The notes under the pieces: generated by a model | What the model saw: only the letters and a program-made list of their open reading frames with translations | Databases searched by the model: none | Told to the model about the DNA's origin: nothing | Shown: piece after piece, positions 1 through 64,000 of the stretch | Numbering within the stretch: the first letter of the stretch is position 1 | Layout: each line of letters begins with the position of its first letter | IMG/VR virus record: IMGVR_UViG_3300042905_002309 | Span: 32,001 to 96,000 of that record | DNA length: 64,000 nt | Direction: 5' to 3' (one strand) | DNA from: a virus | Taxonomy: Duplodnaviria > Heunggongvirae > Uroviricota > Caudoviricetes | Position numbers and translations under genes: made by a program

Positions 1-226
1 AGCGTTGTCCAGCACGAGTATTCAAAATATTACTTAAAGCATTTCTTATGGCATATTCATCATAATCAACCACAATATCTTTACCATTAATACTTTTATA
101 TACGTTCTCGATACTGATACCTCGATTACTTTGCATGATATCGAAGTGCATATCAGTATATGTGTATCCTTTACTAGTACTTAACGATGTCTTCTTTGAC
201 AATTCTGTTAATTTAATTGAAGCCAT
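1..226 (-). CDS. gp25: Baseplate wedge subunit gp25-like, N-terminal part (runs off window)
   Basis: Manual translation MASIKLTELSKK...YTDMHFD...DEYAIRNALSNILNTRAGQR resembles the gp25 motif AIxNxLxNIxxTRxGxR. Confidence 0.7.
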   Translation of the reverse strand, partial: MASIKLTELSKKTSLSTSKGYTYTDMHFDIMQSNRGISIENVYKSINGKDIVVDYDEYAIRNALSNILNTRAGQR

Positions 227-279
227 AACATAATCCTTTACAAATATTTATCGGATTAGTTGAAAATGTAAGCAAATTC

Positions 280-287
280 TATAAATA
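280..287 (+). promoter_or_regulatory. T4-type late promoter TATAAATA
   Basis: Exact late consensus ~25 nt upstream of ORF 313, followed by AGGAG RBS; gp55 is encoded in the window. Confidence 0.75.
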
Positions 288-312
288 ATTAAAAGCAATA
301 GGAGAAATAAAT

Positions 313-882
313 ATGTTTACAGATTTCAAATCAAAATTTAGTATGTTGTGTGAAGAGAACACTCTTCGTTATAAACAATCAGGTGTATTGTTTGGTGATT
401 ATTGCATTATTCGACCTGATGCACTTAAATCAGACTTTATGAAAGGTAAGCCTTCTAATTTCGTAGATAAAATTAAATCTATGATGAATTCAGATAAGCC
501 TCTCAAGATTAGTGTAGTTAAATCAGTACGTCCAGAGAGTTCTAATGATCTTGCTGCTGGTGCTGGTGAGGCTTCTACTGGTACTATGGTGGATGTTATC
601 ACCTGTTTGACTCCTGCGACCTTTGTAGACCCTGTTACACTCCCTGTAGAGCTTATTGACGTAGTTATCCCTAATGATAACAATTGGAGTCCTGCTATGC
701 CTGATAGTTGGAAACGTAAAGATGATTCACAAATTGAACCCATCCCTGTTACTGATGCTACAGGTGAGCTTGATCACCAAACTCAAGGTTCAAAACGTAA
801 ATTGGCTACCAAAGATACAAAAGGTCTTGGTAAATCAGCCGTAGACGGTAAGAAATCAGCTAAAAAGGCTAAAGAGGACTAA
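313..882 (+). CDS. Hypothetical late protein
   Basis: 189-aa ORF with RBS and late promoter. Confidence 0.7.
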   Translation: MFTDFKSKFSMLCEENTLRYKQSGVLFGDYCIIRPDALKSDFMKGKPSNFVDKIKSMMNSDKPLKISVVKSVRPESSNDLAAGAGEASTGTMVDVITCLTPATFVDPVTLPVELIDVVIPNDNNWSPAMPDSWKRKDDSQIEPIPVTDATGELDHQTQGSKRKLATKDTKGLGKSAVDGKKSAKKAKED

Positions 883-886
883 TAAA

Positions 887-1486
887 ATGCAATTTACATC
901 ATTATCTAATAAAGAATCTGAAAAAATTTCTGATGCTTATGAACAAATCTTGAAAAAAGCTAAAGAAACACCAAAACCTGCTCCTAAAGACCCACCAAAA
1001 CCTATTAAAGAGGGTATCGATCCTCGTCAAGCTGATGGTGGCAAGGGAGATTATCTTAGAGACATGGCAAAAGATGATAAAGCTGATACAAGAAGAGAAA
1101 AAGCTTCTGCTATTCCTTTAGATCAACCTGCTGGTGTTGGTAGGGATCAAATTGCACGTATTGAAGCTGCAAGAGCCAAATTAAAGACATTAGCTGGTGC
1201 TTACAAAGAAGCAAAACAGACAAATGCGCCTAATTTGATCAGTTTACGTAGCGAAGTTGTTGATACCATTGCTGATGTGTTTGAAGATATCGCCCAAGAT
1301 GCTGTTAAACAGTTCGAAGGTGACAATCTTAAAACTACAAGAGGTAATTACGGTAAATACATGCAGTTCTTGTCTAATGAAAGCTTTAAGGGATTATATC
1401 TTCATGGTATTATCAAAGCCCTTAGAAAAGCTGGTGCTGGACAAGGGCTTAGTGACGCAACTCGTATTATAATGGGTAACTTCTAA
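887..1486 (+). CDS. Hypothetical protein
   Basis: 199-aa ORF with GAGGA RBS. Confidence 0.7.
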   Translation: MQFTSLSNKESEKISDAYEQILKKAKETPKPAPKDPPKPIKEGIDPRQADGGKGDYLRDMAKDDKADTRREKASAIPLDQPAGVGRDQIARIEAARAKLKTLAGAYKEAKQTNAPNLISLRSEVVDTIADVFEDIAQDAVKQFEGDNLKTTRGNYGKYMQFLSNESFKGLYLHGIIKALRKAGAGQGLSDATRIIMGNF

Positions 1487-1487
1487 G

Positions 1488-2441
1488 TTACTTATCTAAT
1501 ATTTGTTCAATCTTGATAACACAGGCAAAGAAGTTAATCTCTTTATCGAGTACTGTTGCATCTGCACACATCGAATCAGATATTACTAATAAAACTATCT
1601 TCTTCTTCGTCATAGGTAAGTCTGCATCAGCATAAAATAAATCAAAAAGCTGTCTCAATAAGGCTTGATAATTACTATTGAATGCTGTTTCCTTTGCAAT
1701 AACTGCTCCACGCATTTCAAAGATATCTTTCTTATTACGGATATAATCATAACAAGTCTTTGCCAATTGAGCAACTTCCTTGGTAAGATCGACTTCTGCG
1801 TAAATAAATTTACCAGTTATGGAAAATTTTTGAAGACTATTGATACCTGCACGTAAATCTGGATAACAATCATTGATTAATTTCTTAAAATTCTCTATTT
1901 GATCTTTATCAATTCTAATCTTTTCTTCGTGTAATATTTTAATAAGACGATTACTATATTCTGAACGACTAGGTTGAATATAAAATGTTCCTGCCGAACA
2001 ACGTGAACGAATGGCATCACTAATTTTATTAATATTGTTAGCAGTTAATACAAATCTTGCATATTTTGCATATTCCTCAATTGAATTACGTAAAGCATCT
2101 TGACCTGCTGTAGAAAACCCATCAAATTCGTCCAAAAAGACTACCTTAATACCACCATCAATACTTTTTGTTTGTATAAAATTAGTAATCTTACCACGAA
2201 CAGTTTCAATACCTGACTCGTCTGATGCATTAATATAAAGATATTGACAACCCAACAAATCATTTACAATGATATGACCTAATCGGGATTTCCCACCACC
2301 GGGTTCACCTACTAACAAAATATTAGGAATGTTTTTTGTTTTCTGTACATTTAAAAAATATTCTCGTACTTCTGGTGTAAGAATAATATCTTCAAATTTG
2401 TATGGTCTATATTTTACTTCCCAAAGAATATCAAAGTTCAT
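1488..2441 (-). CDS. gp44: Sliding clamp loader AAA+ subunit (gp44/RFC-like)
   Basis: KYRP, Walker A GEPGGGKS, INASDE, Walker B FLDEFD, SRC motif. Confidence 0.95.
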   Translation of the reverse strand: MNFDILWEVKYRPYKFEDIILTPEVREYFLNVQKTKNIPNILLVGEPGGGKSRLGHIIVNDLLGCQYLYINASDESGIETVRGKITNFIQTKSIDGGIKVVFLDEFDGFSTAGQDALRNSIEEYAKYARFVLTANNINKISDAIRSRCSAGTFYIQPSRSEYSNRLIKILHEEKIRIDKDQIENFKKLINDCYPDLRAGINSLQKFSITGKFIYAEVDLTKEVAQLAKTCYDYIRNKKDIFEMRGAVIAKETAFNSNYQALLRQLFDLFYADADLPMTKKKIVLLVISDSMCADATVLDKEINFFACVIKIEQILDK

Positions 2442-2626
2442 TTATTTTTCTCCATAAAATTTTCTGCACGTAAATGTTGTAAGCGTTGATCAAGATCATA
2501 TATCACATACTTCTGAAAGTCAATGATTTTCTTTAATCTTTCTATTTCAAGTTTATCATTACATGACGCACACTCACATTTACGTGTAGGTTCATCTTTA
2601 TCTTCCCAACCATGAACGAAATCCAT
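2438..2626 (-). CDS. Hypothetical protein
   Basis: Short ORF tightly packed in minus-strand operon. Confidence 0.5.
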   Translation of the reverse strand: MDFVHGWEDKDEPTRKCECASCNDKLEIERLKKIIDFQKYVIYDLDQRLQHLRAENFMEKNK

Positions 2627-2627
2627 A

Positions 2628-2969
2628 TTATTCTCCTTGGTATTCTAGAGAACCTTCATTGATAGTATTACCATCCATATTGTAAAAATGATGAAGAATC
2701 ATTTCACCGCTGTTAGCATTACCCACTAAACATGCCCAAAATCTGGTGTTATCATCTTTATCACCAACTTTACGTTGCTTATCAGTACTGAAATATGACT
2801 TACCATATTTCTTAATCCAATTTTCAACACGTTCAGGTGCAGAGAAAATTCCGATAACATGTACTGTATCATTGGGAATCAATTTCCCAAGTTTCTTCAT
2901 CTTACGACTCTCTAAAACAAAATATTCCTTTTTCATAATTAATCCTTTATAATTTCTGTTACAGACCAA
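2628..2969 (-). CDS. Hypothetical protein
   Basis: ORF in operon; true start probably at MKKEY. Confidence 0.55.
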   Translation of the reverse strand: MVCNRNYKGLIMKKEYFVLESRKMKKLGKLIPNDTVHVIGIFSAPERVENWIKKYGKSYFSTDKQRKVGDKDDNTRFWACLVGNANSGEMILHHFYNMDGNTINEGSLEYQGE

Positions 2970-3184
2970 TGTAAAATAATAGTTATTAATCCGCTAATAA
3001 GAAAAGAACTAATAACTATTAAAACTGCGTATACTAACGCAAACATAAAACTAAGTGCTAGTGTTAATCCCGATAATAATAAAACTCCTAAAATTACTAA
3101 ATTAATATATGCAATTTTCTTTCTCATATTAAACCCTTTCAATAAAATGTCTCCACGACTGACAAGGATGATTCTGCCATACAA
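2939..3184 (-). CDS. Small membrane protein
   Basis: Two hydrophobic segments; probable start at MRKKI. Confidence 0.55.
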   Translation of the reverse strand: MYGRIILVSRGDILLKGFNMRKKIAYINLVILGVLLLSGLTLALSFMFALVYAVLIVISSFLISGLITIILHWSVTEIIKD

Positions 3185-3722
3185 CGGAAGTCAAAGGATT
3201 AATCCATCTTGGCTTACGTGGTTGTATAATCAACTTCATACCTGCTTCTTGTGGGGTTCTGTTAGCCTTCTTCTGATTACAACCCATACAAGCTGGAACA
3301 GTATTATCCCATGTACTCTTACCACCTCTAGAGCGTGGCATAACATGCTCGATCTGTAATTCCTTTTCAGTAAAAACTTTACCACAATATAAACACTTCA
3401 TCTTATATGTCTTGAATAAATTCTCTCTGCTATATTTAACCTCTCTGTCGGGTAATCTGTCATACTTTGTAAGTACAATGATTTCAGGAACAGCAATAGG
3501 ACATCTAACAGTCTTAATCTTAGCATAATCTTCTGCATTTGATATAGAGAAGTTAATCCAATCTTCATAAGCATATCCAACATAGTCTCTATCTAAAGCG
3601 TGTGCATGATCCTTATAAAGTAATGTAATACCTTTAGGCCAATCAACAACATGTGTTGGAGTATAAGCTTTATTTAACACTAAAATATTATGTTTACTTT
3701 TCATCTTTAAATCCAATCCCAA
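3129..3722 (-). CDS. HNH endonuclease (McrA/HNH_5-like)
   Basis: LVLN..Y.P N-terminus; CLYCG...IEHVMPRSRGG.STWDN.VPAC..CN..K. Confidence 0.9.
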   Translation of the reverse strand: MGLDLKMKSKHNILVLNKAYTPTHVVDWPKGITLLYKDHAHALDRDYVGYAYEDWINFSISNAEDYAKIKTVRCPIAVPEIIVLTKYDRLPDREVKYSRENLFKTYKMKCLYCGKVFTEKELQIEHVMPRSRGGKSTWDNTVPACMGCNQKKANRTPQEAGMKLIIQPRKPRWINPLTSVVWQNHPCQSWRHFIERV

Positions 3723-3939
3723 TTTTATCTATTTTTTTATTAACTACTAAATCTTCTTCTCTTAATACCATTGTTTTAAATTCTGGCCCAAACCAATATA
3801 AAATTTCATATGTTACATTGAATTTATAAATGTTAATAGCATTTATTTTCCCATGCATAGGCACTTGCTTCGGATCACCGAAAGATACTAATGTACCTAT
3901 CGGTAACACTTTTCTTGTTTCCTCAGTTAGTTTCTTCAT
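3694..3939 (-). CDS. Hypothetical protein
   Basis: 81-aa ORF in operon. Confidence 0.55.
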   Translation of the reverse strand: MKKLTEETRKVLPIGTLVSFGDPKQVPMHGKINAINIYKFNVTYEILYWFGPEFKTMVLREEDLVVNKKIDKIGIGFKDEK

Positions 3940-3956
3940 ATGTTGTAAATACTATA

Positions 3957-5102
3957 TTATGCAATCTCAGTATTGTCAACAACTGTCGTATAAGTATTAT
4001 CGAATTTATAATCTCCACTGAATACAGCATACACTGTCACAACTGGTGAATATGATGGTTTAGGTTTAAACGATTCTCTTGGCATAAATCCATAACGCAT
4101 CGCAAGACGTAAATCTTTATCTGGATATTGTTTTTTAGCAGGAAATCCATAAAGCATCATAATTGGTCGATCTTCTGCCTTTTCTGTCTTTTCTAGAACC
4201 TCAAACACACCTTTAACGGTATATTTTGGTTCATATGTCTTATTTTTACAATGATCTTTGCAACATTTACAACTACGGAAACGCTGTTCTAAAAACTTAT
4301 TTTCCCAAATTGCTTGTAATTGACTATAAGGAATATTACCCTGTACTAAATCGTTAATATTACTTACCCATGAACGCATACTCAAACATGGAACAACATC
4401 TCCATTTGAAAGAATACCGATAGACTTTACACCTGCACTACACGATCCATTATTCATATCATCTGCAAGAACAACTTTTACCTTCTGATCAATTGCAGTT
4501 TGAATTTTATCAAATAAATGCTTCAACGCTTCATCATTGTTATAAATGGCATCAGAACTTTCCATATCATTATACATGGTGTACTGAACCTGCCAGTTCA
4601 TATTATACGTACTAACAACAGTTCTAATTTTATCAAAAAGAAATACATTATTGATATTGAAATTAGTAATGACGGTCATTTTATCAACTAATGGTAATCG
4701 ATTACCAAATGTTGCAAAGAATTGATCAATTTCCACTTGTTCGTTAAGTGATACACCAACCCAATCATAAGATTCTAATATTTTAATCTTATCATCAAAA
4801 ATCATCGGGGAAAGTTGTTTAAAACTCTTAGGATTGAAAAGGATTTTAACCTGTACACCCTTATCTTTCAATACTTTTACCAAACGTTGGTGTGTAGCTA
4901 ATGGTACTAATAGTGGATCACCACCACTAACATCGATAGCCGTAGGTGGAAACTCTGCAATGGCATCAACAATTCGATCAATAGTATTGGTATCAATTTC
5001 AGTATCCCATTGGTCTTTTGATCCACAATATTTACAGCCATTGTTACACTTACCTGTAATTTCGTAAATAATCTCTTCTAATTTAATTGCTGGTTTATTC
5101 AT
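3957..5102 (-). CDS. Radical SAM/SPASM protein, splicease-like, with C-terminal YG-motif tail
   Basis: YEITGKCNNGCKYCGS (CxxxCxxC), SGGDP, SPASM CSAG..SIGI.SNGDV.PCLSM, C-terminal Cys cluster. Confidence 0.85.
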   Translation of the reverse strand: MNKPAIKLEEIIYEITGKCNNGCKYCGSKDQWDTEIDTNTIDRIVDAIAEFPPTAIDVSGGDPLLVPLATHQRLVKVLKDKGVQVKILFNPKSFKQLSPMIFDDKIKILESYDWVGVSLNEQVEIDQFFATFGNRLPLVDKMTVITNFNINNVFLFDKIRTVVSTYNMNWQVQYTMYNDMESSDAIYNNDEALKHLFDKIQTAIDQKVKVVLADDMNNGSCSAGVKSIGILSNGDVVPCLSMRSWVSNINDLVQGNIPYSQLQAIWENKFLEQRFRSCKCCKDHCKNKTYEPKYTVKGVFEVLEKTEKAEDRPIMMLYGFPAKKQYPDKDLRLAMRYGFMPRESFKPKPSYSPVVTVYAVFSGDYKFDNTYTTVVDNTEIA

Positions 5103-5350
5103 ACATCTCCATTCGTTAAGTTTGCATCATCTTCACGTTTATCCAAAAATCTTCTACGATATTCATCACCACAATGAATTGCTGCATATACAGTATCATG
5201 TAGATTCGAATAGTTAAAATCTCTTGTTGTCATGTATTCTTTCATAAGATAAAAGATACAATATTCCAATTCACCTTTAGTGGTAAATGGTGGAAGTTCA
5301 CTTAAAACTTCATTAAATTTAACTCTATCACCTTGTTTAATATAGGGCAT
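5099..5350 (-). CDS. Conserved phage hypothetical protein (MPYIK type)
   Basis: MPYIKQ..R...GELEY...EYRRR pattern. Confidence 0.65.
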   Translation of the reverse strand: MPYIKQGDRVKFNEVLSELPPFTTKGELEYCIFYLMKEYMTTRDFNYSNLHDTVYAAIHCGDEYRRRFLDKREDDANLTNGDV

Positions 5351-5351
5351 A

Positions 5352-5744
5352 CTAATCCCTCTTCCTTTTATTTTGGATTACATCAACCGCATTCAACTTT
5401 AAAAAGTATTCAATACTTCCGGGACTTTTATCATCAACATAGATATTAGCATAAATTTTACGGTTTGCAAAGATATGTCCATTTTCTTTGAGCATTTTTA
5501 CCACATATTCAGAGTGTGATGGAGCATTATCATTAACCGCATCAAATGTTAGCCCATTTTCATTACATCTGTCGATAGCTTCTTGTAATGTTCCTGCCTC
5601 ACGACAAGTCCATAAGATAATTTCTGCACCTTCCGATTTGAATTCTTTTACTTTTTCAAATACAGGAATTACAGGATTACCTAAATTGGGGTAACTATCT
5701 GTGAATAATGTACCATCATAATCAACTGCTACTATATATTTCAT
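5352..5744 (-). CDS. HAD-superfamily phosphatase
   Basis: VAVDYDGTL, LWTCR, KIYANIYVDD motifs. Confidence 0.85.
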   Translation of the reverse strand: MKYIVAVDYDGTLFTDSYPNLGNPVIPVFEKVKEFKSEGAEIILWTCREAGTLQEAIDRCNENGLTFDAVNDNAPSHSEYVVKMLKENGHIFANRKIYANIYVDDKSPGSIEYFLKLNAVDVIQNKRKRD

Positions 5745-5813
5745 GCTTACTACTATATCAAAATATTAAAAAAATACAAGTAGTATTTGCACTTTTTTAC
5801 ATAAATAGTTAAA

Positions 5814-7796
5814 ATGGAGCATACTATGGACTTTAAAACACTTTACAATGAAATATTAACCGAAGGTAAAACCGAACTAGAGAAAATTAAGGAAGAAATA
5901 GCTAAAATTAGTGTAAAATATGGTGAAAAAGCTGCTACTGCCTTGGAAAATTTGTTAGAAGTAGTACAGGCTCATTCAACTGCATTAAAAAGCTTCCAAA
6001 AAAAGACACCAAAACCAACTTTATCTAAAAAAATAGATATAAATAACCCTAAAAATAATAAAGAACGTGAAAAAATTAGTGAGTATAAGACAGCCCTTGT
6101 AGCATATAAAGCTGGATACGAAGATTTACAACACACAAAATTAAATGCTTTAGTTCCAATTTTAGATTCGGTTAAAGCAATTAATGTTCCTGAAAAAGAT
6201 CCGTGTGGATTAGAGTATACCCAAGGGAATTCAAAAGTTGGTGATGATACCATAATCATAAACATGGGACCAGCAACCGTATGTGACTCTGCTAAAGCAG
6301 GTAAATGTGATTTATACTTTTTGGGATTCTGCTATGCTCAAAATAACGAATCTACTCATAAACTCGCTATTGTTAAACGTTTTAGAGAAAAATTACAATG
6401 GAAATTCGGAAATCCTACCACTATAGCTACACAAATTTCAGATGTAATTTTAAAATTAAGAAAACGTGGTGATAAGATTAAATATGTACGTTTTAATGAG
6501 TCTGGTGATTTCGCAACACCTAATGATGCAACACCTAATGATGTCTCTAAATTTGAACAGGTTGTAGAAGAAACAAATAAATTATTAGGGAGTGATCCTG
6601 TTATATTCTACACCTATACACATAGAAGTGATTTATTCGAAACATATAAACCAAAATCTAAAGAACTTATTATTCAAGGATCAGGTAAATTTGGTGAAAC
6701 TGGTAAAGAAAAACCATTTTTTGTTCATAATTGTTTCATGGGTATTGATTATGGTATCGTTGTTAATTTATTAGAGAATGGTAAATTAAATGATTCAGAC
6801 GAATTAAAAACTGCACTAGGTTTACCGCTTGATAAACCTATTAAAAATGTTGTTTATTGTCCCGGTAATTGTTTTGGATGTCTATTATGCAAAACTAAAA
6901 AGGAAGGTGTTGATAATGGCAGGTTAATTTTAGTTATGAATCATGGTATGGGTGCGGAATTAACTAATGCTGTAAAAGATGTTACAAAACAACTTAGAGA
7001 TTTATTCAAACAAAATGCCAATCAGATTTTAAAATTAAATGCTAGTAATATTCCAGACGCTTTAAAAAAGGCTATTTTCTCCACTCAATATTTTCATGAG
7101 AATAGTGTCGTAGAAAAACTTCTTCTTTATACAATGCCTCGTTATAATAATAAAACTAAAGTAACTAAACCACCACTAGTTGATATTGATAGTATATATC
7201 CCTTCATTATGGATATGCGTGAGTCTTTTAAGAAAGAAGTAAAGGCAAATCCTAAATCACAAATTCTTAAAGCAACTAGAAGATTTTTAGACCTTCAAAC
7301 TGGTAAAGCTAGTGACGAAGCTCTATTACAATTTATTGATAAAACTCGACAGAAAATTAAAAGGGGTGAAGTTATTACTGATGTACCAGAAACAAGTGGT
7401 CCCACGGATGTTCCAACGGTTGCAGTGAATAGTAGTTATAAATTAAATGGTAATTTATTAACCGAAGGTAAAAAATTCGATATATCAAAAGTTTCATCAG
7501 TTAATTTGGCTAATATGGCTTTAGATGGTAGTCTTGCTAAATTTAATGGATTCAAAACTGAAAATGATTTATATCCAGACGGAAATCCTGATAAAGAAGT
7601 AGAAGAAACACCTCAACCTGCACCTGTTCAAGCTCCTACAGCTACCGCAATGCCTACTACTCCTGCTACACCTGCACCAACGGCTCCAACAGCCCCTACA
7701 ACAGGTGAAGTTGTAGCAGACAGTCTACGTGTTCAAAAGAATATGCGTAAGATTCTAGGAGAAAAGAAGTGTATTATTTTGAAGAACCGTCTTTAA
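5814..7796 (+). CDS. Large protein with GP88-like Cys-rich domain and Pro/Thr/Ala-rich tail
   Basis: GNSKVG, C..C...CYA, YVRFNESGDF, YTYT, CPGNCFGCLLC...HG; late-type promoter upstream. Confidence 0.6.
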   Translation: MEHTMDFKTLYNEILTEGKTELEKIKEEIAKISVKYGEKAATALENLLEVVQAHSTALKSFQKKTPKPTLSKKIDINNPKNNKEREKISEYKTALVAYKAGYEDLQHTKLNALVPILDSVKAINVPEKDPCGLEYTQGNSKVGDDTIIINMGPATVCDSAKAGKCDLYFLGFCYAQNNESTHKLAIVKRFREKLQWKFGNPTTIATQISDVILKLRKRGDKIKYVRFNESGDFATPNDATPNDVSKFEQVVEETNKLLGSDPVIFYTYTHRSDLFETYKPKSKELIIQGSGKFGETGKEKPFFVHNCFMGIDYGIVVNLLENGKLNDSDELKTALGLPLDKPIKNVVYCPGNCFGCLLCKTKKEGVDNGRLILVMNHGMGAELTNAVKDVTKQLRDLFKQNANQILKLNASNIPDALKKAIFSTQYFHENSVVEKLLLYTMPRYNNKTKVTKPPLVDIDSIYPFIMDMRESFKKEVKANPKSQILKATRRFLDLQTGKASDEALLQFIDKTRQKIKRGEVITDVPETSGPTDVPTVAVNSSYKLNGNLLTEGKKFDISKVSSVNLANMALDGSLAKFNGFKTENDLYPDGNPDKEVEETPQPAPVQAPTATAMPTTPATPAPTAPTAPTTGEVVADSLRVQKNMRKILGEKKCIILKNRL

Positions 7797-7993
7797 AACA
7801 GATTTCCACCAAAAATATCATTAAAAATACTACTATCAACCTTTGGTTCGGGTTTTCTGGCTTCTAAACCCTTATCAAAGGCTAATTTTAAAGCCTTCTT
7901 AAAGCCTTTCTTAGTCATTGTAATGGTTTCAGAATCGTTTCTGAGATTCACGTTCTTATTTTCTATAATAATCCATAATGTTTCAAAGTTCAT
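7793..7993 (-). CDS. Hypothetical protein
   Basis: 66-aa ORF behind TTGACT...TATATT promoter. Confidence 0.55.
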   Translation of the reverse strand: MNFETLWIIIENKNVNLRNDSETITMTKKGFKKALKLAFDKGLEARKPEPKVDSSIFNDIFGGNLF

Positions 7994-8028
7994 GTGAATA
8001 ATATATCACTATTTTTGGAAAAGTCAAC

Positions 8029-8057
8029 AAAAAACCCCAAACCTTTCGGAATGGGGT
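8029..8057 (-). terminator. Intrinsic terminator ending tRNA operon 1
   Basis: ACCCCA-TTCC-GAAA-GGTT-TGGGGT followed by U-tract. Confidence 0.8.
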
Positions 8058-8085
8058 AAAACGACGAATATAGATTGTTTCTAAA

Positions 8086-8159
8086 TGGTGCGGTATGGGA
8101 AATTCGAATTCCCAACAAAACATTGGCAATGTCTTATGTTACCATTACACTAATACCGC
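8086..8159 (-). tRNA. tRNA-Gly(GCC)
   Basis: Cloverleaf, loop TTGCCAA, encoded CCA. Confidence 0.9.
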
Positions 8160-9045
8160 ATAAAAGTTTCTTTATCTGTTCAAAATATTTTAAACCATAC
8201 TGTTCATTAAAATTACCATCTTTAGATACATCAATGGTTATTAATTGTATATTGTTTTTAAGACATAATTCAGATTTAATTTTGTCTTTTTTTATATTAT
8301 TAATTAATCGCTTCTCACCATATATTGGTTTATAATGGATGATGCCGTTAAATTCAATTCCTAATTTATAATCAGGAAAATATAAATCTAGTTCATATGG
8401 ATTTATTATTTTTCTACTATTAAAAAGACATTTGGGTTTTAATGTTGTTAATATTTTATCTTTCAAATATTTCTCTAATTTAGATGTTGACGCATGTTTT
8501 ATATGATGTTGTAAATTATATTTATTTCTGCATGTCATATTACAAAATTGATTTGTTGTTTCCTTTTTGTAAGATTTACGTGTAAATTCTTTATTACAAT
8601 AAGTACAAATTAGTTGTTTTTCGTATACTTTAGTTCGATATTTAGTTCGATATTTACTTGCACACGATTTACTACAACATATTGCATCCTTTTCTCCACT
8701 ATGAAATGATATTTTACATTGTGGACATATTTTATTTGGTAGTTTATTTGCATTAAATTTACCAGAACACGTATGATTACAAAAATGATTATTAGATTTA
8801 ATAAAATCTTTATAAATTAATATTATATCGCAGCCACATTGTTTACATTTAGTGGATATACGATTTTGTTTAAACTTTGCTCTACATGTATTTGAGCAAC
8901 AGTCTAATTTTCTCCCACCAGACAAACAAGATAACACTTCATTTTTTGGTTTATAATAAATGTTATTACATTGTTTACATTTAAGTGGTATAGGATCACG
9001 ACTCTTATAATTTTTTAATTCTTCTATTGTTATTTGTATGTTCAT
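8134..9045 (-). CDS. Putative homing endonuclease: CxxC repeats plus PD-(D/E)xK domain
   Basis: Multiple CxxC/C..TC repeats; ELDLY...GIEFNG..HY C-terminal domain; located inside tRNA array. Confidence 0.75.
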   Translation of the reverse strand: MNIQITIEELKNYKSRDPIPLKCKQCNNIYYKPKNEVLSCLSGGRKLDCCSNTCRAKFKQNRISTKCKQCGCDIILIYKDFIKSNNHFCNHTCSGKFNANKLPNKICPQCKISFHSGEKDAICCSKSCASKYRTKYRTKVYEKQLICTYCNKEFTRKSYKKETTNQFCNMTCRNKYNLQHHIKHASTSKLEKYLKDKILTTLKPKCLFNSRKIINPYELDLYFPDYKLGIEFNGIIHYKPIYGEKRLINNIKKDKIKSELCLKNNIQLITIDVSKDGNFNEQYGLKYFEQIKKLLCGISVMVT

Positions 9046-9062
9046 ATAACTATTTAGTGAAA

Positions 9063-9141
9063 TGGAGCATCAGGCGGGTAACTCTCCCGCTTATATTATC
9101 CACATTGGAAGTGTGGTGCCTCAATTTTAGGCTACTGATGC
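9063..9141 (-). tRNA. tRNA-Gly(TCC), atypical T-loop
   Basis: CCACA-CTTCCAA-TGTGG; T-loop AGAGTTA; CCA. Confidence 0.8.
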
Positions 9142-9147
9142 ATGAAT

Positions 9148-9224
9148 TGGAGCAGTAAGTCAGACTTCCACTGACTAAATGTGAGGTTGCAACTCACCGC
9201 TTCGTGTGTTTTAGCTTTTACTGC
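9148..9224 (-). tRNA. tRNA-Cys(GCA)
   Basis: GTGAG-TTGCAAC-CTCAC; U73; CCA. Confidence 0.85.
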
Positions 9225-9231
9225 ATAAATA

Positions 9232-9306
9232 TGGCGAGTCAAATCGGCTATGCTCCGATATCAAAAGCGCAATAAGCTTCCGTTTTAATGTTTAAACTAT
9301 TGACTC
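9232..9306 (-). tRNA. tRNA-Asn(ATT), atypical
   Basis: GAAGC-TTATTGC-GCTTT; G73; CCA; non-canonical T-loop. Confidence 0.6.
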
Positions 9307-9312
9307 ATAAAA

Positions 9313-9398
9313 TGGCGGGGATGACGGGACTTAAACCCGCATTGCTTTTCAGCGTCACCGTGACAGGGTGATATGTCTATCAATTCCACCACATCCCC
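9313..9398 (-). tRNA. tRNA-Asp(GTC) with long variable arm
   Basis: TCACC-CTGTCAC-GGTGA; G73; CCA. Confidence 0.85.
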
Positions 9399-9404
9399 AA
9401 AAAA

Positions 9405-9480
9405 TGGTACTCGATCACAGAATCGAACTGTGATTTTCTGCATGTAAAACAGAAGTACTAGGCCGTTGTACGAATCGAGC
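9405..9480 (-). tRNA. tRNA-Val(TAC)
   Basis: TCTGT-TTTACAT-GCAGA; CCA. Confidence 0.9.
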
Positions 9481-9486
9481 ATTAAA

Positions 9487-9794
9487 TGGTCGAGAAAAGA
9501 CTCCGCTTTAAGAGGATTTCACTATTGTTCTGTTGGTTCTCCCTTCACTCACGGTGATGGAGCCAACATCTATCTCTCTTCTTAGTCTACCTGCACCTGA
9601 ACTGGTGCTGTTCCTTTAGCCAACTGGATTTCACTGTTGTTCTCTACGTGGAGCCATATATCCCGCTATAGTCGGGGTATGGACATGTATATGATCTATC
9701 AGTTGTGTTAACTATTTTCATGCAATTCTCTAGGGTTTAATCATTATGGAGAACTGCACTAAAATACGTTCAAAGCTAATTAAACTATCTCTCG
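9487..9794 (-). ncRNA. ~308-nt structured RNA with tRNA-like acceptor stem and CCA end
   Basis: 5' CGAGAGA pairs with 3' TTTCTCG-ACCA; D-arm-like hairpin; several internal stems. Confidence 0.65.
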
Positions 9795-9804
9795 AAATTG
9801 GTAA

Positions 9805-9945
9805 CGGATCAAATAATGGTCGTAAATTTCAGGCTTGTTATGATCGTGGTATAGCACTTTGTATTATTGATTCATCTAAACAAAAGTATGTAAAGGAATC
9901 TAATAGTATCAAATTTCTTGATATCATAACTAACATAATAAACGA
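9805..9945 (+). pseudogene. Remnant C-terminus of a PD-(D/E)xK homing endonuclease
   Basis: NNGRKFQAC..RGIALCIIDSSK..Y.KE....FLDIITNII resembles the end of ORF 8134..9045. Confidence 0.5.
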
Positions 9946-9948
9946 AAG

Positions 9949-10022
9949 TAGCGGGTCAATGAGTCGAACATTGAATGTATAGGTTATGAGCCTCACCAGA
10001 AAACCCTTTCTAGCTACCCGCA
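9949..10022 (-). tRNA. tRNA-Met(CAT), initiator-like; CCA not encoded
   Basis: GCGGGT/ACCCGC acceptor with 1:72 mismatch, loop CTCATAA. Confidence 0.7.
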
Positions 10023-10033
10023 AATTCTAAAAT

Positions 10034-10108
10034 TGGTGCCGATAGAGGGAATCGAACCCACGCAAATCTGCTTATGAAACAGACACTCAGCCATTGAGTG
10101 ATATCGGC
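10034..10108 (-). tRNA. tRNA-Met/Ile2(CAT)
   Basis: TCTGT-TTCATAA-GCAGA; CCA. Confidence 0.85.
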
Positions 10109-10115
10109 GTAAAAT

Positions 10116-10198
10116 AATACCAAGTGTCCTGAACCTCTAGACGACTGATGAACTTTCATTCACCAAGATGGATTCGAACCATCGTTTCTCAGTTGATT
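10116..10198 (-). ncRNA. Circularly permuted tRNA-like RNA
   Basis: Order T-arm, acceptor stem closed by GAAA loop, D-arm; ends lie at the anticodon stem. Confidence 0.7.
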
Positions 10199-10273
10199 AA
10201 ACGCAAGTGGTCTACTATTAACCTACAATAGTTTGATCTATCGTTGGAAGTTGCATCCAAACTACTTGCTAAA

Positions 10274-10347
10274 TGGTGGGAACAGAGAATTTCGAAATCT
10301 CATTGCTAGGGTTTCACTCTAGAGTACTGCCTTTGTACGACATTCCC
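10274..10347 (-). tRNA. tRNA-Phe(GAA)
   Basis: CTAGA-GTGAAAC-CCTAG; CCA. Confidence 0.85.
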
Positions 10348-10548
10348 AAAAATCTATAGGTATCGTGTCCTAAAACGCTTACATTTACATGACTTTAAGT
10401 GTCATAATCAACTATCGCTGAAAATCTTCGAAATTCCGCTATAGTTGATTTGGAAATTGGTGTAGTCTCTCCTTACTGCCACTATTGACATGATCAGTGT
10501 ACGGCTGGATGTCATTTCGGGTTAGTTACCGTATCCATTTCTGGAAAT

Positions 10549-10624
10549 TGGTGGAGCAGATGGGAGTTGAACCCACATTATGCCACATTGCAGGTGTGGT
10601 GCATGGCCTTTATGCTACTGCCCC
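10549..10624 (-). tRNA. tRNA-Ala(TGC)
   Basis: G3:U70 pair; loop CCTGCAA; CCA. Confidence 0.9.
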
Positions 10625-10635
10625 ATAAAATATGT

Positions 10636-10700
10636 GCTGGATTTCACGAATGTTCCACCTACCACTCCACTGATCAGGTGGTTGTAAGGTGTCTATCAGC
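10636..10700 (-). ncRNA. Small three-way-junction RNA module
   Basis: GCTG-ATAGA-stem-GAA-CA(TTCG)TG-AAATC-CAGC; same module occurs twice in the 308-nt RNA. Confidence 0.55.
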
Positions 10701-10704
10701 GTAA

Positions 10705-10761
10705 CAGACTAGTATGTTTTTTTCTTAATAATAGAATTTTTTTGTTTGCTGGAACTAGTCT
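10705..10761 (-). ncRNA. CAGCAA stem RNA (minimal copy)
   Basis: AGACTAGT/ACTAGTCT stem followed by TCCAGCAAAC. Confidence 0.6.
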
Positions 10762-10767
10762 AAATTG

Positions 10768-11067
10768 TTAAATGTCCGAAGCTTCTCTTGTGCGTCTATA
10801 ATCTTGGCTTCTTACATTGTTTTCTTCACTGGTTTGAAAATGGCTCGATACTGTTTCAACCTTCCATCCATTATCATCACCAATTCTTAAATACTTTCCT
10901 AAGATTGCATACTTTGCAGGTATGTAAGCTACTTGTGTAGCATTTTTCTTAGAGAGTGTGCATTGTTTGTAATCATTCTTCATGATTTGTCTTCTGATTG
11001 TTGTAGTGTCACTATCTTCATAGGGACTTCTTAAAACATTGTCAGGTGTACTTGGATAAACTTTCAT
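10768..11067 (-). CDS. Hypothetical protein inside tRNA operon
   Basis: 99-aa ORF with AG-rich RBS. Confidence 0.6.
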   Translation of the reverse strand: MKVYPSTPDNVLRSPYEDSDTTTIRRQIMKNDYKQCTLSKKNATQVAYIPAKYAILGKYLRIGDDNGWKVETVSSHFQTSEENNVRSQDYRRTREASDI

Positions 11068-11093
11068 AATTACTTTCTTTCTTTGTTAAAAAA

Positions 11094-11168
11094 TGGCACC
11101 CGATAGGGGTTTCGATCCCCTTTCTAGAGTTTGAAGGACTCCTATCCTAGCCAGTAGACGAATCGGGT
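11094..11168 (-). tRNA. tRNA-Glu(TTC)
   Basis: GGAGT-CCTTCAA-ACTCT; G73; CCA. Confidence 0.85.
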
Positions 11169-11177
11169 GTGTTAAAA

Positions 11178-11252
11178 TGGCACCTCATGAGGGTATCGAT
11201 CCCTCTCCTACAGATTGAGAATCTATCGACCTAGCCACTAGTCCAATGAGGT
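11178..11252 (-). tRNA. tRNA-Glu(CTC)
   Basis: ATAGA-TTCTCAA-TCTGT; CCA. Confidence 0.9.
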
Positions 11253-11259
11253 ATTAAAG

Positions 11260-11348
11260 TGGTGCATCTGACAAGAGTTGAACTTGTATTTGCCTAACGG
11301 CCTTTTGGGTTCGTAGCCCAACGTGCTAATCCATTACACTACAGATGC
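11260..11348 (-). tRNA. tRNA-Arg(ACG) with long variable arm
   Basis: TTGGG-CTACGAA-CCCAA; CCA. Confidence 0.85.
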
Positions 11349-11355
11349 ATAAAAA

Positions 11356-11431
11356 TGGTGCAGACACTAGGATTTTAACCTAGAACAAGAGGATAGGAAC
11401 CTCACATGATGTACACTTTCACCATGTCTGC
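11356..11431 (-). tRNA. tRNA-Arg(CCT)
   Basis: GAGG-TTCCTAT-CCTC; CCA. Confidence 0.85.
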
Positions 11432-11437
11432 ATGAAA

Positions 11438-11513
11438 TGGCGCAGATACCAAGATTCGAACTTGGAATTAAAGGGTAGAAACCTATCGTGATAGTCCGTT
11501 TCACTATACCTGC
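11438..11513 (-). tRNA. tRNA-Arg(TCT)
   Basis: AGG-TTTCTAC-CCT; CCA. Confidence 0.85.
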
Positions 11514-11521
11514 ATTAAAAT

Positions 11522-11597
11522 TGGAGCCAACAGTGACAATCGAAGTCACAGCCTTCACATTACCAATGTGATGTTCCGCCACTTGAACTATGTTGGC
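11522..11597 (-). tRNA. tRNA-Thr(GGT)
   Basis: TCACA-TTGGTAA-TGTGA; CCA. Confidence 0.9.
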
Positions 11598-11602
11598 AAA
11601 AA

Positions 11603-11679
11603 TGGTCGGTCTGGTGGAAGTCGAATCCACATTATACTGGTTAAGAGCCAGTTCTATATGCCTTTCTAGTCACAGACCG
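11603..11679 (-). tRNA. tRNA-Lys(CTT)
   Basis: ACTGG-CTCTTAA-CCAGT; CCA. Confidence 0.9.
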
Positions 11680-11684
11680 ATAAA

Positions 11685-11759
11685 TGGTGCTCCTATTGGG
11701 TATCGAACCCACTTCCCAAGGGTAAAAGCCTCGTGTTAATCCACTACAACTCTAGGAGC
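11685..11759 (-). tRNA. tRNA-Lys(TTT)
   Basis: CGAGG-CTTTTAC-CCTTG; CCA. Confidence 0.85.
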
Positions 11760-11769
11760 GTAAAAAAAT

Positions 11770-11849
11770 TGGTGCGCCGAGTGAGAATTGAACTCACCTC
11801 GATCAATGTATAAGATTGAGCTAAATGCTACCAGCTTAGTTTTCGGCGC
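11770..11849 (-). tRNA. tRNA-Ile(TAT)
   Basis: TCAAT-CTTATAC-ATTGA; CCA. Confidence 0.85.
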
Positions 11850-11853
11850 AAAA

Positions 11854-11931
11854 TGGTCAGCTAGGTCAGACTTGAACTGACAATATTCCTGTATCCAAAA
11901 CAGGTCGCCTACCAATTGGCATCACTAGCTG
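11854..11931 (-). tRNA. tRNA-Pro(TGG)
   Basis: CCTGT-TTTGGAT-ACAGG; C1:G72; CCA. Confidence 0.9.
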
Positions 11932-11944
11932 ATTAAAATTATTT

Positions 11945-12046
11945 GTGGTCTATCCCCACCGTCAAATCAATGCTGGTTCACTTTAATCCTGTTGACCAGT
12001 AAATTCACCTATCACATCAGGGTTCGTAGGTGAAGATGTATTGATT
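11945..12046 (-). ncRNA. Structured intergenic RNA
   Basis: AATCAAT/ATTGATT closing stem, two hairpins with complementary loops, 3' GTGG/CCAC hairpin. Confidence 0.5.
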
Positions 12047-12050
12047 AAAT

Positions 12051-12127
12051 TGGTCGGAGTAACAGGGATCGAACCTGCATGACTTATGGGCCCAGGCCAT
12101 ACGCTTCGCCAATTAAGCTATACTCCG
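12051..12127 (-). tRNA. tRNA-Pro (loop CCTGGGC; TGG, possibly GGG register)
   Basis: CGGAGTA acceptor, TATGG/CCATA stem; CCA. Confidence 0.8.
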
Positions 12128-12133
12128 ATAAAA

Positions 12134-12210
12134 TGGTCGGCTATGGTGGTAACGATCCACCCTTCTCTGTGTATCAGACAGAAGTAATCAAACCTATATA
12201 CTAATAGCCG
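12134..12210 (-). tRNA. tRNA-Ile(GAT)
   Basis: TCTGT-CTGATAC-ACAGA; CCA. Confidence 0.85.
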
Positions 12211-12216
12211 ATAAAA

Positions 12217-12309
12217 TGGTGGCAATAGTAGGAATCGAACCTACCGTGTTTACCCGAAGGGAACAGATTTACAGTCTGCTACGACACAACCAATAGTCGT
12301 CTTACTGCC
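12217..12309 (-). tRNA. tRNA-Tyr(GTA)
   Basis: GCAGA-CTGTAAA-TCTGT, class II variable arm; CCA. Confidence 0.9.
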
Positions 12310-12314
12310 ATAAA

Positions 12315-12525
12315 AGGTTTTACTATGAATTCCTAGAAGTTTCCTTCATTAAAAAAGTCATTGGGATTAGAACGCTTCCAATCAGCGGTTGAATTCTCGA
12401 CTCTAACTGTGATTCAACAGACCTTATCTATTGAATAACATTCAACTTCTCACCGAATGAGGTTGAACTTAATCAACCCCTCTTCTACGAGATTTACTAA
12501 GGTTCCCCAACGCATCAGGGAATCC
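12315..12525 (-). ncRNA. Structured non-coding region at 5' end of tRNA operon 1
   Basis: Series of hairpins, no ORF. Confidence 0.4.
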
Positions 12526-12677
12526 TTTAAACAATCTATATTCAGTTTTCAAATATCTTCACAACATCTTTTAGCGTTGTAGGCACTTTCGCACCATTTA
12601 TTAACAGCCCCATCGTCGCTGTTAACCTTGGATACCGTTCTTGTATCCTAACCGTTATAATATCAAGTCTATAAACG

Positions 12678-12704
12678 AAAAAACCCACCGTTTTACTGGT
12701 GGGT
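12678..12704 (-). terminator. Attenuator terminator upstream of tRNA operon 1
   Basis: ACCCACC(A)G-TAAAA-CGGTGGGT plus U-tract; 5' arm can alternatively pair with GTGGGTGT in the leader ORF. Confidence 0.8.
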
Positions 12705-12725
12705 GTGTGATCCTAATGATCCTAT

Positions 12726-12815
12726 TTAACACCCACTACAACCTGCATCAAAGCGTTCTATCGCCTTGGGCATCGGTTTCACAGTTCCTCTATAAATTTC
12801 ACAAACTCTATTCAT
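12726..12815 (-). CDS. Leader peptide 1, MNRVCEIYRGTVKPMPKAIERFDAGCSGC (in-frame upstream ATG at 12830)
   Basis: Between TATAAATA (12835-12842) and the terminator; codons match operon 1 tRNAs. Confidence 0.7.
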   Translation of the reverse strand: MNRVCEIYRGTVKPMPKAIERFDAGCSGC

Positions 12816-12869
12816 AACTTCTCTCTTCATTAACTATTTATAACAATCATATCACTTTTCTACAGAAAA

Positions 12870-13004
12870 TCAAGAAATATTTTCAACTTTCTTTTTACAT
12901 ACGGAATTCACTGCATATCTTATACAATTTCCGCACACTCTTCTGCCCTTGTTCCTTAGTAATTTTCTCTTACATCTAGAACAATGTACGTATCTCGTCT
13001 TCAT
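12870..13004 (-). CDS. Small basic CxxC/CxxC protein
   Basis: MKTRYVHCSRCKRK...VCGNC; TTGACT promoter upstream. Confidence 0.4.
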   Translation of the reverse strand: MKTRYVHCSRCKRKLLRNKGRRVCGNCIRYAVNSVCKKKVENIS

Positions 13005-13058
13005 TGTTAATAACTTATCATGACACTCACTGGAAGTCAATAGGTATTTTGAAAATTG

Positions 13059-13496
13059 TTAAATAGATTTCTTTCGTTTGGGTGTTTTAGGTTCTTGTAC
13101 GGGTTTTTTATAATATACACCATGTATCATGATTAATCTATTTCGTATTGGACTTTTAGGATCGTTTGCCCATTTAAATAAATCTTCGATGCTGTATTTG
13201 TCGATAGGATATCCTTTTGAACACCAAGCATACAATGGTTCAATGATATCCAATGCTGTACCATCTTCATGAACTCTTTTAATCTCACCATTATGTATTC
13301 TTTCGACAACTTTTACACAATTTTCAAAAAACGCTAAATGTATGTCATAATAATCATCTACATGTTCTGGATCAAATAAACCCCGTTCTCCTGTAGCATT
13401 CCTTTTACTTGGTGGATTCTTTTTAAGATAATCTACAATATATTTCAAAGTATGTAAAACTGTTGTATACATCGTTGTTTCTTCTAATGTATTCAT
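13059..13496 (-). CDS. Hypothetical protein
   Basis: 145-aa ORF. Confidence 0.6.
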   Translation of the reverse strand: MNTLEETTMYTTVLHTLKYIVDYLKKNPPSKRNATGERGLFDPEHVDDYYDIHLAFFENCVKVVERIHNGEIKRVHEDGTALDIIEPLYAWCSKGYPIDKYSIEDLFKWANDPKSPIRNRLIMIHGVYYKKPVQEPKTPKRKKSI

Positions 13497-13909
13497 ATAT
13501 TACTCCCTACATTCGTCTTTAGTTGTCCTGTATACGCAGGATCAAGCTTGTGACGTTGGGCTGTCTCTCGTTCTACAGCTTTATCATGTGCATCATTGTA
13601 ATCCATCTTTGGATCAGCCTTCATTAATGATCTTTCATATACTTCGTGTTGAAAATTAAACCACATTTCCTTACGATCTTCCATCTCTTCTACCCAAATC
13701 TCGTCTTTAGGTACGTAGTCATAAACATATCCGTGTCCCCCTTCGACAAAATCAACATTAATATTTGAACGAACAAAATCACCATTTACAATGTATACGT
13801 TTACACCTTTAGCAATCTTGCTGTAGTTTGGCGAAAAGTGTTTCCAAGCTTGTTTTCCCGCTACCTTGGCATAATCTTTGAAATTCTTGAATGTGTGTTT
13901 AGTTTCCAT
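13493..13909 (-). CDS. Hypothetical protein
   Basis: 138-aa ORF; DFVEGGH...HEVYER...AH possible metal ligands. Confidence 0.65.
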   Translation of the reverse strand: METKHTFKNFKDYAKVAGKQAWKHFSPNYSKIAKGVNVYIVNGDFVRSNINVDFVEGGHGYVYDYVPKDEIWVEEMEDRKEMWFNFQHEVYERSLMKADPKMDYNDAHDKAVERETAQRHKLDPAYTGQLKTNVGSNI

Positions 13910-15023
13910 TTGGCTCCGGTGTCTTTTGTTTTAAAATATCAGCAGTAAGGCTTCTTACAAGAGATTTAATTCTATTGATATCATCTGATGCATCTACATT
14001 GACAAACGCTGTATAAATTTTACTCAATATCTTTCGATATAATGGCTCATTCTTCTTGAAATTATCAAGATACTTATACATCCACTCCAATGTACCACGT
14101 TGTTTGCTATTATGGTATAAGAATCTATCACGATTAACAACCTGACTATAAAAGTCTTTCTTTGTCATATCTGAATGATAGGTGTAATACATATATTGTA
14201 ATCTACGAATAAAACTAACTAAATTTGTGTAATATTCGATTGGTCGCTTAACATGTTCAACTCTTCGTGTACCTTCTGTCTCTTGTGCGATTAATTTTGG
14301 TTTTCTTCCTAATGATGGTATTTTCATTAGGACTTTAGAAATAGCTTCTTCGGCTGATTTAGCAGATATTACGATAAGTTTGTTATTATATGCAAATGAT
14401 TGTCCATCCTTTTGCATTTCTGGTGTAGTTATTGTCCATTTCTTCAATTTATCAATCTTATAACCACGCATAGTGACATCAGTAGGTAACATCTTTCTTG
14501 ATGGAGTACCACCAATATGCTTTTCATACTCTTTAATTGACATATCTGGTAATAAACCCTTTTTAATCTTATAAGTCACTATCAAATACTGAATATAATG
14601 TAATAATTCATGTTCAGTTACATGTAATAGAAGTTCTGTTAAATTACTGTTTAAACTGATAGTAATATAACCTACACCATCTTTGATATTCTTTCCAAGG
14701 TCTTTATTTTCAGGATTAGTTTTAGTGAAAAAACTATCTTCATATTTATTGTTATTAATTAAGATGATATGAGGGTTTATTTCGTTCAAAAAAGCCCAAT
14801 TAGTGCCACTGAAATCAATAGCAAAATCTTTATTAGGAAAGGATTTACCTGAAAGCCGTTTAATACCTTCCCCTCGCACTTTCTTATAAGAGGCTATGAT
14901 TTGATCTTCAATATCCTTAAAAACATGCTTTGCGAGTGATATTGTCTCTAGTAGTATAGTCTCATCTAGTTTTGTAAAAATATTAAACTTAATCATGTAA
15001 CTATTTATACACAATTCGGACAA
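13899..15023 (-). CDS. Hypothetical protein with HExxH motif
   Basis: EHELLHYIQ; probable start MIKFN after TATAAATA. Confidence 0.6.
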   Translation of the reverse strand: MSELCINSYMIKFNIFTKLDETILLETISLAKHVFKDIEDQIIASYKKVRGEGIKRLSGKSFPNKDFAIDFSGTNWAFLNEINPHIILINNNKYEDSFFTKTNPENKDLGKNIKDGVGYITISLNSNLTELLLHVTEHELLHYIQYLIVTYKIKKGLLPDMSIKEYEKHIGGTPSRKMLPTDVTMRGYKIDKLKKWTITTPEMQKDGQSFAYNNKLIVISAKSAEEAISKVLMKIPSLGRKPKLIAQETEGTRRVEHVKRPIEYYTNLVSFIRRLQYMYYTYHSDMTKKDFYSQVVNRDRFLYHNSKQRGTLEWMYKYLDNFKKNEPLYRKILSKIYTAFVNVDASDDINRIKSLVRSLTADILKQKTPEPNGN

Positions 15024-15292
15024 ATATAAGACATTTTTTTACCATGAAAAATCCAACCTACCCTAGCAGCTTCTTTCCAAGTGGTTTCTCGCTTACACCC
15101 CCCACAAAGAATCATGAAATTAGACGATAAAACCTCATCATAAACCAAATTTATAATGTTTTTATCCACTTTAGGTTTTGTAAGAAGTTTCTTGGATGTT
15201 TTCTTACAAGGTTTTGTCTGAAATTGTGCTTCTTTTTCAGACAAAACCTCAGAGTTAATTAAATTCAAAAGACTGTTTAAAGAGTCATTCAT
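15005..15292 (-). CDS. Hypothetical protein with C-terminal CxxC pairs
   Basis: CGGC...CPNC. Confidence 0.55.
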   Translation of the reverse strand: MNDSLNSLLNLINSEVLSEKEAQFQTKPCKKTSKKLLTKPKVDKNIINLVYDEVLSSNFMILCGGCKRETTWKEAARVGWIFHGKKMSYICPNCV

Positions 15293-15293
15293 T

Positions 15294-15797
15294 TTAATCG
15301 TGTTCTACTTTACATTCCAAGGTTTTCTTAATCTCAAATAAGTAATACATACAGATACTCTTTAAAAGATCAGGAACATCACAGATAGAGTTATGCATAG
15401 ATGAATCGCCAGTTAAGATGATATCTCCGTTATAAAATTTAGTTTGAATACGATAATACTGATTCAAAATATCTGTCACAAGTTCTGCATCAGGTTGGAC
15501 ATACTGATATCCACCAAGTCCACTATCTTCTTTTAATGCTTCCAATCTAGCGATTAATGTGGTAAGTTGTTCTGTCTCGCGTCTAAAATGTTTACCCATT
15601 AATTCGTTTCCCATAATATCTTTACGTCTATCGGTAAAGCGTTCAATCAAACTTTCTGGTTCAAAATAATCATACTGAAATTCTTGTGCAATTGACTCAC
15701 AAAAATCCATTATATTCACATCGTGAATACGTACAATATAACTTGCACTTGAACTGTTACTTACAAAACCGTTTCTTAATTTCATGATCTCTCCCAA
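15294..15797 (-). CDS. MKxRxGFVSNSSS-family protein
   Basis: MKLRNGFVSNSSSASY; probable start ~15785. Confidence 0.7.
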   Translation of the reverse strand: MGEIMKLRNGFVSNSSSASYIVRIHDVNIMDFCESIAQEFQYDYFEPESLIERFTDRRKDIMGNELMGKHFRRETEQLTTLIARLEALKEDSGLGGYQYVQPDAELVTDILNQYYRIQTKFYNGDIILTGDSSMHNSICDVPDLLKSICMYYLFEIKKTLECKVEHD

Positions 15798-16030
15798 TTT
15801 ACTATATCTTCTTCGACTCCAATGTTCACTAAAAATTCACGCATATCAAAATTATCCATAGAAGTATAACCTTCTACTGTGTGTGTTGTAACAGTAATAG
15901 TCCAAGGATTGTCATTAGTATGATCTGAATGATTCACAATATCAACTAATTGTTTAGCTGTAATCTTTATTAAAGGGATTACAAAGCTACTTGAGCTACT
16001 ATTACTTACAAATCCAATTCTTATTTTCAT
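15782..16030 (-). CDS. MKxRxGFVSNSSS-family protein
   Basis: MKIRIGFVSNSSSSSF with GGAG RBS (shorter than ORF-track call). Confidence 0.7.
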   Translation of the reverse strand: MKIRIGFVSNSSSSSFVIPLIKITAKQLVDIVNHSDHTNDNPWTITVTTHTVEGYTSMDNFDMREFLVNIGVEEDIVNWERS

Positions 16031-16031
16031 A

Positions 16032-16226
16032 TTATCTCCAAATTCTCCTATAACCATCAACGGGAAACATCTGTCTAAAAATTCTTTTTGGTGCAGTTTC
16101 AATATCTCTATGATAAAGCATTGAGAATATACAGAATTTACCAATAAAATACTTATATACAACGCCACTTAAAGGATACATGAAGATTGCGGGTACATAC
16201 CAAACCTTTTCTCGTGTTCTTTTCAT
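16032..16226 (-). CDS. Hypothetical protein
   Basis: Fills gap between neighbours with overlapping start/stop. Confidence 0.45.
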   Translation of the reverse strand: MKRTREKVWYVPAIFMYPLSGVVYKYFIGKFCIFSMLYHRDIETAPKRIFRQMFPVDGYRRIWR

Positions 16227-17059
16227 GTTTGACTCCTTATTAATTCTATAATATTTGGTGGTGTATAATATTTTTTGAGTTTACTTAAATCCATAATACT
16301 ATTTACCAAATGTAATCCTTGTTGTCTACGTATTTCTTCAATACTGATAATCTCTTTCTTCATTCCCATCAATAATCCGATTTCATGCATACTGACATAA
16401 CCATCACATGCCACATTATAGGCTCCTGTGCATTCATTATCAATCAAAATCTTAATCGCTTTTGTTAATATTGTAACATTGGTTACACTGTCCTTTTCGT
16501 CACACAACTTATCAAAGCGTTTTATTTTGTTTAGTAAATTGTTTTCACGAGCACTAAAATCAAAAAATAATCTTGGTCGTATAATCAAATCTCTGTCAAA
16601 ATCACAACCCTTTTCGCCATGCCATTTTGTTAAGGTGTAATTACAATGTGCGGAAAGAAAATCTGTCTCCTTTTGTGGTGTATCGTTTCTGTCGTATAAG
16701 CAACCAGTTGAAATCTGTACAAATTTCTTATTACCACCATTGCACCATTGACTTAAAACCTGTGGAATAACAGCATTACTAAAAAATGCCTCATTATAAT
16801 TCTCTTCACAATATCTAGTATTACTCTTCGCAATACAATTTATTACCACATCAAATTTATCTAATTTTCTTGCCATATAAAACGGAAATTCTAATGAATC
16901 GTTTATTTGGATTTGTGATAAATTGAACCTTTCCTTATCAAGAACCGTATAATGAAGTTTTTCGAACTCATGTCCTAAATACCCCGAACCTAATACTACA
17001 ACTTTATTCATACTTACTTCTCCATATGTATCGTTTTTCGACAAAGAATTTCCTGACAA
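16223..17059 (-). CDS. NAD-dependent sugar epimerase/reductase (RmlD-like extended SDR)
   Basis: VVLGSGYLG, VINC, ISTGC, YxxxK (YTLTK). Confidence 0.85.
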   Translation of the reverse strand: MSGNSLSKNDTYGEVSMNKVVVLGSGYLGHEFEKLHYTVLDKERFNLSQIQINDSLEFPFYMARKLDKFDVVINCIAKSNTRYCEENYNEAFFSNAVIPQVLSQWCNGGNKKFVQISTGCLYDRNDTPQKETDFLSAHCNYTLTKWHGEKGCDFDRDLIIRPRLFFDFSARENNLLNKIKRFDKLCDEKDSVTNVTILTKAIKILIDNECTGAYNVACDGYVSMHEIGLLMGMKKEIISIEEIRRQQGLHLVNSIMDLSKLKKYYTPPNIIELIRSQT

Positions 17060-17205
17060 AACATTTTTACTGCATCAGGTGCTTTATTAAACTCATCTAC
17101 AGCCTCATCATATAACCATTTTGTTAAGTATTGTACCTGTGATCCATTTTTATAGACCACTACATAAGATTTAGATTCAATAAATTCTTCTACTTTTTGT
17201 TTCAT
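17014..17205 (-). CDS. Hypothetical protein
   Basis: 63-aa ORF in operon. Confidence 0.5.
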   Translation of the reverse strand: MKQKVEEFIESKSYVVVYKNGSQVQYLTKWLYDEAVDEFNKAPDAVKMFCQEILCRKTIHMEK

Positions 17206-17555
17206 ACTGTTATAATCTCCTTACCACCTTTAATACCTTTACGTATAGTGTCCTCAGTTCCCCCTGTACGATCATCTGATACTACAGCCAATATCACATC
17301 AGCATCATCAGCTATTAACCCATTACGTTGGAAACCAGCACTCTTTCCATACTTTCGCCAATCAGCGTAATGTATTCTGATAGGAATGTCAAGATGTTTT
17401 GCAATAATTTCAGCAAATCTATCTCCACCTTGTGGACATCCTCCGCTACACAAAGAGTCTCCCCTGCGATAAATCTCTAAGAATTTATTCAAACAACGTT
17501 TGAAATCTTCTGGTGAGTTTTTACGTCTAGAACCGATTATGCCGATTACTTTCAA
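17202..17555 (-). CDS. SLOG-family protein (DUF2493/YspA-like)
   Basis: IIGSR, SGG..GGD, ADW..YGKSAG..RN, GT. Confidence 0.8.
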   Translation of the reverse strand: MKVIGIIGSRRKNSPEDFKRCLNKFLEIYRRGDSLCSGGCPQGGDRFAEIIAKHLDIPIRIHYADWRKYGKSAGFQRNGLIADDADVILAVVSDDRTGGTEDTIRKGIKGGKEIITV

Positions 17556-17845
17556 TCATACTCCTTAATAGAAACACCGGGAGATTCCATTCCAGTAAAT
17601 CGTGTATCACCTTCTGGTATACATACGGGACAAGCTTCGTCATGTGCATAATCTGGACAAATACAAACTGGTGGACGTTTATTCCAAACTTCAATAGCTT
17701 GTTCATCTGTAGTAAACCATACACCCGCACCCAAAGAACCACCACATTGTTTCTCGTCTATACAACTTACAAACTTCTCACCAAAACCACCAGTGAAGAC
17801 TTGTGCTTCACCACCACAAAACGGACAAGGAAAAATTTTATTCAT
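17552..17845 (-). CDS. Lar-like zinc-finger protein
   Basis: PCPFCGG...C...C...AIEVWNKR. Confidence 0.7.
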   Translation of the reverse strand: MNKIFPCPFCGGEAQVFTGGFGEKFVSCIDEKQCGGSLGAGVWFTTDEQAIEVWNKRPPVCICPDYAHDEACPVCIPEGDTRFTGMESPGVSIKEYD

Positions 17846-17875
17846 GTAAATATCATACCAGATTTATTAGGATTG

Positions 17876-19009
17876 TCAACCATTATAATAATCAGTTAAC
17901 TCACCCTTATAATTCTCAATAACAACATTCACACCTTCTACACTTTTAATGTAGTTGTAAATAATAGGTATCTTTCCACCACCAGCGGGTAAGTCTACAA
18001 CTAATTGAGGTATAGCATATCCACTAATATTACCTCTAATGCTTTTAAAAATCTCAATACCCTTCTCAATAGTTGTTCTAAAATGACCTGAACCAGTTAC
18101 CTTATCACAAATGTATGTATAATAAGGCTTTACACGTATTTTTAATAACCCTGTGAATAATTTTTTAAGGGTTTCACTATCATCATTAACATCTTTCAAT
18201 AATACTGTCTGACTTCCTAAAGGTATACCTGCATCAGCCAATCTATTACAAGCTTCTTGGGTTTCTGGTGTCAATTCACTAGGATGTGTGAAATGTAGAC
18301 TCATAAACAATGGATGATATTGTTTTAACATGTCAGTTAATTCTTTTGTAATACGTTGAGGTAATACAGCAGGAATTTTTGTACCAATTCGAATCATTTC
18401 AACATGAGGAATTTTACGTAAATTTGAAAGTATCCATTCTAAGGTTTCTGTTGGTAAAGTTAAAGGATCACCACCAGAAATTAACACATCTCGTATCTCT
18501 TTATGTTCTTCGATGTATTTAAGTGACTTCATCCATTGTTCTTTAGTATATGTTTTATCTTTACCAACCATACGTGATCGTGTACAATACCTACAAATGG
18601 TGCTACAATAGTCTGTAACGAGAAATAATACTCTATCTGGATATCTGTGTACCAAACCATCTACAGGGCTTTGGTTGATCTCATGAAGTGGATCATCTTG
18701 TTCACATTGTGAGATGATATGTTCCTCATCGGAAGGCATTACTGTTTTTCTTAGCTTATCACCCAATATGGATGCATAATAAGGAGTAATACCCATAGGA
18801 AATTTGTAATTATTATCAGTAGTATCGATAATTCGGTTTCTTAATTGCCATCTCCAATCATTCCATTCAACATAAGGTACACTTGGATAGTTTTGCTCCA
18901 TAAACCCATGTGTTATTGGGCCTATGGGCATACTACTCGGAGGCTTATCTGATTCTTCGGAACAACACTCAACAGCTTCAACCACATCGACGATTTTTTC
19001 ATTTTGCAT
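17876..19009 (-). CDS. kamA: Lysine 2,3-aminomutase-family radical SAM enzyme (KamA/EpmB-like)
   Basis: WNDWRWQ, HRYPDR, CSTICRYCTR, SGGDP, QTVLL..VND, GGGKIP. Confidence 0.9.
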   Translation of the reverse strand: MQNEKIVDVVEAVECCSEESDKPPSSMPIGPITHGFMEQNYPSVPYVEWNDWRWQLRNRIIDTTDNNYKFPMGITPYYASILGDKLRKTVMPSDEEHIISQCEQDDPLHEINQSPVDGLVHRYPDRVLFLVTDYCSTICRYCTRSRMVGKDKTYTKEQWMKSLKYIEEHKEIRDVLISGGDPLTLPTETLEWILSNLRKIPHVEMIRIGTKIPAVLPQRITKELTDMLKQYHPLFMSLHFTHPSELTPETQEACNRLADAGIPLGSQTVLLKDVNDDSETLKKLFTGLLKIRVKPYYTYICDKVTGSGHFRTTIEKGIEIFKSIRGNISGYAIPQLVVDLPAGGGKIPIIYNYIKSVEGVNVVIENYKGELTDYYNG

Positions 19010-19092
19010 ATATATAATATTTTTACTTCCCTTAAATGTATTTAGGTATATTAACCTAAAATTCTTGAACTTTTTTAATGTATCATAAATAG

Positions 19093-20172
19093 ATGAAAAT
19101 TACAAGGTATTTGATAAATACTTATATGAATATTTTTCGTACTCTATATGAACAGATACTTTTTGAAGCACTTTGGGACTCTGATGCAGTAAATACCGGA
19201 GATTCCCCATTCTTAGGGAATGTGTATCGTGTTTATGAGTTGGAATACAAGCTTCAAGCCCTAAAACGCTCACAATTAGGTATATCTAATCCTAAAAGAT
19301 TGGAAAATATCACTAGACAAGTACAATTAGAACTTGGTTCTGCTGGTATGGCACTTAAACAAATTTTATTGAATACTTTTGCGCTTTGGTTACAACAACA
19401 TGCTTTAACTAAACCTCAAATTTGGGCAGAAGGACGTTATAATACATTTACGGAATCTGGTGACGATGATCCAAATACAATGATGGAAGGTATTGTTGGT
19501 GAATATAGTAGATATGCTACTGGTGGTAAAGTTGATAGATATGGTGTACGTGCGATGTTATCTGTTGACCAATTCTTTCCAATAATCGATAAAAATTTAA
19601 AAAATCTTCCATACACTAAATCCGTTCTTGATTCTGTTTATAAAATTTACATGCAAGAAGAATATGATAATGATCCAGAAGGTACTATGGAACGTTGGGG
19701 GATATCTACACCAGAAGAAGCTGATCAACATATTGAAACATCTACTTTAGATCAAGATGGACTTGAAGGTATGGTATATGACATGGAATCTTTAATGGGG
19801 ATTATAGAACAACATGGAGAGTTATCAAAATTCTTCATTGAACTTTATGCGAAACTTGTTTTCCCTGTTTGGTTTGCACATTGGAAGGCTCAAGGTATCG
19901 TGGAAACTCGTAAACGTGTTCAAAATGTTTATAATAATCTTAAAAAAGCTTCTCCAAAGGATTTGGGTAATCTAGTTGCATGGCTTAGTGCAGCTTTAAA
20001 TACTGCTCATCAATCTGGTTCAATGTTAGATTTTGTTCCAGAAGATGATAACTTCTCTGTAAACATTGATGGCGCAGAAGATACCTATTATGCAAAAGAT
20101 TTATTAGATGCTGTAACAGATGGTAAATTCAATGACCAATGGGATAAAGAATTAGCCGAAGCTGGTGTGTAA
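19093..20172 (+). CDS. Hypothetical protein, possible internal head protein
   Basis: Probable start MNIFRTLYEQILFEA after late-type promoter. Confidence 0.6.
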   Translation: MKITRYLINTYMNIFRTLYEQILFEALWDSDAVNTGDSPFLGNVYRVYELEYKLQALKRSQLGISNPKRLENITRQVQLELGSAGMALKQILLNTFALWLQQHALTKPQIWAEGRYNTFTESGDDDPNTMMEGIVGEYSRYATGGKVDRYGVRAMLSVDQFFPIIDKNLKNLPYTKSVLDSVYKIYMQEEYDNDPEGTMERWGISTPEEADQHIETSTLDQDGLEGMVYDMESLMGIIEQHGELSKFFIELYAKLVFPVWFAHWKAQGIVETRKRVQNVYNNLKKASPKDLGNLVAWLSAALNTAHQSGSMLDFVPEDDNFSVNIDGAEDTYYAKDLLDAVTDGKFNDQWDKELAEAGV

Positions 20173-20195
20173 AATACTGAATATTTGAAAAGTGT

Positions 20196-20355
20196 TTAGT
20201 TATTCGATCATTGCTTTCTGAGATAGGATTCGAACCTACATTTTGTTTCCGCACCCAATGACAGGCGGCATGTGTTAATCCACACACAGCAGAGTTACCC
20301 GTAGTGTAAACGGGAGTTACCGCAGGGTAAGCCAGTTCCCCCACTCATTAACTAA
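20196..20355 (-). ncRNA. tRNA-like structured RNA without CCA
   Basis: TTAGTTA/TAACTAA closing stem; D-arm-like segment; canonical GTAGG-TTCGAAT-CCTAT T-arm. Confidence 0.55.
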
Positions 20356-20358
20356 AAT

Positions 20359-20434
20359 TGGTGCGCCTAGAGGGACTTGAACCCCCAAAACTCAGCTTCT
20401 TAGACTGATATGTATGCCATTCCATCATAAGCGC
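20359..20434 (-). tRNA. tRNA-Leu(AAG), short variable loop
   Basis: TCAGT-CTAAGAA-GCTGA; CCA. Confidence 0.85.
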
Positions 20435-20444
20435 ATAAAACGAA

Positions 20445-20601
20445 TTCTAAAATAATATGGAGTCTGCACCACCACTAAGACCAAGTTAGTCTATTTTCGG
20501 TGTACTATTCGCAACCTTTTGTGAACCGTGTCGTCAATGTTCTTCAACATCCCGTAGTACGTTTCTTCCACGCTTAAATAACTTCGCTAACTATTTTAGA
20601 A
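20445..20601 (-). ncRNA. ~157-nt structured RNA
   Basis: 10-bp terminal stem TTCTAAAATA/TATTTTAGAA exactly filling a tRNA spacer. Confidence 0.5.
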
Positions 20602-20603
20602 AT

Positions 20604-20679
20604 TGGTGCTAGTGGTGGGACTTGAACCCACAAACAACAGATTTTAAGTCTGCCCGATAAGCCGTTCTCGTACACTAGC
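20604..20679 (-). tRNA. tRNA-Leu(TAA), short variable loop
   Basis: GCAGA-CTTAAAA-TCTGT; CCA. Confidence 0.9.
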
Positions 20680-20685
20680 GTAAAT

Positions 20686-20761
20686 TGGTGCATCTGGTGG
20701 GATTCGAACCCACAAAACCTAGATTCTAAGTCTAGTACATAAGCCGTTCTGTTACAGATGC
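20686..20761 (-). tRNA. tRNA-Leu(TAG), short variable loop
   Basis: CTAGA-CTTAGAA-TCTAG; CCA. Confidence 0.9.
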
Positions 20762-20767
20762 GTTAAA

Positions 20768-20843
20768 TGGTGCAAGTGAAGGGATTCGAACCCTTAAACA
20801 ACAGTTTTTGAAACTGCCCGATAAGCCTTTCTCGTACACTTGC
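20768..20843 (-). tRNA. tRNA-Leu(CAA), short variable loop
   Basis: GCAGT-TTCAAAA-ACTGT; CCA. Confidence 0.9.
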
Positions 20844-20850
20844 ATAAAAT

Positions 20851-20927
20851 TGGTTCCCCCATCATGATTCGAACATGATCTAAGATGGTCAAAGCATCTT
20901 GTGCATAAGCCATTACACTATAGGGGA
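20851..20927 (-). tRNA. tRNA-Gln(TTG)
   Basis: AGATG-CTTTGAC-CATCT; CCA. Confidence 0.9.
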
Positions 20928-20937
20928 ATGTTAAAAT

Positions 20938-21011
20938 TGGTTGTCCTACCTTGAATCGAACAAGGTTAAATAGATTCAGAGTCTACTGTACAGCCATTAT
21001 ACCATATGACA
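20938..21011 (-). tRNA. tRNA-Gln(CTG)
   Basis: GTAGA-CTCTGAA-TCTAT; CCA. Confidence 0.9.
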
Positions 21012-21019
21012 GATAAAAT

Positions 21020-21093
21020 TGGAGCCTGTTAAGGGAATTAAACCCTTACCCACTGATTACGAAACAGTGATACTATCGTTGTACTAAACAGGC
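21020..21093 (-). tRNA. tRNA-Thr(CGT)
   Basis: Loop TTCGTAA; CCA. Confidence 0.85.
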
Positions 21094-21101
21094 AATTAAA
21101 A

Positions 21102-21195
21102 TGGAGCCAACGGTGGGATTTGAACCCACATCATCACTTTTACATGACTTAACCCGATTACAAATCGGGGCCATAGCCGTTCTGGACACGTTGGC
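21102..21195 (-). tRNA. tRNA-Thr(TGT) with long variable arm
   Basis: CCCGA-TTTGTAA-TCGGG; CCA. Confidence 0.85.
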
Positions 21196-21202
21196 AAGTA
21201 AA

Positions 21203-21278
21203 TGGAGCACCCGACAGGCATCAAACCTGCAACCTTGTCCTTACAAAAGACTTGCTCTATCAATTGAGCTACAGGTGC
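21203..21278 (-). tRNA. tRNA-Thr(TGT)
   Basis: GTCT-TTTGTAA-GGAC; CCA. Confidence 0.85.
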
Positions 21279-21284
21279 GAAAAT

Positions 21285-21358
21285 TGGCAGGAACACAGGG
21301 ATTCGCACCCTGACCAAAAGTTTTGGAGACTATTGTGCAACTTTAACACTTTGTTCCT
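21285..21358 (-). tRNA. tRNA-Trp(CCA)
   Basis: Loop CTCCAAA; G73; CCA. Confidence 0.85.
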
Positions 21359-21365
21359 ATAAAAT

Positions 21366-21459
21366 TGGAGGAAGGTGGGAGAATTGAACTCCCGCCACCT
21401 TTTAAGGGGTGGAACAATTTAGCAAATTGTCTCGACAAACCGACATTCGACTACCTTCC
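21366..21459 (-). tRNA. tRNA-Ser(GCT)
   Basis: ACAAT-TTGCTAA-ATTGT, long variable arm; CCA. Confidence 0.9.
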
Positions 21460-21464
21460 AAAAT

Positions 21465-21562
21465 TGGCTGACTCGGCTCGACTTGAACGAGCACACACAT
21501 CCCGTTAAGAATGTCATGGATGGTTTAACAGACCATTGCCTTACCATTAGGCCAACGAGTCA
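21465..21562 (-). tRNA. tRNA-Asn(GTT) with long variable arm
   Basis: ATGGT-CTGTTAA-ACCAT; G73; CCA. Confidence 0.85.
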
Positions 21563-21638
21563 AACTTAAATTGTTTCTTGATATCGTGTCAAGGACGCTT
21601 GATTTGCACAAGGGGTTACGTTTACCCAATATTCAAAA

Positions 21639-21725
21639 TGGCTCCAGAGGTAGGACTTGAACCTACACGCCCATTACAGGCATCAGATTAACAGTCTGAC
21701 ATGGCTACAATTACATCACTCTGGA
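21639..21725 (-). tRNA. tRNA-Asn(GTT) with long variable arm
   Basis: TCAGA-CTGTTAA-TCTGA; G73; CCA. Confidence 0.85.
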
Positions 21726-21734
21726 AACGAAAAA

Positions 21735-21829
21735 CAAGTTGGCTTTCTACTTTTTATTTAGCGTCTAAAAATCGAAAAAGACTGATTATGGACTCTCGCC
21801 CACGTTTTATTGTTTGCTGTAACCAACTT
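21735..21829 (-). ncRNA. CAGCAA stem RNA A
   Basis: AAGTTGGTT/AGCCAACTT stem, ACAGCAAAC, GNRA hairpin, TTCGA hairpin, AAAAAGTAG. Confidence 0.7.
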
Positions 21830-21838
21830 AAAATAAAA

Positions 21839-21947
21839 CAGATTGTGTTTTCTACTTTTTAGAGAACGTCGAAACTCCCATCTTTTTGATTTATGTGATC
21901 GTCTGGTGGATCACTAACGTATTGTTGTTTTTTGCTGTACACAATCT
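21839..21947 (-). ncRNA. CAGCAA stem RNA B
   Basis: AGATTGTGT/ACACAATCT stem, ACAGCAAA, hairpin, TTCGA hairpin, AAAAAGTAG. Confidence 0.7.
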
Positions 21948-21951
21948 AAAA

Positions 21952-22029
21952 TGGCTAACCCTGCTGGACTCGCACCAGCAAAAATTGACTAACGTTAATT
22001 GTCAACTTTCGGCTACTAGCTAAAGGTTA
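21952..22029 (-). tRNA. Degenerate tRNA (Asn-like, irregular anticodon arm)
   Basis: TAACCTT/AGGGTTA acceptor, T-arm, GCCA end; enlarged loop containing GTT. Confidence 0.5.
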
Positions 22030-22036
22030 ATGAAAA

Positions 22037-22133
22037 TGGAGGAAGCGGTGGGATTCCAACCCACGGAGGATAGTTTGAGCTACCCCCTTCCGTTTTCAAG
22101 ACGGACGCAATAAAGACGCTCTGCCACGCTTCC
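22037..22133 (-). tRNA. tRNA-Ser(TGA)
   Basis: TCCGT-CTTGAAA-ACGGA, long variable arm; CCA. Confidence 0.9.
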
Positions 22134-22143
22134 ATAAAATAAA

Positions 22144-22309
22144 CAGGTTGATTTTCCTACTTTTTACACAGAAAATCGAAACTGTCACAAGTTTTACATC
22201 AGTAGATCACGATGTCAGGTTTTTATTTATGTGTCGCCTAGATAAAGACACTATGCCCGAAGGCATTTATTTACTATTTAGTTTATTGTTTGTTTGCTGC
22301 AATCAACCT
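22144..22309 (-). ncRNA. CAGCAA stem RNA C
   Basis: AGGTTGATT/AATCAACCT stem, GCAGCAAAC, UUCG hairpin, TTCGA hairpin, AAAAAGTAG. Confidence 0.7.
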
Positions 22310-22314
22310 AAAAT

Positions 22315-22390
22315 TGGGGCGATATACGAGACTTAAACTCGCTCTAAAACATTCACAGTGTTTCGTGCTAATCATTACACTAATATCGCC
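22315..22390 (-). tRNA. tRNA-His(GTG)
   Basis: G-1:C73, loop CTGTGAA; CCA. Confidence 0.9.
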
Positions 22391-22589
22391 ATTGTGGGAC
22401 TTCATACCACGTTTGGGCCAAGCTAGAGGCTTATAGTGTGGGTTTGTCGTCCCTAAAATCTTTATAACTTGCCAGATATGGCGCATTAATGGCTATTATG
22501 GCACATTAATCGTCGTATTTGGCGCATTACTACTTTTCAAATATTCAGTTTTCAAAAATCGTGTTGTGCTTTCGCAATCAACTTCTAAT

Positions 22590-22617
22590 ACTTTATCACA
22601 ACTTCAAAAAATGTCAA
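22590..22617 (-). promoter_or_regulatory. Sigma70-like promoter directly upstream of tRNA operon 2
   Basis: TTGACA-16 nt-TAAAGT with TG extension. Confidence 0.6.
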
Positions 22618-22627
22618 CCCATAAAAC

Positions 22628-22660
22628 AAAAAACCCTAATCTTTTTTTAAGATCAGGGTT
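22628..22660 (-). terminator. Attenuator terminator upstream of tRNA operon 2
   Basis: AACCCTGATCTT/AAGATTAGGGTT plus U-tract; 5' arm can alternatively pair with AAGGTCAGG at the leader stop codon. Confidence 0.8.
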
Positions 22661-22685
22661 ATAGTTGACAATATAATACCTGACC

Positions 22686-22742
22686 TTATCTCTTATGTAA
22701 GAGATTAGACCATGTTGTACTATTTTGCAATGACGTTTTCAT
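22686..22742 (-). CDS. Leader peptide 2, MKTSLQNSTTWSNLLHKR
   Basis: Between ACTAAATA late-type promoter and the terminator; codons match operon 2 tRNAs. Confidence 0.75.
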   Translation of the reverse strand: MKTSLQNSTTWSNLLHKR

Positions 22743-22787
22743 ATTGTTATAATTATTTAGTATATCCATTCAACTTTTCAATAAAAT

Positions 22788-23096
22788 TTATGAGAAATAT
22801 TTAGTTACATCAAATTCTTTTAATGTTTTTGGTGGAACACCAGCTTGTTCCAACTTTAAAACTACACTTTTAGCTTGTTTAATATACGGTTTAACATTAT
22901 GAGAAAGTCGTTGTAAAATTTCAATTTTATTTTTAACATCATTTTCGATATTATCAATATTCTTTAAAACTGTTGTACCATCACTACCTAACATTTGATT
23001 ACCATCTAACCATGTTGTCAAGAAATATCTATATGTGCCAGTAATCTCTTCACAAATTAAACCCATTTTTTCGTAATCTTTATCATCAAATCTCAT
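22788..23096 (-). CDS. Hypothetical protein
   Basis: 102-aa ORF, AGGTG RBS. Confidence 0.6.
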   Translation of the reverse strand: MRFDDKDYEKMGLICEEITGTYRYFLTTWLDGNQMLGSDGTTVLKNIDNIENDVKNKIEILQRLSHNVKPYIKQAKSVVLKLEQAGVPPKTLKEFDVTKYFS

Positions 23097-23131
23097 AATA
23101 TCACCTAATTCCTTTTAAGTATTTAGTTGCA

Positions 23132-23437
23132 TTAAATCTCAATCTTGTTCAATTCACCAATCTTATTATTAAGATCGATTAAAGTCAACTTAATTGTTTT
23201 TGATTTAGGTGCATCGACATTAACGCCTAAAACATATAAAATCTTTCTAATCACACCCATAATAGCGTTACATGCATCGATAGTTTTACCGATATCTTCT
23301 GCATATTTGTTCTTACTGGCATCCAATTGTTCTCTAGTGTTTTTCAATACAATAACACTAGTACCCAACACATCGTAAATTTGCACAAGAGCATTCTTAA
23401 TATTCCCCAACTTAAACATAGTTTTAAACCAATTCAT
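23132..23437 (-). CDS. Hypothetical protein
   Basis: 101-aa ORF with RBS. Confidence 0.6.
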   Translation of the reverse strand: MNWFKTMFKLGNIKNALVQIYDVLGTSVIVLKNTREQLDASKNKYAEDIGKTIDACNAIMGVIRKILYVLGVNVDAPKSKTIKLTLIDLNNKIGELNKIEI

Positions 23438-23460
23438 AATTTTATCCTTCTTTCTTATAA

Positions 23461-23787
23461 TTATTTATCACGTTTCTTGATATTTACAAGATAATCTTCT
23501 TCGGAAACATTAAAAAGGTCAGATTCAGAGATAGACCATCTGTAATTCTGTTCATTATGTATTACACCTCTGGTATCGGTATAAACACCAGCAGGTAAGC
23601 GATATGGGCTATCTCCCGATGTTAGTGGTATGTTGGTGTAGTCGGGTTTAGGTTGGGTCGTACAACCCGATATATTTAACATCATGATTAAACCAATACC
23701 AACCCAAATTGTTGCCAATACATGTTGAATATATTTCATATTAACCTCTCCAAGTTTTATCAAATGGATCACCCCAATTATTACCAA
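23461..23787 (-). CDS. Putative lipoprotein
   Basis: MKYIQ...hydrophobic stretch...ISGC lipobox. Confidence 0.6.
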   Translation of the reverse strand: MVIIGVIHLIKLGEVNMKYIQHVLATIWVGIGLIMMLNISGCTTQPKPDYTNIPLTSGDSPYRLPAGVYTDTRGVIHNEQNYRWSISESDLFNVSEEDYLVNIKKRDK

Positions 23788-24367
23788 GTTCTGGTGAATT
23801 TGCTACCATTGTTCCTAATTCCTTCTCTACATATTTAGCAATACAAGATACTTCATCACATTGTGGGAAAGTCTCTTGAACATTTGCCTTTACATATACA
23901 CGAATGATATATGTATATTTAGCACAATGTTCACATTTAGGAGGTTCTATTCCAAAGACATTTACTTCTGGTTTAATTTCACCTAATCCACCACGATATG
24001 GTAACTCATAAAAGAAAATTACACTACTATCAGCAAAATGTGTTACTAATTTATCCATACTATCGAATGAATAATCTTTTGTGTTATATGTCTCATTATT
24101 CATTTTGATAATAGGACCAAATCCTTCACCTACAATAAATATAGTTTTATCAGGATATTTTTCCTTCATTGCTTCTACTAACATATCTTTTGTTACAAGT
24201 TTAGTATATGTTTTATGTGTTACCTTCCATGATAATATTTCATTATCTCGTTTAAGCGAATTAATTTGTTGATATAAATCTTCGATCTGGTATAATAATT
24301 GATTCTCTCTATTATTAAGAGGTGGATTGAATTGTTCCTTAATTAATGCTGTTGTTAGTTCTTTCAT
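23741..24367 (-). CDS. Hypothetical protein
   Basis: 208-aa ORF. Confidence 0.6.
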   Translation of the reverse strand: MKELTTALIKEQFNPPLNNRENQLLYQIEDLYQQINSLKRDNEILSWKVTHKTYTKLVTKDMLVEAMKEKYPDKTIFIVGEGFGPIIKMNNETYNTKDYSFDSMDKLVTHFADSSVIFFYELPYRGGLGEIKPEVNVFGIEPPKCEHCAKYTYIIRVYVKANVQETFPQCDEVSCIAKYVEKELGTMVANSPELGNNWGDPFDKTWRG

Positions 24368-24368
24368 T

Positions 24369-24773
24369 TTATTCCTTCTTTCTTATTTTACTAAATTCTT
24401 CTTGTGGCTCGATTAATAATACTTTTTCACATTTATCTGAATCTTTATTTATATCACCAATAAATCCCCATTTTTTCATTAGATATGTTTTGTGAAATTC
24501 TGCATAACGTTTTTTGATTTCCGCAATACGTTCTTCTCTAAAATTTCCAAAATAGTATTTCTCTTCGGATTCAAGTATAACTGCTGTTTTTAATCTGTTG
24601 ATATTTTCTTCTTCTGATTCTGGTGTCTTAGTATAATCTAAAACATGTCTCCATTTTTCAACAAGTTGTGATGCTCTTTCAAAATCACACTGGTTTGAAC
24701 ATGTACGAAGTATACTGAGTTCTGTACAATCTTTACCACACCATTCACAATAATCTTGTTTATAATCGTTCAT
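24369..24773 (-). CDS. Small protein with Zn finger and a copy of the gp23 N-terminal propeptide
   Basis: RASQLVEKWRHVLDY...RLKTAVILESEEKY aligns with gp23 RATQLLEKWKPVLDY...RLSTAVLLENQEKY. Confidence 0.7.
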   Translation of the reverse strand: MNDYKQDYCEWCGKDCTELSILRTCSNQCDFERASQLVEKWRHVLDYTKTPESEEENINRLKTAVILESEEKYYFGNFREERIAEIKKRYAEFHKTYLMKKWGFIGDINKDSDKCEKVLLIEPQEEFSKIRKKE

Positions 24774-24982
24774 AATACTTCATTTGTAATATCGATATAC
24801 TCACCACGTTTATATGACTCATGCATTTCAATTATTTCTTTGGCAGTTTGTTGTGCGTTTGGTGAACTTGACAAATTTCGTGTAAACCCAAAACCAATGA
24901 TACCATCAGTTTTAAATATTTTTTGAAGTCGTGCTATATAATCAACTTCCGACATTTCTAAATTTACATAGGTTTGTTTCAT
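24770..24982 (-). CDS. Hypothetical protein
   Basis: ORF in operon. Confidence 0.5.
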   Translation of the reverse strand: MKQTYVNLEMSEVDYIARLQKIFKTDGIIGFGFTRNLSSSPNAQQTAKEIIEMHESYKRGEYIDITNEVL

Positions 24983-25230
24983 AATTTATTTCCTGTATAT
25001 GGATCAATTGGATCATCTTCAAATAATTCAGGATGTTCTTTTCTAAGATTTCCCATATCTTCTAAATAATCATTACCTATTTTCTCCCAATCTTTACCTA
25101 TTTTTGCCCAATCACTAGTTTCATTTAATACTAAATCTTTAAGAGATTCTTCGCATTTTAATATTTCTACTTCAATAAAATCTGCGATTGGCTTATCTTT
25201 TAATTGTTCGCTGATAATAATTTCGTTCAT
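24979..25230 (-). CDS. Hypothetical protein
   Basis: ORF in operon. Confidence 0.5.
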   Translation of the reverse strand: MNEIIISEQLKDKPIADFIEVEILKCEESLKDLVLNETSDWAKIGKDWEKIGNDYLEDMGNLRKEHPELFEDDPIDPYTGNKL

Positions 25231-25232
25231 AA

Positions 25233-25481
25233 TTAACCTTTCAAATGACTATATTTCTTACGCTTCTCACGGATTCGTTGAATCGTTTCAAAGTCGCCTG
25301 TCTGAATAGCAATCTTCAAATCATTGTCTTCTTTGATTCTATCCAATTCATCTTGCCGTTTCTTAGCTTCGGCTAAGTCTTCGGCAGTTGTCTCTTTCTT
25401 CTGTAAGATGAAATTAACAATTCGAACGATCAATTCAATTATTGCTGTTATTAGTTTCATTTTTCTTCTGCTTGGCCTCAA
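25233..25481 (-). CDS. Small protein with N-terminal hydrophobic helix and coiled coil
   Basis: MKLITAIIELIVRIVNFIL then charged helix. Confidence 0.5.
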   Translation of the reverse strand: MRPSRRKMKLITAIIELIVRIVNFILQKKETTAEDLAEAKKRQDELDRIKEDNDLKIAIQTGDFETIQRIREKRKKYSHLKG

Positions 25482-25731
25482 TCTTCATCAATCCTTCATG
25501 AACAAATGCCACAAATGCCTTATGATGATCTTGAAGTGCTATTAATTTATTACCTACATTCATATTCATTTCACTTAATCTCGCAACTTGTCCATATAAG
25601 TTAGCAATCTTGATACTCTTAGCATCCTCTTCACTAATTTCAAGAGATTTCTCTGTAAGAAGTTTTTCAAACTCTACAATATCTAATAAATCTTGTGTCT
25701 TATTAAAAAGATTCTCTTCAAATAAGTTCAT
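25435..25731 (-). CDS. Hypothetical protein
   Basis: 98-aa ORF. Confidence 0.5.
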   Translation of the reverse strand: MNLFEENLFNKTQDLLDIVEFEKLLTEKSLEISEEDAKSIKIANLYGQVARLSEMNMNVGNKLIALQDHHKAFVAFVHEGLMKIEAKQKKNETNNSNN

Positions 25732-25942
25732 TTAACTCTTTCTCCCTAGTCTTTGAAGACATCATAATCGTTTTACCAATAGTCGGATGTGTTCGAACCA
25801 AATCACGAATAGCTTTTTGCATTACATATTCAAGATGGTCAAACACATCTGCTGAGACTCTTGTGAATTTCTTCGTTCTAGTGTCTTCTGCAACACTTAG
25901 AACGAATTTCTTACAAGCTGATCTATTGATGAGTGATGCCAT
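25718..25942 (-). CDS. Putative histone-fold protein
   Basis: LINRSACKK...RVSADVFDHLE long helix...GKTIM. Confidence 0.55.
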   Translation of the reverse strand: MASLINRSACKKFVLSVAEDTRTKKFTRVSADVFDHLEYVMQKAIRDLVRTHPTIGKTIMMSSKTREKELNELI

Positions 25943-26110
25943 TAGCGTTTCTCATTTAAAAGGACTTGGACACTTTGCATATAAGGTTCGTCTTGGATTA
26001 CTTCCTTGATTTGACGTTCCTTCTGTACTGCATTAGACTGTAACCAGCCCACCAAATTGCCTTCTTCAACGATCCACGTTCTTCCACCTGCCATAATTGT
26101 TATTTGCATA

Positions 26111-26338
26111 TTATTTCAAACTCCCTGCTTCTTTAATTACTTGACTAACTTCATCTGAAATAGGTTTCTTAGTTTTAACATCCTTCTCAACACGTACACG
26201 TTTCTTCATGTCACGACTTGAGCGTAAAGGCTTACGAGGCACAGGTGAACTATTCTCGAAAGTTCTACCACCACACTGAGGACACTTATCCTTCAACTTA
26301 CACACTTCTGATCCATAACCACAACTTTCACACCACAT
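26111..26338 (-). CDS. Zinc-ribbon protein
   Basis: CESCG...CPQCGG. Confidence 0.6.
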   Translation of the reverse strand: MWCESCGYGSEVCKLKDKCPQCGGRTFENSSPVPRKPLRSSRDMKKRVRVEKDVKTKKPISDEVSQVIKEAGSLK

Positions 26339-26339
26339 A

Positions 26340-26681
26340 TTATGTTTCCTTTCGCATTTTTAGTATCTTCTGTTTATTAATTTCGTCCAAAACTCTTTGA
26401 TCATAAATAGTCGTAGCAGCTTTTGTTCGCAACATTGCAAACTTCTTGCCAAAAGAATTCACAATAAAGGTTCCAGCTTTAATTTTTACTTCCTTACCCT
26501 TCTGAACTTCATCTACATTCTCAGAAAGGAACTCTAATGTTAAGTCTTTCTTATCAAACTTAATAACCTTGAGCTTCAATCCGTTTACTTCAACGATTTC
26601 ATCAGGCTGAATCAAACAAAATCCTCTAGAATCTTGTTGTTCTTGATTCTCACGCACTTTAATTACATCTTGTTCTTGCAT
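26340..26681 (-). CDS. Hypothetical protein
   Basis: 113-aa ORF. Confidence 0.55.
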   Translation of the reverse strand: MQEQDVIKVRENQEQQDSRGFCLIQPDEIVEVNGLKLKVIKFDKKDLTLEFLSENVDEVQKGKEVKIKAGTFIVNSFGKKFAMLRTKAATTIYDQRVLDEINKQKILKMRKET

Positions 26682-26682
26682 A

Positions 26683-27000
26683 TTATTTTACCTTTGGTTT
26701 TCTTCCACGCTTTTTAGGAGCTTCCTCAACTTCATTAGATAATAGTTTATCACCCTTTACTGATTTGTCAAGTTTTTTAGCAGCCTTAATAAACTTTTTA
26801 GCTTCTTTAGGGTCTTGAAGATTATTACAAATCTCTCCTAACATATGTACTATCGCATAATTGGTTAAAGCCTTTTCATCTGTAGCAATTTTCTCCAATG
26901 CATACGCACATAATGTCTTTGTCTCTTCATCTGTCAAGTCCATATCATATTCTACCATATCCACAATTCGTTCATTAGTCAAATTCATACCGTTCCTCAT
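26683..27000 (-). CDS. Hypothetical protein with C-terminal KKRGRK motif
   Basis: 105-aa ORF. Confidence 0.55.
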   Translation of the reverse strand: MRNGMNLTNERIVDMVEYDMDLTDEETKTLCAYALEKIATDEKALTNYAIVHMLGEICNNLQDPKEAKKFIKAAKKLDKSVKGDKLLSNEVEEAPKKRGRKPKVK

Positions 27001-27086
27001 CTTTCTATTAAGAATATAACAAACTTTTAAGTTAAATCAAGTATAAATCTTGCAAAAACGAGAAATGGTTATAAATACTTGTATAT

Positions 27087-27692
27087 ATGAGTGTTATAGA
27101 AACAAATTCGTTGATTGAAGAGTTGAAAAATCTTAATTCTGATTTAAGTGGTGGATTAAAAGATATGAAACGTACTACTATCGATCTAAATAGTAAGTTT
27201 AATAATTCTATTTCAACTATAACACCAATTATAACATCAACCACACCAACAACTAGTTCTATACCTATCTTACCACCAAAACAACCATTAAATATGGATG
27301 GATTAAGTGATTTCGTGTTATCTAAAACAGAAGAATTGGTAATTAATGGATTAGATACTGTTAAAGACCTTCAGCAGACCGTAGGATTAACTATGGACGG
27401 AAAGGTTATCGCCGCCTTTGCAAACGTTATTGCCGCCACTAACACGGCTCTAGCCACTTTAAATGCCATAAATATTGAGCGTAGTAAACAAAAAGCAGCT
27501 AAAGAATTAAAAGAGATGGATATTGCTGCTAAAAAAGCTATTGGACCTGCAAATAATACTAAAAATGTCGTTAATCTCATCGCAAATAGAGAGGTCATAC
27601 TTAAAATGTTAGAGGAAACATCAAATACACCTATAAAAGGGGAAATAATTGATTTGACCTCCGATGATTATAGCGTTCAAAACACTAAATAG
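27087..27692 (+). CDS. Probable terminase small subunit (gp16-like)
   Basis: Two long helices then NNTKNVVNLIANRE..LKML; TATAAATA at 27070-27077. Confidence 0.5.
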   Translation: MSVIETNSLIEELKNLNSDLSGGLKDMKRTTIDLNSKFNNSISTITPIITSTTPTTSSIPILPPKQPLNMDGLSDFVLSKTEELVINGLDTVKDLQQTVGLTMDGKVIAAFANVIAATNTALATLNAINIERSKQKAAKELKEMDIAAKKAIGPANNTKNVVNLIANREVILKMLEETSNTPIKGEIIDLTSDDYSVQNTK

Positions 27693-27695
27693 TTA

Positions 27696-27762
27696 TAGCA
27701 GTAATCAAAGAAGGTATGAACTTCTTTGAAACAGGTGGAGTAATCTACCTACTGTCCTGCTA
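27696..27762 (+). promoter_or_regulatory. Conserved structured leader of HNH gene (copy 1)
   Basis: CAGTAATC-stem-GAAAC-stem-CTGTCCTG. Confidence 0.7.
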
Positions 27763-27786
27763 CAGAAGTATTTAAGGAGTAATATC

Positions 27787-28392
27787 ATGAATCAAGTAGA
27801 ATCTACAAAGAAATGTTCAAAATGTCAAAACATTAAACCTTTATCAGAGTTTAGTAAAAATAAGTCACATCATGACGGATATAATAATTACTGTAAATGT
27901 TGTCGTAAACAATATTCTATAGAAAATCGTAATCAAAGACAAAAACATGATAAAAAGTATCAAAATTCGCACTCAATCTCATATAAACAATATCAAAAAC
28001 AATACGGTAAATTATGGCGTGAGATAAATAAAAATAAAAGAACAACACAAGCTAATTTTAGATATAACTCTGATATTAAATTTAAACTTTTACAGATTTT
28101 ACGTAGTCGTATAAATTATGCAATACATAAAAATTCTAAAAATGAACATTCGATTGATTTATTAATGTGTACTGTTAATGAATGGAAAAGGCATCTTGAA
28201 GTGCAATTTGTTAATGGTATGTCTTGGGAAAATTATGGTAATAAAGAAAATCAGTGGTCAGTAGATCACATAATACCATGTAATTTCTTCAATCTAAGTG
28301 ATCCGGTAGAACAATATATGTGTTTTAGATATGAAAATACTAGACCTTTATGGCATATTGATAATTTACGTAAATCTAATAAAATAATTTAA
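27787..28392 (+). CDS. HNH-type putative homing endonuclease
   Basis: KKCSKC...CKCC N-terminus; MSWENYG..W.VDHIIP...N..PLW..DNL.K. Confidence 0.8.
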   Translation: MNQVESTKKCSKCQNIKPLSEFSKNKSHHDGYNNYCKCCRKQYSIENRNQRQKHDKKYQNSHSISYKQYQKQYGKLWREINKNKRTTQANFRYNSDIKFKLLQILRSRINYAIHKNSKNEHSIDLLMCTVNEWKRHLEVQFVNGMSWENYGNKENQWSVDHIIPCNFFNLSDPVEQYMCFRYENTRPLWHIDNLRKSNKII

Positions 28393-29558
28393 ATAGAACC
28401 CTTTTTCCATACCCACATAGGTTCGGCAAAGATACCTTCCTTGTCAGCATTGGTATTTGGTCGTTTAGCCATTCTTAAACCTAATGCACCTTGATATTCT
28501 GAACCTTTAAGTGTGTTAATATAATCGTTCATTGGATCACAAATATGATTAATCGTATGATTTGAGTACACATCTGATATATTGATTATCATATGTCCAC
28601 CTTCTTTTAAATTAACCCAAAAACATCGTATAGATTCAAATAAAAATCCTGCTAACCAATCATCAAGCTTCTTAAATTTCTTAAAAGATTGATCCGCATC
28701 TTGTGTATATCTCTCTATATTGAAATAGGGACACGACGTAAATATTAAGTCTACTTTTTCACCTAATGTTACATCTTCCGCACACCAAGGCAACATTTTA
28801 GCACTCTTATCTTTACATATAGAATTATACATCGTAATCTGGTCATTATATCCAGCAATTAGATTTTTATTTGGATCGATTCCTATATATTCTTTAGCAG
28901 ATGATGCATAAAATCCTGTTAATCTATCACCCCATCCTGATGAAAAATCCAATACAACGCCATTTGGTGCATATCTATTATAAATATATTTAGCTACAGA
29001 TGGTTTAAATTGTGATGCAATATATTTACGCATACCTATAGCTTGTTTAAATGTGCTCATAGTAATACTACCCGTAATCAATCCACTCCAAAAGTAATTC
29101 ATTAATGTAAGCATAAATTTATCATTATTCCATACTCTAATTGGTGATGGTGAATTAATGGAGTCACACGCTAACCTGTTATCCATGTGATAATAGTTAG
29201 AAGCTTGAAGTCCTGCATTGCTACCGTTTAGATATATAAAATTATTAATGTCTTCATACTCCAAAGGCCATTTATAGTCATATCGTGTATGCCAATATTC
29301 ATAATTTTCTATCTTTACACTATCCTCTACAATTAAATTATTGAAATCCTTAATAACTTGGTCAACTGTGGGTTTACTAAATGGTAATGGTATATTATAA
29401 ATACGAATAGCTTTTAACATTTCTAATTTAATTTGATCTTTTGTGTATGTCGTATTGAGAGCATTCCAATATTCATTAGATATATTAAATTCTCCGTCTT
29501 TTATAAAGTTGATATAATTTAATTCCATGTATATGACTATATCATATATGGTACACAA
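28389..29558 (-). CDS. SAM-dependent DNA methyltransferase-like protein
   Basis: VLDFSSGWGDRL, YIGIDPN, DLIFTSCPYF (SPPY-like). Confidence 0.8.
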   Translation of the reverse strand: MCTIYDIVIYMELNYINFIKDGEFNISNEYWNALNTTYTKDQIKLEMLKAIRIYNIPLPFSKPTVDQVIKDFNNLIVEDSVKIENYEYWHTRYDYKWPLEYEDINNFIYLNGSNAGLQASNYYHMDNRLACDSINSPSPIRVWNNDKFMLTLMNYFWSGLITGSITMSTFKQAIGMRKYIASQFKPSVAKYIYNRYAPNGVVLDFSSGWGDRLTGFYASSAKEYIGIDPNKNLIAGYNDQITMYNSICKDKSAKMLPWCAEDVTLGEKVDLIFTSCPYFNIERYTQDADQSFKKFKKLDDWLAGFLFESIRCFWVNLKEGGHMIINISDVYSNHTINHICDPMNDYINTLKGSEYQGALGLRMAKRPNTNADKEGIFAEPMWVWKKGSI

Positions 29559-29565
29559 AGCAACA

Positions 29566-30459
29566 TTATTCTACATGGTATCTATAATAATATAATCCTA
29601 CTTTATATTTTAAGATTTCTTTATTTTTCTGACAACATTTAACTATATTGGATGTATATGAATTATTTTCCGTTGCTGTATCTTTAATGGTGTCATATAT
29701 TTTAATAACATTTAGTGTTATTGGACAGATTTTATCTATTTTTCTTCTGTTAACTGATGGTTTACCAAAATTAAAATTACCACACCCGCTATTCTTCTCT
29801 GATAAAAATATTAGATACTCGTTAGTAAAGGTTGGTGCCAACGTGCCATTTTTAATCTTTGTTGCTATTCTTTTTAATGTAGCTTCTTTAGTTTTTGGTA
29901 TACCTTTTAAAGCTTGTGATATTTTATTTTTATGTTCTTCTGACATTTTTCCGTTTTTATCTCTACGTTTTGTTGCTAAATAACACTTCATTTTTGTTTC
30001 GTCAGTATGTTTTTTATTTAAATTTATATTTCTTAATTTTTCTTTTGTAGTCTCATTATGTAATCTAGGTGCTATTGGCATATCTACATTATATCCCAAA
30101 TTACGATCAAAACTATTATAATAATTACACCAAAAGGTTTCTCGTTCTTTTAATTGCTCAAATTTACATTCTTCTATAATATCAAATTTAAAATTTTCTA
30201 CCCCATGTTTCGTTATAGAACTTTGTATATATGTAGGATATTTTTTAGGATATTTTTTATGTTCTTTCCATCTACGTAAAATATTATTAGATGAACCTAT
30301 ATAAATCTTATTATTAAGAATGTTTATTATTTTATAAATACCTGTAATTTTTGTTTTCATATAACTATTTATAATGTAATGTTCTAAAGTAAAGTAAAAA
30401 AGTATAAAAAAAGAAGAGGTTATTTCTAACCTCTTCGTAAAGAAAAGGGTTACTTTCAT
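29566..30459 (-). CDS. GIY-YIG homing endonuclease with NUMOD repeats
   Basis: GIYKI...IYIGSS..RW..H; H.EETK.K repeats; probable start MKTKI. Confidence 0.9.
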   Translation of the reverse strand: MKVTLFFTKRLEITSSFFILFYFTLEHYIINSYMKTKITGIYKIINILNNKIYIGSSNNILRRWKEHKKYPKKYPTYIQSSITKHGVENFKFDIIEECKFEQLKERETFWCNYYNSFDRNLGYNVDMPIAPRLHNETTKEKLRNINLNKKHTDETKMKCYLATKRRDKNGKMSEEHKNKISQALKGIPKTKEATLKRIATKIKNGTLAPTFTNEYLIFLSEKNSGCGNFNFGKPSVNRRKIDKICPITLNVIKIYDTIKDTATENNSYTSNIVKCCQKNKEILKYKVGLYYYRYHVE

Positions 30460-30480
30460 AACCCCTTGATCTACAATGAT

Positions 30481-31944
30481 TTACATGTAGACGTGTGCGG
30501 CCCCGGGCACAAAGGCTTCACCAAGACCCTTGACTATCAACAAGTGATAGAACATAGAGCTTCCGAAGATATGATCTACAACACCATAACGTGTAAGCAA
30601 ACCAACTCTTGGTGCAAAGTCATTAGGTCCAATTGTGCGTTGAATCATAACCGGGATGTAAGGACAGTATACCAAACCAGTGTCATAATAATCAGCACCC
30701 TTGTATCCAAGCAATGCGTATTCTACGATAGCGGTACGTTGACCCTGTTGGTACTGGGCTTCTGTACGTGTATCTCTGTAGATATTAAAACGACCACCGA
30801 CTGAACCAACCTTGGCAATACCCGTAGGCTGTGTATTGACAGTTCCATTCACTTGCATGAACTTGAACTCAGGAAGGTTTTCCAAGATTGAACACACTCT
30901 TGGTGTTGCAATAATGAAGTTAGCAGGACCACGACGATTGTTGATAGCAATACGGTTTGCTTCAATAATGATACGGGCATACAAGTCACGATTACGTTCA
31001 CCGATCCAACGGGCATCAGCAGAACCAGCGTACCAGAATGAATAACCCTTACCCTTGTTTGTAGGTCCACCAGCGGTTAAGCAGATTTGAACCATACGCA
31101 TAATCATTTCACGGTCAATTTCAGCCTGAATTTCATAACTCATTGCATTGGTCATTTCTGAGTCAATGTCAATACCGTTCATGTTCTTCAAGTCTTGTTC
31201 CAACTCAACGCTCCACTTTGCAGCTAAACGTCTTGTACCAGCTTCAACGCTTGTCTTCTCCATACTGATAGTCATCTGAGGAATCTTACCAGACATTTCG
31301 AATTGAGCAAGAAGGGCTGCTACACCAGAGTCAACTCCATTGTATGCAGGATCAAATACTCCAGCTAAACCAACTAAGCTGTTTGAGCTTACGCCAGTAT
31401 GCATAGTATTAAGATTATTCCAACCAACTTCGGTCTGACCTGAAAGTACTGTATTACTAGTACCTGTCCAAGTATTACCACCAACGCCATTAGCTGTCCA
31501 ACCAGAAGGATCACGACCATCACTATTACCCGTATATCCACCAAGACTGTTATCATCATAGCGGTAACGAAGTGCGAAAGCCAAACCAACGGGTCCACTC
31601 ATAGGCTGAACACCGACGATTTCATTAGTAATCAATTCAGGGAAAGTACGACGAATCATGGGAATTAATACTTTAGGTAAACGTGCGTCACCTGGAGCAT
31701 AATTGTCACCAGAATAAGGAGTACCCATATTTCCACCGCTACCAAATACTCCACCTTGTCCAGCGAAGCTATTTTCGGTCAAATACTTTTCTTGGTTTTC
31801 CAAAAGTACGGCTGTACTTAAACGCTTGTGAGAATCTTCCAAAGCAGGAACCTTATCGGAGCTATAGTCCAAAACGGGTTTCCACTTTTCGAGCAATTGT
31901 GTTGCTCTACTGCGATCTACATATCCACTTGCTTGTGTTATCAT
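30481..31944 (-). CDS. gp23: Major capsid protein
   Basis: GVQPMSGPVGLAFALR, ELEQDLK, EIDRE, YCPYIP, TRYG. Confidence 0.98.
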   Translation of the reverse strand: MITQASGYVDRSRATQLLEKWKPVLDYSSDKVPALEDSHKRLSTAVLLENQEKYLTENSFAGQGGVFGSGGNMGTPYSGDNYAPGDARLPKVLIPMIRRTFPELITNEIVGVQPMSGPVGLAFALRYRYDDNSLGGYTGNSDGRDPSGWTANGVGGNTWTGTSNTVLSGQTEVGWNNLNTMHTGVSSNSLVGLAGVFDPAYNGVDSGVAALLAQFEMSGKIPQMTISMEKTSVEAGTRRLAAKWSVELEQDLKNMNGIDIDSEMTNAMSYEIQAEIDREMIMRMVQICLTAGGPTNKGKGYSFWYAGSADARWIGERNRDLYARIIIEANRIAINNRRGPANFIIATPRVCSILENLPEFKFMQVNGTVNTQPTGIAKVGSVGGRFNIYRDTRTEAQYQQGQRTAIVEYALLGYKGADYYDTGLVYCPYIPVMIQRTIGPNDFAPRVGLLTRYGVVDHIFGSSMFYHLLIVKGLGEAFVPGAAHVYM

Positions 31945-32056
31945 TTTTTATTTCCTTTTTCTATTTCTAAATGTCCAAACCATTGAACATTAAATTGTTT
32001 TCTTATAATTATTTATCAAATTCAAAATCAATTCTGAGGTTTTTTCTGAATTTTTA

Positions 32057-32980
32057 TTAAACAATCTTTCTTTCGTTTACATCACCCTTCATATAATTAG
32101 CAATTTCTTGTACATAAGAGTACTCAGGAATTTCTCCAGCTTCTTCCTTCTTCTCAAGAATTACTTTAGGTGTATCAAATGTTTTCTGATCAACCTTGGT
32201 AGTTGCTTTTGAAGTTGCTTCTTCAATCTTCTTGGTTTCATCGTGTTCAAACATTTCAGTGACATACTTATAGTTTGATTCGATTTCACTTGGCTTCTTG
32301 CCTTCTAACATTTTCAACACATACTTCTTTTGTTCTGGTGACAAATCTTTGGTCTTCTTCTCAAGAATCAAAGTTGCCTCAGTAGCTTGAAGTTTCTGTT
32401 TAATTTCGGTAGATTCCTTAATTGTAGAATTAAGTTGCATACGAAGTTTTTCAATTGTGTCATGTCCATCTTTAAGTGCAGACTTGAAATTCTCACTAAT
32501 AAACTCAGGATCAACTGCAACAATTTTACGAATTTCGTCCAACATTGTACGAGCACGAATATTGTCACAAGCTTCTTTGAGTTGCTGTGTAGGCATAGCG
32601 GAATCCATATAAAGATCAACAAACTTAGAAACCTTTTCGATTAACTCAACACGGAGAGCTTCTGCTCCTGTTTTATAATCAGCGTCATACTTCTCAATTA
32701 CCTTCTGTAACTTAGCAGTATGTGCGGCATCTAATTGTTCAACGACCTTATGAAACTTAGCTGTATGATCTGCATCAATTGCTTCAATCAAAGAATCAAG
32801 TTTACTGGTATGATCTTCATCCATCTTAGCAAGTTCTGACTCAACTACTAATTGGACTTGGGCTTTGCTTTTCTCTTCAACAGCTTCGTTGAACATAGTA
32901 GCTAAAGTGGTTTTTGTTTCCTCAGTTAATATTTCAGAACTGATTGACTTTAATACATCTTCTATCTTTTTTGTTTCCAT
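32057..32980 (-). CDS. gp22: Prohead core/scaffold protein
   Basis: Acidic coiled coil, MFNEAVE, immediately upstream of gp23. Confidence 0.85.
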   Translation of the reverse strand: METKKIEDVLKSISSEILTEETKTTLATMFNEAVEEKSKAQVQLVVESELAKMDEDHTSKLDSLIEAIDADHTAKFHKVVEQLDAAHTAKLQKVIEKYDADYKTGAEALRVELIEKVSKFVDLYMDSAMPTQQLKEACDNIRARTMLDEIRKIVAVDPEFISENFKSALKDGHDTIEKLRMQLNSTIKESTEIKQKLQATEATLILEKKTKDLSPEQKKYVLKMLEGKKPSEIESNYKYVTEMFEHDETKKIEEATSKATTKVDQKTFDTPKVILEKKEEAGEIPEYSYVQEIANYMKGDVNERKIV

Positions 32981-32982
32981 TG

Positions 32983-33144
32983 TTATTCTCCTTTAGAAAT
33001 TGATTCATCACTGTTGATCTGGTCACGCATTTTCTCTTTAATACGTTCTGTAACAGCATTTTGCAAACTTGCTTTGGCATCAGAATAGTTATCTTCGAAT
33101 ATATTCTTAATAAAAACTCCAATTTGTTCCTGTGATTTGGTCAT
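32983..33144 (-). CDS. Small prohead core protein (gp67-like)
   Basis: Manual ORF MTKSQEQIGVFIKNIFEDNYSDAKASLQNAVTERI; position in head cluster. Confidence 0.6.
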   Translation of the reverse strand: MTKSQEQIGVFIKNIFEDNYSDAKASLQNAVTERIKEKMRDQINSDESISKGE

Positions 33145-33202
33145 AATTACATTTCCTTTTCAATTATTTAGTAGAATTAAATACAATTCCATAAAGATTT
33201 GT

Positions 33203-33622
33203 TTAATTTTTGGGTATCCATGTGTCTCCACCCATTACAATCTTTTTAATACTACCCACTTTAAATGATCTTGTTACTTTTTGACCATTTCTCGTAACAC
33301 ATAATCTTAATACACCATTTCGGGCATATTGAACTTTGGTATCAAGATTGGGATTACGAGTTTGACTAATATTATGTGAGCCTTTACAAGCCCCTAAACG
33401 TCCTGTGAGAGTCATAAGATCACCAGCTTTTTTGCTAGGATCAGTCTTACTATCTAATTCTCTTACAGCAGTTATCGATAAAATGTCTTTACCAGCTTGT
33501 GTGTGTGCGAACAGAAAGTTCGAAATGTCACTCTCATCTGTTGAATCATCTGTAGTAATATTCTTACGATTTAATGAATATTCACGTAAAGCTTCAACAA
33601 ATAATGTGAAATCTGCTTTCAT
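33203..33622 (-). CDS. Hypothetical protein
   Basis: 139-aa ORF in head cluster. Confidence 0.6.
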   Translation of the reverse strand: MKADFTLFVEALREYSLNRKNITTDDSTDESDISNFLFAHTQAGKDILSITAVRELDSKTDPSKKAGDLMTLTGRLGACKGSHNISQTRNPNLDTKVQYARNGVLRLCVTRNGQKVTRSFKVGSIKKIVMGGDTWIPKN

Positions 33623-34116
33623 TAGTCCTTCTTAATGCTTGGAGCAGAAATACCTTTTCCATCAACCTTCGTGGTAGCTTCTGGTGAGTAGGTTCTGTCA
33701 CAGTTTTGACAGTATTTGTAACCCTTCTTAGCCTTTTCTTCGTTGTGGTGCTTACCCATTGGTTTGTTGCATTTATCACATTTATGTGTGCCTTCGGTTA
33801 ATACTGCATCATCAGTTTTAACAGACTCCATTGCAGGGGTAGTTGGTGCAGGTGCTGACATCTTATCGAGTAAATTTGAGATCATACTCAAACTCTGTTT
33901 TAAATCATTTACGGTTGAAGTAGTCGTTAAACCTTGGTTCTTATATTCTACAAAGCGTCTTGCATCTACCATGAATAAACTCACTGCTGTCTTAAAGTTT
34001 CCAATATCGGATTTAACTTTAGGTAGTTTTGGTTTATCAAATCGAGTGTCATAAGGCTTGTCATTCACCAACTGTGATTTATATACTTCCATTATTTTTG
34101 TTGAATCATTATCCAT
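33622..34116 (-). CDS. Hypothetical protein with CxxC pairs
   Basis: CDKC...CQNC after LTE motif. Confidence 0.6.
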   Translation of the reverse strand: MDNDSTKIMEVYKSQLVNDKPYDTRFDKPKLPKVKSDIGNFKTAVSLFMVDARRFVEYKNQGLTTTSTVNDLKQSLSMISNLLDKMSAPAPTTPAMESVKTDDAVLTEGTHKCDKCNKPMGKHHNEEKAKKGYKYCQNCDRTYSPEATTKVDGKGISAPSIKKD

Positions 34117-34117
34117 A

Positions 34118-34789
34118 TTATCCTCTTAATGCTTTCATGAACTGTGCAAAACTCTCAACCATATAAGTATCTACGTCTTTCTTAGGAATAGCGTTAAGTC
34201 TGCATTGTAACGAATCACAAGCTAATTCAACGATTCTTCCACCCTCTGCAATGATATACTGACGATTTTCAGTAATACTTTCGAGAATAGCAGATTGGTA
34301 TGAAGGTTGATGAACAAGGTCAACTGCAATTAAATGGAAATTTTTAACCTTGTTGTACTTGCCTTCTTGAATCAATGAGCCAAGAGCACGACTAGAACAA
34401 CCAAGTTTCACACCATCAATAAGCAACTGCTTAACGATTACACCAGCAGGAGTAGAAAGAATTTTTGATCTACCGTAGAACACATTATCCTTCTGTTCTA
34501 ACTTGGTAATCATATGGCAAGCTTTGTCAAGAGATACGTCAGTAGATTCTTGAGGATGGTTTAATTCACCTAAAGCACGACTTTGTTTAATGAATTCTTT
34601 GTCATATCGGGTAACTTCATTAACCATTTCAGTTAAATCGTAGATACGGTTGTTCTGATTTGGTTGCGAAGCCAACATGTATGGCCCTTGAATATAAACA
34701 CTTCTTGGCTCGTTATTGTTCTTTTCTTCAACAATAACCTCTAAATCTTGGCTAAATTCGGTTTCTCTCAAATATTTTAATACTTGCAT
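34118..34789 (-). CDS. gp21: Prohead protease
   Basis: NxNNRIY, ALGELNHP, G.SSRALGS, AVDLV..PS. Confidence 0.95.
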   Translation of the reverse strand: MQVLKYLRETEFSQDLEVIVEEKNNNEPRSVYIQGPYMLASQPNQNNRIYDLTEMVNEVTRYDKEFIKQSRALGELNHPQESTDVSLDKACHMITKLEQKDNVFYGRSKILSTPAGVIVKQLLIDGVKLGCSSRALGSLIQEGKYNKVKNFHLIAVDLVHQPSYQSAILESITENRQYIIAEGGRIVELACDSLQCRLNAIPKKDVDTYMVESFAQFMKALRG

Positions 34790-34871
34790 ATGTTATTCTC
34801 CTGTGTAGAATCGCTTCTCTTTCAAGTATTTATGTAAATAAATGTTAATTTCATCTTTTTTTATTAATCTA

Positions 34872-34944
34872 TTGACATTTAATACGAATGTGATATATTA
34901 ATAAAGAATAGATTGAATACAGCAATAAAAATAATAACAGTCTG
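34872..34944 (+). promoter_or_regulatory. Sigma70 promoter plus 5' UTR hairpin carrying ACAGCAA
   Basis: TTGACA...TATATT; AGATTG/CAGTCT stem abutting AAAGGT RBS. Confidence 0.7.
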
Positions 34945-34956
34945 AAAGGTAAAAAA

Positions 34957-36369
34957 ATGAAAACAAACAGCAGAACATGTAACGGCGCAAACGCATTCGA
35001 ACACTCAGAAAACCATCTTTTGGAATTCTTTTCCAAGGCTGGATCATTATACACAAAGAAGGAGAGTTACTACGGTAATGAGTCTTCTGCTTTGGAATTG
35101 TTCAAAACTGCTTGGAGAGCAGATGCTGAAAAGGCTATGAAGTTGCTTTTCTGGTTGCGTGATTGCCGTGGTGGTGCAGGTAACAGAAGTGGTACAAGAG
35201 AAATCTTAACTTGGTTGGGCAATACTCACTCAGAATGGGTAAATGCCAATATCAACCTTATCCCTAAGTATGGTCGTTGGGATGATTTAACCGCTTTGTA
35301 TAACACTCCTTGTGAGAACTCAGCATTAGCTTGTTGGGAAACTGGTATCTTGGGTGATGATTCTGTTTGTGGTCTTGCTTCAAAGTGGGCTGATAGACAG
35401 GATGTAAAGCTTCGTAAGCATATGAAGCTTTCTCCAAAGGCTTTCAGAAAGCTTGTTGTACAGAAGACTAAGGTAGTTGAAACCATTATGTGTAATAACG
35501 AATGGGCTAATATCAACTATTCTACAGTTCCTTCTGTAGCTTCTGCTCGTTATAAGAACGCTTTCAAACGCCATGATGCACAGTATGAGGAATGGGTTAA
35601 GTCTTTGACAAAAGAAGGTACTGAAACCAAGGTCAATGCTGAAACATTGATGCCTCATGATATTGTAAGAATGGTACAGACTGACATCAATGATGCTACT
35701 ACTGGTGCATTAGCTGATGCTCAGTTGAAGGCTATGCCTAATTTCATGGAAGGTACTAATTACAGAATTATGCCTATTTGTGACTTCTCTGGTTCAATGC
35801 ATGTTCAAATGTCTGGATCAATTCAGGCATATGAGGTGTCTTTGGCATTAGGGTTGTATTGTTCTGAAAAGGTTGGTTCAGAGAATCCTTTCTACCGTAA
35901 GGTGATTCCATTCTCTACCGATTCTAAGATCGAGTCTTGGAAGAATAAGTCTTTTGCACAAGCTGTAAGAGATATTCCTAACGGGTATTGTGGTGGTACG
36001 AATATTCAGAAGGCTTTGAACAAGATTCTTGAAGCAGCTACTTTATTCAATGTTACGAATGATCAGATTCCTAACGTCTTGTTAATTCTTTCTGATATGC
36101 AGTTCGATCAGGGTGTTGAAGATTGTGGTACACCTGTAAACGAATCTTTGGCTAAGTGGAAGTCTGCTGGTTATGATATTCCAAAGGTAATCTATTGGAA
36201 TCTTGCTGGTAATGCTGGACAACCTGCTACTTGTGCAGACAAGAATGTTGCCTTGGTAAGTGGTTTCAGCCCATCAGTATTGAAGGCAGTATTGGGTGGA
36301 ACAGACTTTAGCCCTATTGCCATCATGAATAGTGCAATTAGTAAATATAATGTAGTAGTTCCAAACTAA
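34957..36369 (+). CDS. Ro60/TROVE-like VWA protein (DUF2828 type)
   Basis: LFWLRDCRGGAG.R, YGRWDDL, KW, MIDAS DFSGSM, GT, ILSDMQFD, YWNL, SGFSP. Confidence 0.8.
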   Translation: MKTNSRTCNGANAFEHSENHLLEFFSKAGSLYTKKESYYGNESSALELFKTAWRADAEKAMKLLFWLRDCRGGAGNRSGTREILTWLGNTHSEWVNANINLIPKYGRWDDLTALYNTPCENSALACWETGILGDDSVCGLASKWADRQDVKLRKHMKLSPKAFRKLVVQKTKVVETIMCNNEWANINYSTVPSVASARYKNAFKRHDAQYEEWVKSLTKEGTETKVNAETLMPHDIVRMVQTDINDATTGALADAQLKAMPNFMEGTNYRIMPICDFSGSMHVQMSGSIQAYEVSLALGLYCSEKVGSENPFYRKVIPFSTDSKIESWKNKSFAQAVRDIPNGYCGGTNIQKALNKILEAATLFNVTNDQIPNVLLILSDMQFDQGVEDCGTPVNESLAKWKSAGYDIPKVIYWNLAGNAGQPATCADKNVALVSGFSPSVLKAVLGGTDFSPIAIMNSAISKYNVVVPN

Positions 36370-37067
36370 GATTTATATTTCACTATCTGCTTACATAATG
36401 CTATGAAGTCTGATTCATCAAGATCGGATTTCATAGCATTAATAGTTTTATGAACCCACTGTACATTGTCTTTAATATAACCAAACTTAGAGTTTATTCT
36501 ATCAAGTGATGCAGTTTGTGCTGAGTCTGTACTAAAAATTAAAGTGATTCCACTTAATGCACATAATTTGTTTTGTTTGATATATAATTCCCACATATAT
36601 TTCAATGTAATATTGAACGGTATTTTTCGTTTTTTTGCATTGGCTTTAATACTCGATAGATATCTTCCGCTTATACTCTCGTAACCTTTCCAATTGGCGT
36701 TATTGTTACCAGATAATTTAATACATCCACAAGAAAGTTGTTTTCCTCGTTTTAAATTTGATGCCAATACTTTACACTCGTTTCCACAATCACATTTACA
36801 TAACCATATTCTATGTCCACTTTTATCACATCCCTCTAGACTAATAGCAGTTAAATTATCAAATTTTTTACCAGTTAAATTATCTTTTTTATTAATAACA
36901 CTTTTATGTATAACTGGAACACCAATACCTTGTCTTATCTCTAACAATCTATTTCGATTCTTTTCATAATGGCATTTCTTACATATTGTACATCTCTTGT
37001 TTCTTGAGATATAATACTCGTCTTCGGATTTATCTTTACTACATTTTGAACATTTAATAACTTTCAT
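36366..37067 (-). CDS. Putative homing endonuclease
   Basis: WLCKCDCG, SCGC, CALSG, SLDRI.S..GY..DNVQWV...N.MK. Confidence 0.8.
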   Translation of the reverse strand: MKVIKCSKCSKDKSEDEYYISRNKRCTICKKCHYEKNRNRLLEIRQGIGVPVIHKSVINKKDNLTGKKFDNLTAISLEGCDKSGHRIWLCKCDCGNECKVLASNLKRGKQLSCGCIKLSGNNNANWKGYESISGRYLSSIKANAKKRKIPFNITLKYMWELYIKQNKLCALSGITLIFSTDSAQTASLDRINSKFGYIKDNVQWVHKTINAMKSDLDESDFIALCKQIVKYKS

Positions 37068-37119
37068 ATTTCATACTCCTATAATTATTTAGTAAAACGG
37101 TATATGAAATACGAAATTA

Positions 37120-37215
37120 TAAAACAAAAAACCCTCTAACCTTTCGGAAAGAGGGCTACCTTGTCGGGGTTGATATATCGAAGAAGCGTGTGAGAGAAAT
37201 CTTACACGCTTTTTT
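37120..37215. repeat. ~96-bp direct repeat, copy 1 (double terminator unit)
   Basis: Identical by eye to 37453..37548. Confidence 0.9.
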
Positions 37216-37218
37216 GTT

Positions 37219-37422
37219 TTATTTACAATCTTCGCAATATTTTTGATTCATTGGTATTTTTGTGTTGCATCCCTTACATTCGTGTTTCTGATTTGGACAT
37301 CCCTTTTCGTGGCAACGAACACCATTAATCATAGTTTCTTGACATTGATCACATTTTTCAGTCTTCTTTTTGGTTTCAGACATGCTCTCGTAAATTGCTT
37401 CTAGTTTTAAATCTCTATTCAT
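37219..37422 (-). CDS. Small Cys-rich protein
   Basis: CDQC...INGV.CHE.GCPN...C..C...C..C; GGAG RBS. Confidence 0.65.
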   Translation of the reverse strand: MNRDLKLEAIYESMSETKKKTEKCDQCQETMINGVRCHEKGCPNQKHECKGCNTKIPMNQKYCEDCK

Positions 37423-37452
37423 AATTATTCTCCGTTTTAATTATTTAGTATT

Positions 37453-37548
37453 TAAAACAAAAAACCCTCTAACCTTTCGGAAAGAGGGCTACCTTGTCGG
37501 GGTTGATATATCGAAGAAGCGTGTGAGAGAAATCTTACACGCTTTTTT
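37453..37548. repeat. ~96-bp direct repeat, copy 2
   Basis: Identical by eye to 37120..37215; partial third copy ~38043..38088. Confidence 0.9.
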
Positions 37549-38020
37549 ATTTTACATGTTCAACTAATTTATACAACCCTTCAATAGTGGTCGTGTTATA
37601 ATCATATTCTTTATCAGATAATGGGGTCTGAATTGCAGTGTATATCACTGAACAACCAGCGTCTTTTGCTAATTTATGTAATACTTCTAGATTATTTTTT
37701 ATCACTTCTTTTGTACCATCAATTGTCATATTTTTACGAATACTACTAATCCCATAAGTGGCTTTTGGTTCTTGGTTAATAGTAATGCGGAGAGCACCAT
37801 TATTAAATGCTTTCATATATAATTCTTCTTGTGTGAGCGTTGTTAAATCTGATCGTGATATACCAAATATTTTTGGGTGGTCTTTTAGATAACTTATATG
37901 TGAGAAATCTGGAACCTCAAGGATTTTACTAGGATAAGATATTATCCATGCATTATAACCACCAAAAGTACGTTCCTCTTTTAAAATTATATATAGATTG
38001 TAGAAAAAATTATCTCGCAT
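37547..38020 (-). CDS. Hypothetical protein
   Basis: 157-aa ORF after ACTAAATA. Confidence 0.6.
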   Translation of the reverse strand: MRDNFFYNLYIILKEERTFGGYNAWIISYPSKILEVPDFSHISYLKDHPKIFGISRSDLTTLTQEELYMKAFNNGALRITINQEPKATYGISSIRKNMTIDGTKEVIKNNLEVLHKLAKDAGCSVIYTAIQTPLSDKEYDYNTTTIEGLYKLVEHVK

Positions 38021-38125
38021 ATGATTATTTAGTATATAAACGAAAAAAAAACCCGACTCCTTGCGGAATCGGGCTACCTTGTCGGGTATCTGAAATTGTC
38101 TTCGTATACAACTATTTAGTAATTC

Positions 38126-40576
38126 TTATGAACACTTTGAGTTTCCACAATTCTTACAAATCTTGCAACCATCTTCAAAAACCAATTTAGAACCACATTT
38201 CTCACAATTACCACCAATTGTGCCATCTTTAATATACTTTTTTAATGCTCGTGCAATAGACTTACCAAAGCTGAACATATCACCTTCCGTCTTCAATAAT
38301 TGGTCTACAGTATATTGAAGAGGAACATGATGGCGAAGAGATAGTGATGTAAAACGAGTAAGCATATCTTCCTCTTCTGTTGTATTCTTGGTAATATCTT
38401 TAATTTCGCTACCATCTTCAAATATCAAATGATATCGCCCTTGGGTTTCACGTATAATCTTGCCTGTGGTTAATTTTTTGTCATATTTACCATTTTCGAT
38501 AGCAAAACATTCATATGGTACTCCTTCATCAAAACCAATCATAACCATATATTCGAATGTACGCACCTTATCTAATTTCTTTGTAACCTTAATGTGGTGG
38601 ATTTCACATGGAACAATTTTGGGGCGTTTCTTTGCTTCGTTCTTTTTAACTTCTTTATTACCAGTGTCATTTTCGTTTACCAACACACCTGAACGACTTC
38701 CATCACGGTAGAACGTCATACCCTTACATCCACCCTTCCAAGCTTTCATGTAAAGTTTTTCCACCATGTCCATACTCACAGATTTAGGGGCATTTGCTGT
38801 CTTTGAAACTGAATGTGAAATCCATTTCTGTACACTAGATTGAAGATCAATTGAGGATTCCAAATCGATGTCTTTAACAGTAGAACCATGATAAGGTGAC
38901 TTGGTAATATCCTTTGTAGGATTACTTTTAATCCACTTATTTAATCCTGTGTGATACATGATAAATTCCTGCCATCTATCACCCATATCGTCAACGAAAT
39001 CGACCTTAACTGTGCTATTCGTAGCATTGATTTTCTTTCTACGTTTGTAAGACAATTCAAACACAGGTTCAATACCAGAAGAAGTCTGTGTCAAGATTGA
39101 AACACTTCCTGTTGGTGAGCAAGTTGTAGGAGAAATATTTCTTCTACCGTACTTTGAGTGTAAATCTGCTACCTCTGGTGAAGCTTCAAAAATACGAGTG
39201 AGTAATGGAGAAGGATTATTATATTCAAGATCATGATTATAAAGAGGAAATGCACCCAATTCCTTCGCCATCTCACAAGATGATTTCATACTCGAAACCG
39301 CTAAACCCTTGAATACAGTATCAGTGATAGCCAATGATTCTTTTGAACCATACTTACATCCCATAGAAGCAAATACATCAGCTAAAGCCGTTACACCAAG
39401 ACCAGTTCTGCGACCTTTGATACAAGAATCTTTTATATTCAACCATGTATCCAATTCAATCTGTTTAATTTTATCTGTCTCTTTATCAGATTTAATTTTA
39501 TTGATAATTTCATCCAAGCATTCAAGTTCTAAATCAATAAGATCATCCATTAAACGTTGACCCATTTCAACCATCTTACCAAACTTACCATAGTTGAAAA
39601 ATGCTGTATCGGTAAACGGATGTTCAACAAAACTGATGAGATTTACAACAATCAAACGACAAGAATCAACTCCCATTACAATTTCACCACAAGGATTCGT
39701 TGTTCGATCATAGAAATTATTATCAATGGCTCCATAGCGATTTGATAAGCTATTATTAATCATTGTATCCCAAAACATACAACCGGGTTCTCCATTGTTG
39801 AAATTTGCTTCCATCATTAATTTCCAGATTGAACGAGCGTTCACTTTCTTAGAAATTTCTTTCTTTCCTGTCATAGGCCAGAATTGTTCATAATCAGTAT
39901 TAGCTTCAACAGCCTTCAAGAAATCATCTGTAAATCTTACTGAAATATTTGCACCAGTTACACGTTTCTTATCAGCTTTCATCAAGATAAATTTCTCAAT
40001 TTCAGGATGATGTACTGACATAGATAATAACAATGCACCACGACGACCACCTTGTGCAATTCCTCTAACAGTTTCACTAAATTTATCTGCGAATACACTG
40101 AATCCGTCTGTAGTACGTGCAGCATTTTCAACATGCATACCAGATGGACGAATATTGCTGATATCTACACCTACACCTGCTCTACGTTTCATAAGTTGAG
40201 CCATAACTTGATCCGTATAACATACACCACCAATTGAATCTACAACATTATCAATTACATAACAATTACCAAGGGTTTGTTTCTGATGTTTATTACCAAT
40301 TCCAGACATTGGTGAACCTTGTGGGACGATGTATTTAAATTTATCAAATGCATCAAAGATTTCTTTTTCTGTGAGGGGTTTCTTAAATTTCTTTTTCTCA
40401 ATTCGTGCAAATTCTTTTGCCATGCGCCAATGCATATCTTCTGGTGTCTTTTCGATTAGATTATCATCTTTATCACGTAGTGCGTATTTTTCAATCCAGA
40501 CGCTAGAGGCGAGTTCGTCACCATTAAAATATTTTAAGCATTCAATCATAGATTCTTCTTGTGTATATTTCTTCAT
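38126..40576 (-). CDS. nrdJ: Class II (B12-dependent) ribonucleotide reductase
   Basis: GNCYV, GGRRGAL, TNPCGE, RRTGLG, PTGS.S, SGIEP, YRDGSR, C-terminal Zn ribbon; no nrdB nearby. Confidence 0.92.
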   Translation of the reverse strand: MKKYTQEESMIECLKYFNGDELASSVWIEKYALRDKDDNLIEKTPEDMHWRMAKEFARIEKKKFKKPLTEKEIFDAFDKFKYIVPQGSPMSGIGNKHQKQTLGNCYVIDNVVDSIGGVCYTDQVMAQLMKRRAGVGVDISNIRPSGMHVENAARTTDGFSVFADKFSETVRGIAQGGRRGALLLSMSVHHPEIEKFILMKADKKRVTGANISVRFTDDFLKAVEANTDYEQFWPMTGKKEISKKVNARSIWKLMMEANFNNGEPGCMFWDTMINNSLSNRYGAIDNNFYDRTTNPCGEIVMGVDSCRLIVVNLISFVEHPFTDTAFFNYGKFGKMVEMGQRLMDDLIDLELECLDEIINKIKSDKETDKIKQIELDTWLNIKDSCIKGRRTGLGVTALADVFASMGCKYGSKESLAITDTVFKGLAVSSMKSSCEMAKELGAFPLYNHDLEYNNPSPLLTRIFEASPEVADLHSKYGRRNISPTTCSPTGSVSILTQTSSGIEPVFELSYKRRKKINATNSTVKVDFVDDMGDRWQEFIMYHTGLNKWIKSNPTKDITKSPYHGSTVKDIDLESSIDLQSSVQKWISHSVSKTANAPKSVSMDMVEKLYMKAWKGGCKGMTFYRDGSRSGVLVNENDTGNKEVKKNEAKKRPKIVPCEIHHIKVTKKLDKVRTFEYMVMIGFDEGVPYECFAIENGKYDKKLTTGKIIRETQGRYHLIFEDGSEIKDITKNTTEEEDMLTRFTSLSLRHHVPLQYTVDQLLKTEGDMFSFGKSIARALKKYIKDGTIGGNCEKCGSKLVFEDGCKICKNCGNSKCS

Positions 40577-40658
40577 TAATTTCTCCTAAAGTGTTCAAGT
40601 ATTTATACCAATAAGTGTGTTTTACTATAGGTACTTTGGTATGTAGTCGTAACCTCTT

Positions 40659-42134
40659 ATGTTTGTTCAGTTTATATGTTTATTATATAATTTATTCTTA
40701 TTACCCTTACAGTATAGCATTTTCTCAAGATTATTCAACTCTTTTGATAAATACTTAAAAAGGATTTCATTTATGGCTAAATTTACAAATATTAATAATG
40801 CAACCATCGTACAAACTACAACAGCCGATGGATTTTGGCTACCAACTAAAATAAATACTCGTCAGGTTGGATTACAAGTTTACAGTTTTGATGACCCCGC
40901 TTTGGATATTATACCACCATCACCCGGTTTTGTAATAAATGATGCACATATCTATCAATCTTCTACTTTAGTTCCTAATGCTACTTCCTATGGTGTAGCT
41001 GTAGCATTTACTGTTAATGGTAGTGCTGTTGCTGTACCTTTATATCAAATTGAACAGAATAGTGAAATATATCCTTTATTAGACTTTAAAACTCCTACAT
41101 TGGTTGGTGGATTAACTTCAACTGGATCATTTATGGTAATGGGTATTGATAATGTTAATTATGGACTTTCTTTGTATAATTATGGTCAACTATTAAATCA
41201 ACAAAATAATACTTTCAGTGATATTACTACTGGAATAACTACTAATACTATTGTTGATGTGGGTAAACCTACCTTTGATATCACTACTGAGAGTGGTTCT
41301 ACATATCTTAATCCTAAAATTGAAGCTTATAGTGACTTATTGGAACGTATCAAACGTCTTCTTGGTTGGCCTTCTATCAATATTGATTTATGTGATGAAA
41401 ATATTGCTGCATTTATTGATAACGCCATTGAATTATATACAAAATATGCTGGTTACTCAGAAGAGTTTATGATTTTCAATACCAATATTTACAAACGAGG
41501 TATTGGTATTAAACTTGATGATATTTTCTCATTCACTCCTGAATTAAATGAGAAGACTAGTAATAATGCTAAAATCGGTTTTGATTATGATATGAAAGAT
41601 TATCGTAAAGTACTTGATGTCTGGTCTTTCGAACAAGGTGAATCAACTGGTATTAATACTTTATTCACGATGGAACAAGCGATGGTACAACAAGTTTATT
41701 ACGGAAATCTTTTAGGTAGTATGGGATTTGATTTGGTTACGTGGCATATTACTAAAGAATGGCTTGAAACTAGAGAGAAAGTATTGGCGCAAAAACCGTA
41801 TATCAGATTTAATGCTCGTTCACAATATATGACCATTCTTCCAGAACCAATGCCTAACCAGAACTATTTTGGTTGTATTGGTGCTAATGTAGAAAAACCT
41901 GTTCGTGATTTAATTTCAGAACCTTGGGTTGTATTCTATGTACAAGCTCTTTCAAAAATTGCTATCGGTAATCTTAGAACTAAGTTCCAAGGTCAGGTAT
42001 TATTCGGTGGTGGTACAGTTAATGGTACAGATTTATTAGGTCAAGGTCTTAAAGAAAAAGAAGAACTTGAAAAACAATTATTAACTGGTAGTGGATTTGT
42101 TGATGTAACACCTATTAGATTCTTCATGGGGTAA
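40659..42134 (+). CDS. gp13: Neck protein gp13 with N-terminal repeat extension
   Basis: IKRLLGWPSINIDL, KFQG..LFGG.TVNG, P..FFMG; probable start MAKF ~40772. Confidence 0.85.
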   Translation: MFVQFICLLYNLFLLPLQYSIFSRLFNSFDKYLKRISFMAKFTNINNATIVQTTTADGFWLPTKINTRQVGLQVYSFDDPALDIIPPSPGFVINDAHIYQSSTLVPNATSYGVAVAFTVNGSAVAVPLYQIEQNSEIYPLLDFKTPTLVGGLTSTGSFMVMGIDNVNYGLSLYNYGQLLNQQNNTFSDITTGITTNTIVDVGKPTFDITTESGSTYLNPKIEAYSDLLERIKRLLGWPSINIDLCDENIAAFIDNAIELYTKYAGYSEEFMIFNTNIYKRGIGIKLDDIFSFTPELNEKTSNNAKIGFDYDMKDYRKVLDVWSFEQGESTGINTLFTMEQAMVQQVYYGNLLGSMGFDLVTWHITKEWLETREKVLAQKPYIRFNARSQYMTILPEPMPNQNYFGCIGANVEKPVRDLISEPWVVFYVQALSKIAIGNLRTKFQGQVLFGGGTVNGTDLLGQGLKEKEELEKQLLTGSGFVDVTPIRFFMG

Positions 42135-42137
42135 AAA

Positions 42138-42983
42138 ATGAAATGTAATGGAACTAAACCAAGATTTGTAAATAAAAACACAAATGCCAATGAACGTAAG
42201 CTTATAGCCCAATGGTGGGAAGAAGCTACGCAATTATATGGAACCTCTGTATCCTATTTTACCAATCTTTACAGTTTAACTTCACATGATTTCTTATACG
42301 GTGAGAATCCTACTAAGGGATTTTCTTCACCTACCGAAATGATTGTATTAGCTCAAATGAATAACGATTCTCTTTTATTGAGTAAGTTTGGTATTCAAGC
42401 ACAGGGTGAATTGACAATTGTAATTCCCATCTCTCAATTCTCTACAGATATGAAGAATCCACGAGCAGAACCAAAAAGTGGTGATTTAATTCGTCTTGAT
42501 GAGGTTGGTTGGGATCGTCCAAATGGTGGGGGTTATCCAAATTCTTATCCTGATACACAATTAACAGGATTAAGTTCAATCGATTTCTGTACTATGAGCG
42601 ATCCTGATGGTAATAAAACATTAAATAGTGGTTATGTTAGCGGTGGTGGTTATAATCCTATCGATAGCTGGTTACGTGGACCAAATGTTTACGAAATTAC
42701 CGAAAGAAGAGATGAAAATATACCCGGGCAGATTAATCCTTTAATGGCTCATATCGTTTGGTATATTACTTGCAAGAGATTTGATTATTCTTACGAACCA
42801 AATGCTCCTATGGAAGCTGGTTCAAGTCAGGTTTCGGATTCGTCTATGTATGGTAAATTAAGTGGTGGTACGCCTACTGCGGAACCACCTAAACCTTATA
42901 CGCAAAATGATGAACTTGCTGCGAAACTCTCATGGGATTATACGCAACACGGCAATCTCGATTCTGTATACGGTAAATATTAA
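42138..42983 (+). CDS. gp14: Neck protein gp14
   Basis: E..QLYG..V.Y, LYGE, SKFGI, P..GDLI, FDYSYE; follows gp13. Confidence 0.85.
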   Translation: MKCNGTKPRFVNKNTNANERKLIAQWWEEATQLYGTSVSYFTNLYSLTSHDFLYGENPTKGFSSPTEMIVLAQMNNDSLLLSKFGIQAQGELTIVIPISQFSTDMKNPRAEPKSGDLIRLDEVGWDRPNGGGYPNSYPDTQLTGLSSIDFCTMSDPDGNKTLNSGYVSGGGYNPIDSWLRGPNVYEITERRDENIPGQINPLMAHIVWYITCKRFDYSYEPNAPMEAGSSQVSDSSMYGKLSGGTPTAEPPKPYTQNDELAAKLSWDYTQHGNLDSVYGKY

Positions 42984-43252
42984 ATCTTAACATCGTTACG
43001 ATACCATAGTAACTCAGGTCCAATTGATGTTTGTTGCCAATCCTCAATTACAATTAAATCTTGATGTACTTCTGTATGACAATCTGCACAAATATAACAA
43101 AGATTCCATTTAGCATTAGCATCAGGTATTTTTCGACCATGTATATGATGTTCTTCTAAAATTTTCTTTTCTTCACAAAGATCACAAGGTTTGGTTTTGG
43201 AGCGTTTAATTTTTTGTAAACTTTTACGGGTTAAATCTGATTTTTTTCTCAT
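42980..43252 (-). CDS. Small HNH endonuclease
   Basis: CDLC...HHI...NL..IC..CH..VH. Confidence 0.75.
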   Translation of the reverse strand: MRKKSDLTRKSLQKIKRSKTKPCDLCEEKKILEEHHIHGRKIPDANAKWNLCYICADCHTEVHQDLIVIEDWQQTSIGPELLWYRNDVKI

Positions 43253-43317
43253 ATAACTATTTATAATTTACCATATTCATTTACAATTTCAATAAATAAT
43301 TATACAGAGGTAATATT

Positions 43318-43521
43318 ATGCCATTTATAACTAAAAACATTGACGGTAAAAGTGAAGTACAAGTTCGTGCGATATTAGCAGGATTGTTCTCATTAGCTAT
43401 TATTGCTGGTTTCTTCTGTGCTTTAATCACTGCGGATTCATTTATGGGTATTGCTACAATGGCTATTACCTATTATTTTGCAAAAAGAAATACTGAGGAA
43501 GGTAAAACAATCAATAAATAA
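43318..43521 (+). CDS. Small two-TM membrane protein (holin-like)
   Basis: Two hydrophobic helices, YYF, basic tail. Confidence 0.5.
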   Translation: MPFITKNIDGKSEVQVRAILAGLFSLAIIAGFFCALITADSFMGIATMAITYYFAKRNTEEGKTINK

Positions 43522-44191
43522 AATTGGTCTTTTCTGGTACTTTATCGCCTTTAGATAGATTTTCACGTACTAATAATGGTTGAAGATTTCCCCAATGATT
43601 AGCTATCTTCTGATTGGTTTGGTCTATTAAATCATTATCCGCAAAGAACTGTAATGGTATTATATGATCTACATGCCATACTTTACCATAATTTTCTCTT
43701 GTCATTCCATCACGAAATTGTTTTTCTAAATGATTCCATACTTCTTCTATCGTACAACAAAAGGATTCTATTGTTGATGTGTATTTAGAATTATTTTTTA
43801 ATGCTTTATTACGTCTTCGTCTTAAATTATGTAATAACTTATAATTAGAATCAGTTTTTAATCTTGTTTTAACATATGAATTATCACGAGTCTGTTTTAT
43901 GGTTCTATTTTCTTTGTTATATTTCTTTACGTAATTTTTAATATGTAATCTATGTATTTCATTATTATCATATTTATCTTTTCGTTTTTCTTTTATTACT
44001 GTTTTATTTAAAACTCTATACTGACGAAGATAATCAATATTTTCAGTTCTATGTAGTAATCTATACTGTTTATTACAAAGTTTACAGTTGTTCTGGTGTC
44101 CGTCTAACGCTTTAGTGTATTTTGAGAAATCGTCTATAGATTTAATCTCATTACATTTAAAACATTTTTTGGTATCATTTTGACTTGTCAT
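43511..44191 (-). CDS. HNH-type putative homing endonuclease (paralog of 27787 and 46686)
   Basis: KKCFKC; HLEKQF.DGM..ENYG..WHVDHIIP...NLQPL...N..K. Confidence 0.8.
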   Translation of the reverse strand: MTSQNDTKKCFKCNEIKSIDDFSKYTKALDGHQNNCKLCNKQYRLLHRTENIDYLRQYRVLNKTVIKEKRKDKYDNNEIHRLHIKNYVKKYNKENRTIKQTRDNSYVKTRLKTDSNYKLLHNLRRRRNKALKNNSKYTSTIESFCCTIEEVWNHLEKQFRDGMTRENYGKVWHVDHIIPLQFFADNDLIDQTNQKIANHWGNLQPLLVRENLSKGDKVPEKTNFIY

Positions 44192-44218
44192 TTAAACTCA
44201 CCTTTATAAATATTGATG

Positions 44219-44280
44219 TACAGGACAGCTATACTCACCTGTAGTTTCTATAAACAAACCACTGTTTATAGATTACTGTA
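44219..44280 (-). promoter_or_regulatory. Conserved structured leader of HNH gene (copy 2)
   Basis: CAGTAATC-stem-GAAAC-stem-CTGTCCTG. Confidence 0.7.
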
Positions 44281-44305
44281 TCTCTTCTTTTAATTATTTA
44301 GTATA

Positions 44306-44761
44306 TTAACATTTAATACCTAATTCTTTTTCGGTAATTATGGTAAACTTCATATTATGCTTCGCTGCATACTGTTTAGCTGCATCCCATTTACTACTAT
44401 TGATAGCATATTCTTCCATTTCATACATTAATGTCTTTGGGGCTTTTCTTTTACTTGGTAAAGGTTGTTTCAATTTCTTTGCTGGTTTGTATTCAATGAT
44501 GTATTTTTCTAAAGTACCTGTAGGTGTTCTTAAAATACAATTAAAATCTATAAAATATCTATGAACTTTTCCGTCAGTCGGTTTCAAATAAGGTATAACT
44601 ACACTTTCAGACCCCCATTCAATGATATTTGGATTTAAATCTAACCATCTGCATAATAAAAACTCAGGATGTGAGCGATAACACAAAGGCATCGACCCCT
44701 TATACTTCGATGTATTCTTTAAGGGATAGATGCCTTGTGAATAATATATGTCTTTAGCCAT
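44306..44761 (-). CDS. gp4: Head completion nuclease (TnsA-like)
   Basis: KYKG, YRS..E, W.SE..VIPY, HRYF.DF, IE.KP, N..KW.AA. Confidence 0.9.
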   Translation of the reverse strand: MAKDIYYSQGIYPLKNTSKYKGSMPLCYRSHPEFLLCRWLDLNPNIIEWGSESVVIPYLKPTDGKVHRYFIDFNCILRTPTGTLEKYIIEYKPAKKLKQPLPSKRKAPKTLMYEMEEYAINSSKWDAAKQYAAKHNMKFTIITEKELGIKC

Positions 44762-44769
44762 ATATCACG

Positions 44770-46587
44770 TTATGCTACTGGTGGTACTGCTGTTGATGCG
44801 GGGGCTTCTGCGCCACCTGCGGGTGCCTGTGCGCCCTCACCACCTGCGGGTGCGACACCTTCTGCGGGTGCGGGAGTCGCTGCCTCTGGTGCGGCTCCAA
44901 ATTCTGGTGGTAATGCTGATCCACCACCCCCACCACCTGCTGGTGCTCCACCACCTTCTGCGGGTGCTCCACCACCAGCGGCTTCTGCGTCCTTCCAGTT
45001 TGGACCAGCTTCGCCAATCTTAGCTAATTCGTAAGCTAAAATAGCATCTTTACGTTTCCATTCACGGTTCTGTGCCATTTCATCATCAGTTAAACCAAGA
45101 TATTTCTTCTGTGCAAAACTGTTAGATACACCATCATTACTGCTCATGTTATTAAAGTTGTTGTATTTCAATTCGAAAATCTGATTCTGCTTCAACATCA
45201 TGTACATTGTAGGTAAATTAAACTCAAGTTCAAAACTATGTTCTTTAAGTTTGAAATTCTCCCACATCTTTCTAAGCTTTAAATGGGTAATAAAACTATC
45301 TTTTAATCCTGCTGCGAATTGTTTCTGAATACGTTGTAAGAATCTGGCAAAACGCAATTCTTCTCTGGTCATTGCATCACCATCTTTTACAACATTCTCA
45401 GGATCAAGGCGACCAATAGGAACTTTCATAGATTTATAAAGTGCTCTAAGGAAGTACATCAAGTCATCCAAACTTCCTAAGTTCATTCCACCTTCAAGAG
45501 CTTCTACTGTTGTACCTTCTGAGCCAGTTTTCTTAGGGAACCAATAAGAATCTAACATACTTTGCGGATCATACGTATTGGTAATACGACCAGTTGAAGT
45601 ATCATAAGTCTTTTTAGACCAATAATTCTGCATAAGACGCTTCATATAAGCTTCTGCTTTAGGTGGTGTAAGATTACCAACATCAACCTTGAATACTAAG
45701 CGTTGTGGCGCACGTACAAGTCTATGAATAACAATACTATCTTCAATTAAAGACAATTGTTTATATGATTTTCTTGCATTTTCAATATAAGGAACTTTGA
45801 AGTTGTTACCTTCACCCCATCTACCAGTATGAATATAAGTAACCTGTCTTGGTTCAAGAATAATCAACTGTTCCTTTTCTTGTTGATTTGATTTAGGATT
45901 AATAAGAGGTTTTCTTACTGCATATCCTTCGATGATATCATTCTGTTGATTTTTATAGAATGGATTAATCAATTCTGTGGGAACTGAAACTACACCTAAA
46001 ATACCGAATTCTGGATGGGTATCACTGATGACGTTTTCCCAAAATAATTCACCATCAACCATGAAATTATAACCACACTGCCAACCACGATCTTTCAACT
46101 TAAATAATTGGATATACTTATCCCACTCTTTTTGGATGGTTTCTTCAACAGCTTTACTAAAATCACCTTGAAGTTTTAAAAGTACAAAACGATTCTTTTC
46201 ATCTTCGGTAAATAATTCATCACAAATTTCCTCAAGACAGTCATTAAGAACTGAATATCCTGCCATTCTTCGATAATCTTGTAAACGTTTAATTTTATCA
46301 AGGTCGAGATTAGCATACATGAAGCGTTGATAATTTTTATCAGCTAGTAATGAACCCATTAAACCTTCTGTCTCGTCCTGTTGTTGACGAGTTATTGAAA
46401 GGTCATTAACTCTCTGATTACGGTCAATTACTAAATCTTGAAATGTTTCGTATTTTGGATTAAGTTGACTGATATTATCTAAAATCTGTACACCGAATGG
46501 TAAACGACTCATTACCGTAGAAAGAAAGCTTCTACCTGCACTTGTTGTCTGTGTTCCACCAACCCGGTTTGATCCTGTAGCATCCAT
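44770..46587 (-). CDS. gp20: Portal protein
   Basis: YRRMA, IEDSIVIHRLVRAP.R.VF.VDVGN, YWFP, REELRF. Confidence 0.95.
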   Translation of the reverse strand: MDATGSNRVGGTQTTSAGRSFLSTVMSRLPFGVQILDNISQLNPKYETFQDLVIDRNQRVNDLSITRQQQDETEGLMGSLLADKNYQRFMYANLDLDKIKRLQDYRRMAGYSVLNDCLEEICDELFTEDEKNRFVLLKLQGDFSKAVEETIQKEWDKYIQLFKLKDRGWQCGYNFMVDGELFWENVISDTHPEFGILGVVSVPTELINPFYKNQQNDIIEGYAVRKPLINPKSNQQEKEQLIILEPRQVTYIHTGRWGEGNNFKVPYIENARKSYKQLSLIEDSIVIHRLVRAPQRLVFKVDVGNLTPPKAEAYMKRLMQNYWSKKTYDTSTGRITNTYDPQSMLDSYWFPKKTGSEGTTVEALEGGMNLGSLDDLMYFLRALYKSMKVPIGRLDPENVVKDGDAMTREELRFARFLQRIQKQFAAGLKDSFITHLKLRKMWENFKLKEHSFELEFNLPTMYMMLKQNQIFELKYNNFNNMSSNDGVSNSFAQKKYLGLTDDEMAQNREWKRKDAILAYELAKIGEAGPNWKDAEAAGGGAPAEGGGAPAGGGGGGSALPPEFGAAPEAATPAPAEGVAPAGGEGAQAPAGGAEAPASTAVPPVA

Positions 46588-46657
46588 AATTTAAATTCTC
46601 CTATAATCTTTCAAATATTTATAGTAAAAGTATATAAATCTACTAAATAATTGAAGA

Positions 46658-46720
46658 AACAGTAATCAAGGAGCAACTAACTACCTTGAAACAGACGGGT
46701 TATCAATCTGCTGTCCTGTT
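46658..46720 (+). promoter_or_regulatory. Conserved structured leader of HNH gene (copy 3)
   Basis: CAGTAATC-stem-GAAAC-stem-CTGTCCTG. Confidence 0.7.
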
Positions 46721-47405
46721 CCTAAAGTATTTAGAAAGGGTTATGCAAATGGAAGAGATTACTACAAAAGTTTGTTCAAAATGTAAACAAGATAAGTCTA
46801 TCACAGAATTTTATATGGATAATAAAACTATTGATGGTTATAAAGTGTGGTGTAAAGACTGTTTTAAACTTTATAAACAAAAATATTATATGGATAATAA
46901 AATTGAAATTTCAATAAAACGCAAAGAATTCAAAATAAATAATAGTATTAAAGTTAAAAATCAGCGTAAAAAATCTGATATTAAAAATAAATTACATAAA
47001 AGGGATTATTCAAAATTATATTTTCAGCAAAATAAAACACAAATAAATCAGAAAAAACGATTAAAATATAAAACTGATTTTAATTATCGTTTAATTGTAA
47101 TTAATAGAAATCGAGTAAATGAAACAATTAAAAATAAAACATGTTCGTCTATTGATTTATTTTGTTGCACACCACAAGAAGTTAGAAATCATTTAGAGCA
47201 ACAATTCAGAGATGGTATGAATTGGATAAATTATGGATCATTATGGCATATTGATCATATAATTCCATTAGATTTCTTTGATTTAAATAATTCAACCGAA
47301 CAAAAGATTGCTAATCATTGGGGTAATTTACAACCGTTGTTAGTACACGAAAATATTTCAAAGGGTGATAATATACCAACACAAACTAATTTCAAATATT
47401 TATAA
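46686..47405 (+). CDS. HNH-type putative homing endonuclease
   Basis: KVCSKC; WHIDHIIP...NHWGNLQPL; true start probably ~46743. Confidence 0.8.
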   Translation: MKQTGYQSAVLFLKYLERVMQMEEITTKVCSKCKQDKSITEFYMDNKTIDGYKVWCKDCFKLYKQKYYMDNKIEISIKRKEFKINNSIKVKNQRKKSDIKNKLHKRDYSKLYFQQNKTQINQKKRLKYKTDFNYRLIVINRNRVNETIKNKTCSSIDLFCCTPQEVRNHLEQQFRDGMNWINYGSLWHIDHIIPLDFFDLNNSTEQKIANHWGNLQPLLVHENISKGDNIPTQTNFKYL

Positions 47406-48506
47406 AATCTGAATGCCACTAATATAAGGCCATTGTACAGTACTATTATGTGCTATGGCATCTTCTGTCAATTTACCTACACCTGCCATACCATACCCCA
47501 TAATATCAAAAAATCCTGATGTATTAATTTGTGGTAAAACAAATGTAATATTATTGTTATCTATGACAGTATATTCAGTGGATACCGCTGTAAATGCTGG
47601 ATAAATAGCTGATAATCTATGTGAAGAAACATAAGGATCAAATGTCTGATAACTTGATGCTTCGAATACACCGGATGTACCACTTAAAGTAATTCCAGAA
47701 AGATAATCAAACATGTTACCATGAATTGTGATTGTTTTGCCACTGTCAAAAGGCATGACTTGGTATGGTGCAACAGAATGTATGAATGGTCTACCTGATA
47801 TTTCCAAATAATCACTCGTAATGTCAGATTCCAAACTGTGCATATAATCGTAATTATCGAATAATGCTGAAACTGCATTGAAACTCATTGGAATATTATG
47901 AATGATACCTGAATTATTGTAGGCATTTCTGTACAACCACCCCTGTAAAGTGAATGTAGAATCTGCGACAATTCTATAGGGTTGTGTTCCAGCAATATCG
48001 AGAGGGTAGGTTAAATTAATAGCCTTATTCCACTCTAATTTACAACGAACTTCGTGTCCTAAATCAGGATGCTTGTATGAGATAATGATATATGGGTAAA
48101 AATAAGCAAAGATACAAGTCAAAATCTGATCGAGATCACGTTGATATCTTGTAAGGATGCTTAAATTTAAAGCGATTTCTACTGGAACTGGTTGAGGAAA
48201 ATCCCCACCATTTGGTGTGTAATTTTGGGCTACTGTAAAACCTTCAATTTTATTAAAAGCTCGTTTAGCGTCATAATTAATTGAACTCATAGTAAGTGCC
48301 ATTACTGGAACTTTAATGTGTTGTGCTTTATTGACTAAATCATGAATAACACGTTGTTTTGGTGCATAAGCCAATGACACTTGTATGCTGTCAGTATTAG
48401 TTTCTTCGTCAAGTTCATCCAAACGTCTAATCACAAGTCCATCTAAAGCAGCTAAGACTTGTGTTAATAATGTTCGTATTTCCTTATGATATGTATATTC
48501 ACGCAT
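47400..48506 (-). CDS. gp15: Tail sheath stabilizer/terminator with C-terminal Ig-like extension
   Basis: V.LAYAPK, P.MA......YD..R, P.PV, QIL..F.P, FTL.GWLY. Confidence 0.85.
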   Translation of the reverse strand: MREYTYHKEIRTLLTQVLAALDGLVIRRLDELDEETNTDSIQVSLAYAPKQRVIHDLVNKAQHIKVPVMALTMSSINYDAKRAFNKIEGFTVAQNYTPNGGDFPQPVPVEIALNLSILTRYQRDLDQILTCIFAYFYPYIIISYKHPDLGHEVRCKLEWNKAINLTYPLDIAGTQPYRIVADSTFTLQGWLYRNAYNNSGIIHNIPMSFNAVSALFDNYDYMHSLESDITSDYLEISGRPFIHSVAPYQVMPFDSGKTITIHGNMFDYLSGITLSGTSGVFEASSYQTFDPYVSSHRLSAIYPAFTAVSTEYTVIDNNNITFVLPQINTSGFFDIMGYGMAGVGKLTEDAIAHNSTVQWPYISGIQIL

Positions 48507-48510
48507 GTAA

Positions 48511-48771
48511 TTATTTATGTAAACGTGGCATTTCTATTACCATTTCACTAATTTTAAATCCGTCCATGAAAGATTTTGTGGTACATTTGCATAGGTGATG
48601 AAGTCCATTTTGTGGATCAATTGATTCCCAACCTCTACCAAAACATTTATTACAACTCGATTTTGGTAGTTTTTTTAATGGTATCTGATACTTGAAAAGT
48701 GTGGGTACATCATCTTGTTGTATTTTAAATGTATCACCTGTTACAATGCTTATTGCGTATAATTGGTTCAT
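48511..48771 (-). CDS. Hypothetical Zn-binding protein
   Basis: CNKCFGRG...CKC. Confidence 0.55.
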   Translation of the reverse strand: MNQLYAISIVTGDTFKIQQDDVPTLFKYQIPLKKLPKSSCNKCFGRGWESIDPQNGLHHLCKCTTKSFMDGFKISEMVIEMPRLHK

Positions 48772-49118
48772 GTTGTTACCTCAAATGTTAATACTTTATC
48801 ATAGAATTTCGATATACAAGTCTTTTTCATGCTATTAATAAGCGTTTCCATATCTTTATTATTCTTTGTAAAAGTCTTAATACGATAATCAAATGTAATA
48901 ATATTATATTTTTGGGACGCTTCAAAGGGTAAAGGAATCTTTAAGAGCTCGTTCTTAATCTTCTTCTTATTTTTGATATTAACGTTTAAATTAAAGAAGT
49001 TGTATCCAAAGGAGATTAAAGTGCCTTCTTTATAATTATTACCATCTAGTTTGATTATGACATGTGACAAAATAGCGGTTTTTAGTAGTTCATCGAGATA
49101 AATAGTGTATTCATTCAT
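48768..49118 (-). CDS. Hypothetical protein
   Basis: 116-aa ORF. Confidence 0.55.
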   Translation of the reverse strand: MNEYTIYLDELLKTAILSHVIIKLDGNNYKEGTLISFGYNFFNLNVNIKNKKKIKNELLKIPLPFEASQKYNIITFDYRIKTFTKNNKDMETLINSMKKTCISKFYDKVLTFEVTT

Positions 49119-49150
49119 ATAAGAATTTATACATCTAATTGTAATTGCAA

Positions 49151-49561
49151 CTACTTAGCCATAAATTTCAATTTATCAGCAGCACTCATCTTAGCAAAAA
49201 ATCCTTCGAATAGCGTCCAGAATTTCTCTTGATCTTTTTGTGTATGTACAGGTATGGCTGTAATTACGATAACATATTCAACTGGTATGGCACGCCAATC
49301 TTGCCATAATATATCCCAACAGAATACCACATTTTTCTCGACTGGATTATAAGCTGGTGGATTAATTGGTATCTGATAATTAAGGGTAAATCGTCCGGGT
49401 AAACTCTGTAATAAATTTCCATCTAGTGTACATAACATTCTACGGACATGAGGATTCTGTCCACGTACACCTAATTTCTCGTTTCTACGTACAAAGGATA
49501 GCTCTACTACATGAGTCTGTAGTAAAGCTTTTAATCCATCTCTTGATAATCTTCGTGCCAT
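49151..49561 (-). CDS. Conserved T4-like protein, WYL/SH3-like
   Basis: VELSF.R...RRMLCTL...WD...DWR. Confidence 0.55.
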   Translation of the reverse strand: MARRLSRDGLKALLQTHVVELSFVRRNEKLGVRGQNPHVRRMLCTLDGNLLQSLPGRFTLNYQIPINPPAYNPVEKNVVFCWDILWQDWRAIPVEYVIVITAIPVHTQKDQEKFWTLFEGFFAKMSAADKLKFMAK

Positions 49562-49576
49562 ATAACTATTTAGAGA

Positions 49577-50089
49577 TTACACCCACAATGACGTATCTAA
49601 TCTACCTGCATCAACTTCATCCAAATACTTAAACATATTATCCCATGTTGGGAAAAAATGATGTTCTTTCACGAATACACCTATCCAAGGATTGAATTTA
49701 TCCAACTGTGATTTATTATATTTCAAAAGAATAGGCTTCTTTTCAAAAGAGGCAACTACCATCTCATGAATTGTTCCGACAGTTGATACTTCTGGATTAT
49801 AATCAACAATTATAAAATCTGCTACATCTACTGAACGTAAATCCCAACGAACTACAGGCCAAAACTCTTCTTTAAGTGTTTTCCAATCTTCACGCATGAT
49901 AATGTCTTTGAATTTCTTCTTAGCATCGCCAATCTCTTCATCTCCATTAGCCTTCTTACAAGGGTCTAATACACCTAGACCATATTGTTTCAATCTAGGT
50001 GTAATTAAATCTCTCCAAGATGTACCATCATCAGATACATCTTTGATTGGTCCTGCTAAGTACACAACTCTATCTTGTAAGTAGTTCAT
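49577..50089 (-). CDS. Nucleoside 2-deoxyribosyltransferase-like protein
   Basis: VYLAGPI, WR, DP, DL..V..AD, GT..E. Confidence 0.8.
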   Translation of the reverse strand: MNYLQDRVVYLAGPIKDVSDDGTSWRDLITPRLKQYGLGVLDPCKKANGDEEIGDAKKKFKDIIMREDWKTLKEEFWPVVRWDLRSVDVADFIIVDYNPEVSTVGTIHEMVVASFEKKPILLKYNKSQLDKFNPWIGVFVKEHHFFPTWDNMFKYLDEVDAGRLDTSLWV

Positions 50090-50478
50090 GCCTTTTCTTT
50101 CAAGATTGCAAAGATTCTTGATTCATTTAAGAAGATAACTTTCTTCTTACCAAATGCTACCATTCCAATACCTTTATCATTGGGGTAGAGAATTAATGTA
50201 CCAACTTGGATACTCTTTGAAACTTGTGGACCAACGTTTAACACCTTACCGACACGCCATGCTTTTGTTCCAGCGGCTTCGGAAATAATAATACCACCAC
50301 GAGTAACTAAACCATCACCGACTTCATCTACATTTTCAAGACAGATGATGTCACCAAGTACACCATCGATTTCATAATCCATTGGAGTACCACCATAACC
50401 CTTACACGCTTCTAAATCAAGTGGTGCATAACCACCGACTCTATCTTCAACTGCTTCTCTGTATTCTTTTTCGCTCAT
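50086..50478 (-). CDS. GroES-like co-chaperonin
   Basis: TRGGII, GKVLNVGP, VG..I.Y, FLNE..I.A. Confidence 0.85.
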   Translation of the reverse strand: MSEKEYREAVEDRVGGYAPLDLEACKGYGGTPMDYEIDGVLGDIICLENVDEVGDGLVTRGGIIISEAAGTKAWRVGKVLNVGPQVSKSIQVGTLILYPNDKGIGMVAFGKKKVIFLNESRIFAILKEKA

Positions 50479-50489
50479 ATTGTTATTCC

Positions 50490-50735
50490 TTAATCTAAAA
50501 AGTTAACTATCAAATTTTTCTTGGTTAAATCCTCTTGATTTTTAGAAGCTCTGGCTTCTGCAATTTTGATAGCGGATTCGGTAAATAATAAACATCGTTC
50601 ATTTTTACCGTTTGCATCTTCAACCCAAATTGCTATATATGTTTCGTTGGCGTTTGTGAATTTTGGTTTCTCTGTATTCCAAACTTTAATCAATCTTCCA
50701 TTCTTTATGGTATTCTTATCTATTTTATTGCTCAT
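50490..50735 (-). CDS. Hypothetical protein
   Basis: 81-aa ORF with RBS. Confidence 0.55.
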   Translation of the reverse strand: MSNKIDKNTIKNGRLIKVWNTEKPKFTNANETYIAIWVEDANGKNERCLLFTESAIKIAEARASKNQEDLTKKNLIVNFLD

Positions 50736-50739
50736 ATTG

Positions 50740-50955
50740 TTATTCCTTTGTGTCTATACTATCATTATTAAATGCATTGTCAACACTCTTTCGATAATGA
50801 TTACATAATTTACATGTTTTGGAGCCTTGTTCGTAGATATGTTTACCATACTGCCCATTTGATTGTCGGTTTTTCTTACAAAAGACATTTTTATTGATCT
50901 TTTTCTTAAACGACTTCTTATCGTCGCTATTAACCCATTTATCCCAACTAGGCAT
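50740..50955 (-). CDS. Hypothetical protein
   Basis: 71-aa ORF. Confidence 0.45.
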   Translation of the reverse strand: MPSWDKWVNSDDKKSFKKKINKNVFCKKNRQSNGQYGKHIYEQGSKTCKLCNHYRKSVDNAFNNDSIDTKE

Positions 50956-50956
50956 G

Positions 50957-51352
50957 TTATGTTTCTCCCTGATTCATCGACTCAATTTGTTTCATTCTAT
51001 TTTCAGCTTCTTTCTTAGATATTTCGTATCGTCTTGCTAACTCTGCAATCATCTTATCTCTATCCTCATTAACAACTTTCTTATCTCGTTTCAAATAACG
51101 AATCTTCTTATATGATTTACTCTTATCAACCAATGTTAAGTAGAGTTTGTACCACATTTCCTTATCATCCGAAAGTCCTTTACAAAGTTTATTAGTGGTT
51201 TCGGATACAAGTAAAGCATTTTGAGTTGAATTCATGCTAACCCAACGTTGTAACATATAAGGACTTTGTAAAGCGTCATTGAACTCATTATTATTTATAA
51301 GTTCTCCGGTTTTATTTCGGAAGATATCATCAAGTATGTTGAAAATAGTCAT
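50957..51352 (-). CDS. gp62: Clamp loader small subunit (gp62-like)
   Basis: IF.IL..I, PYML.RW.SM, N, Y.IS..EA. Confidence 0.7.
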   Translation of the reverse strand: MTIFNILDDIFRNKTGELINNNEFNDALQSPYMLQRWVSMNSTQNALLVSETTNKLCKGLSDDKEMWYKLYLTLVDKSKSYKKIRYLKRDKKVVNEDRDKMIAELARRYEISKKEAENRMKQIESMNQGET

Positions 51353-51353
51353 A

Positions 51354-51914
51354 TTACATCTTTGTTGTATTTATAAAGAGGTTATTCACTAGGTTGTAAA
51401 ACATCCCATTTACCTCATCCATAAACTTATAGCATAATTCCTGTTCTAAATGCAAGGAAAAAGCTCTTGGAATTGCAGATTCTCCTGCATCATTATATAA
51501 TCCAAGATAAATTAGGATGGTTCCGTTAAGATTCTTGATATAATTCATTGATACGACACCATCTAATTGATTGATGCCACCATGTGAATGTTCCTTTTTC
51601 ACAATGATATCCGTGTTCATAATTTCCATTGGTGAATCTGTATACACCTTCTTGGAAAGTATGTTACCTACATTGGTGATAAATAGTTGTTGAATTGCCA
51701 CACCAGCGTAATTAGTTGATTCGGGTATCTCTAAACAGAAGTTTAATGATTGGGTACTTTCACAAACCTTTTCATTTATAATCATTTTAACAGGTGAAAT
51801 AAATGATACTATATTACCAATTCGTAAAGTATGTCTATCAGAGTGATATTTATTAGCGAACTTCTTATTGAAAAAGTCGTTATCTAACAACTTAGGACTA
51901 TTTGGTATAATCAT
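51354..51914 (-). CDS. Hypothetical protein
   Basis: 186-aa ORF. Confidence 0.6.
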   Translation of the reverse strand: MIIPNSPKLLDNDFFNKKFANKYHSDRHTLRIGNIVSFISPVKMIINEKVCESTQSLNFCLEIPESTNYAGVAIQQLFITNVGNILSKKVYTDSPMEIMNTDIIVKKEHSHGGINQLDGVVSMNYIKNLNGTILIYLGLYNDAGESAIPRAFSLHLEQELCYKFMDEVNGMFYNLVNNLFINTTKM

Positions 51915-52507
51915 GTTTGCTCCAAAATACGTATAATTACCCCTGCTCGATCAAAAATGTGTAAGGTATGATCCCAATTGTATTCTTTTGTTGACTCTTT
52001 AATAGCGGTTTTCATCACTACTTCAAAGATATCACTTTGTGCAATCATTCTAGCGCATGTGGAGCATGGGTAATAACCCTTTTCTGAAAATAGGTATAAA
52101 GTTGAACCTGTTAAATCTTGTTTGGCATTTACAATAGCATTTTCTTCACTATGTACGGCATATGGGTATTTATTTTCTTTAGACCAATAATCGAATACTA
52201 ATCCTTCTTTAGGCATTAAACTTGGAAGCATTTTATCTGTATTATAAATAACATGAAATCCATCATCATCAAATCCTTTTGGTAATCCATTGTATCCGAT
52301 GGAAAGTACTTTATTATCCCTTACAATACAGCTACCATGCCTTGTAGAGGGGTCTTTGGAACGTTTTGATGCCAACTCCGCTATGCCCATAAACAATTCG
52401 TCCCAACTAATGTAATCATTTCTCTTCATGTTTAATAATTTAACATATTTTGCTTGAATTGCAAGTCTAAATGATAAATACTTATAAAGATTTACACAGG
52501 AGTACAC
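51911..52507 (-). CDS. dCMP deaminase
   Basis: RSKDPST..G, GYNG.P, HSE.NA, PCxxC; probable start MKRND. Confidence 0.92.
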   Translation of the reverse strand: MYSCVNLYKYLSFRLAIQAKYVKLLNMKRNDYISWDELFMGIAELASKRSKDPSTRHGSCIVRDNKVLSIGYNGLPKGFDDDGFHVIYNTDKMLPSLMPKEGLVFDYWSKENKYPYAVHSEENAIVNAKQDLTGSTLYLFSEKGYYPCSTCARMIAQSDIFEVVMKTAIKESTKEYNWDHTLHIFDRAGVIIRILEQT

Positions 52508-52947
52508 TTATGGCAACAAAATTTGAAAAATACTTTAGCAAAACATTGATTAACGAAGCTGTTCCCGCACCTATGAATGATGCGGCTGCGCTTGATGCTT
52601 CCATTGAAAACCCTGCTGATAGAGCAAAATTAGGACAAGAAGTGTCTAATGTGGCTGTTGGTGCTGATAATGTCAACTCAAACGTTGAAGAACTCCGTGG
52701 TATTGCTGATGGTTATGCACAAGAATTGAATTCCATCTTGGAACGTGTTGTTGCCATCCATAATGATATTACTACTGGTTCATTAGCTCAACTTGGTATC
52801 AAAGTAGGTTCAAATATCCTTACAGGTATTCGTGCAGACTTGAGCAAATTAGCACAGGTTATTGGTGGTGGCGCAAATGACGCTATTATTAAACAAGAAT
52901 CTGATAGAGCTAAAGAAGCTACAAAAACTGCTCCTACTAAAGTATAA
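52471..52947 (+). CDS. Hypothetical protein, possible internal head protein
   Basis: Probable start MATKFEKYFSKTLINEA after AGGAG. Confidence 0.6.
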   Translation: MINTYKDLHRSTLMATKFEKYFSKTLINEAVPAPMNDAAALDASIENPADRAKLGQEVSNVAVGADNVNSNVEELRGIADGYAQELNSILERVVAIHNDITTGSLAQLGIKVGSNILTGIRADLSKLAQVIGGGANDAIIKQESDRAKEATKTAPTKV

Positions 52948-52985
52948 CGATTGACTTCAATATAAAATATGTTATCCTACTAGGG

Positions 52986-53993
52986 ATGAAACAATTGCCT
53001 TTCAATTTAGTAGAGAAATATTTTAATATTTACGCAGGACAACCTAAGAAACTCGCAAAGGGTGATTTAAATGGTGGTTGTTGGCATTGCAGAGAAGGTA
53101 AATCTTGGGGTAAAAAACAAAGACTTTGGTTCTTACCTGATAAGGATTTAATTTACTGCTTCAATTGTAACATGTCATGGAATCCTCTAAACTGGATTAA
53201 ACAAGTCTCAGGATTGAATTACAAAGAAATCCTTGAAGAAGCAAATGGCTTTGATCACTTTTATTCAGAGGATGCCGAAGAAGTGTTCACACCCGCTAAA
53301 AAAATGTCTACATTACCACTAGACTCAATTAATTTATCTGATCCAGTTCAAGTTAAGTATTACAGTGATAGTTATGTAGTTCAAGAAGCATTAAAAATCA
53401 TTCATGAACGTAAACTAGATACTTGTGCAAATACTGCTGAATTGTACATCAGTTTGAAGGATTATGTTCATAAAAATCGTATATGTATACCCTTTAAAGA
53501 TAGTGATAATAAAATACGATTTTATCAAACACGAGCAATCTTTCAAAATGACGCAAATCGTGCAAAATATCTTTCCAAAGCTAATGCAGACAAGACTATT
53601 TTCGGGTTGAATAAAATCGATCCAGAATTTGAGTACTTATTAATCACAGAAGGTCCGATTGATAGTATGTTTATTGGTAAGAATGGTGTATCTATGGCAG
53701 GATTAACTATTACCGATCATCAGAAGTCTTTATTAAGTAAGTATATAACTTTTCAGAGGATTTGGATATTGGATAATCAACTTGATAATGAAGATGTAGT
53801 TGAAAAGTACCAGAATCTTATTAAACAAAAAGAACGTGTTTTTATCTGGCCGAAAACTTATAAAGCCTTCAAAGATATTAATGAATTATGTTGCAAGGTA
53901 AATCTCAACTCAATTAAACCTGAATTCTTTATTGATAATTCGTATACAGATTTAAATGCGACATTACGATTGAATGAATCTATTAACCGTTAA
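52986..53993 (+). CDS. gp61: DNA primase
   Basis: CxxC..CFNC zinc domain, IPF, Q.R, KY, EGPIDSMF, DN, KDINE. Confidence 0.93.
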   Translation: MKQLPFNLVEKYFNIYAGQPKKLAKGDLNGGCWHCREGKSWGKKQRLWFLPDKDLIYCFNCNMSWNPLNWIKQVSGLNYKEILEEANGFDHFYSEDAEEVFTPAKKMSTLPLDSINLSDPVQVKYYSDSYVVQEALKIIHERKLDTCANTAELYISLKDYVHKNRICIPFKDSDNKIRFYQTRAIFQNDANRAKYLSKANADKTIFGLNKIDPEFEYLLITEGPIDSMFIGKNGVSMAGLTITDHQKSLLSKYITFQRIWILDNQLDNEDVVEKYQNLIKQKERVFIWPKTYKAFKDINELCCKVNLNSIKPEFFIDNSYTDLNATLRLNESINR

Positions 53994-54465
53994 GATATCG
54001 GTAATAATCATCGAAAGGTAAATATAATGATGCATTTATTGGACTATCACTCTTCTTAATAAATTGTCCACTTTTTCTTGGTTGCAATTTAGATCGTCTT
54101 ATTTTTTGAACTCTTGGTGAACTAGTAATTTGTTCTATTTCCGCACTTCTATCAGGTTTTGGTGGTGGTTGCGTCTGAGCTAATCTTAATGAAGATTTTC
54201 CAACAGGTGGAGCTACAACTTTAGGTGTTTGTTCTACTGCTGGTGCAGGTTTCGATGCAGGTGTAGAAACAACTGGTGCAGGTGCAGGTACATTTAAATC
54301 AGGTGTCTCTTCGTCCGATCCAACTCCTTTATCATGAGTTGATTCACCTTCTATCTCATTAAATATATCTACAAACTCTTTTCCATCCTTAGCAAAATCT
54401 GCTGGTCCAATTGGTGGAATTTCAACAGGATTTGATTTATTTTGTATTTTATCTTCTGTATTCAT
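53983..54465 (-). CDS. Hypothetical Pro-rich protein
   Basis: 160-aa ORF. Confidence 0.6.
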   Translation of the reverse strand: MNTEDKIQNKSNPVEIPPIGPADFAKDGKEFVDIFNEIEGESTHDKGVGSDEETPDLNVPAPAPVVSTPASKPAPAVEQTPKVVAPPVGKSSLRLAQTQPPPKPDRSAEIEQITSSPRVQKIRRSKLQPRKSGQFIKKSDSPINASLYLPFDDYYRYLNG

Positions 54466-54473
54466 TTTACACC

Positions 54474-55382
54474 TTACAATGTCATATTCGGACCTTTTGT
54501 ATAGGTCTTAATATCACCACCAATAGCTTGTTTAGTTTTATTCCACATTCTACTAAGCGTATCACCTTTTTCTTCTTGTTTATCATATTCTAAAGCTTTT
54601 GCTCTAGTAATATAAATGATTTTAGGTAATTTCGAATTTGCTTGTTCTTGTCGTTTAATATAATCCATCATTGATAATTGGGCAGTTCTCATATTAATAA
54701 TAGGTTCACCTAACTTAGTTTTAATACTATATTTTGCTCTTGATCTAATTTCCATATCAACAAAGTCACTTATTTTTGCATAATTTTGATTTTGTTGATG
54801 TATAACACCAGCAAAAGTTTTATATATTAATAATGGTAACGTTGTATATCCTGCATTAAAGGTTGTTGTATCAGTTATAGCTGGATTACCTTTTATTGTG
54901 CCATCTTCGTCAAATGGTTCACTTATTGCTGCTAATTGACTTTCTAATAATTCTAATAAACGTGTGAGTATAGTCTTACGTTTAGTATAAGTCGCTATGT
55001 TAGCTCTATGACGTTTAGAATTTGCTGTATTTAGATTAATGATAGCACGTTCTAGGTGATCTTGTACATACTCAATCTTTTTCTGTAAATAACCTGTCTC
55101 ATTATTAAATGCATTTTCACGATTTTTAAGTTTATATCCCTTACCTAATGCATCTAAACTTTCACTTCCACCTACCAAATAAAATACACTACTAGCGTTA
55201 TACTTTTCCGCCTTTTTAAATCCTATCCAATCATTACCTCTACCCTTTTTACTCCAATAAGCTTCAAGACTACCCAAAAGATCAAGAGGATTAGATACAG
55301 CAGGAGTACCATCAGCTTCTAATAAAACTGATGGCTCTATGCATTTCTTGGTCTTTTCGATGCTTTGGTTGAACTTATCCAT
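54474..55382 (-). CDS. Hypothetical protein
   Basis: 302-aa ORF, LLEAD motif near N-terminus. Confidence 0.6.
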   Translation of the reverse strand: MDKFNQSIEKTKKCIEPSVLLEADGTPAVSNPLDLLGSLEAYWSKKGRGNDWIGFKKAEKYNASSVFYLVGGSESLDALGKGYKLKNRENAFNNETGYLQKKIEYVQDHLERAIINLNTANSKRHRANIATYTKRKTILTRLLELLESQLAAISEPFDEDGTIKGNPAITDTTTFNAGYTTLPLLIYKTFAGVIHQQNQNYAKISDFVDMEIRSRAKYSIKTKLGEPIINMRTAQLSMMDYIKRQEQANSKLPKIIYITRAKALEYDKQEEKGDTLSRMWNKTKQAIGGDIKTYTKGPNMTL

Positions 55383-55894
55383 TAATCACCATAATCATAG
55401 TTTTCAGGATCAGCAAATGGGTCTTCTTCAATTTCAGGATTTACACCAAGGGCTTTGGCTTCTTCTGATGACATACTTCCAAGTTGTCTACCTTCACCAG
55501 CACCACCCTCTTCATCTCTATGACCCTTCATTCCAGATGGAGTCTCTTCTTTTGCAAGATTCTTCTCGTACTGATGCTGATCATAAAACTTCTCAACTTC
55601 ATCAAAAGCTGCTGATGGTGAAATTTGACCGTTCTTAACCTGTCCAACAAGTCCCATACCAATCAAAAGCTTAGAATAATTCTTGCGTTCATCATGTGAT
55701 AAATCCACTGATTGCAATGCAAGTACTTCGTGTGCGTCAAACATGTCTTTAGGTCTGTACTTTCTTGACAAGATTGTAGCAACATCTACATCTGCACCTT
55801 CTGCTTCATCTGCAATATCTCCACCTTCAACAGGGGTTGGTTCTGCTGTTAAAGCCTCATTTACCATAATTTTATACAATTGATCAAATTTCAT
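55382..55894 (-). CDS. Hypothetical acidic protein
   Basis: MKFDQLYKIMVNEA N-terminus. Confidence 0.6.
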   Translation of the reverse strand: MKFDQLYKIMVNEALTAEPTPVEGGDIADEAEGADVDVATILSRKYRPKDMFDAHEVLALQSVDLSHDERKNYSKLLIGMGLVGQVKNGQISPSAAFDEVEKFYDQHQYEKNLAKEETPSGMKGHRDEEGGAGEGRQLGSMSSEEAKALGVNPEIEEDPFADPENYDYGD

Positions 55895-55917
55895 GTGTTA
55901 TTCTCCATTTTAATTAT

Positions 55918-56529
55918 TTATTGAATTGCTTCACTAATAAGCGAATCTTTCTCAGAATAAGCTTCACCATCAGGAGTTAAATATAATTTAATTTGCTCTA
56001 TCTTCTCTGGAATACTACCAAAAATCTCAATCATAGGACAAGAACCACCGACTTCATTGAACGGAAATATCCAACTTCGTCCCTTTGTATACGATTCTAA
56101 GATAACACTGTAGAAATTATCACATTCTACATCCTTTTGTTCAACTTTAGCATCATTCTCACCTTTTGCCATGAGTGGAAAATATAATAATACATCATAA
56201 AATGACATACACTGCTTTGTCAACATAATAGCTCTTTGGATCGTAATATCATCAAATCCTGCTTCATCTTTCGAAGCTTTCCAGAAAATATCCACCAAAC
56301 TATCCAAAGATGTATTTAAATGCACTACATTCTTTGTTTTATTATACTCCATTGCTTTATCAATTCTGGCATTTAAAACTTTTAGTTGATCTTTTACTAC
56401 ATCGTCAGGATCACCGAAAGTTAATACAGAACTACCGAAATCGATTTTATAACTAGGCCAAACTTTCTTGAATGCATCAATAAATTCTGCCTGATCTGAT
56501 TGTTTTACTCCACAAAATCCTATTCTCAT
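55918..56529 (-). CDS. Nucleotide-kinase-like protein with degenerate P-loop
   Basis: MRIGFCG...; LD..V; YDVLLYFP; GS..E.I layout of AAA_28/dNMP kinases but no GKT. Confidence 0.45.
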   Translation of the reverse strand: MRIGFCGVKQSDQAEFIDAFKKVWPSYKIDFGSSVLTFGDPDDVVKDQLKVLNARIDKAMEYNKTKNVVHLNTSLDSLVDIFWKASKDEAGFDDITIQRAIMLTKQCMSFYDVLLYFPLMAKGENDAKVEQKDVECDNFYSVILESYTKGRSWIFPFNEVGGSCPMIEIFGSIPEKIEQIKLYLTPDGEAYSEKDSLISEAIQ

Positions 56530-56572
56530 AATTTGTTTCCTTTACAAGAATTTATCATACTTTGTGGATTAA

Positions 56573-57130
56573 TCAAGTATAATCCTCAGATGTTAAACTT
56601 AATGCTAGTGATAAATCTTTATAAGCATCTTCTGCATTGTCAACAGTTACTTCTTTATATTTTGAAGCAATTTCAGGATTTACTTCGACAGATGATTTAT
56701 CAAACATAGCTTTCCAAGCTAATTTAATCAATTCAAGCTTTTCACCAACTTCAACACCACCTTTTCCACCTTTACCAAAGTTTTTATTAAAATGTCTGTT
56801 GGCAGTAGGTGGTAAACGCTTCTGAATATCTTGTAAAACTTTATCTGCATTATGAATGTTTATTTGATCTGCATTAGTGATCAACATTTTACTCAAATTT
56901 GGTTCAGGTTCGATGTAAGCAGAAACGGCTGTTTGAATTAAAGCTGCTCGTGCTTGAGATGTTGGTTCTTTTTCAACTGGTTCAGGTGCAGGAGCTTCTG
57001 GTGCAGGATTTTCGGCAGGAGCTTCTGTTGCTGCTGGTGCAGTTCCCATATCGGGTGCTGGATTCACTGTAGGTAAATCAGCTTCCAATAACATCTTAAA
57101 TTGTTCGATTAATGTGTCAAATTTACTCAT
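56573..57130 (-). CDS. Hypothetical protein
   Basis: MSKFDTLIEQFKMLLEAD; internal two-fold repeat. Confidence 0.6.
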   Translation of the reverse strand: MSKFDTLIEQFKMLLEADLPTVNPAPDMGTAPAATEAPAENPAPEAPAPEPVEKEPTSQARAALIQTAVSAYIEPEPNLSKMLITNADQINIHNADKVLQDIQKRLPPTANRHFNKNFGKGGKGGVEVGEKLELIKLAWKAMFDKSSVEVNPEIASKYKEVTVDNAEDAYKDLSLALSLTSEDYT

Positions 57131-57685
57131 TTAGACTCCTGTTGTGGGTGCTGGTGCGACTGTGCCAGTTGGTGCAGGTGTGGCAGGTGCTTTTGCTTTT
57201 AATTTTGTAAGATAATCAGAAAAAGTCTTCTGCATAGTCGTATCACCCATAATTTTATCCATAACACTTGGAAGATTTTCGGCTGTTATACCATCTGCAA
57301 CAACGGGTTGACCAGTTTTTGCATCAGTTGGAACAACATTTTGTTTTGGAACACCAGATGTACCCGGTGAAGATGCTGCTGTAGGTGCTGTTACTGGCAC
57401 AGTTGGTGTTATTGCTCTACCTGTTTTTGGATCAATTTGTGGTGTCGTAGGGGAATTTGGTTGAGTTTCTGTGGTTGCTGGTGATCCTGCAATTGGTGAT
57501 ACCGCAGCTTGTCCAGCACCAGTTGTAGCACTAGTGGTGGTATTCGGTGTTGATTGTGCCACTACAGGTTGACCTGTCTTGGGATCAATTTGCGTTGCTG
57601 TTTTAGGTGCGTTAGGTGCTGATACTTGTCCTACAGCTTCATAAATCTTCATTTTTTGTTCAATAGCTCTGTCAAATTTTCTCAT
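57131..57685 (-). CDS. Low-complexity T/P/A-rich protein
   Basis: QIDPKTG-type repeat three times. Confidence 0.6.
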   Translation of the reverse strand: MRKFDRAIEQKMKIYEAVGQVSAPNAPKTATQIDPKTGQPVVAQSTPNTTTSATTGAGQAAVSPIAGSPATTETQPNSPTTPQIDPKTGRAITPTVPVTAPTAASSPGTSGVPKQNVVPTDAKTGQPVVADGITAENLPSVMDKIMGDTTMQKTFSDYLTKLKAKAPATPAPTGTVAPAPTTGV

Positions 57686-57874
57686 AAATTTCTCCTGTGT
57701 TTAAAGTATTTATCAAATGTTCTGCTAAATTACAACTCCAAAAGTATATCTTTGGTATTCTCTGAGCAAAGCGCAGCGTTTATTCAGCTTTGAAAATTGA
57801 AAACCTTTTCTTCATTCTTTCTTTCTCTTTTTCTTTATACTTTCTTATTCTCTTTCTTTCTTACTTCTTTGGGA

Positions 57875-57993
57875 AAGCTTTATAACAGCTTTATAAAGCT
57901 TTATACAGCTTTACAAAAATTTATACAGCTTTATAAAGCTTTGTGCTTTAATTCTTAAAGCTATTATGTATTTATAAAGCTTTAAGGGCTTTA
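57875..57993. repeat. Tandem ~10-bp AGCTTTATA repeats in non-coding gap
   Basis: About ten imperfect copies following a CT-rich tract. Confidence 0.8.
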
Positions 57994-57995
57994 TT

Positions 57996-58436
57996 TCATA
58001 GTCTGAACTGGTGGATCGAATGAAAGACTTGTGCGACAAGATCAGGATTCGTCATGAAGGTGTCTCGTTTGCCCAAGAATATTAGATCGGGGTGCGACCT
58101 AGACAAGGACTTGAGTACACCCCTCAAACATTTTCTAAGGCATGAGATATCCACATATTCATATATGCACATATTCGGATTATTGAATATGTTATCCTCA
58201 CGCAAAATGTCGGGAAATGCGACAAATACTTCTTTGATGGTTGGATCAGCAGGTTTATGTTGAATTAAATAATAAATCACAAAATTCGTAAAAAGTTGTT
58301 TTGCTTCACGATTGCGTAAATTAATTTTACCATTTTCGAATAGATTATATGCGTAAATAGAATCCATAATTGTGTTATGGATTTTTTCACGATAAAAATG
58401 ATCAAAATCTATTAATTTAATACTCTGACTTAACAT
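57996..58436 (-). CDS. Hypothetical protein
   Basis: 146-aa ORF. Confidence 0.55.
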   Translation of the reverse strand: MLSQSIKLIDFDHFYREKIHNTIMDSIYAYNLFENGKINLRNREAKQLFTNFVIYYLIQHKPADPTIKEVFVAFPDILREDNIFNNPNMCIYEYVDISCLRKCLRGVLKSLSRSHPDLIFLGKRDTFMTNPDLVAQVFHSIHQFRL

Positions 58437-58453
58437 GCTAACAGTATAGCAGT

Positions 58454-58915
58454 TTACATGAAAGATTCAAGTACTATTTTCTCGATGAGTTCTGTTGGAA
58501 GATGTTGGGAATTAGCTTCTTGTAAACACTGTTTAAAATGTTTAGCAATAATGGATAATTCATGTTTGAAGGCTAATTCCTTTTCGTATAATTCGATAGG
58601 AAGTTTTGAAACATCTGTAGCCTTTTCAAGGTAAATATTATGGTTTAAAAGTTCTGTTTTAGAACCAAGCATTTTCTTAACTTTGGTGATATAAGAATCG
58701 ATTGAAGTGTAGGATAATTTTTCTTCAAGTGTTACGGGTTTGTGAATTAAATTACCATTTGCATCAATAACGCCAAGTTTGAATGCATCAGTATTTTTAA
58801 ATGGTTCAGCCAATTTTTTCATAACATATGCAGTTAAAAACGCCTCATTGAGATTGAGTGTTGGATTACTTGCATCACTTTTGCCACATAAAAGACATTT
58901 TTCGTTACTTTTCAT
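58454..58915 (-). CDS. Conserved T4-like hypothetical protein
   Basis: PF..TDAFKLGVID.NG motif. Confidence 0.65.
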   Translation of the reverse strand: MKSNEKCLLCGKSDASNPTLNLNEAFLTAYVMKKLAEPFKNTDAFKLGVIDANGNLIHKPVTLEEKLSYTSIDSYITKVKKMLGSKTELLNHNIYLEKATDVSKLPIELYEKELAFKHELSIIAKHFKQCLQEANSQHLPTELIEKIVLESFM

Positions 58916-59357
58916 CGATTATTTCCTTCGCTTCGTTTAAAGTATTTAGAGTTTTTGTTAGATTTTCGATCAAAATTTGCATAGATTCTATCGTAAGTTC
59001 GACAGGTGTGTTATAAACTTGCAATAAGTAAGCATAACGTTCAGGATATTTCTTCATGAACCAATCTGAGAAAATAATACCACCCTTATGTGCGCCAGTG
59101 GCACTAAATTTATGACAATAACAACATAAACTTACAGAATTTAAAATATCCCAAGATAATGCATAATTTTCTCGTCCTATAACATGGTGAGAATTTAATA
59201 TGGTAGGTTTACCCCTTATATTAATTTCTTTATATTTTATTCCACAAAGTTCGCAATAACCTTTATGTCTTCCTATTAACGACCATAATTTCCATGCGTG
59301 TTTTTTTAGTTTTGAAATTGATATTTTTTTATTTATTTTTTTTGGCATATGGTCCAC
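58905..59357 (-). CDS. HNH nuclease (NinG-like)
   Basis: CELCG...SHHVIGR...N...LC..CH. Confidence 0.7.
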   Translation of the reverse strand: MDHMPKKINKKISISKLKKHAWKLWSLIGRHKGYCELCGIKYKEINIRGKPTILNSHHVIGRENYALSWDILNSVSLCCYCHKFSATGAHKGGIIFSDWFMKKYPERYAYLLQVYNTPVELTIESMQILIENLTKTLNTLNEAKEIIDEK

Positions 59358-59580
59358 GTTTCTTTCCTAGTTGCAATTCTGATCTTTTATGGCATACCTC
59401 TAATGATCTAATTTTACCTTTATTTAAATTATATGCATTTTGTAAAAAAGAATTAGTATGTTTATTATAATATAACGAATGTTTATGAGCATTAATACGT
59501 TTTCTACAATCGATACTCTGACCAATATAACACTTATTATTGATTGTATTTGTTATTTTGTATATACCACATATCTTCAT
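59329..59580 (-). pseudogene. Truncated GIY-YIG endonuclease
   Basis: GIYKITN..N.KCYIGQS...R...H...H.N..LQ.AYN, then similarity is lost. Confidence 0.6.
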
Positions 59581-59595
59581 GACAATTATTTAGAA

Positions 59596-60747
59596 TTAAA
59601 TACCTAAAGTCAATTGTCCACCAGTACCTGCGGGTGTGCCATCAATAACGGGTTTAGGGCCACCAACCGATGGAGCAGGATTAGTTCTGTGTGAAAATCT
59701 TGAATCAATTTTATCTTTAATTTCTGGTGTTAATTCTACTGCATCAAAGTTACCCCAATTTGATTTACCTTGTGCTAACATTTTCTTACGATAAATTGCA
59801 ATAGCTTGTAAAGGATTAAATGCCCAAGAAACAGCATAACCACGATAGTCTCTATCAGATGAACCATCTCTGAGTGATATACCATCTTTTCTGATTAAAA
59901 ATGGAGTTTTGGATACGAGAGCTTCATTTAAACGTTTTAAATATTCATGACCTTCTGGTAGACATTTTACTTTATAACCAATACCATATTTTTCCATACT
60001 TCTTGCAACAGGACCACCTCTACCTTTGGCAATATCATCTGGTGAACTTACTGCAAATACAACAACATTTTTATTATCTAAAATTAATCGTTCACCAACT
60101 TTTGGTGGATTTACCCCAACAGGAATATCAAGCGTAAAATATTGACTACCATAACTTTCAGGAGTTGATGTTAAAAATTTGTTATACTCTTTTGACTCAC
60201 GCACAAGCGTTCTGCGAATCATAGGAGTTTTCTGTTTCTTCTTTTTACCCTTACCCTTCGAACCAAATCCTAAAATCTTAGGCATACGAGCATCACCGGG
60301 TGCGTAATTATCACCACTAAATGGTGTAGCTGTAGTTACAACATTAGGGCCAAACATACTACCAGCACCACCTGCCATTGTGTTTTCTTTTAAATCTTTT
60401 GCATCCATTTCAGCAACCATATCTTTAAAACTCTGCTTAACACCCCTTTTAAGTTTGCCTTCCATTTTGTCCAATTCTTTGTAATAATCGGAACCGATTT
60501 TAGAGTCTTTCTTCTTCGGAAATTCGGCTGTATGCTGTTTTGCAATTTTTTCGGCTTTTTTCTGATCATCGGTGTGCTCTTTTTCTATTTTAGAACCTTT
60601 TTTAATCATTTTAGGATCGAAATCTGAGGTTTTAGTGCCTAATAGGTCTACTACTTCATTTAAATGTGCTTTAAAAATGTCTAAAAATTTCATTGACTTA
60701 TCCTCTTTTCGTGATACTATGAAACTATTTAGTAGGAGAATAAACAA
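59596..60747 (-). CDS. Multi-segment protein with DUF5661-like EHT domain and gp23 N-arm copy
   Basis: G.KIEKEHT....A..IA..H..E.P...YY; SGDNYAPGDAR.PK shared with gp23; probable start MKFLD. Confidence 0.7.
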   Translation of the reverse strand: MFILLLNSFIVSRKEDKSMKFLDIFKAHLNEVVDLLGTKTSDFDPKMIKKGSKIEKEHTDDQKKAEKIAKQHTAEFPKKKDSKIGSDYYKELDKMEGKLKRGVKQSFKDMVAEMDAKDLKENTMAGGAGSMFGPNVVTTATPFSGDNYAPGDARMPKILGFGSKGKGKKKKQKTPMIRRTLVRESKEYNKFLTSTPESYGSQYFTLDIPVGVNPPKVGERLILDNKNVVVFAVSSPDDIAKGRGGPVARSMEKYGIGYKVKCLPEGHEYLKRLNEALVSKTPFLIRKDGISLRDGSSDRDYRGYAVSWAFNPLQAIAIYRKKMLAQGKSNWGNFDAVELTPEIKDKIDSRFSHRTNPAPSVGGPKPVIDGTPAGTGGQLTLGI

Positions 60748-60939
60748 ATGAGTAAAACAAATGCTGATTTTTGGATGGAAGACGTTACTACGATTTCTTT
60801 AAAAGCTATGGAAGTCATTGAAGAAGCACTTAAAGAGTACGGAATAACGTTAGAAGCTGGTGTAGATGATGAAATTTATTTACCTATGTTTTCTGTATTA
60901 GAACGTTTATCGAATGGGAATTATAGACATGAACACTAA
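60748..60939 (+). CDS. Hypothetical protein
   Basis: AGGAG RBS, 63 aa. Confidence 0.55.
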   Translation: MSKTNADFWMEDVTTISLKAMEVIEEALKEYGITLEAGVDDEIYLPMFSVLERLSNGNYRHEH

Positions 60940-61159
60940 AAAGACTCCCATGAGGGCTTTAAAAATCGTTTTTAATGATGGTACTGATCCAAAAGAGATC
61001 GAGATTGGTAAATATACACAGATTCTCAAACCACTTAACAAAGTATTATTTCACATGGATAAACTTGATGATGGTAAAATCCTTTTGATTGTAGGTGCAG
61101 ATTTTGTGGAAGACTTTCGTAAAGTCGATAGAATTGAAGTAGTAAGGAATGACATATGA
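60914..61159 (+). CDS. Hypothetical protein
   Basis: ORF in operon. Confidence 0.5.
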   Translation: MGIIDMNTKKTPMRALKIVFNDGTDPKEIEIGKYTQILKPLNKVLFHMDKLDDGKILLIVGADFVEDFRKVDRIEVVRNDI

Positions 61160-61563
61160 GTACACTTAAAGAAACGTTAGCAAAATACACAGCAGAGATA
61201 AATGAAGACATACATTTAGATAGAGTAAATGTGTCGGATATGGTTTTAAAGGTACCCGGAATTAAACATAAATGGGTTGCACGTTTAATGAATCATAAAG
61301 CAGATGTATTAGAATTAATTGAAGCACGAGAGACAGCAATTTCACATCTTATTAAGAAAATTAAATCCGAATCACCAGTAACCATCAACGATTTACTTGC
61401 CAGTAAAGAAGCTGAAAGACATGAATTAATCACTAAAGTCGATAAAGAAATGCGTGATCAGCGTAATATTATCGAATATCTTGAAAAGGTAGAAAAACTC
61501 ATGTCACAGATTACTTTTGATATTAAAAATCTCACTGAATTAAATAAACAAGAGACAATGTAG
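61156..61563 (+). CDS. uvsY: Recombination mediator UvsY
   Basis: D..LD......P..KHKW, YLE, FDIKN; upstream of uvsW. Confidence 0.8.
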   Translation: MSTLKETLAKYTAEINEDIHLDRVNVSDMVLKVPGIKHKWVARLMNHKADVLELIEARETAISHLIKKIKSESPVTINDLLASKEAERHELITKVDKEMRDQRNIIEYLEKVEKLMSQITFDIKNLTELNKQETM

Positions 61564-61607
61564 TAAATAATTCTTGACTTCTTATTTTTGTATGTTAATA
61601 TATAGAA

Positions 61608-63257
61608 ATGCACATAGTAATAGATTTAGATTCAGTAAGGGATAAAGGCATTATAAAGAGTGATTCACTCGATATGATACGTGAATTCTTTTCTGAGGCT
61701 GACCCAAAGGCCAGTTTGATGAAGAATCTTTACAAATCAAAGGCACGTTTTATACCATCACGAAAGTATGCTATTACAGAAGCAGGACGTTTTGAATTAG
61801 GTTTATTGGTTGATATAATCAATTACATAAAGAGTTTAAATGCCCCATTCAGAATTATATTTTCTGAACAATTTAAAGCTCGTTATCTATCAGCATATCC
61901 CTTTGCAGAAGAACCATTAACAAAATTGAGTTTGGAATTATATGATTTCCAGCGTATAGGTGTAGTTAAAGCATTGAAGAATGGAAATGGATTACTTATT
62001 GAACCTACTGGTGCAGGTAAGACTTTAATGCAAGGAACTATTATTGCTACTGTAATGGCTCACAAACCAGAAAGCAGAGTATTATTAATCACACTCACAC
62101 ATTTAATTGACCAAATTTACAACGAATTGGTATCATACGGTATTGATCCAATTAATATTTCAAGATGGTCTGGTGGACACGAATTAGATCGTAGTAAAAG
62201 TATTGTAATATGTGGACCAAATATTCTTTACAGTAAAATAGATAATGTAGAACTTGAGATGAAAAAGGTGAAGATTATTTTTCTTACTATGAAAAAAACC
62301 TATGATACAGATCAAAGTCTATCACCTGCCGCTAAATCGAAGTTACAACTACAAATGCGTGAAGCGAAGGATAAACTTGAGTCACTTGAAGTGAAACTTA
62401 CAGAGAATAAAGTTATCCATAATTTCCTTGGTGAGATTGATTTACTTATTGCAGATGAAATCCATTCATGGAAAAAGGACGGAGAAATCACCAACGTTTT
62501 GAAGTACATAAACACACGTAATCGCTTCGGGTTTACTGGCACGTTACCAGAAATGAAGATCGATCAATGGAGTATTATTGGACATTTTGGCCCTATTGTC
62601 CATGAATCTAAACGTGAACAACTTGTAGCTGATAAACACATTTCTGATACAGATGTACGTATTATATTATTAGAGCATAAGAGTCCACCAAACTTCAAGC
62701 CACCACATATAAGTGAGCGTGAGGAAGATGAAACTTCAACGGAATATTATGAACGTGAATTGGAGTATATTCATCATAACGTATTCAGAAACAATGTAAT
62801 TAAAAAGATTGCCGATAAAACTGCAAAGAACACATTAATTTTGATAGATCGTCTTGAACATGGTGATTATCTATATGAATTTTTGAAATCAAATTTACCT
62901 AATAAAGAGGTTTATTATATTAAAGGAGAAGTTGAAGATGAGGAACGTTCAAAGATAACCGCTTTAATGGAGAAGCAAGACAACGTTGTTTGTATTGCTA
63001 TGTCGAGAATATTCAGCACAGGTGTAAACATCAAAAACTTGCATTATATTGTGTTCACTTCGGCAGGAAAAGCCAAAGTAAAAAACATTCAGAGTATCGG
63101 GCGTGGAGTCCGTAAGTTAGAGGGTAAGATTAAGGTAGTTATTTTCGATTTATGCGATAACCTTTTCTACTCTATGAGACATTTAGATCAAAGGACTAAA
63201 GTATATGACAATGACCAAATCAGTTACCAAATCACCAAAATTAAAGAAAGTACTTAA
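61608..63257 (+). CDS. uvsW: SF2 DNA helicase UvsW
   Basis: PTGAGKT, DEIH, GFTGT, FSTGVNIKNLH, QSIGRG.R. Confidence 0.93.
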   Translation: MHIVIDLDSVRDKGIIKSDSLDMIREFFSEADPKASLMKNLYKSKARFIPSRKYAITEAGRFELGLLVDIINYIKSLNAPFRIIFSEQFKARYLSAYPFAEEPLTKLSLELYDFQRIGVVKALKNGNGLLIEPTGAGKTLMQGTIIATVMAHKPESRVLLITLTHLIDQIYNELVSYGIDPINISRWSGGHELDRSKSIVICGPNILYSKIDNVELEMKKVKIIFLTMKKTYDTDQSLSPAAKSKLQLQMREAKDKLESLEVKLTENKVIHNFLGEIDLLIADEIHSWKKDGEITNVLKYINTRNRFGFTGTLPEMKIDQWSIIGHFGPIVHESKREQLVADKHISDTDVRIILLEHKSPPNFKPPHISEREEDETSTEYYERELEYIHHNVFRNNVIKKIADKTAKNTLILIDRLEHGDYLYEFLKSNLPNKEVYYIKGEVEDEERSKITALMEKQDNVVCIAMSRIFSTGVNIKNLHYIVFTSAGKAKVKNIQSIGRGVRKLEGKIKVVIFDLCDNLFYSMRHLDQRTKVYDNDQISYQITKIKEST

Positions 63258-63867
63258 AGTAAAGACGCTTAAATTATCAGCAGGAACCAAGAGACATAAT
63301 AAAGTTATGGATTTTGATAAAGAAGTCTGTGTAGATAATTCTGTAGATGTAGACTATCATCTTTATGATCCAGAACATTTAGAAGAATCTGAAATAGTCC
63401 ATTCAGATGAAATTGAAGAAATTCCTGCTGCTGTTATTTCAAAAATTAAAAAGATTAAAATTAAAGAAGAAAAGAAAAAGTATTATGTGGATAATGATAC
63501 ATTTGAAACACTAATTCAGGACTTCTATGATACTGATAAATTCTCTGATGAATTGGCTATGATTCTGTATAATATTGCGAATCGTGTAGCATTTATGCCA
63601 AATTTCATCAATTATAGTTATAAAGATGAAATGATTGGGGATGGATTACTTAAAGAAATTCAGACTATTAAATCTAAGAAGTTTGATGTTAAACGTGGTA
63701 AAGCATTCAATTATTTTACTACAATCGTATGGAATGCATTTATTGGTCGAATTAAAAGTGAACAAAAAGAACACACACTTTTAAAGGAACATCAAGAGCG
63801 TGAATATGATATTTTAACTAGTGGAAGAAGAATCACAGTTAACGATCATGTAGATACTTGCGACTAA
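63205..63867 (+). CDS. gp55: Late-transcription sigma factor
   Basis: YVDN, IA......NFINYSYKDEMIGDG, F, AFNYFT.I..NAF..RI..E. Confidence 0.9.
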   Translation: MTMTKSVTKSPKLKKVLKVKTLKLSAGTKRHNKVMDFDKEVCVDNSVDVDYHLYDPEHLEESEIVHSDEIEEIPAAVISKIKKIKIKEEKKKYYVDNDTFETLIQDFYDTDKFSDELAMILYNIANRVAFMPNFINYSYKDEMIGDGLLKEIQTIKSKKFDVKRGKAFNYFTTIVWNAFIGRIKSEQKEHTLLKEHQEREYDILTSGRRITVNDHVDTCD

Positions 63868-63903
63868 GATTGACTTTATCGAATCTTTTGATATTATAGG
63901 GAC

Positions 63904-64000
63904 ATGATAAATATCTACAACCCAAAAATTGCTTTAATTTCTGACATCCATCTTGGAATTCATACTAACAGTGAGGTATGGCATAAGATTATGTTGGATT
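63904..64000 (+). CDS. gp47: Recombination nuclease subunit gp47 (Mre11/SbcD-like), partial
   Basis: MINIYNPKIALISDIHLG metallophosphoesterase motif I. Confidence 0.75.
   Translation, partial: MINIYNPKIALISDIHLGIHTNSEVWHKIMLD

Follow-up and report, generated by a model that had tools for sequence, protein, structure and literature searches.

What would a large phage do with a radical SAM enzyme whose own C-terminal tail resembles the substrate of a peptide-splicing enzyme? The question is raised by an open reading frame at positions 3957..5102 (minus strand) of a 64,000-nucleotide stretch of phage DNA, hereafter the window. On translation the whole gene gives a single protein of 381 aa, P0001 (the query), in which a radical SAM enzyme is followed by a tail with tyrosine motifs. 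A first-pass annotation made from the sequence alone had read it as a splicease-like enzyme fused to its precursor, which would modify itself at Tyr-Gly sites and might yield ketoamide peptides, an arrangement considered unusual in a phage.

Genome context

The source virus record is 248,016 bases long and rated complete; it represents a large uncultured lake phage that encodes a T4-type clamp loader. The 22 DNA runs that contain most of the stretch all bear a lake water or freshwater label, and 11 of them are possibly its source. The gene belongs to a minus-strand run of small genes encoding a HAD phosphatase, a DUF6899 protein, the radical SAM enzyme, an 81-aa ORF and an HNH nuclease, and its start and the stop of the DUF6899 gene upstream overlap in an ATGA. 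A promoter scan gave results at chance level (22 observed, 22.9 expected). RNA runs contributed three contigs of 151-325 bases (depth 2-3; two runs of one study), all within the enzyme core and none over the tail; the core contigs are no proof of transcription.

Neither a PqqD/RRE domain (PF05402) nor a repeat-bearing precursor was found in the phage genome; among its 1,829 ORFs of at least 30 aa, 11 besides the enzyme have one loose match to the tail motif. When we looked for free-standing short homologs of the query tail, which is a weak test, none shared enough words.

Several other genes of the window deserve mention. Its 36 tRNA genes form two arrays (8086-12309 and 20359-22389), all on the minus strand, the first of which contains a homing-endonuclease-like ORF (8134-9045). 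A second radical SAM gene (17876-19009, minus strand) is lysine 2,3-aminomutase-like (PF04055 plus LAM_C), an unusual cargo for a phage. The adjacent ORFs at 15294-15797 and 15782-16168 (minus strand) have in common a motif, K[LI]RxGFVSNSSS, that recurs in ORFs near other members of the enzyme family (locus L140). Finally, a 470-aa DUF2828/DUF7788 protein, which we take to be TROVE/Ro-like, is encoded at 34957-36369 (plus strand), opposite in strand to the head genes.

The enzyme core

P0001 exceeds the Pfam cut-offs for both Radical_SAM (PF04055, residues 13-119) and SPASM (PF13186, residues 221-285). The two sequence motifs quoted in the first-pass annotation are both present: the CGS-type motif in the N-terminus, YEITGKCNNGCKYCGS, and the SPASM motif, which reads CSAG...GI...G....CLS. 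A partial TIM barrel, recognized by PF04055, AlphaFold2 and Foldseek, covers residues 8-214 (4461..5081, minus strand); it contains GGDP, WQVQ and ADD motifs and is shortened in the alignment between strands 4 and 5. The SAM-cluster motif CxxxCxxC (Cys19, Cys23 and Cys26; 5025..5048, minus strand) is almost invariant, each Cys being present in 119 of the best 120 of 222 homologs. A CxxxCxxC motif on a partial TIM barrel defines the radical SAM superfamily, and the Pfam match, the cysteine conservation, the model and Foldseek all place P0001 there.

An AlphaFold2 model based on 118 sequences gives residues 1-290 a block pLDDT of 89-99. Foldseek matches to this model are those of a generic radical SAM enzyme (SuiB, PqqE, CteB, anSME and SkfB, at 11-15% identity), a PDB sequence search returned no informative relative, PHROGs produced weak matches to generic radical SAM families only, and matches in the ESM Atlas are likewise generic radical SAM clusters. 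GGDP replaces GGEP in the query's subclade (201/296), while a deeper subfamily retains GGEP and TNG and has the Tyr-motif tail too. One family member, P0277, reads Gln at several positions that are Glu in the family (WQFT, GGQP); a recoded genome or an artefact of the translation table may be the cause.

The C-terminal part of the core is a shortened, twitch-like SPASM domain (residues 221-285; 4248..4442, minus strand), as judged from PF13186, conservation and alignment. Among the best 120 of 222 homologs, Cys221, Cys239 and Cys281 are invariant and Cys280 and Cys285 occur in most; together these cysteines would suffice for one auxiliary cluster. The second auxiliary-cluster motif, CxxCxxxxxCxG, is absent from the query and found in only 5 of 296 family proteins, versus 10 of the 13 bacterial YG-associated enzymes introduced below. 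P0001 thus does not show the seven-Cys pattern including CxxCxxxxxC, for two auxiliary [4Fe-4S] sites, that characterizes the SPASM subclass, despite its score with PF13186. The annotated SPASM domain followed by a tail of about 85 aa therefore needs amending: all three quoted tail motifs are there, but the tail is 96 aa long and the SPASM domain is reduced, without its usual second-cluster motif.

Tyrosine motifs in the query tail

The tail (residues 286-381; 3960..4247, minus strand), a candidate fused substrate by comparison with other family tails, is predicted with low confidence: residues 301-381 have a pLDDT of 34-54, and the query tail is not confidently placed. In the single-motif homolog P0113, predicted confidence by block, which does not give position relative to the core, is 76 for the motif block and 57-62 for the linker. 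Translation of the query reveals three sites, all on the minus strand: site 1, MMLYGFP (residues 315-321, with Leu317-Tyr318-Gly319; 4140..4160), site 2, AMRYGFMP (residues 334-341, with Arg336-Tyr337-Gly338; 4080..4103), and site 3, VVTVYAVF (residues 354-361, with Val357-Tyr358-Ala359; 4020..4043). A homolog that is 71% identical to the query, P0002, keeps all three (as MLIYGF, VMRYGF and an identical TVYAVFS), and its linker before site 1 has diverged.

Two YG dipeptides arise by chance in 4,412 of 100,000 shuffles of the query tail (4.4%), and three Y[GA][VCIF] matches, a pattern taken from the family, in 30 of 100,000. Within the family of 296, YGF is found only in the query and P0002, so that the YG sites stressed in the first-pass annotation are the atypical ones; only site 3 of the query agrees in full with Y-[G/A]-V, the consensus of the family. 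Taken by themselves, the two YG sites are weak evidence: it is conservation in the family that settles that the tail motif is real.

A conserved tail motif

We define the family as 296 proteins (218 + 78), from which 29 fragments or out-of-family matches (P0301-P0329) were left out. Y-[G/A]-[V/C/I/F] occurs in 277 of 295 scored tails, the remaining 18 having no strict motif. The motif is present in 114 of the tails of the best 120 out of 222 homologs; across the 120 tails there are 300 instances of Y[GA][VC], against a mean of 7.0 and a maximum of 16 in 1,000 shuffles, and the corresponding cores contain two in 34,492 residues. Over 639 sites, Tyr is followed by Gly (363), Ala (234, or 37%), Ser (24) or another residue (18), and Val is near-constant at position +2. 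In a hydrophobic-aromatic-[GA]-Val context the aromatic residue of the 296 proteins is Tyr 546 times, Trp once, and never Phe or His, which suggests that the phenol matters. The conservation of YG expected at first pass thus holds in a broader form: the tyrosine is kept, in both deep subfamilies, whereas the residue after it may be Gly or Ala, and 26 of 218 tails are YA-only. Tails with the motif contain one to seven copies, mostly 10-14 residues apart, with variable spacers; the first site is preceded by a median of 40 residues. In number and spacing the motifs resemble those of multi-core precursors.

In 115 loci (duplicates included), 81 of 87 complete genes have the motif in a fused tail; of the six others, three have YSV, YLV or YAA instead, one is interrupted by a frame break ahead of the tail and two have nothing comparable. 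Apart from two apparent tail frame breaks, no separate precursor with repeated motifs was found in these loci. Together with the lack of a separate precursor in the genome, this bears out the layout of an enzyme fused to its precursor that had been proposed from the single sequence. We considered L090:5001-5955, L152:2059-2343 and P0294 as natural split forms and rejected them: compared with fused close relatives, all three show single-base frame breaks that may be errors. In each, the frame of the enzyme stops just past the SPASM domain and the tail is encoded in a different one; they may also be rare broken alleles. The tail in L090 is an ORF of 30 aa that starts with Met and has one YAV site. 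A few members (L016:5893-7197, P0046, P0053 and P0136) have one Tyr motif in an N-terminal extension in addition to those of the tail.

A mainly viral family

The family is large, mainly viral and mostly found on large phages. At 50% identity we count 255 clusters with E-values up to 1e-30. Two scans of IMG/VR identified 15 and 20 loci (overlapping sets), many on contigs of 80-370 kb, and 79 loci were found in metagenomes. Such a gene is therefore not, among large uncultured phages, the rarity that the first-pass annotation supposed, yet 50,697 GenBank phage records contain no match. Three loci came from GTDB: L016 has phage-like neighbours, L017 lies on a 1.9-kb contig and L018 encodes an unrelated enzyme, so that none is a firm cellular member. 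Clustering of the genes around 17 loci and our own region uncovered no recurring neighbour beyond near-duplicate contigs, and no peptidase or exporter among the recurring neighbours.

Relationship to spliceases

By score, P0001 stands outside the named splicease families. Its best NCBIfam model is TIGR04133, at 43 bits against a cut-off of 425, and neither TIGR04103, which we take to be the model of the PlpX family, nor TIGR03913 is among its best 25 models. TIGR04133 and TIGR03913 presumably, judging from context, also describe spliceases; we did not find TIGR04133 in the literature, nor any confirmation that enzymes of these two families splice. Among 118 family members, TIGR04133 matches 114, HxsC 111, viperin 105, two MoaA models 97 and 96, TIGR04103, weakly, 90 and TIGR03913 70. 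The best member E-values are 1.3e-16 (TIGR04133), 1.5e-9 (TIGR04103) and 1.5e-8 (TIGR03913), and the curated cut-offs of these three models are not reached.

A profile of the core alone brings the family closer to enzymes that adjoin YG-containing proteins. Among plasmids, the best match is an enzyme from Agathobacter; a small ORF upstream of it ends in PVMYGTGVRM. In a 28-protein panel, drawn partly via matches to this YG-associated Agathobacter protein, the top six (87-47 bits) are enzymes flanked by YG or YA precursors, followed by a WgkB-family crosslinking enzyme (42.2), a partial YG-associated enzyme (41.8) and a TIGR04103 (PlpX-family) member (41.7); MftC (30 and 18), NirJ (25 and 14) and anSME (2) score lower. 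The PlpX-family member hence does no better than the WgkB-family enzyme. An independent search covered 61 Fibrobacterota genomes, which had not been selected for the phage family. The top match to the core (72 bits) adjoins a protein of 312 aa that contains 13 YG sites, mostly KYGYPC, encoded directly upstream of the WE[IV]TMGCN radical SAM enzyme (L059:2110-3048, minus strand); two TIGR04133 enzymes and then one unrelated enzyme (46 bits) come next. Beside another match, the neighbouring protein (L060:813-1523, minus strand), likewise encoded directly upstream of a WE[IV]TMGCN enzyme, combines a protease-inhibitor domain (chagasin, I42) with YA and YG repeats, namely seven of KYAPP together with two YGV sites. 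Of the bacterial relatives of the phage family, the enzymes downstream of the L059 and L060 proteins score best.

A maximum-likelihood tree (58 rows) separates 17 phage proteins and 13 YG-associated enzymes from 28 others, MftC and WgkB included, by a branch with support 97/91. A KamA-type row and four TIGR04133 rows that were near-duplicates had been omitted from this tree, and one phage row was dropped by the program; PlpX is represented by one over-cut-off TIGR04103 protein (853 bits), which falls on the same side of the branch as the phage family, and the panel is without PqqE, triceptide, darobactin or ranthipeptide enzymes. The stem leading to the phage family is long (1.9 changes per column), and grouping of the phage family with the bacterial WEITMGCN subfamily is neither rejected nor established (AU p = 0.435). 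Two motifs, picked after viewing the alignment, follow the same division: [WYF]ExTxxCxxxCxxCG[ST] is found in 260 of 296 phage proteins, 13 of 13 YG-associated enzymes and none of the 28 others, and a WQxQ-type motif in 245 of 296, 10 of 13 and none of 28, respectively. Both are present in the characterised enzyme PcpX (supplement of PMC11414181).

Tree, core profile and motifs thus suggest that the phage family groups with splicease-type enzymes. This affinity is what survives of the splicease-like label; membership of a named family fails by score and by cluster layout. Low scores, the long stem branch, the missing second auxiliary-cluster motif and the proportion of Tyr-Ala sites argue against strict splicease membership. 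At the sequence level, the two outcomes that the first-pass annotation had named as contrary to its reading, clustering with non-splicease radical SAM enzymes and loss of the YG sites, did not occur.

Possible roles of the tail

On these comparisons, P0001 is probably a one-gene fusion of an enzyme and its substrate, the tail being modified by the enzyme. Tyramine excision at the Tyr sites is the likeliest form of this modification, though all told an even bet; supposing that the tail is modified, it becomes a rather likely chemistry. The tail would enter the active site of its own chain (in cis) or of a second copy, the tether replacing the leader and RRE used by bacterial systems. Each site would be threaded into the barrel and tyramine (C8H9NO) excised, which would leave keto-beta-Leu (site 1), keto-beta-Arg (site 2) and, at the Tyr-Ala of site 3, perhaps keto-beta-Val. 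Within the infected cell, the ketoamide groups left behind could then serve as warheads against proteases. Since neither a peptidase nor an exporter accompanies the gene, the product would be expected to stay on the protein, and the release of free ketoamide peptides suggested at first pass finds no backing. It is doubtful that the modified tail, so retained, inhibits host Ser/Cys proteases during infection. A general scheme in which large phages carry a single-gene self-splicing protein, with ketoamide warheads in its own tail, Tyr-Ala sites included, that block host proteases as a RiPP-type counter-defence with no separate precursor, seems to us similarly improbable. A compact enzyme of this type, needing neither leader nor RRE, working perhaps with one auxiliary cluster and perhaps accepting Tyr-Ala, would be a tool for protein labelling and would probe which clusters splicing needs, and several hundred natural enzyme-substrate pairs, one chain each, would provide a ready specificity map.

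We may also hypothesize that the tail is the enzyme's own substrate and that the chemistry has drifted, toward cleavage of the Tyr side chain or backbone that cuts the tail up into short peptides, or toward a Tyr-to-Val crosslink across Y-x-V. This is a minor but genuine possibility: the 37% of Tyr-Ala sites, the near-constant Val, the lost second-cluster motif and the long stem are all consistent with it, and MftC (PMC8326336) offers a precedent within the superfamily for other Tyr-plus-Val chemistry. Precursors adjoining the nearest bacterial enzymes vary between YG, YA and YM too, however, and YA need not mean new chemistry. The aromatic position is also stricter than in three-residue cyclophane enzymes, which use several aromatics, and both MftC and WgkB fall across the 97/91 branch.

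A self-modifying enzyme would turn over only one to seven times, and this favors another reading, which we consider rather unlikely: the tail may serve as a pseudo-substrate, a docking arm or a decoy without itself being turned over, the enzyme acting in trans on host or phage X-Tyr-Gly proteins. Leader-independent splicing of unrelated proteins is documented (PMC10533398), and C-terminal fusions of the activating helix work in PlpX and RhaX. The tail motif is strand-like, unlike that helix; the loose matches in other ORFs of the genome are single, none of them in repeats; and repeat expansion would better suit a product than a single regulatory plug. Trans action would account for the few members (18 of 295) that retain the core with a very short or motif-less tail. 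Scarcely credible is the view that this is a radical SAM enzyme of the ordinary phage kind, serving unrelated metabolism and ending in a low-complexity tail that means nothing for catalysis. The weak matches to a wide range of unrelated radical SAM models and the lack of conserved gene neighbours would suit such an enzyme, but the excess of tail motifs over expectation in the best 120 of 222 homologs, the strict selectivity for Tyr, the clade shared with YG-precursor enzymes and retention of the motif in both deep subfamilies would not.

Comparison with known systems

The literature consulted, PMC10849128, PMC9811515 and PMC10994174 included, describes no splicease that is carried by a phage or fused to its own substrate. 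It did not include the principal overview of spliceotide types (Scott et al. 2022), which may be relevant to fusions and to Tyr-Ala sites, and novelty in print is uncertain.

Twitch-domain enzymes such as SkfB and BlsE have, like the phage enzyme, a C-terminal domain of single-auxiliary-cluster size (Foldseek TM ~0.54-0.55). Their identity to the query (13-15%) is no better than that of full SPASM enzymes in the same search, and their substrates differ. Triceptide/cyclophane enzymes recognize an aromatic-X-X motif in which the aromatic residue is interchangeable. In the phage family it is Tyr apart from the one Trp, and one WgkB-family crosslinker falls outside the branch of a tree that contains no triceptide enzymes.

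Enzymes of TIGR04133 (rSAM/lipoprotein system) and TIGR03913 (GDL-motif, DUF1843-associated) are flanked by proteins that carry YG and, in the case of DUF1843, also YA and YM. Unlike the phage enzyme, they have separate precursors, and phage scores reach about a tenth of the cut-off. Triplicated DUF1843 proteins are encoded beside GDL-type enzymes at L042:1034-1734 and L043:1168-1881, with sites varying between YG, YM and YA; on splicing of YA or YM sites in DUF1843 or I42-domain proteins we found nothing in the literature. The bacterial WEITMGCN subfamily (L021 from Agathobacter, L023/L060 and L059), for whose activity no description was found in the literature, has the highest core-profile scores (87 and 72 bits), and has in common with the phage family WQxQ, ADx and GILxNGD motifs and repeated YG and YA sites. 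It differs in its full SPASM domain and in having its precursor as a separate gene.

The spliceases proper offer the closest functional model. According to PMC11414181 and PMC11626197, they excise C8H9NO at XYG without needing a leader, and the ketoamide of Rheinheimera spliceotides is required to inhibit Ser and Cys proteases. The validated sites in PMC11414181 include MYGVV, MYGAV and LYGSV, a variation after YG that leaves room for Phe, and structure prediction there places the XYG site in the active site; PlpX is assigned to IPR026482 (PMC11002830). The passages of the splicease literature consulted mention no spliced site other than XYG. Spliceases (PlpX/PlpY/PlpA, PcpX/PcpY/PcpA, RhaX/RhaA, RcsX, RasX) and the phage enzyme have in common an N-terminal WEITxxCNxxCxxCGS, a WQIQ strand and a CxAG...GI first SPASM hairpin. 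Their targets are, as in the phage family, hydrophobic-X-Tyr-Gly sites, often repeated, with no strict need for a leader, and the query tail has the X-Tyr-Gly of spliceotides in LYG and RYG. The phage family departs from them in its shortened SPASM domain without a second-cluster motif, its shortened barrel and its share of Tyr-Ala sites, and the phage enzyme in its residence on large phages and a score far below the model cut-off. Where spliceotide systems have a separate leader-bearing precursor, with or without a Y protein or RRE, the phage enzyme has neither and carries its substrate-like motifs on its own chain.

Follow-up and report, generated by a model that had tools for sequence, protein, structure and literature searches.

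Codon-sampling leader ORFs as candidate attenuators of two tRNA operons in a T4-like phage

In a T4-like phage that carries two tRNA operons, the small ORF preceding operon 1, together with the antiterminator and the terminator at its end, is probably a ribosome-mediated attenuator of the trp style that gates read-through from promoters further upstream into the tRNA genes. Several components of such a device are found in this leader, namely an upstream ORF on the same transcript, codons matched to the operon, a terminator, and a mutually exclusive antiterminator that a ribosome could mask, and from them we infer that stalling of the ribosome would regulate the read-through. A second leader in front of operon 2 has the complementary codon choice and is used here as a control. 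This reading had been put forward in an initial annotation made from the letters of the DNA by themselves; our analysis supports it, and no computational test that was able to dismiss it did so. To our knowledge, little is known about the control of tRNA arrays in large phages, and full-text searches of papers outside subscription journals brought up none that deals with tRNA genes attenuated by leader peptides, and none on boxA in the tRNA arrays of phages.

The phage, its tRNA operons and their leader regions

The window analysed here is a stretch of 64,000 nucleotides that covers bases 32001-96000 of a 248,016-base IMG/VR phage record, and its features are collected in Table 1. The phage is T4-like, with Gp23 capsid and Gp20 portal domains present, and has a G+C content of about 33%. 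Compared with cultured phages, its capsid protein shows an identity of only about 34%, and near-identical DNA occurs in 22 metagenome runs, from lake or freshwater.

Table 1. Features of the two tRNA operons and of the regions in front of them (positions in the window unless marked otherwise)
Feature	Position	Strand	Remarks
Sigma-70-like promoter, TTGACT-17 nt-TAAGTT with TG upstream	13012-13040	minus	from sequence, putative; precedes both small ORFs
Cys-rich small ORF, CxxC...CxxC	12870-13004	minus	44 codons; upstream of leader ORF 1, co-transcribed
TATAAATA, T4-type late-promoter-like motif	12835-12842	minus	19 nt before ATG 12815; function here inferred
Leader ORF 1	12726-12815	minus	29 codons + stop; ATG 12815, TAA 12728-12726; reads MNRVCEIYRGTVKPMPKAIERFDAGCSGC
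Segment 1, AACGCUU in codons 20-22	12751-12757	minus	weak pairing with GGGUGUU at the ORF end (MFE fold of 12672-12760)
Segment 2, antiterminator 5' strand GUGGGUGU	12729-12736	minus	last codons of leader 1, reaching the stop codon
Segment 3, ACACCCAC	12699-12706	minus	common to the antiterminator and the terminator 5' arm
Intrinsic terminator 1	12704-12678	minus	7-bp stem (5 G-C), 8-nt loop, T run; ACCCACC-8 nt-GGTGGGT, hairpin at 12704-12683
boxB-like hairpin GGUGC-GAAA-GUGCC	12582-12595	minus	aligned with bacterial 16S-23S spacer elements
boxA-like 20-mer GATATTTGAAAACTGAATAT	12538-12557	minus	before operon 1
tRNA operon 1	12309-8086	minus	21 tRNA genes, 20 anticodon species, tRNA-Tyr first (ARAGORN, Rfam)
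Leader ORF 2, MKTSLQNSTTWSNLLHKR	22686-22742	minus	18 codons + stop; complementary partner, used as control
Terminator 2	22632-22660	minus	12-bp stem; 5' arm can pair with AAGGUCAGG (22687-22679)
Sigma-70-like promoter, TTGACA-16 nt-TGaTAAAGT	22617-22590	minus	putative; between terminator 2 and boxB-boxA
boxB-like GCGAAAG	22575-22569	minus	before operon 2
boxA-like 20-mer	22560-22541	minus	before operon 2
tRNA operon 2	22389-20359	minus	16 genes, 14 species
tRNAs with A at anticodon position 34	9232-9306, 20359-20434, 21952-22029; genome 192358-192438		

Among the tRNA genes of operon 1, tRNA-Phe(GAA) was detected only by Rfam (36.8 bits) and by ARAGORN under relaxed settings, and no tRNA-Cys was found with ARAGORN or Rfam in the operon or elsewhere in the 248-kb genome; a weak tRNA-like stretch at 10161-10232 on the minus strand (24.9 bits) was rejected as a candidate for tRNA-Cys, its acceptor stem being broken. 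Operon 1 therefore serves 14 amino acids. Of the earlier statement that leader 1 uses all 15 amino acids served by its operon, 14 stand and Cys has to be withdrawn, so that the three TGT codons of leader 1 are outsiders in the same way as its AGT codon. Moreover, tRNAs for Asn, Val and Thr are present in both operons, and the split of the genetic code between the operons is thus only partial.

Some minor features of the tRNA regions were observed as well. The 3' CCA is encoded in all 19 operon-1 tRNA sequences printed by ARAGORN. A degenerate tRNA-like stretch at 9948-10022 (minus strand), seen at a relaxed threshold only, has a CAU-like anticodon loop. An A at anticodon position 34, which is unusual in bacteria, occurs in Asn-ATT, Leu-AAG, Val-AAC and a weak Gly-ACC, and the tRNAs of another phage contig (G007) include Pro-AGG, Gly-ACC and Cys-ACA. 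Two ORFs of 303 and 99 aa without a Pfam match lie within operon 1 on the minus strand (8134-9045 and 10768-11067). The 18-mer AGAACAATAGTGAAATCC is present on the minus strand in three copies (9514-9531, 9626-9643 and 10639-10656), two of which precede tRNA genes (tRNA-Val and tRNA-Ala) by about 15-35 nt. Between both operons, at 16223-19009, one gene is RmlD/epimerase-like and another, a radical-SAM gene, is similar to lysine 2,3-aminomutase.

As for the region upstream of operon 1, a Pfam search with the 56-aa, TTG-start version of the Cys-rich small ORF gave no match, and for leader ORF 1 an alternative start at ATG 12830 would give 34 codons. Leader 1 ends 21 nt before terminator 1, and a spacer of 370 nt separates the terminator from tRNA-Tyr. 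For the motif TATAAATA in front of leader 1, 20 of the 66 genomic copies lie 0-60 nt upstream of an ORF of at least 80 aa, and the motif is thus a marker of gene starts in the phage; CTAAATA precedes leader 2. With regard to ribosome binding, AGGA or AAGG stands before about 40% of the long ORFs of the phage, neither leader start codon has a good Shine-Dalgarno sequence, and ATG 12815 has only the purine-rich GAAGAGAGAAG.

Codon coverage of the two leaders

The match between the codons of each leader and the tRNAs of its operon is far beyond chance. With codons assigned to operon anticodons under conservative wobble rules, leader 1 covers 18 of the 20 tRNA species of operon 1 in 28 codons, using one or two codons for each sampled species (null mean 11.2, P = 2e-5 under phage codon usage), and leader 2 covers 11 of the 14 species of operon 2 in 17 codons (null mean 4.5, P = 1.7e-5). 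Stop-free windows were then scored in all six frames by a sliding scan of the whole 248-kb genome. Windows of 24, 26 and 28 codons that score 18 for operon 1 all lie at 12729-12824, those of 28 codons being 5 among 131,574 genome-wide, all at leader 1; in the 14-codon scan, a single window, TSLQNSTTWSNLLH in leader 2, attains 11 for operon 2, and in the 17-codon scan leader 2 is tied with three other places. Bonferroni correction for the windows of the upstream intergenic stretches (86 to 126 per stretch) gives bounds of 7e-4 to 8e-4 in the case of operon 1 and of 5e-4 to 3e-3 in that of operon 2. Moreover, each leader favours its own operon: leader 1 covers 18 species of operon 1 against 3 of operon 2 (hypergeometric partition test, 7.7e-5), and leader 2 covers 11 species of operon 2 against 4 of operon 1 (1.0e-3). 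The initial annotation had argued against coincidence, and the genome-wide maxima at both leaders and the partition tests bear this out. Its statement that the leaders split the code as the operons do holds for the own-operon coverage and has to be restricted for Asn, Val and Thr.

Resampling of synonymous codons gives P = 0.047 for leader 1 and P = 0.023 for leader 2, which means that part of the match resides at the codon level. An amino-acid set test for leader 1 alone with Cys dropped (24 of 28 residues) is not significant (P = 0.23), and the absence of L, Q, W and H from this leader, which was noted earlier and is evident from its sequence, has P = 0.014; the signal of leader 1 is therefore its coverage of tRNA species plus the absence of these residues. 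The isoacceptor codons that had been listed for leader 1 (ATT and ATA, AAA and AAG, AGA and CGC, GGA, GGT and GGG, AAT, and ACT) are all present, GAG and AGG are absent as described, and the Thr codons of leader 2 are indeed ACG and ACA.

The position of the codons that do not match is also of note. Ser AGT had been regarded as the sole outsider of leader 1, sitting at the antiterminator; there is in fact a single Ser codon (AGT), and as S27 it lies in the antiterminator strand, but the three TGT codons are outsiders too. In leader 1 the outsiders C26, S27 and C29 lie within the antiterminator strand, and in leader 2 the outsiders K17 and R18 come directly before the stop codon; that is, outsider codons are placed where sensing is impossible or where the structure is constrained. 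These facts bear on the alternative that the ORFs are translated and act in cis in ways other than as tRNA sensors, for example by Rho shielding or RNA stability, or that their peptides act in trans, with a terminator that is constitutive and leaky. Such roles would leave unexplained why the tRNA species sampled by each leader belong to the operon behind it, those of the second operon being avoided, and why the non-matching codons cluster in segments engaged in RNA pairing. They would agree with the existence of read-through RNA (see below), with the three Cys codons of leader 1 next to a Cys-rich ORF, and with the expectation that single codons would be poor sensors, and taken together we hold this alternative to be quite improbable.

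Competing RNA structures and read-through RNA

The segment GTGGGTGT at the end of ORF 1 (12736-12729) and the segment ACACCCAC (12706-12699) are exact reverse complements of each other, just as the initial annotation had it in pairing the stretch before the stop codon perfectly with the 5' arm of the terminator. In the nascent leader-1 RNA (first 64 nt), these segments form an 8-bp helix with a folding energy of -17.4 kcal/mol, and in the MFE fold of the full leader-1 RNA (-22.8 kcal/mol) the terminator is formed and codons 20-22 pair weakly with the end of the ORF. For leader 2, when the terminator is incomplete in the nascent RNA, a 9-bp antiterminator joins the terminator 5' arm to AAGGUCAGG, a segment overlapping the stop codon; the full RNA folds into the terminator and a long hairpin of the sampled codons with the stretch after the stop (-33.3 kcal/mol), and this 1:2 hairpin has z = -5.2, with none of 200 shuffles folding as well. 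The antiterminator and terminator pairings are mutually exclusive in both leaders, and the folding of both conformers that had been proposed as a check thus finds each of them in each leader. Among the 14 strict terminator-like sites of the genome, terminators 1 and 2 have the longest upstream complements: the longest Watson-Crick complement is 8 for terminator 1 versus at most 5 for the other 13, and that of terminator 2 reaches 9 with G-U pairs allowed.

Ribosome masking was also simulated at equilibrium with the complete terminator, and at every ribosome position the MFE fold retains the terminator, with no switch. It follows that any switch must be kinetic, and classical leader-peptide attenuators are likewise kinetic. 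The alternative pairings and the weak ribosome-binding signals would also suit an RNA-only switch, in which alternative hairpins answer a factor or the speed of the polymerase and the ORF is incidental; however, the codon-level statistics require a reading frame, and an Rfam search of 7000-24000 at E values up to 1 returned no match besides tRNAs, with neither the T-box covariance model nor any other riboswitch family matching, so that we regard a switch of this kind as very improbable.

If leader 1 works as an attenuator, a ribosome keeping pace with RNA polymerase would stand at the stop codon and cover GUGGGUGU, by which the terminator hairpin would form and transcription would stop. If the ribosome were delayed at any of the sampled codons, roughly codons 2 to 22, GUGGGUGU would stay uncovered and could pair with ACACCCAC ahead of the synthesis of the terminator 3' arm; with the antiterminator formed, the polymerase would read on into operon 1. 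Past terminator 1, the polymerase would meet the boxB-boxA element and become resistant to termination through the untranslated tRNA array of about 4 kb. The net feedback would be that slow decoding by a sampled tRNA species leads to more phage tRNA, and leader 2 would exert the same control for the complementary tRNA set of operon 2.

Sequence cover of RNA is available for the critical stretch. Two contigs from two lake metatranscriptome runs of one study cross terminator 1: the first (X23 record 21) covers 12253-13013 (761 nt) and extends from beside the predicted promoter, where its upper end is 13013, to inside tRNA-Tyr, and the second (X24 record 25) covers 12556-12807, both giving sequence cover only, with strand, ends and levels not included. 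The same RNA runs have zero cover on 13219-14400 and 15025-16500, both of which are covered by the DNA runs, and hence the contigs look like RNA and not like carried-over DNA. Since they bridge terminator 1, operon 1 is not transcribed solely from a promoter downstream of 12678, a situation which the initial annotation had named as speaking against its reading. For operon 2, the cover in the RNA runs is thin and no contig lies over terminator 2, which counts neither way. Within operon 1, the gap between tRNA-Met and tRNA-Val (9494-9813, minus strand) has an RNA contig depth of 48.6, the highest of the region, and it folds well (z = -3.2) with no Rfam family matched; it may be an abundant structured RNA.

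It should also be considered whether the terminators simply mark an ordinary boundary between transcription units, such that the leaders are unremarkable mini-genes whose unit ends there, the operons use their own promoters and boxB-boxA, and the codon match is a product of chance. A sigma-70-like promoter does follow directly after terminator 2, the contig G007 has the same promoter-hairpin-boxA-tRNA-Tyr layout with no leader, the Shine-Dalgarno sequences are weak, and the equilibrium fold always terminates. Yet the promoter scan finds no sigma-70-like site of at least 9/12 between terminator 1 and the boxB-like hairpin, and the RNA contig spans 13013 to 12253 across this interval; the exact 8-bp antiterminator is unique among the 14 terminator-like sites; and a chance match is at odds with the coverage of both leaders, which are genome-wide maxima for their own operons, as well as with both partition tests. 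An ordinary boundary is accordingly rather unlikely in our view.

Several findings count against the attenuator reading itself. Most species are sampled by a single codon, versus the codon runs of classical leaders, the three Cys codons have no phage tRNA, and the Shine-Dalgarno sequences are weak; the terminator persists in the equilibrium fold, a strong sigma-70-like promoter follows the terminator of operon 2, and the leader is lacking in the distant relatives as well as in G007 (see below). Control of the tRNA operons by leader and terminator is probably not exclusive, given the location of the operon 2 promoter after the terminator and the boxB-boxA downstream in both operons. Possibly the leaders gate late transcription, with downstream promoters giving unconditional early expression.

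The putative boxB-boxA element, known attenuators and other phages

Between each terminator and the first tRNA of its operon there is one copy of the 16-mer core TTTGAAAACTGAATAT, these being the two copies in the 248-kb genome, and both are preceded by a GCGAAAG hairpin. The combined pattern of hairpin and box has 6 matches in metagenome collections and 4 in genome collections; it adjoins tRNA-Ile and tRNA-Ala in 6 of 6 metagenome contigs, and in both contigs scanned with Rfam it is located between tRNA-Ala and the 23S rRNA gene, as part of the spacer element that we take to be the one named boxA. When phage and bacterial elements are aligned, the stem of the GAAA loop covaries around an invariant GCGAAAG, and the box is invariant over the 16-mer. 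Compared with the gamma-proteobacterial boxA consensus GYTCTTTAANA, as given in PMC5725501, the bacterial copies agree at 9 to 10 of 11 positions and the two phage copies at 8 of 11. In our reading the phage has borrowed a boxB-boxA element, putatively for antitermination, of the type found in rRNA operons. In common with the rRNA boxB-boxA (NusB/NusE/NusA/NusG/SuhB) and lambda nut, it has a GAAA-loop hairpin and then G-A/T-T-N-TTTGAAAA; unlike the rRNA boxB-boxA, it is phage-borne, precedes tRNA arrays and lies downstream of a putative attenuator terminator. The occurrence of boxB-boxA after both terminators is new here, and the presence of this host-like element beside the leaders suggests that the antitermination machinery of rRNA operons is borrowed by phages to serve their tRNA arrays.

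Leader-peptide attenuation is a property of amino-acid operons, with trpL, hisL, leuL, thrL, pheL and the multivalent ilvL as examples, and also of synthetase genes. The phage leaders resemble the trpL type in having a short ORF whose codons would report the supply of charged tRNA, an intrinsic terminator close downstream, and an antiterminator that has one strand in common with the terminator and would be hidden once a ribosome stands at the stop codon; in leader 2 the trp-like 1:2 / 2:3 / 3:4 layout is complete. They differ from it in being phage-borne, in that the genes regulated would be tRNAs and not biosynthetic enzymes, and in using one or two codons for each of 18 species, versus runs of one to three amino acids. 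Moreover, the 1:2 helix of leader 1 is weak, so that absence of translation would give read-through and not termination, unlike in the trpL type. Among the systems at synthetase genes, pheM (pheST) and the T-box riboswitches likewise sense the state of tRNA and act by premature termination, with the differences that pheM senses one amino acid and that T-boxes, which lack an ORF, act through direct binding of uncharged tRNA.

A wider proposal is that the phage measures the decoding capacity of the cell species by species through two complementary sampler mini-genes, each probing almost all tRNAs of its operon, and that a shortage of any of these lets the polymerase into an rRNA-style antiterminated tRNA array, for example when a sampled tRNA is depleted by the host or by a defence nuclease; we regard this as plausible and just short of probable. 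If true, it would constitute a supply-and-demand feedback loop for viral tRNAs, and a leader that takes a single sample of every encoded tRNA would represent a new design principle, namely a broad sensor of decoding capacity in place of a sensor for a single amino acid. It would further explain how phages match their tRNA supply to demand, or how they respond to depletion of host tRNAs. Because the two operons and the two leaders act as mutual controls, this phage is the sharpest and cleanest test case.

In other phages the sampler-leader design was searched for with largely blank results, and hence it is not universal. A blastn search of phages with 12300-13500 revealed no close relative, nor did IMG/VR scans seeded with neighbouring proteins of 145 and 374 aa or the metagenome search, and a 20-mer scan of IMG/VR gave two matches that were discarded as chance hits in a repeat protein. 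In the distant relatives G001-G005, whose capsid proteins are 60-74% identical, the tRNAs are scattered and a comparable leader is absent, and the coverage scan found nothing in T5, KVP40, Aeh1 and Bxz1. In G006, which has 32 tRNAs, the array is preceded by an ORF that uses all 20 amino acids but is not a coverage maximum. The contig G007 (L178 3461-3640) has a sigma-70-like promoter, a hairpin, GATATTTGAAAACTGAATA and tRNA-Tyr as the first tRNA of the array, with no leader ORF and no terminator; it shares its box and its first tRNA with operon 1, and thus tRNA arrays can run without a leader.

In the Caulobacter phage phiCbK (JX100813) the signals are weak: two mini-ORF windows equal the genome maximum, against chance expectations of 0.56 and 0.18 windows. 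As this phage is culturable, it offers a possible bench system. At 49540-49780, the 45-aa ORF MFALSHNSLSTKAASPASLSLAPLATATKPSTKPTTSASHSTDHL, rich in A, S, L, P and K, precedes Pro, Lys, Leu, Ala and Ser tRNAs, and at 51341-51500, the 32-aa ORF MSKTYRQFVRQIQVVRNIRAGRSRMADEGFRD, rich in Q, F, V and I, precedes Phe, Val, Ile and Gln tRNAs. Each of these mini-ORFs is directly followed by a hairpin and a T run.
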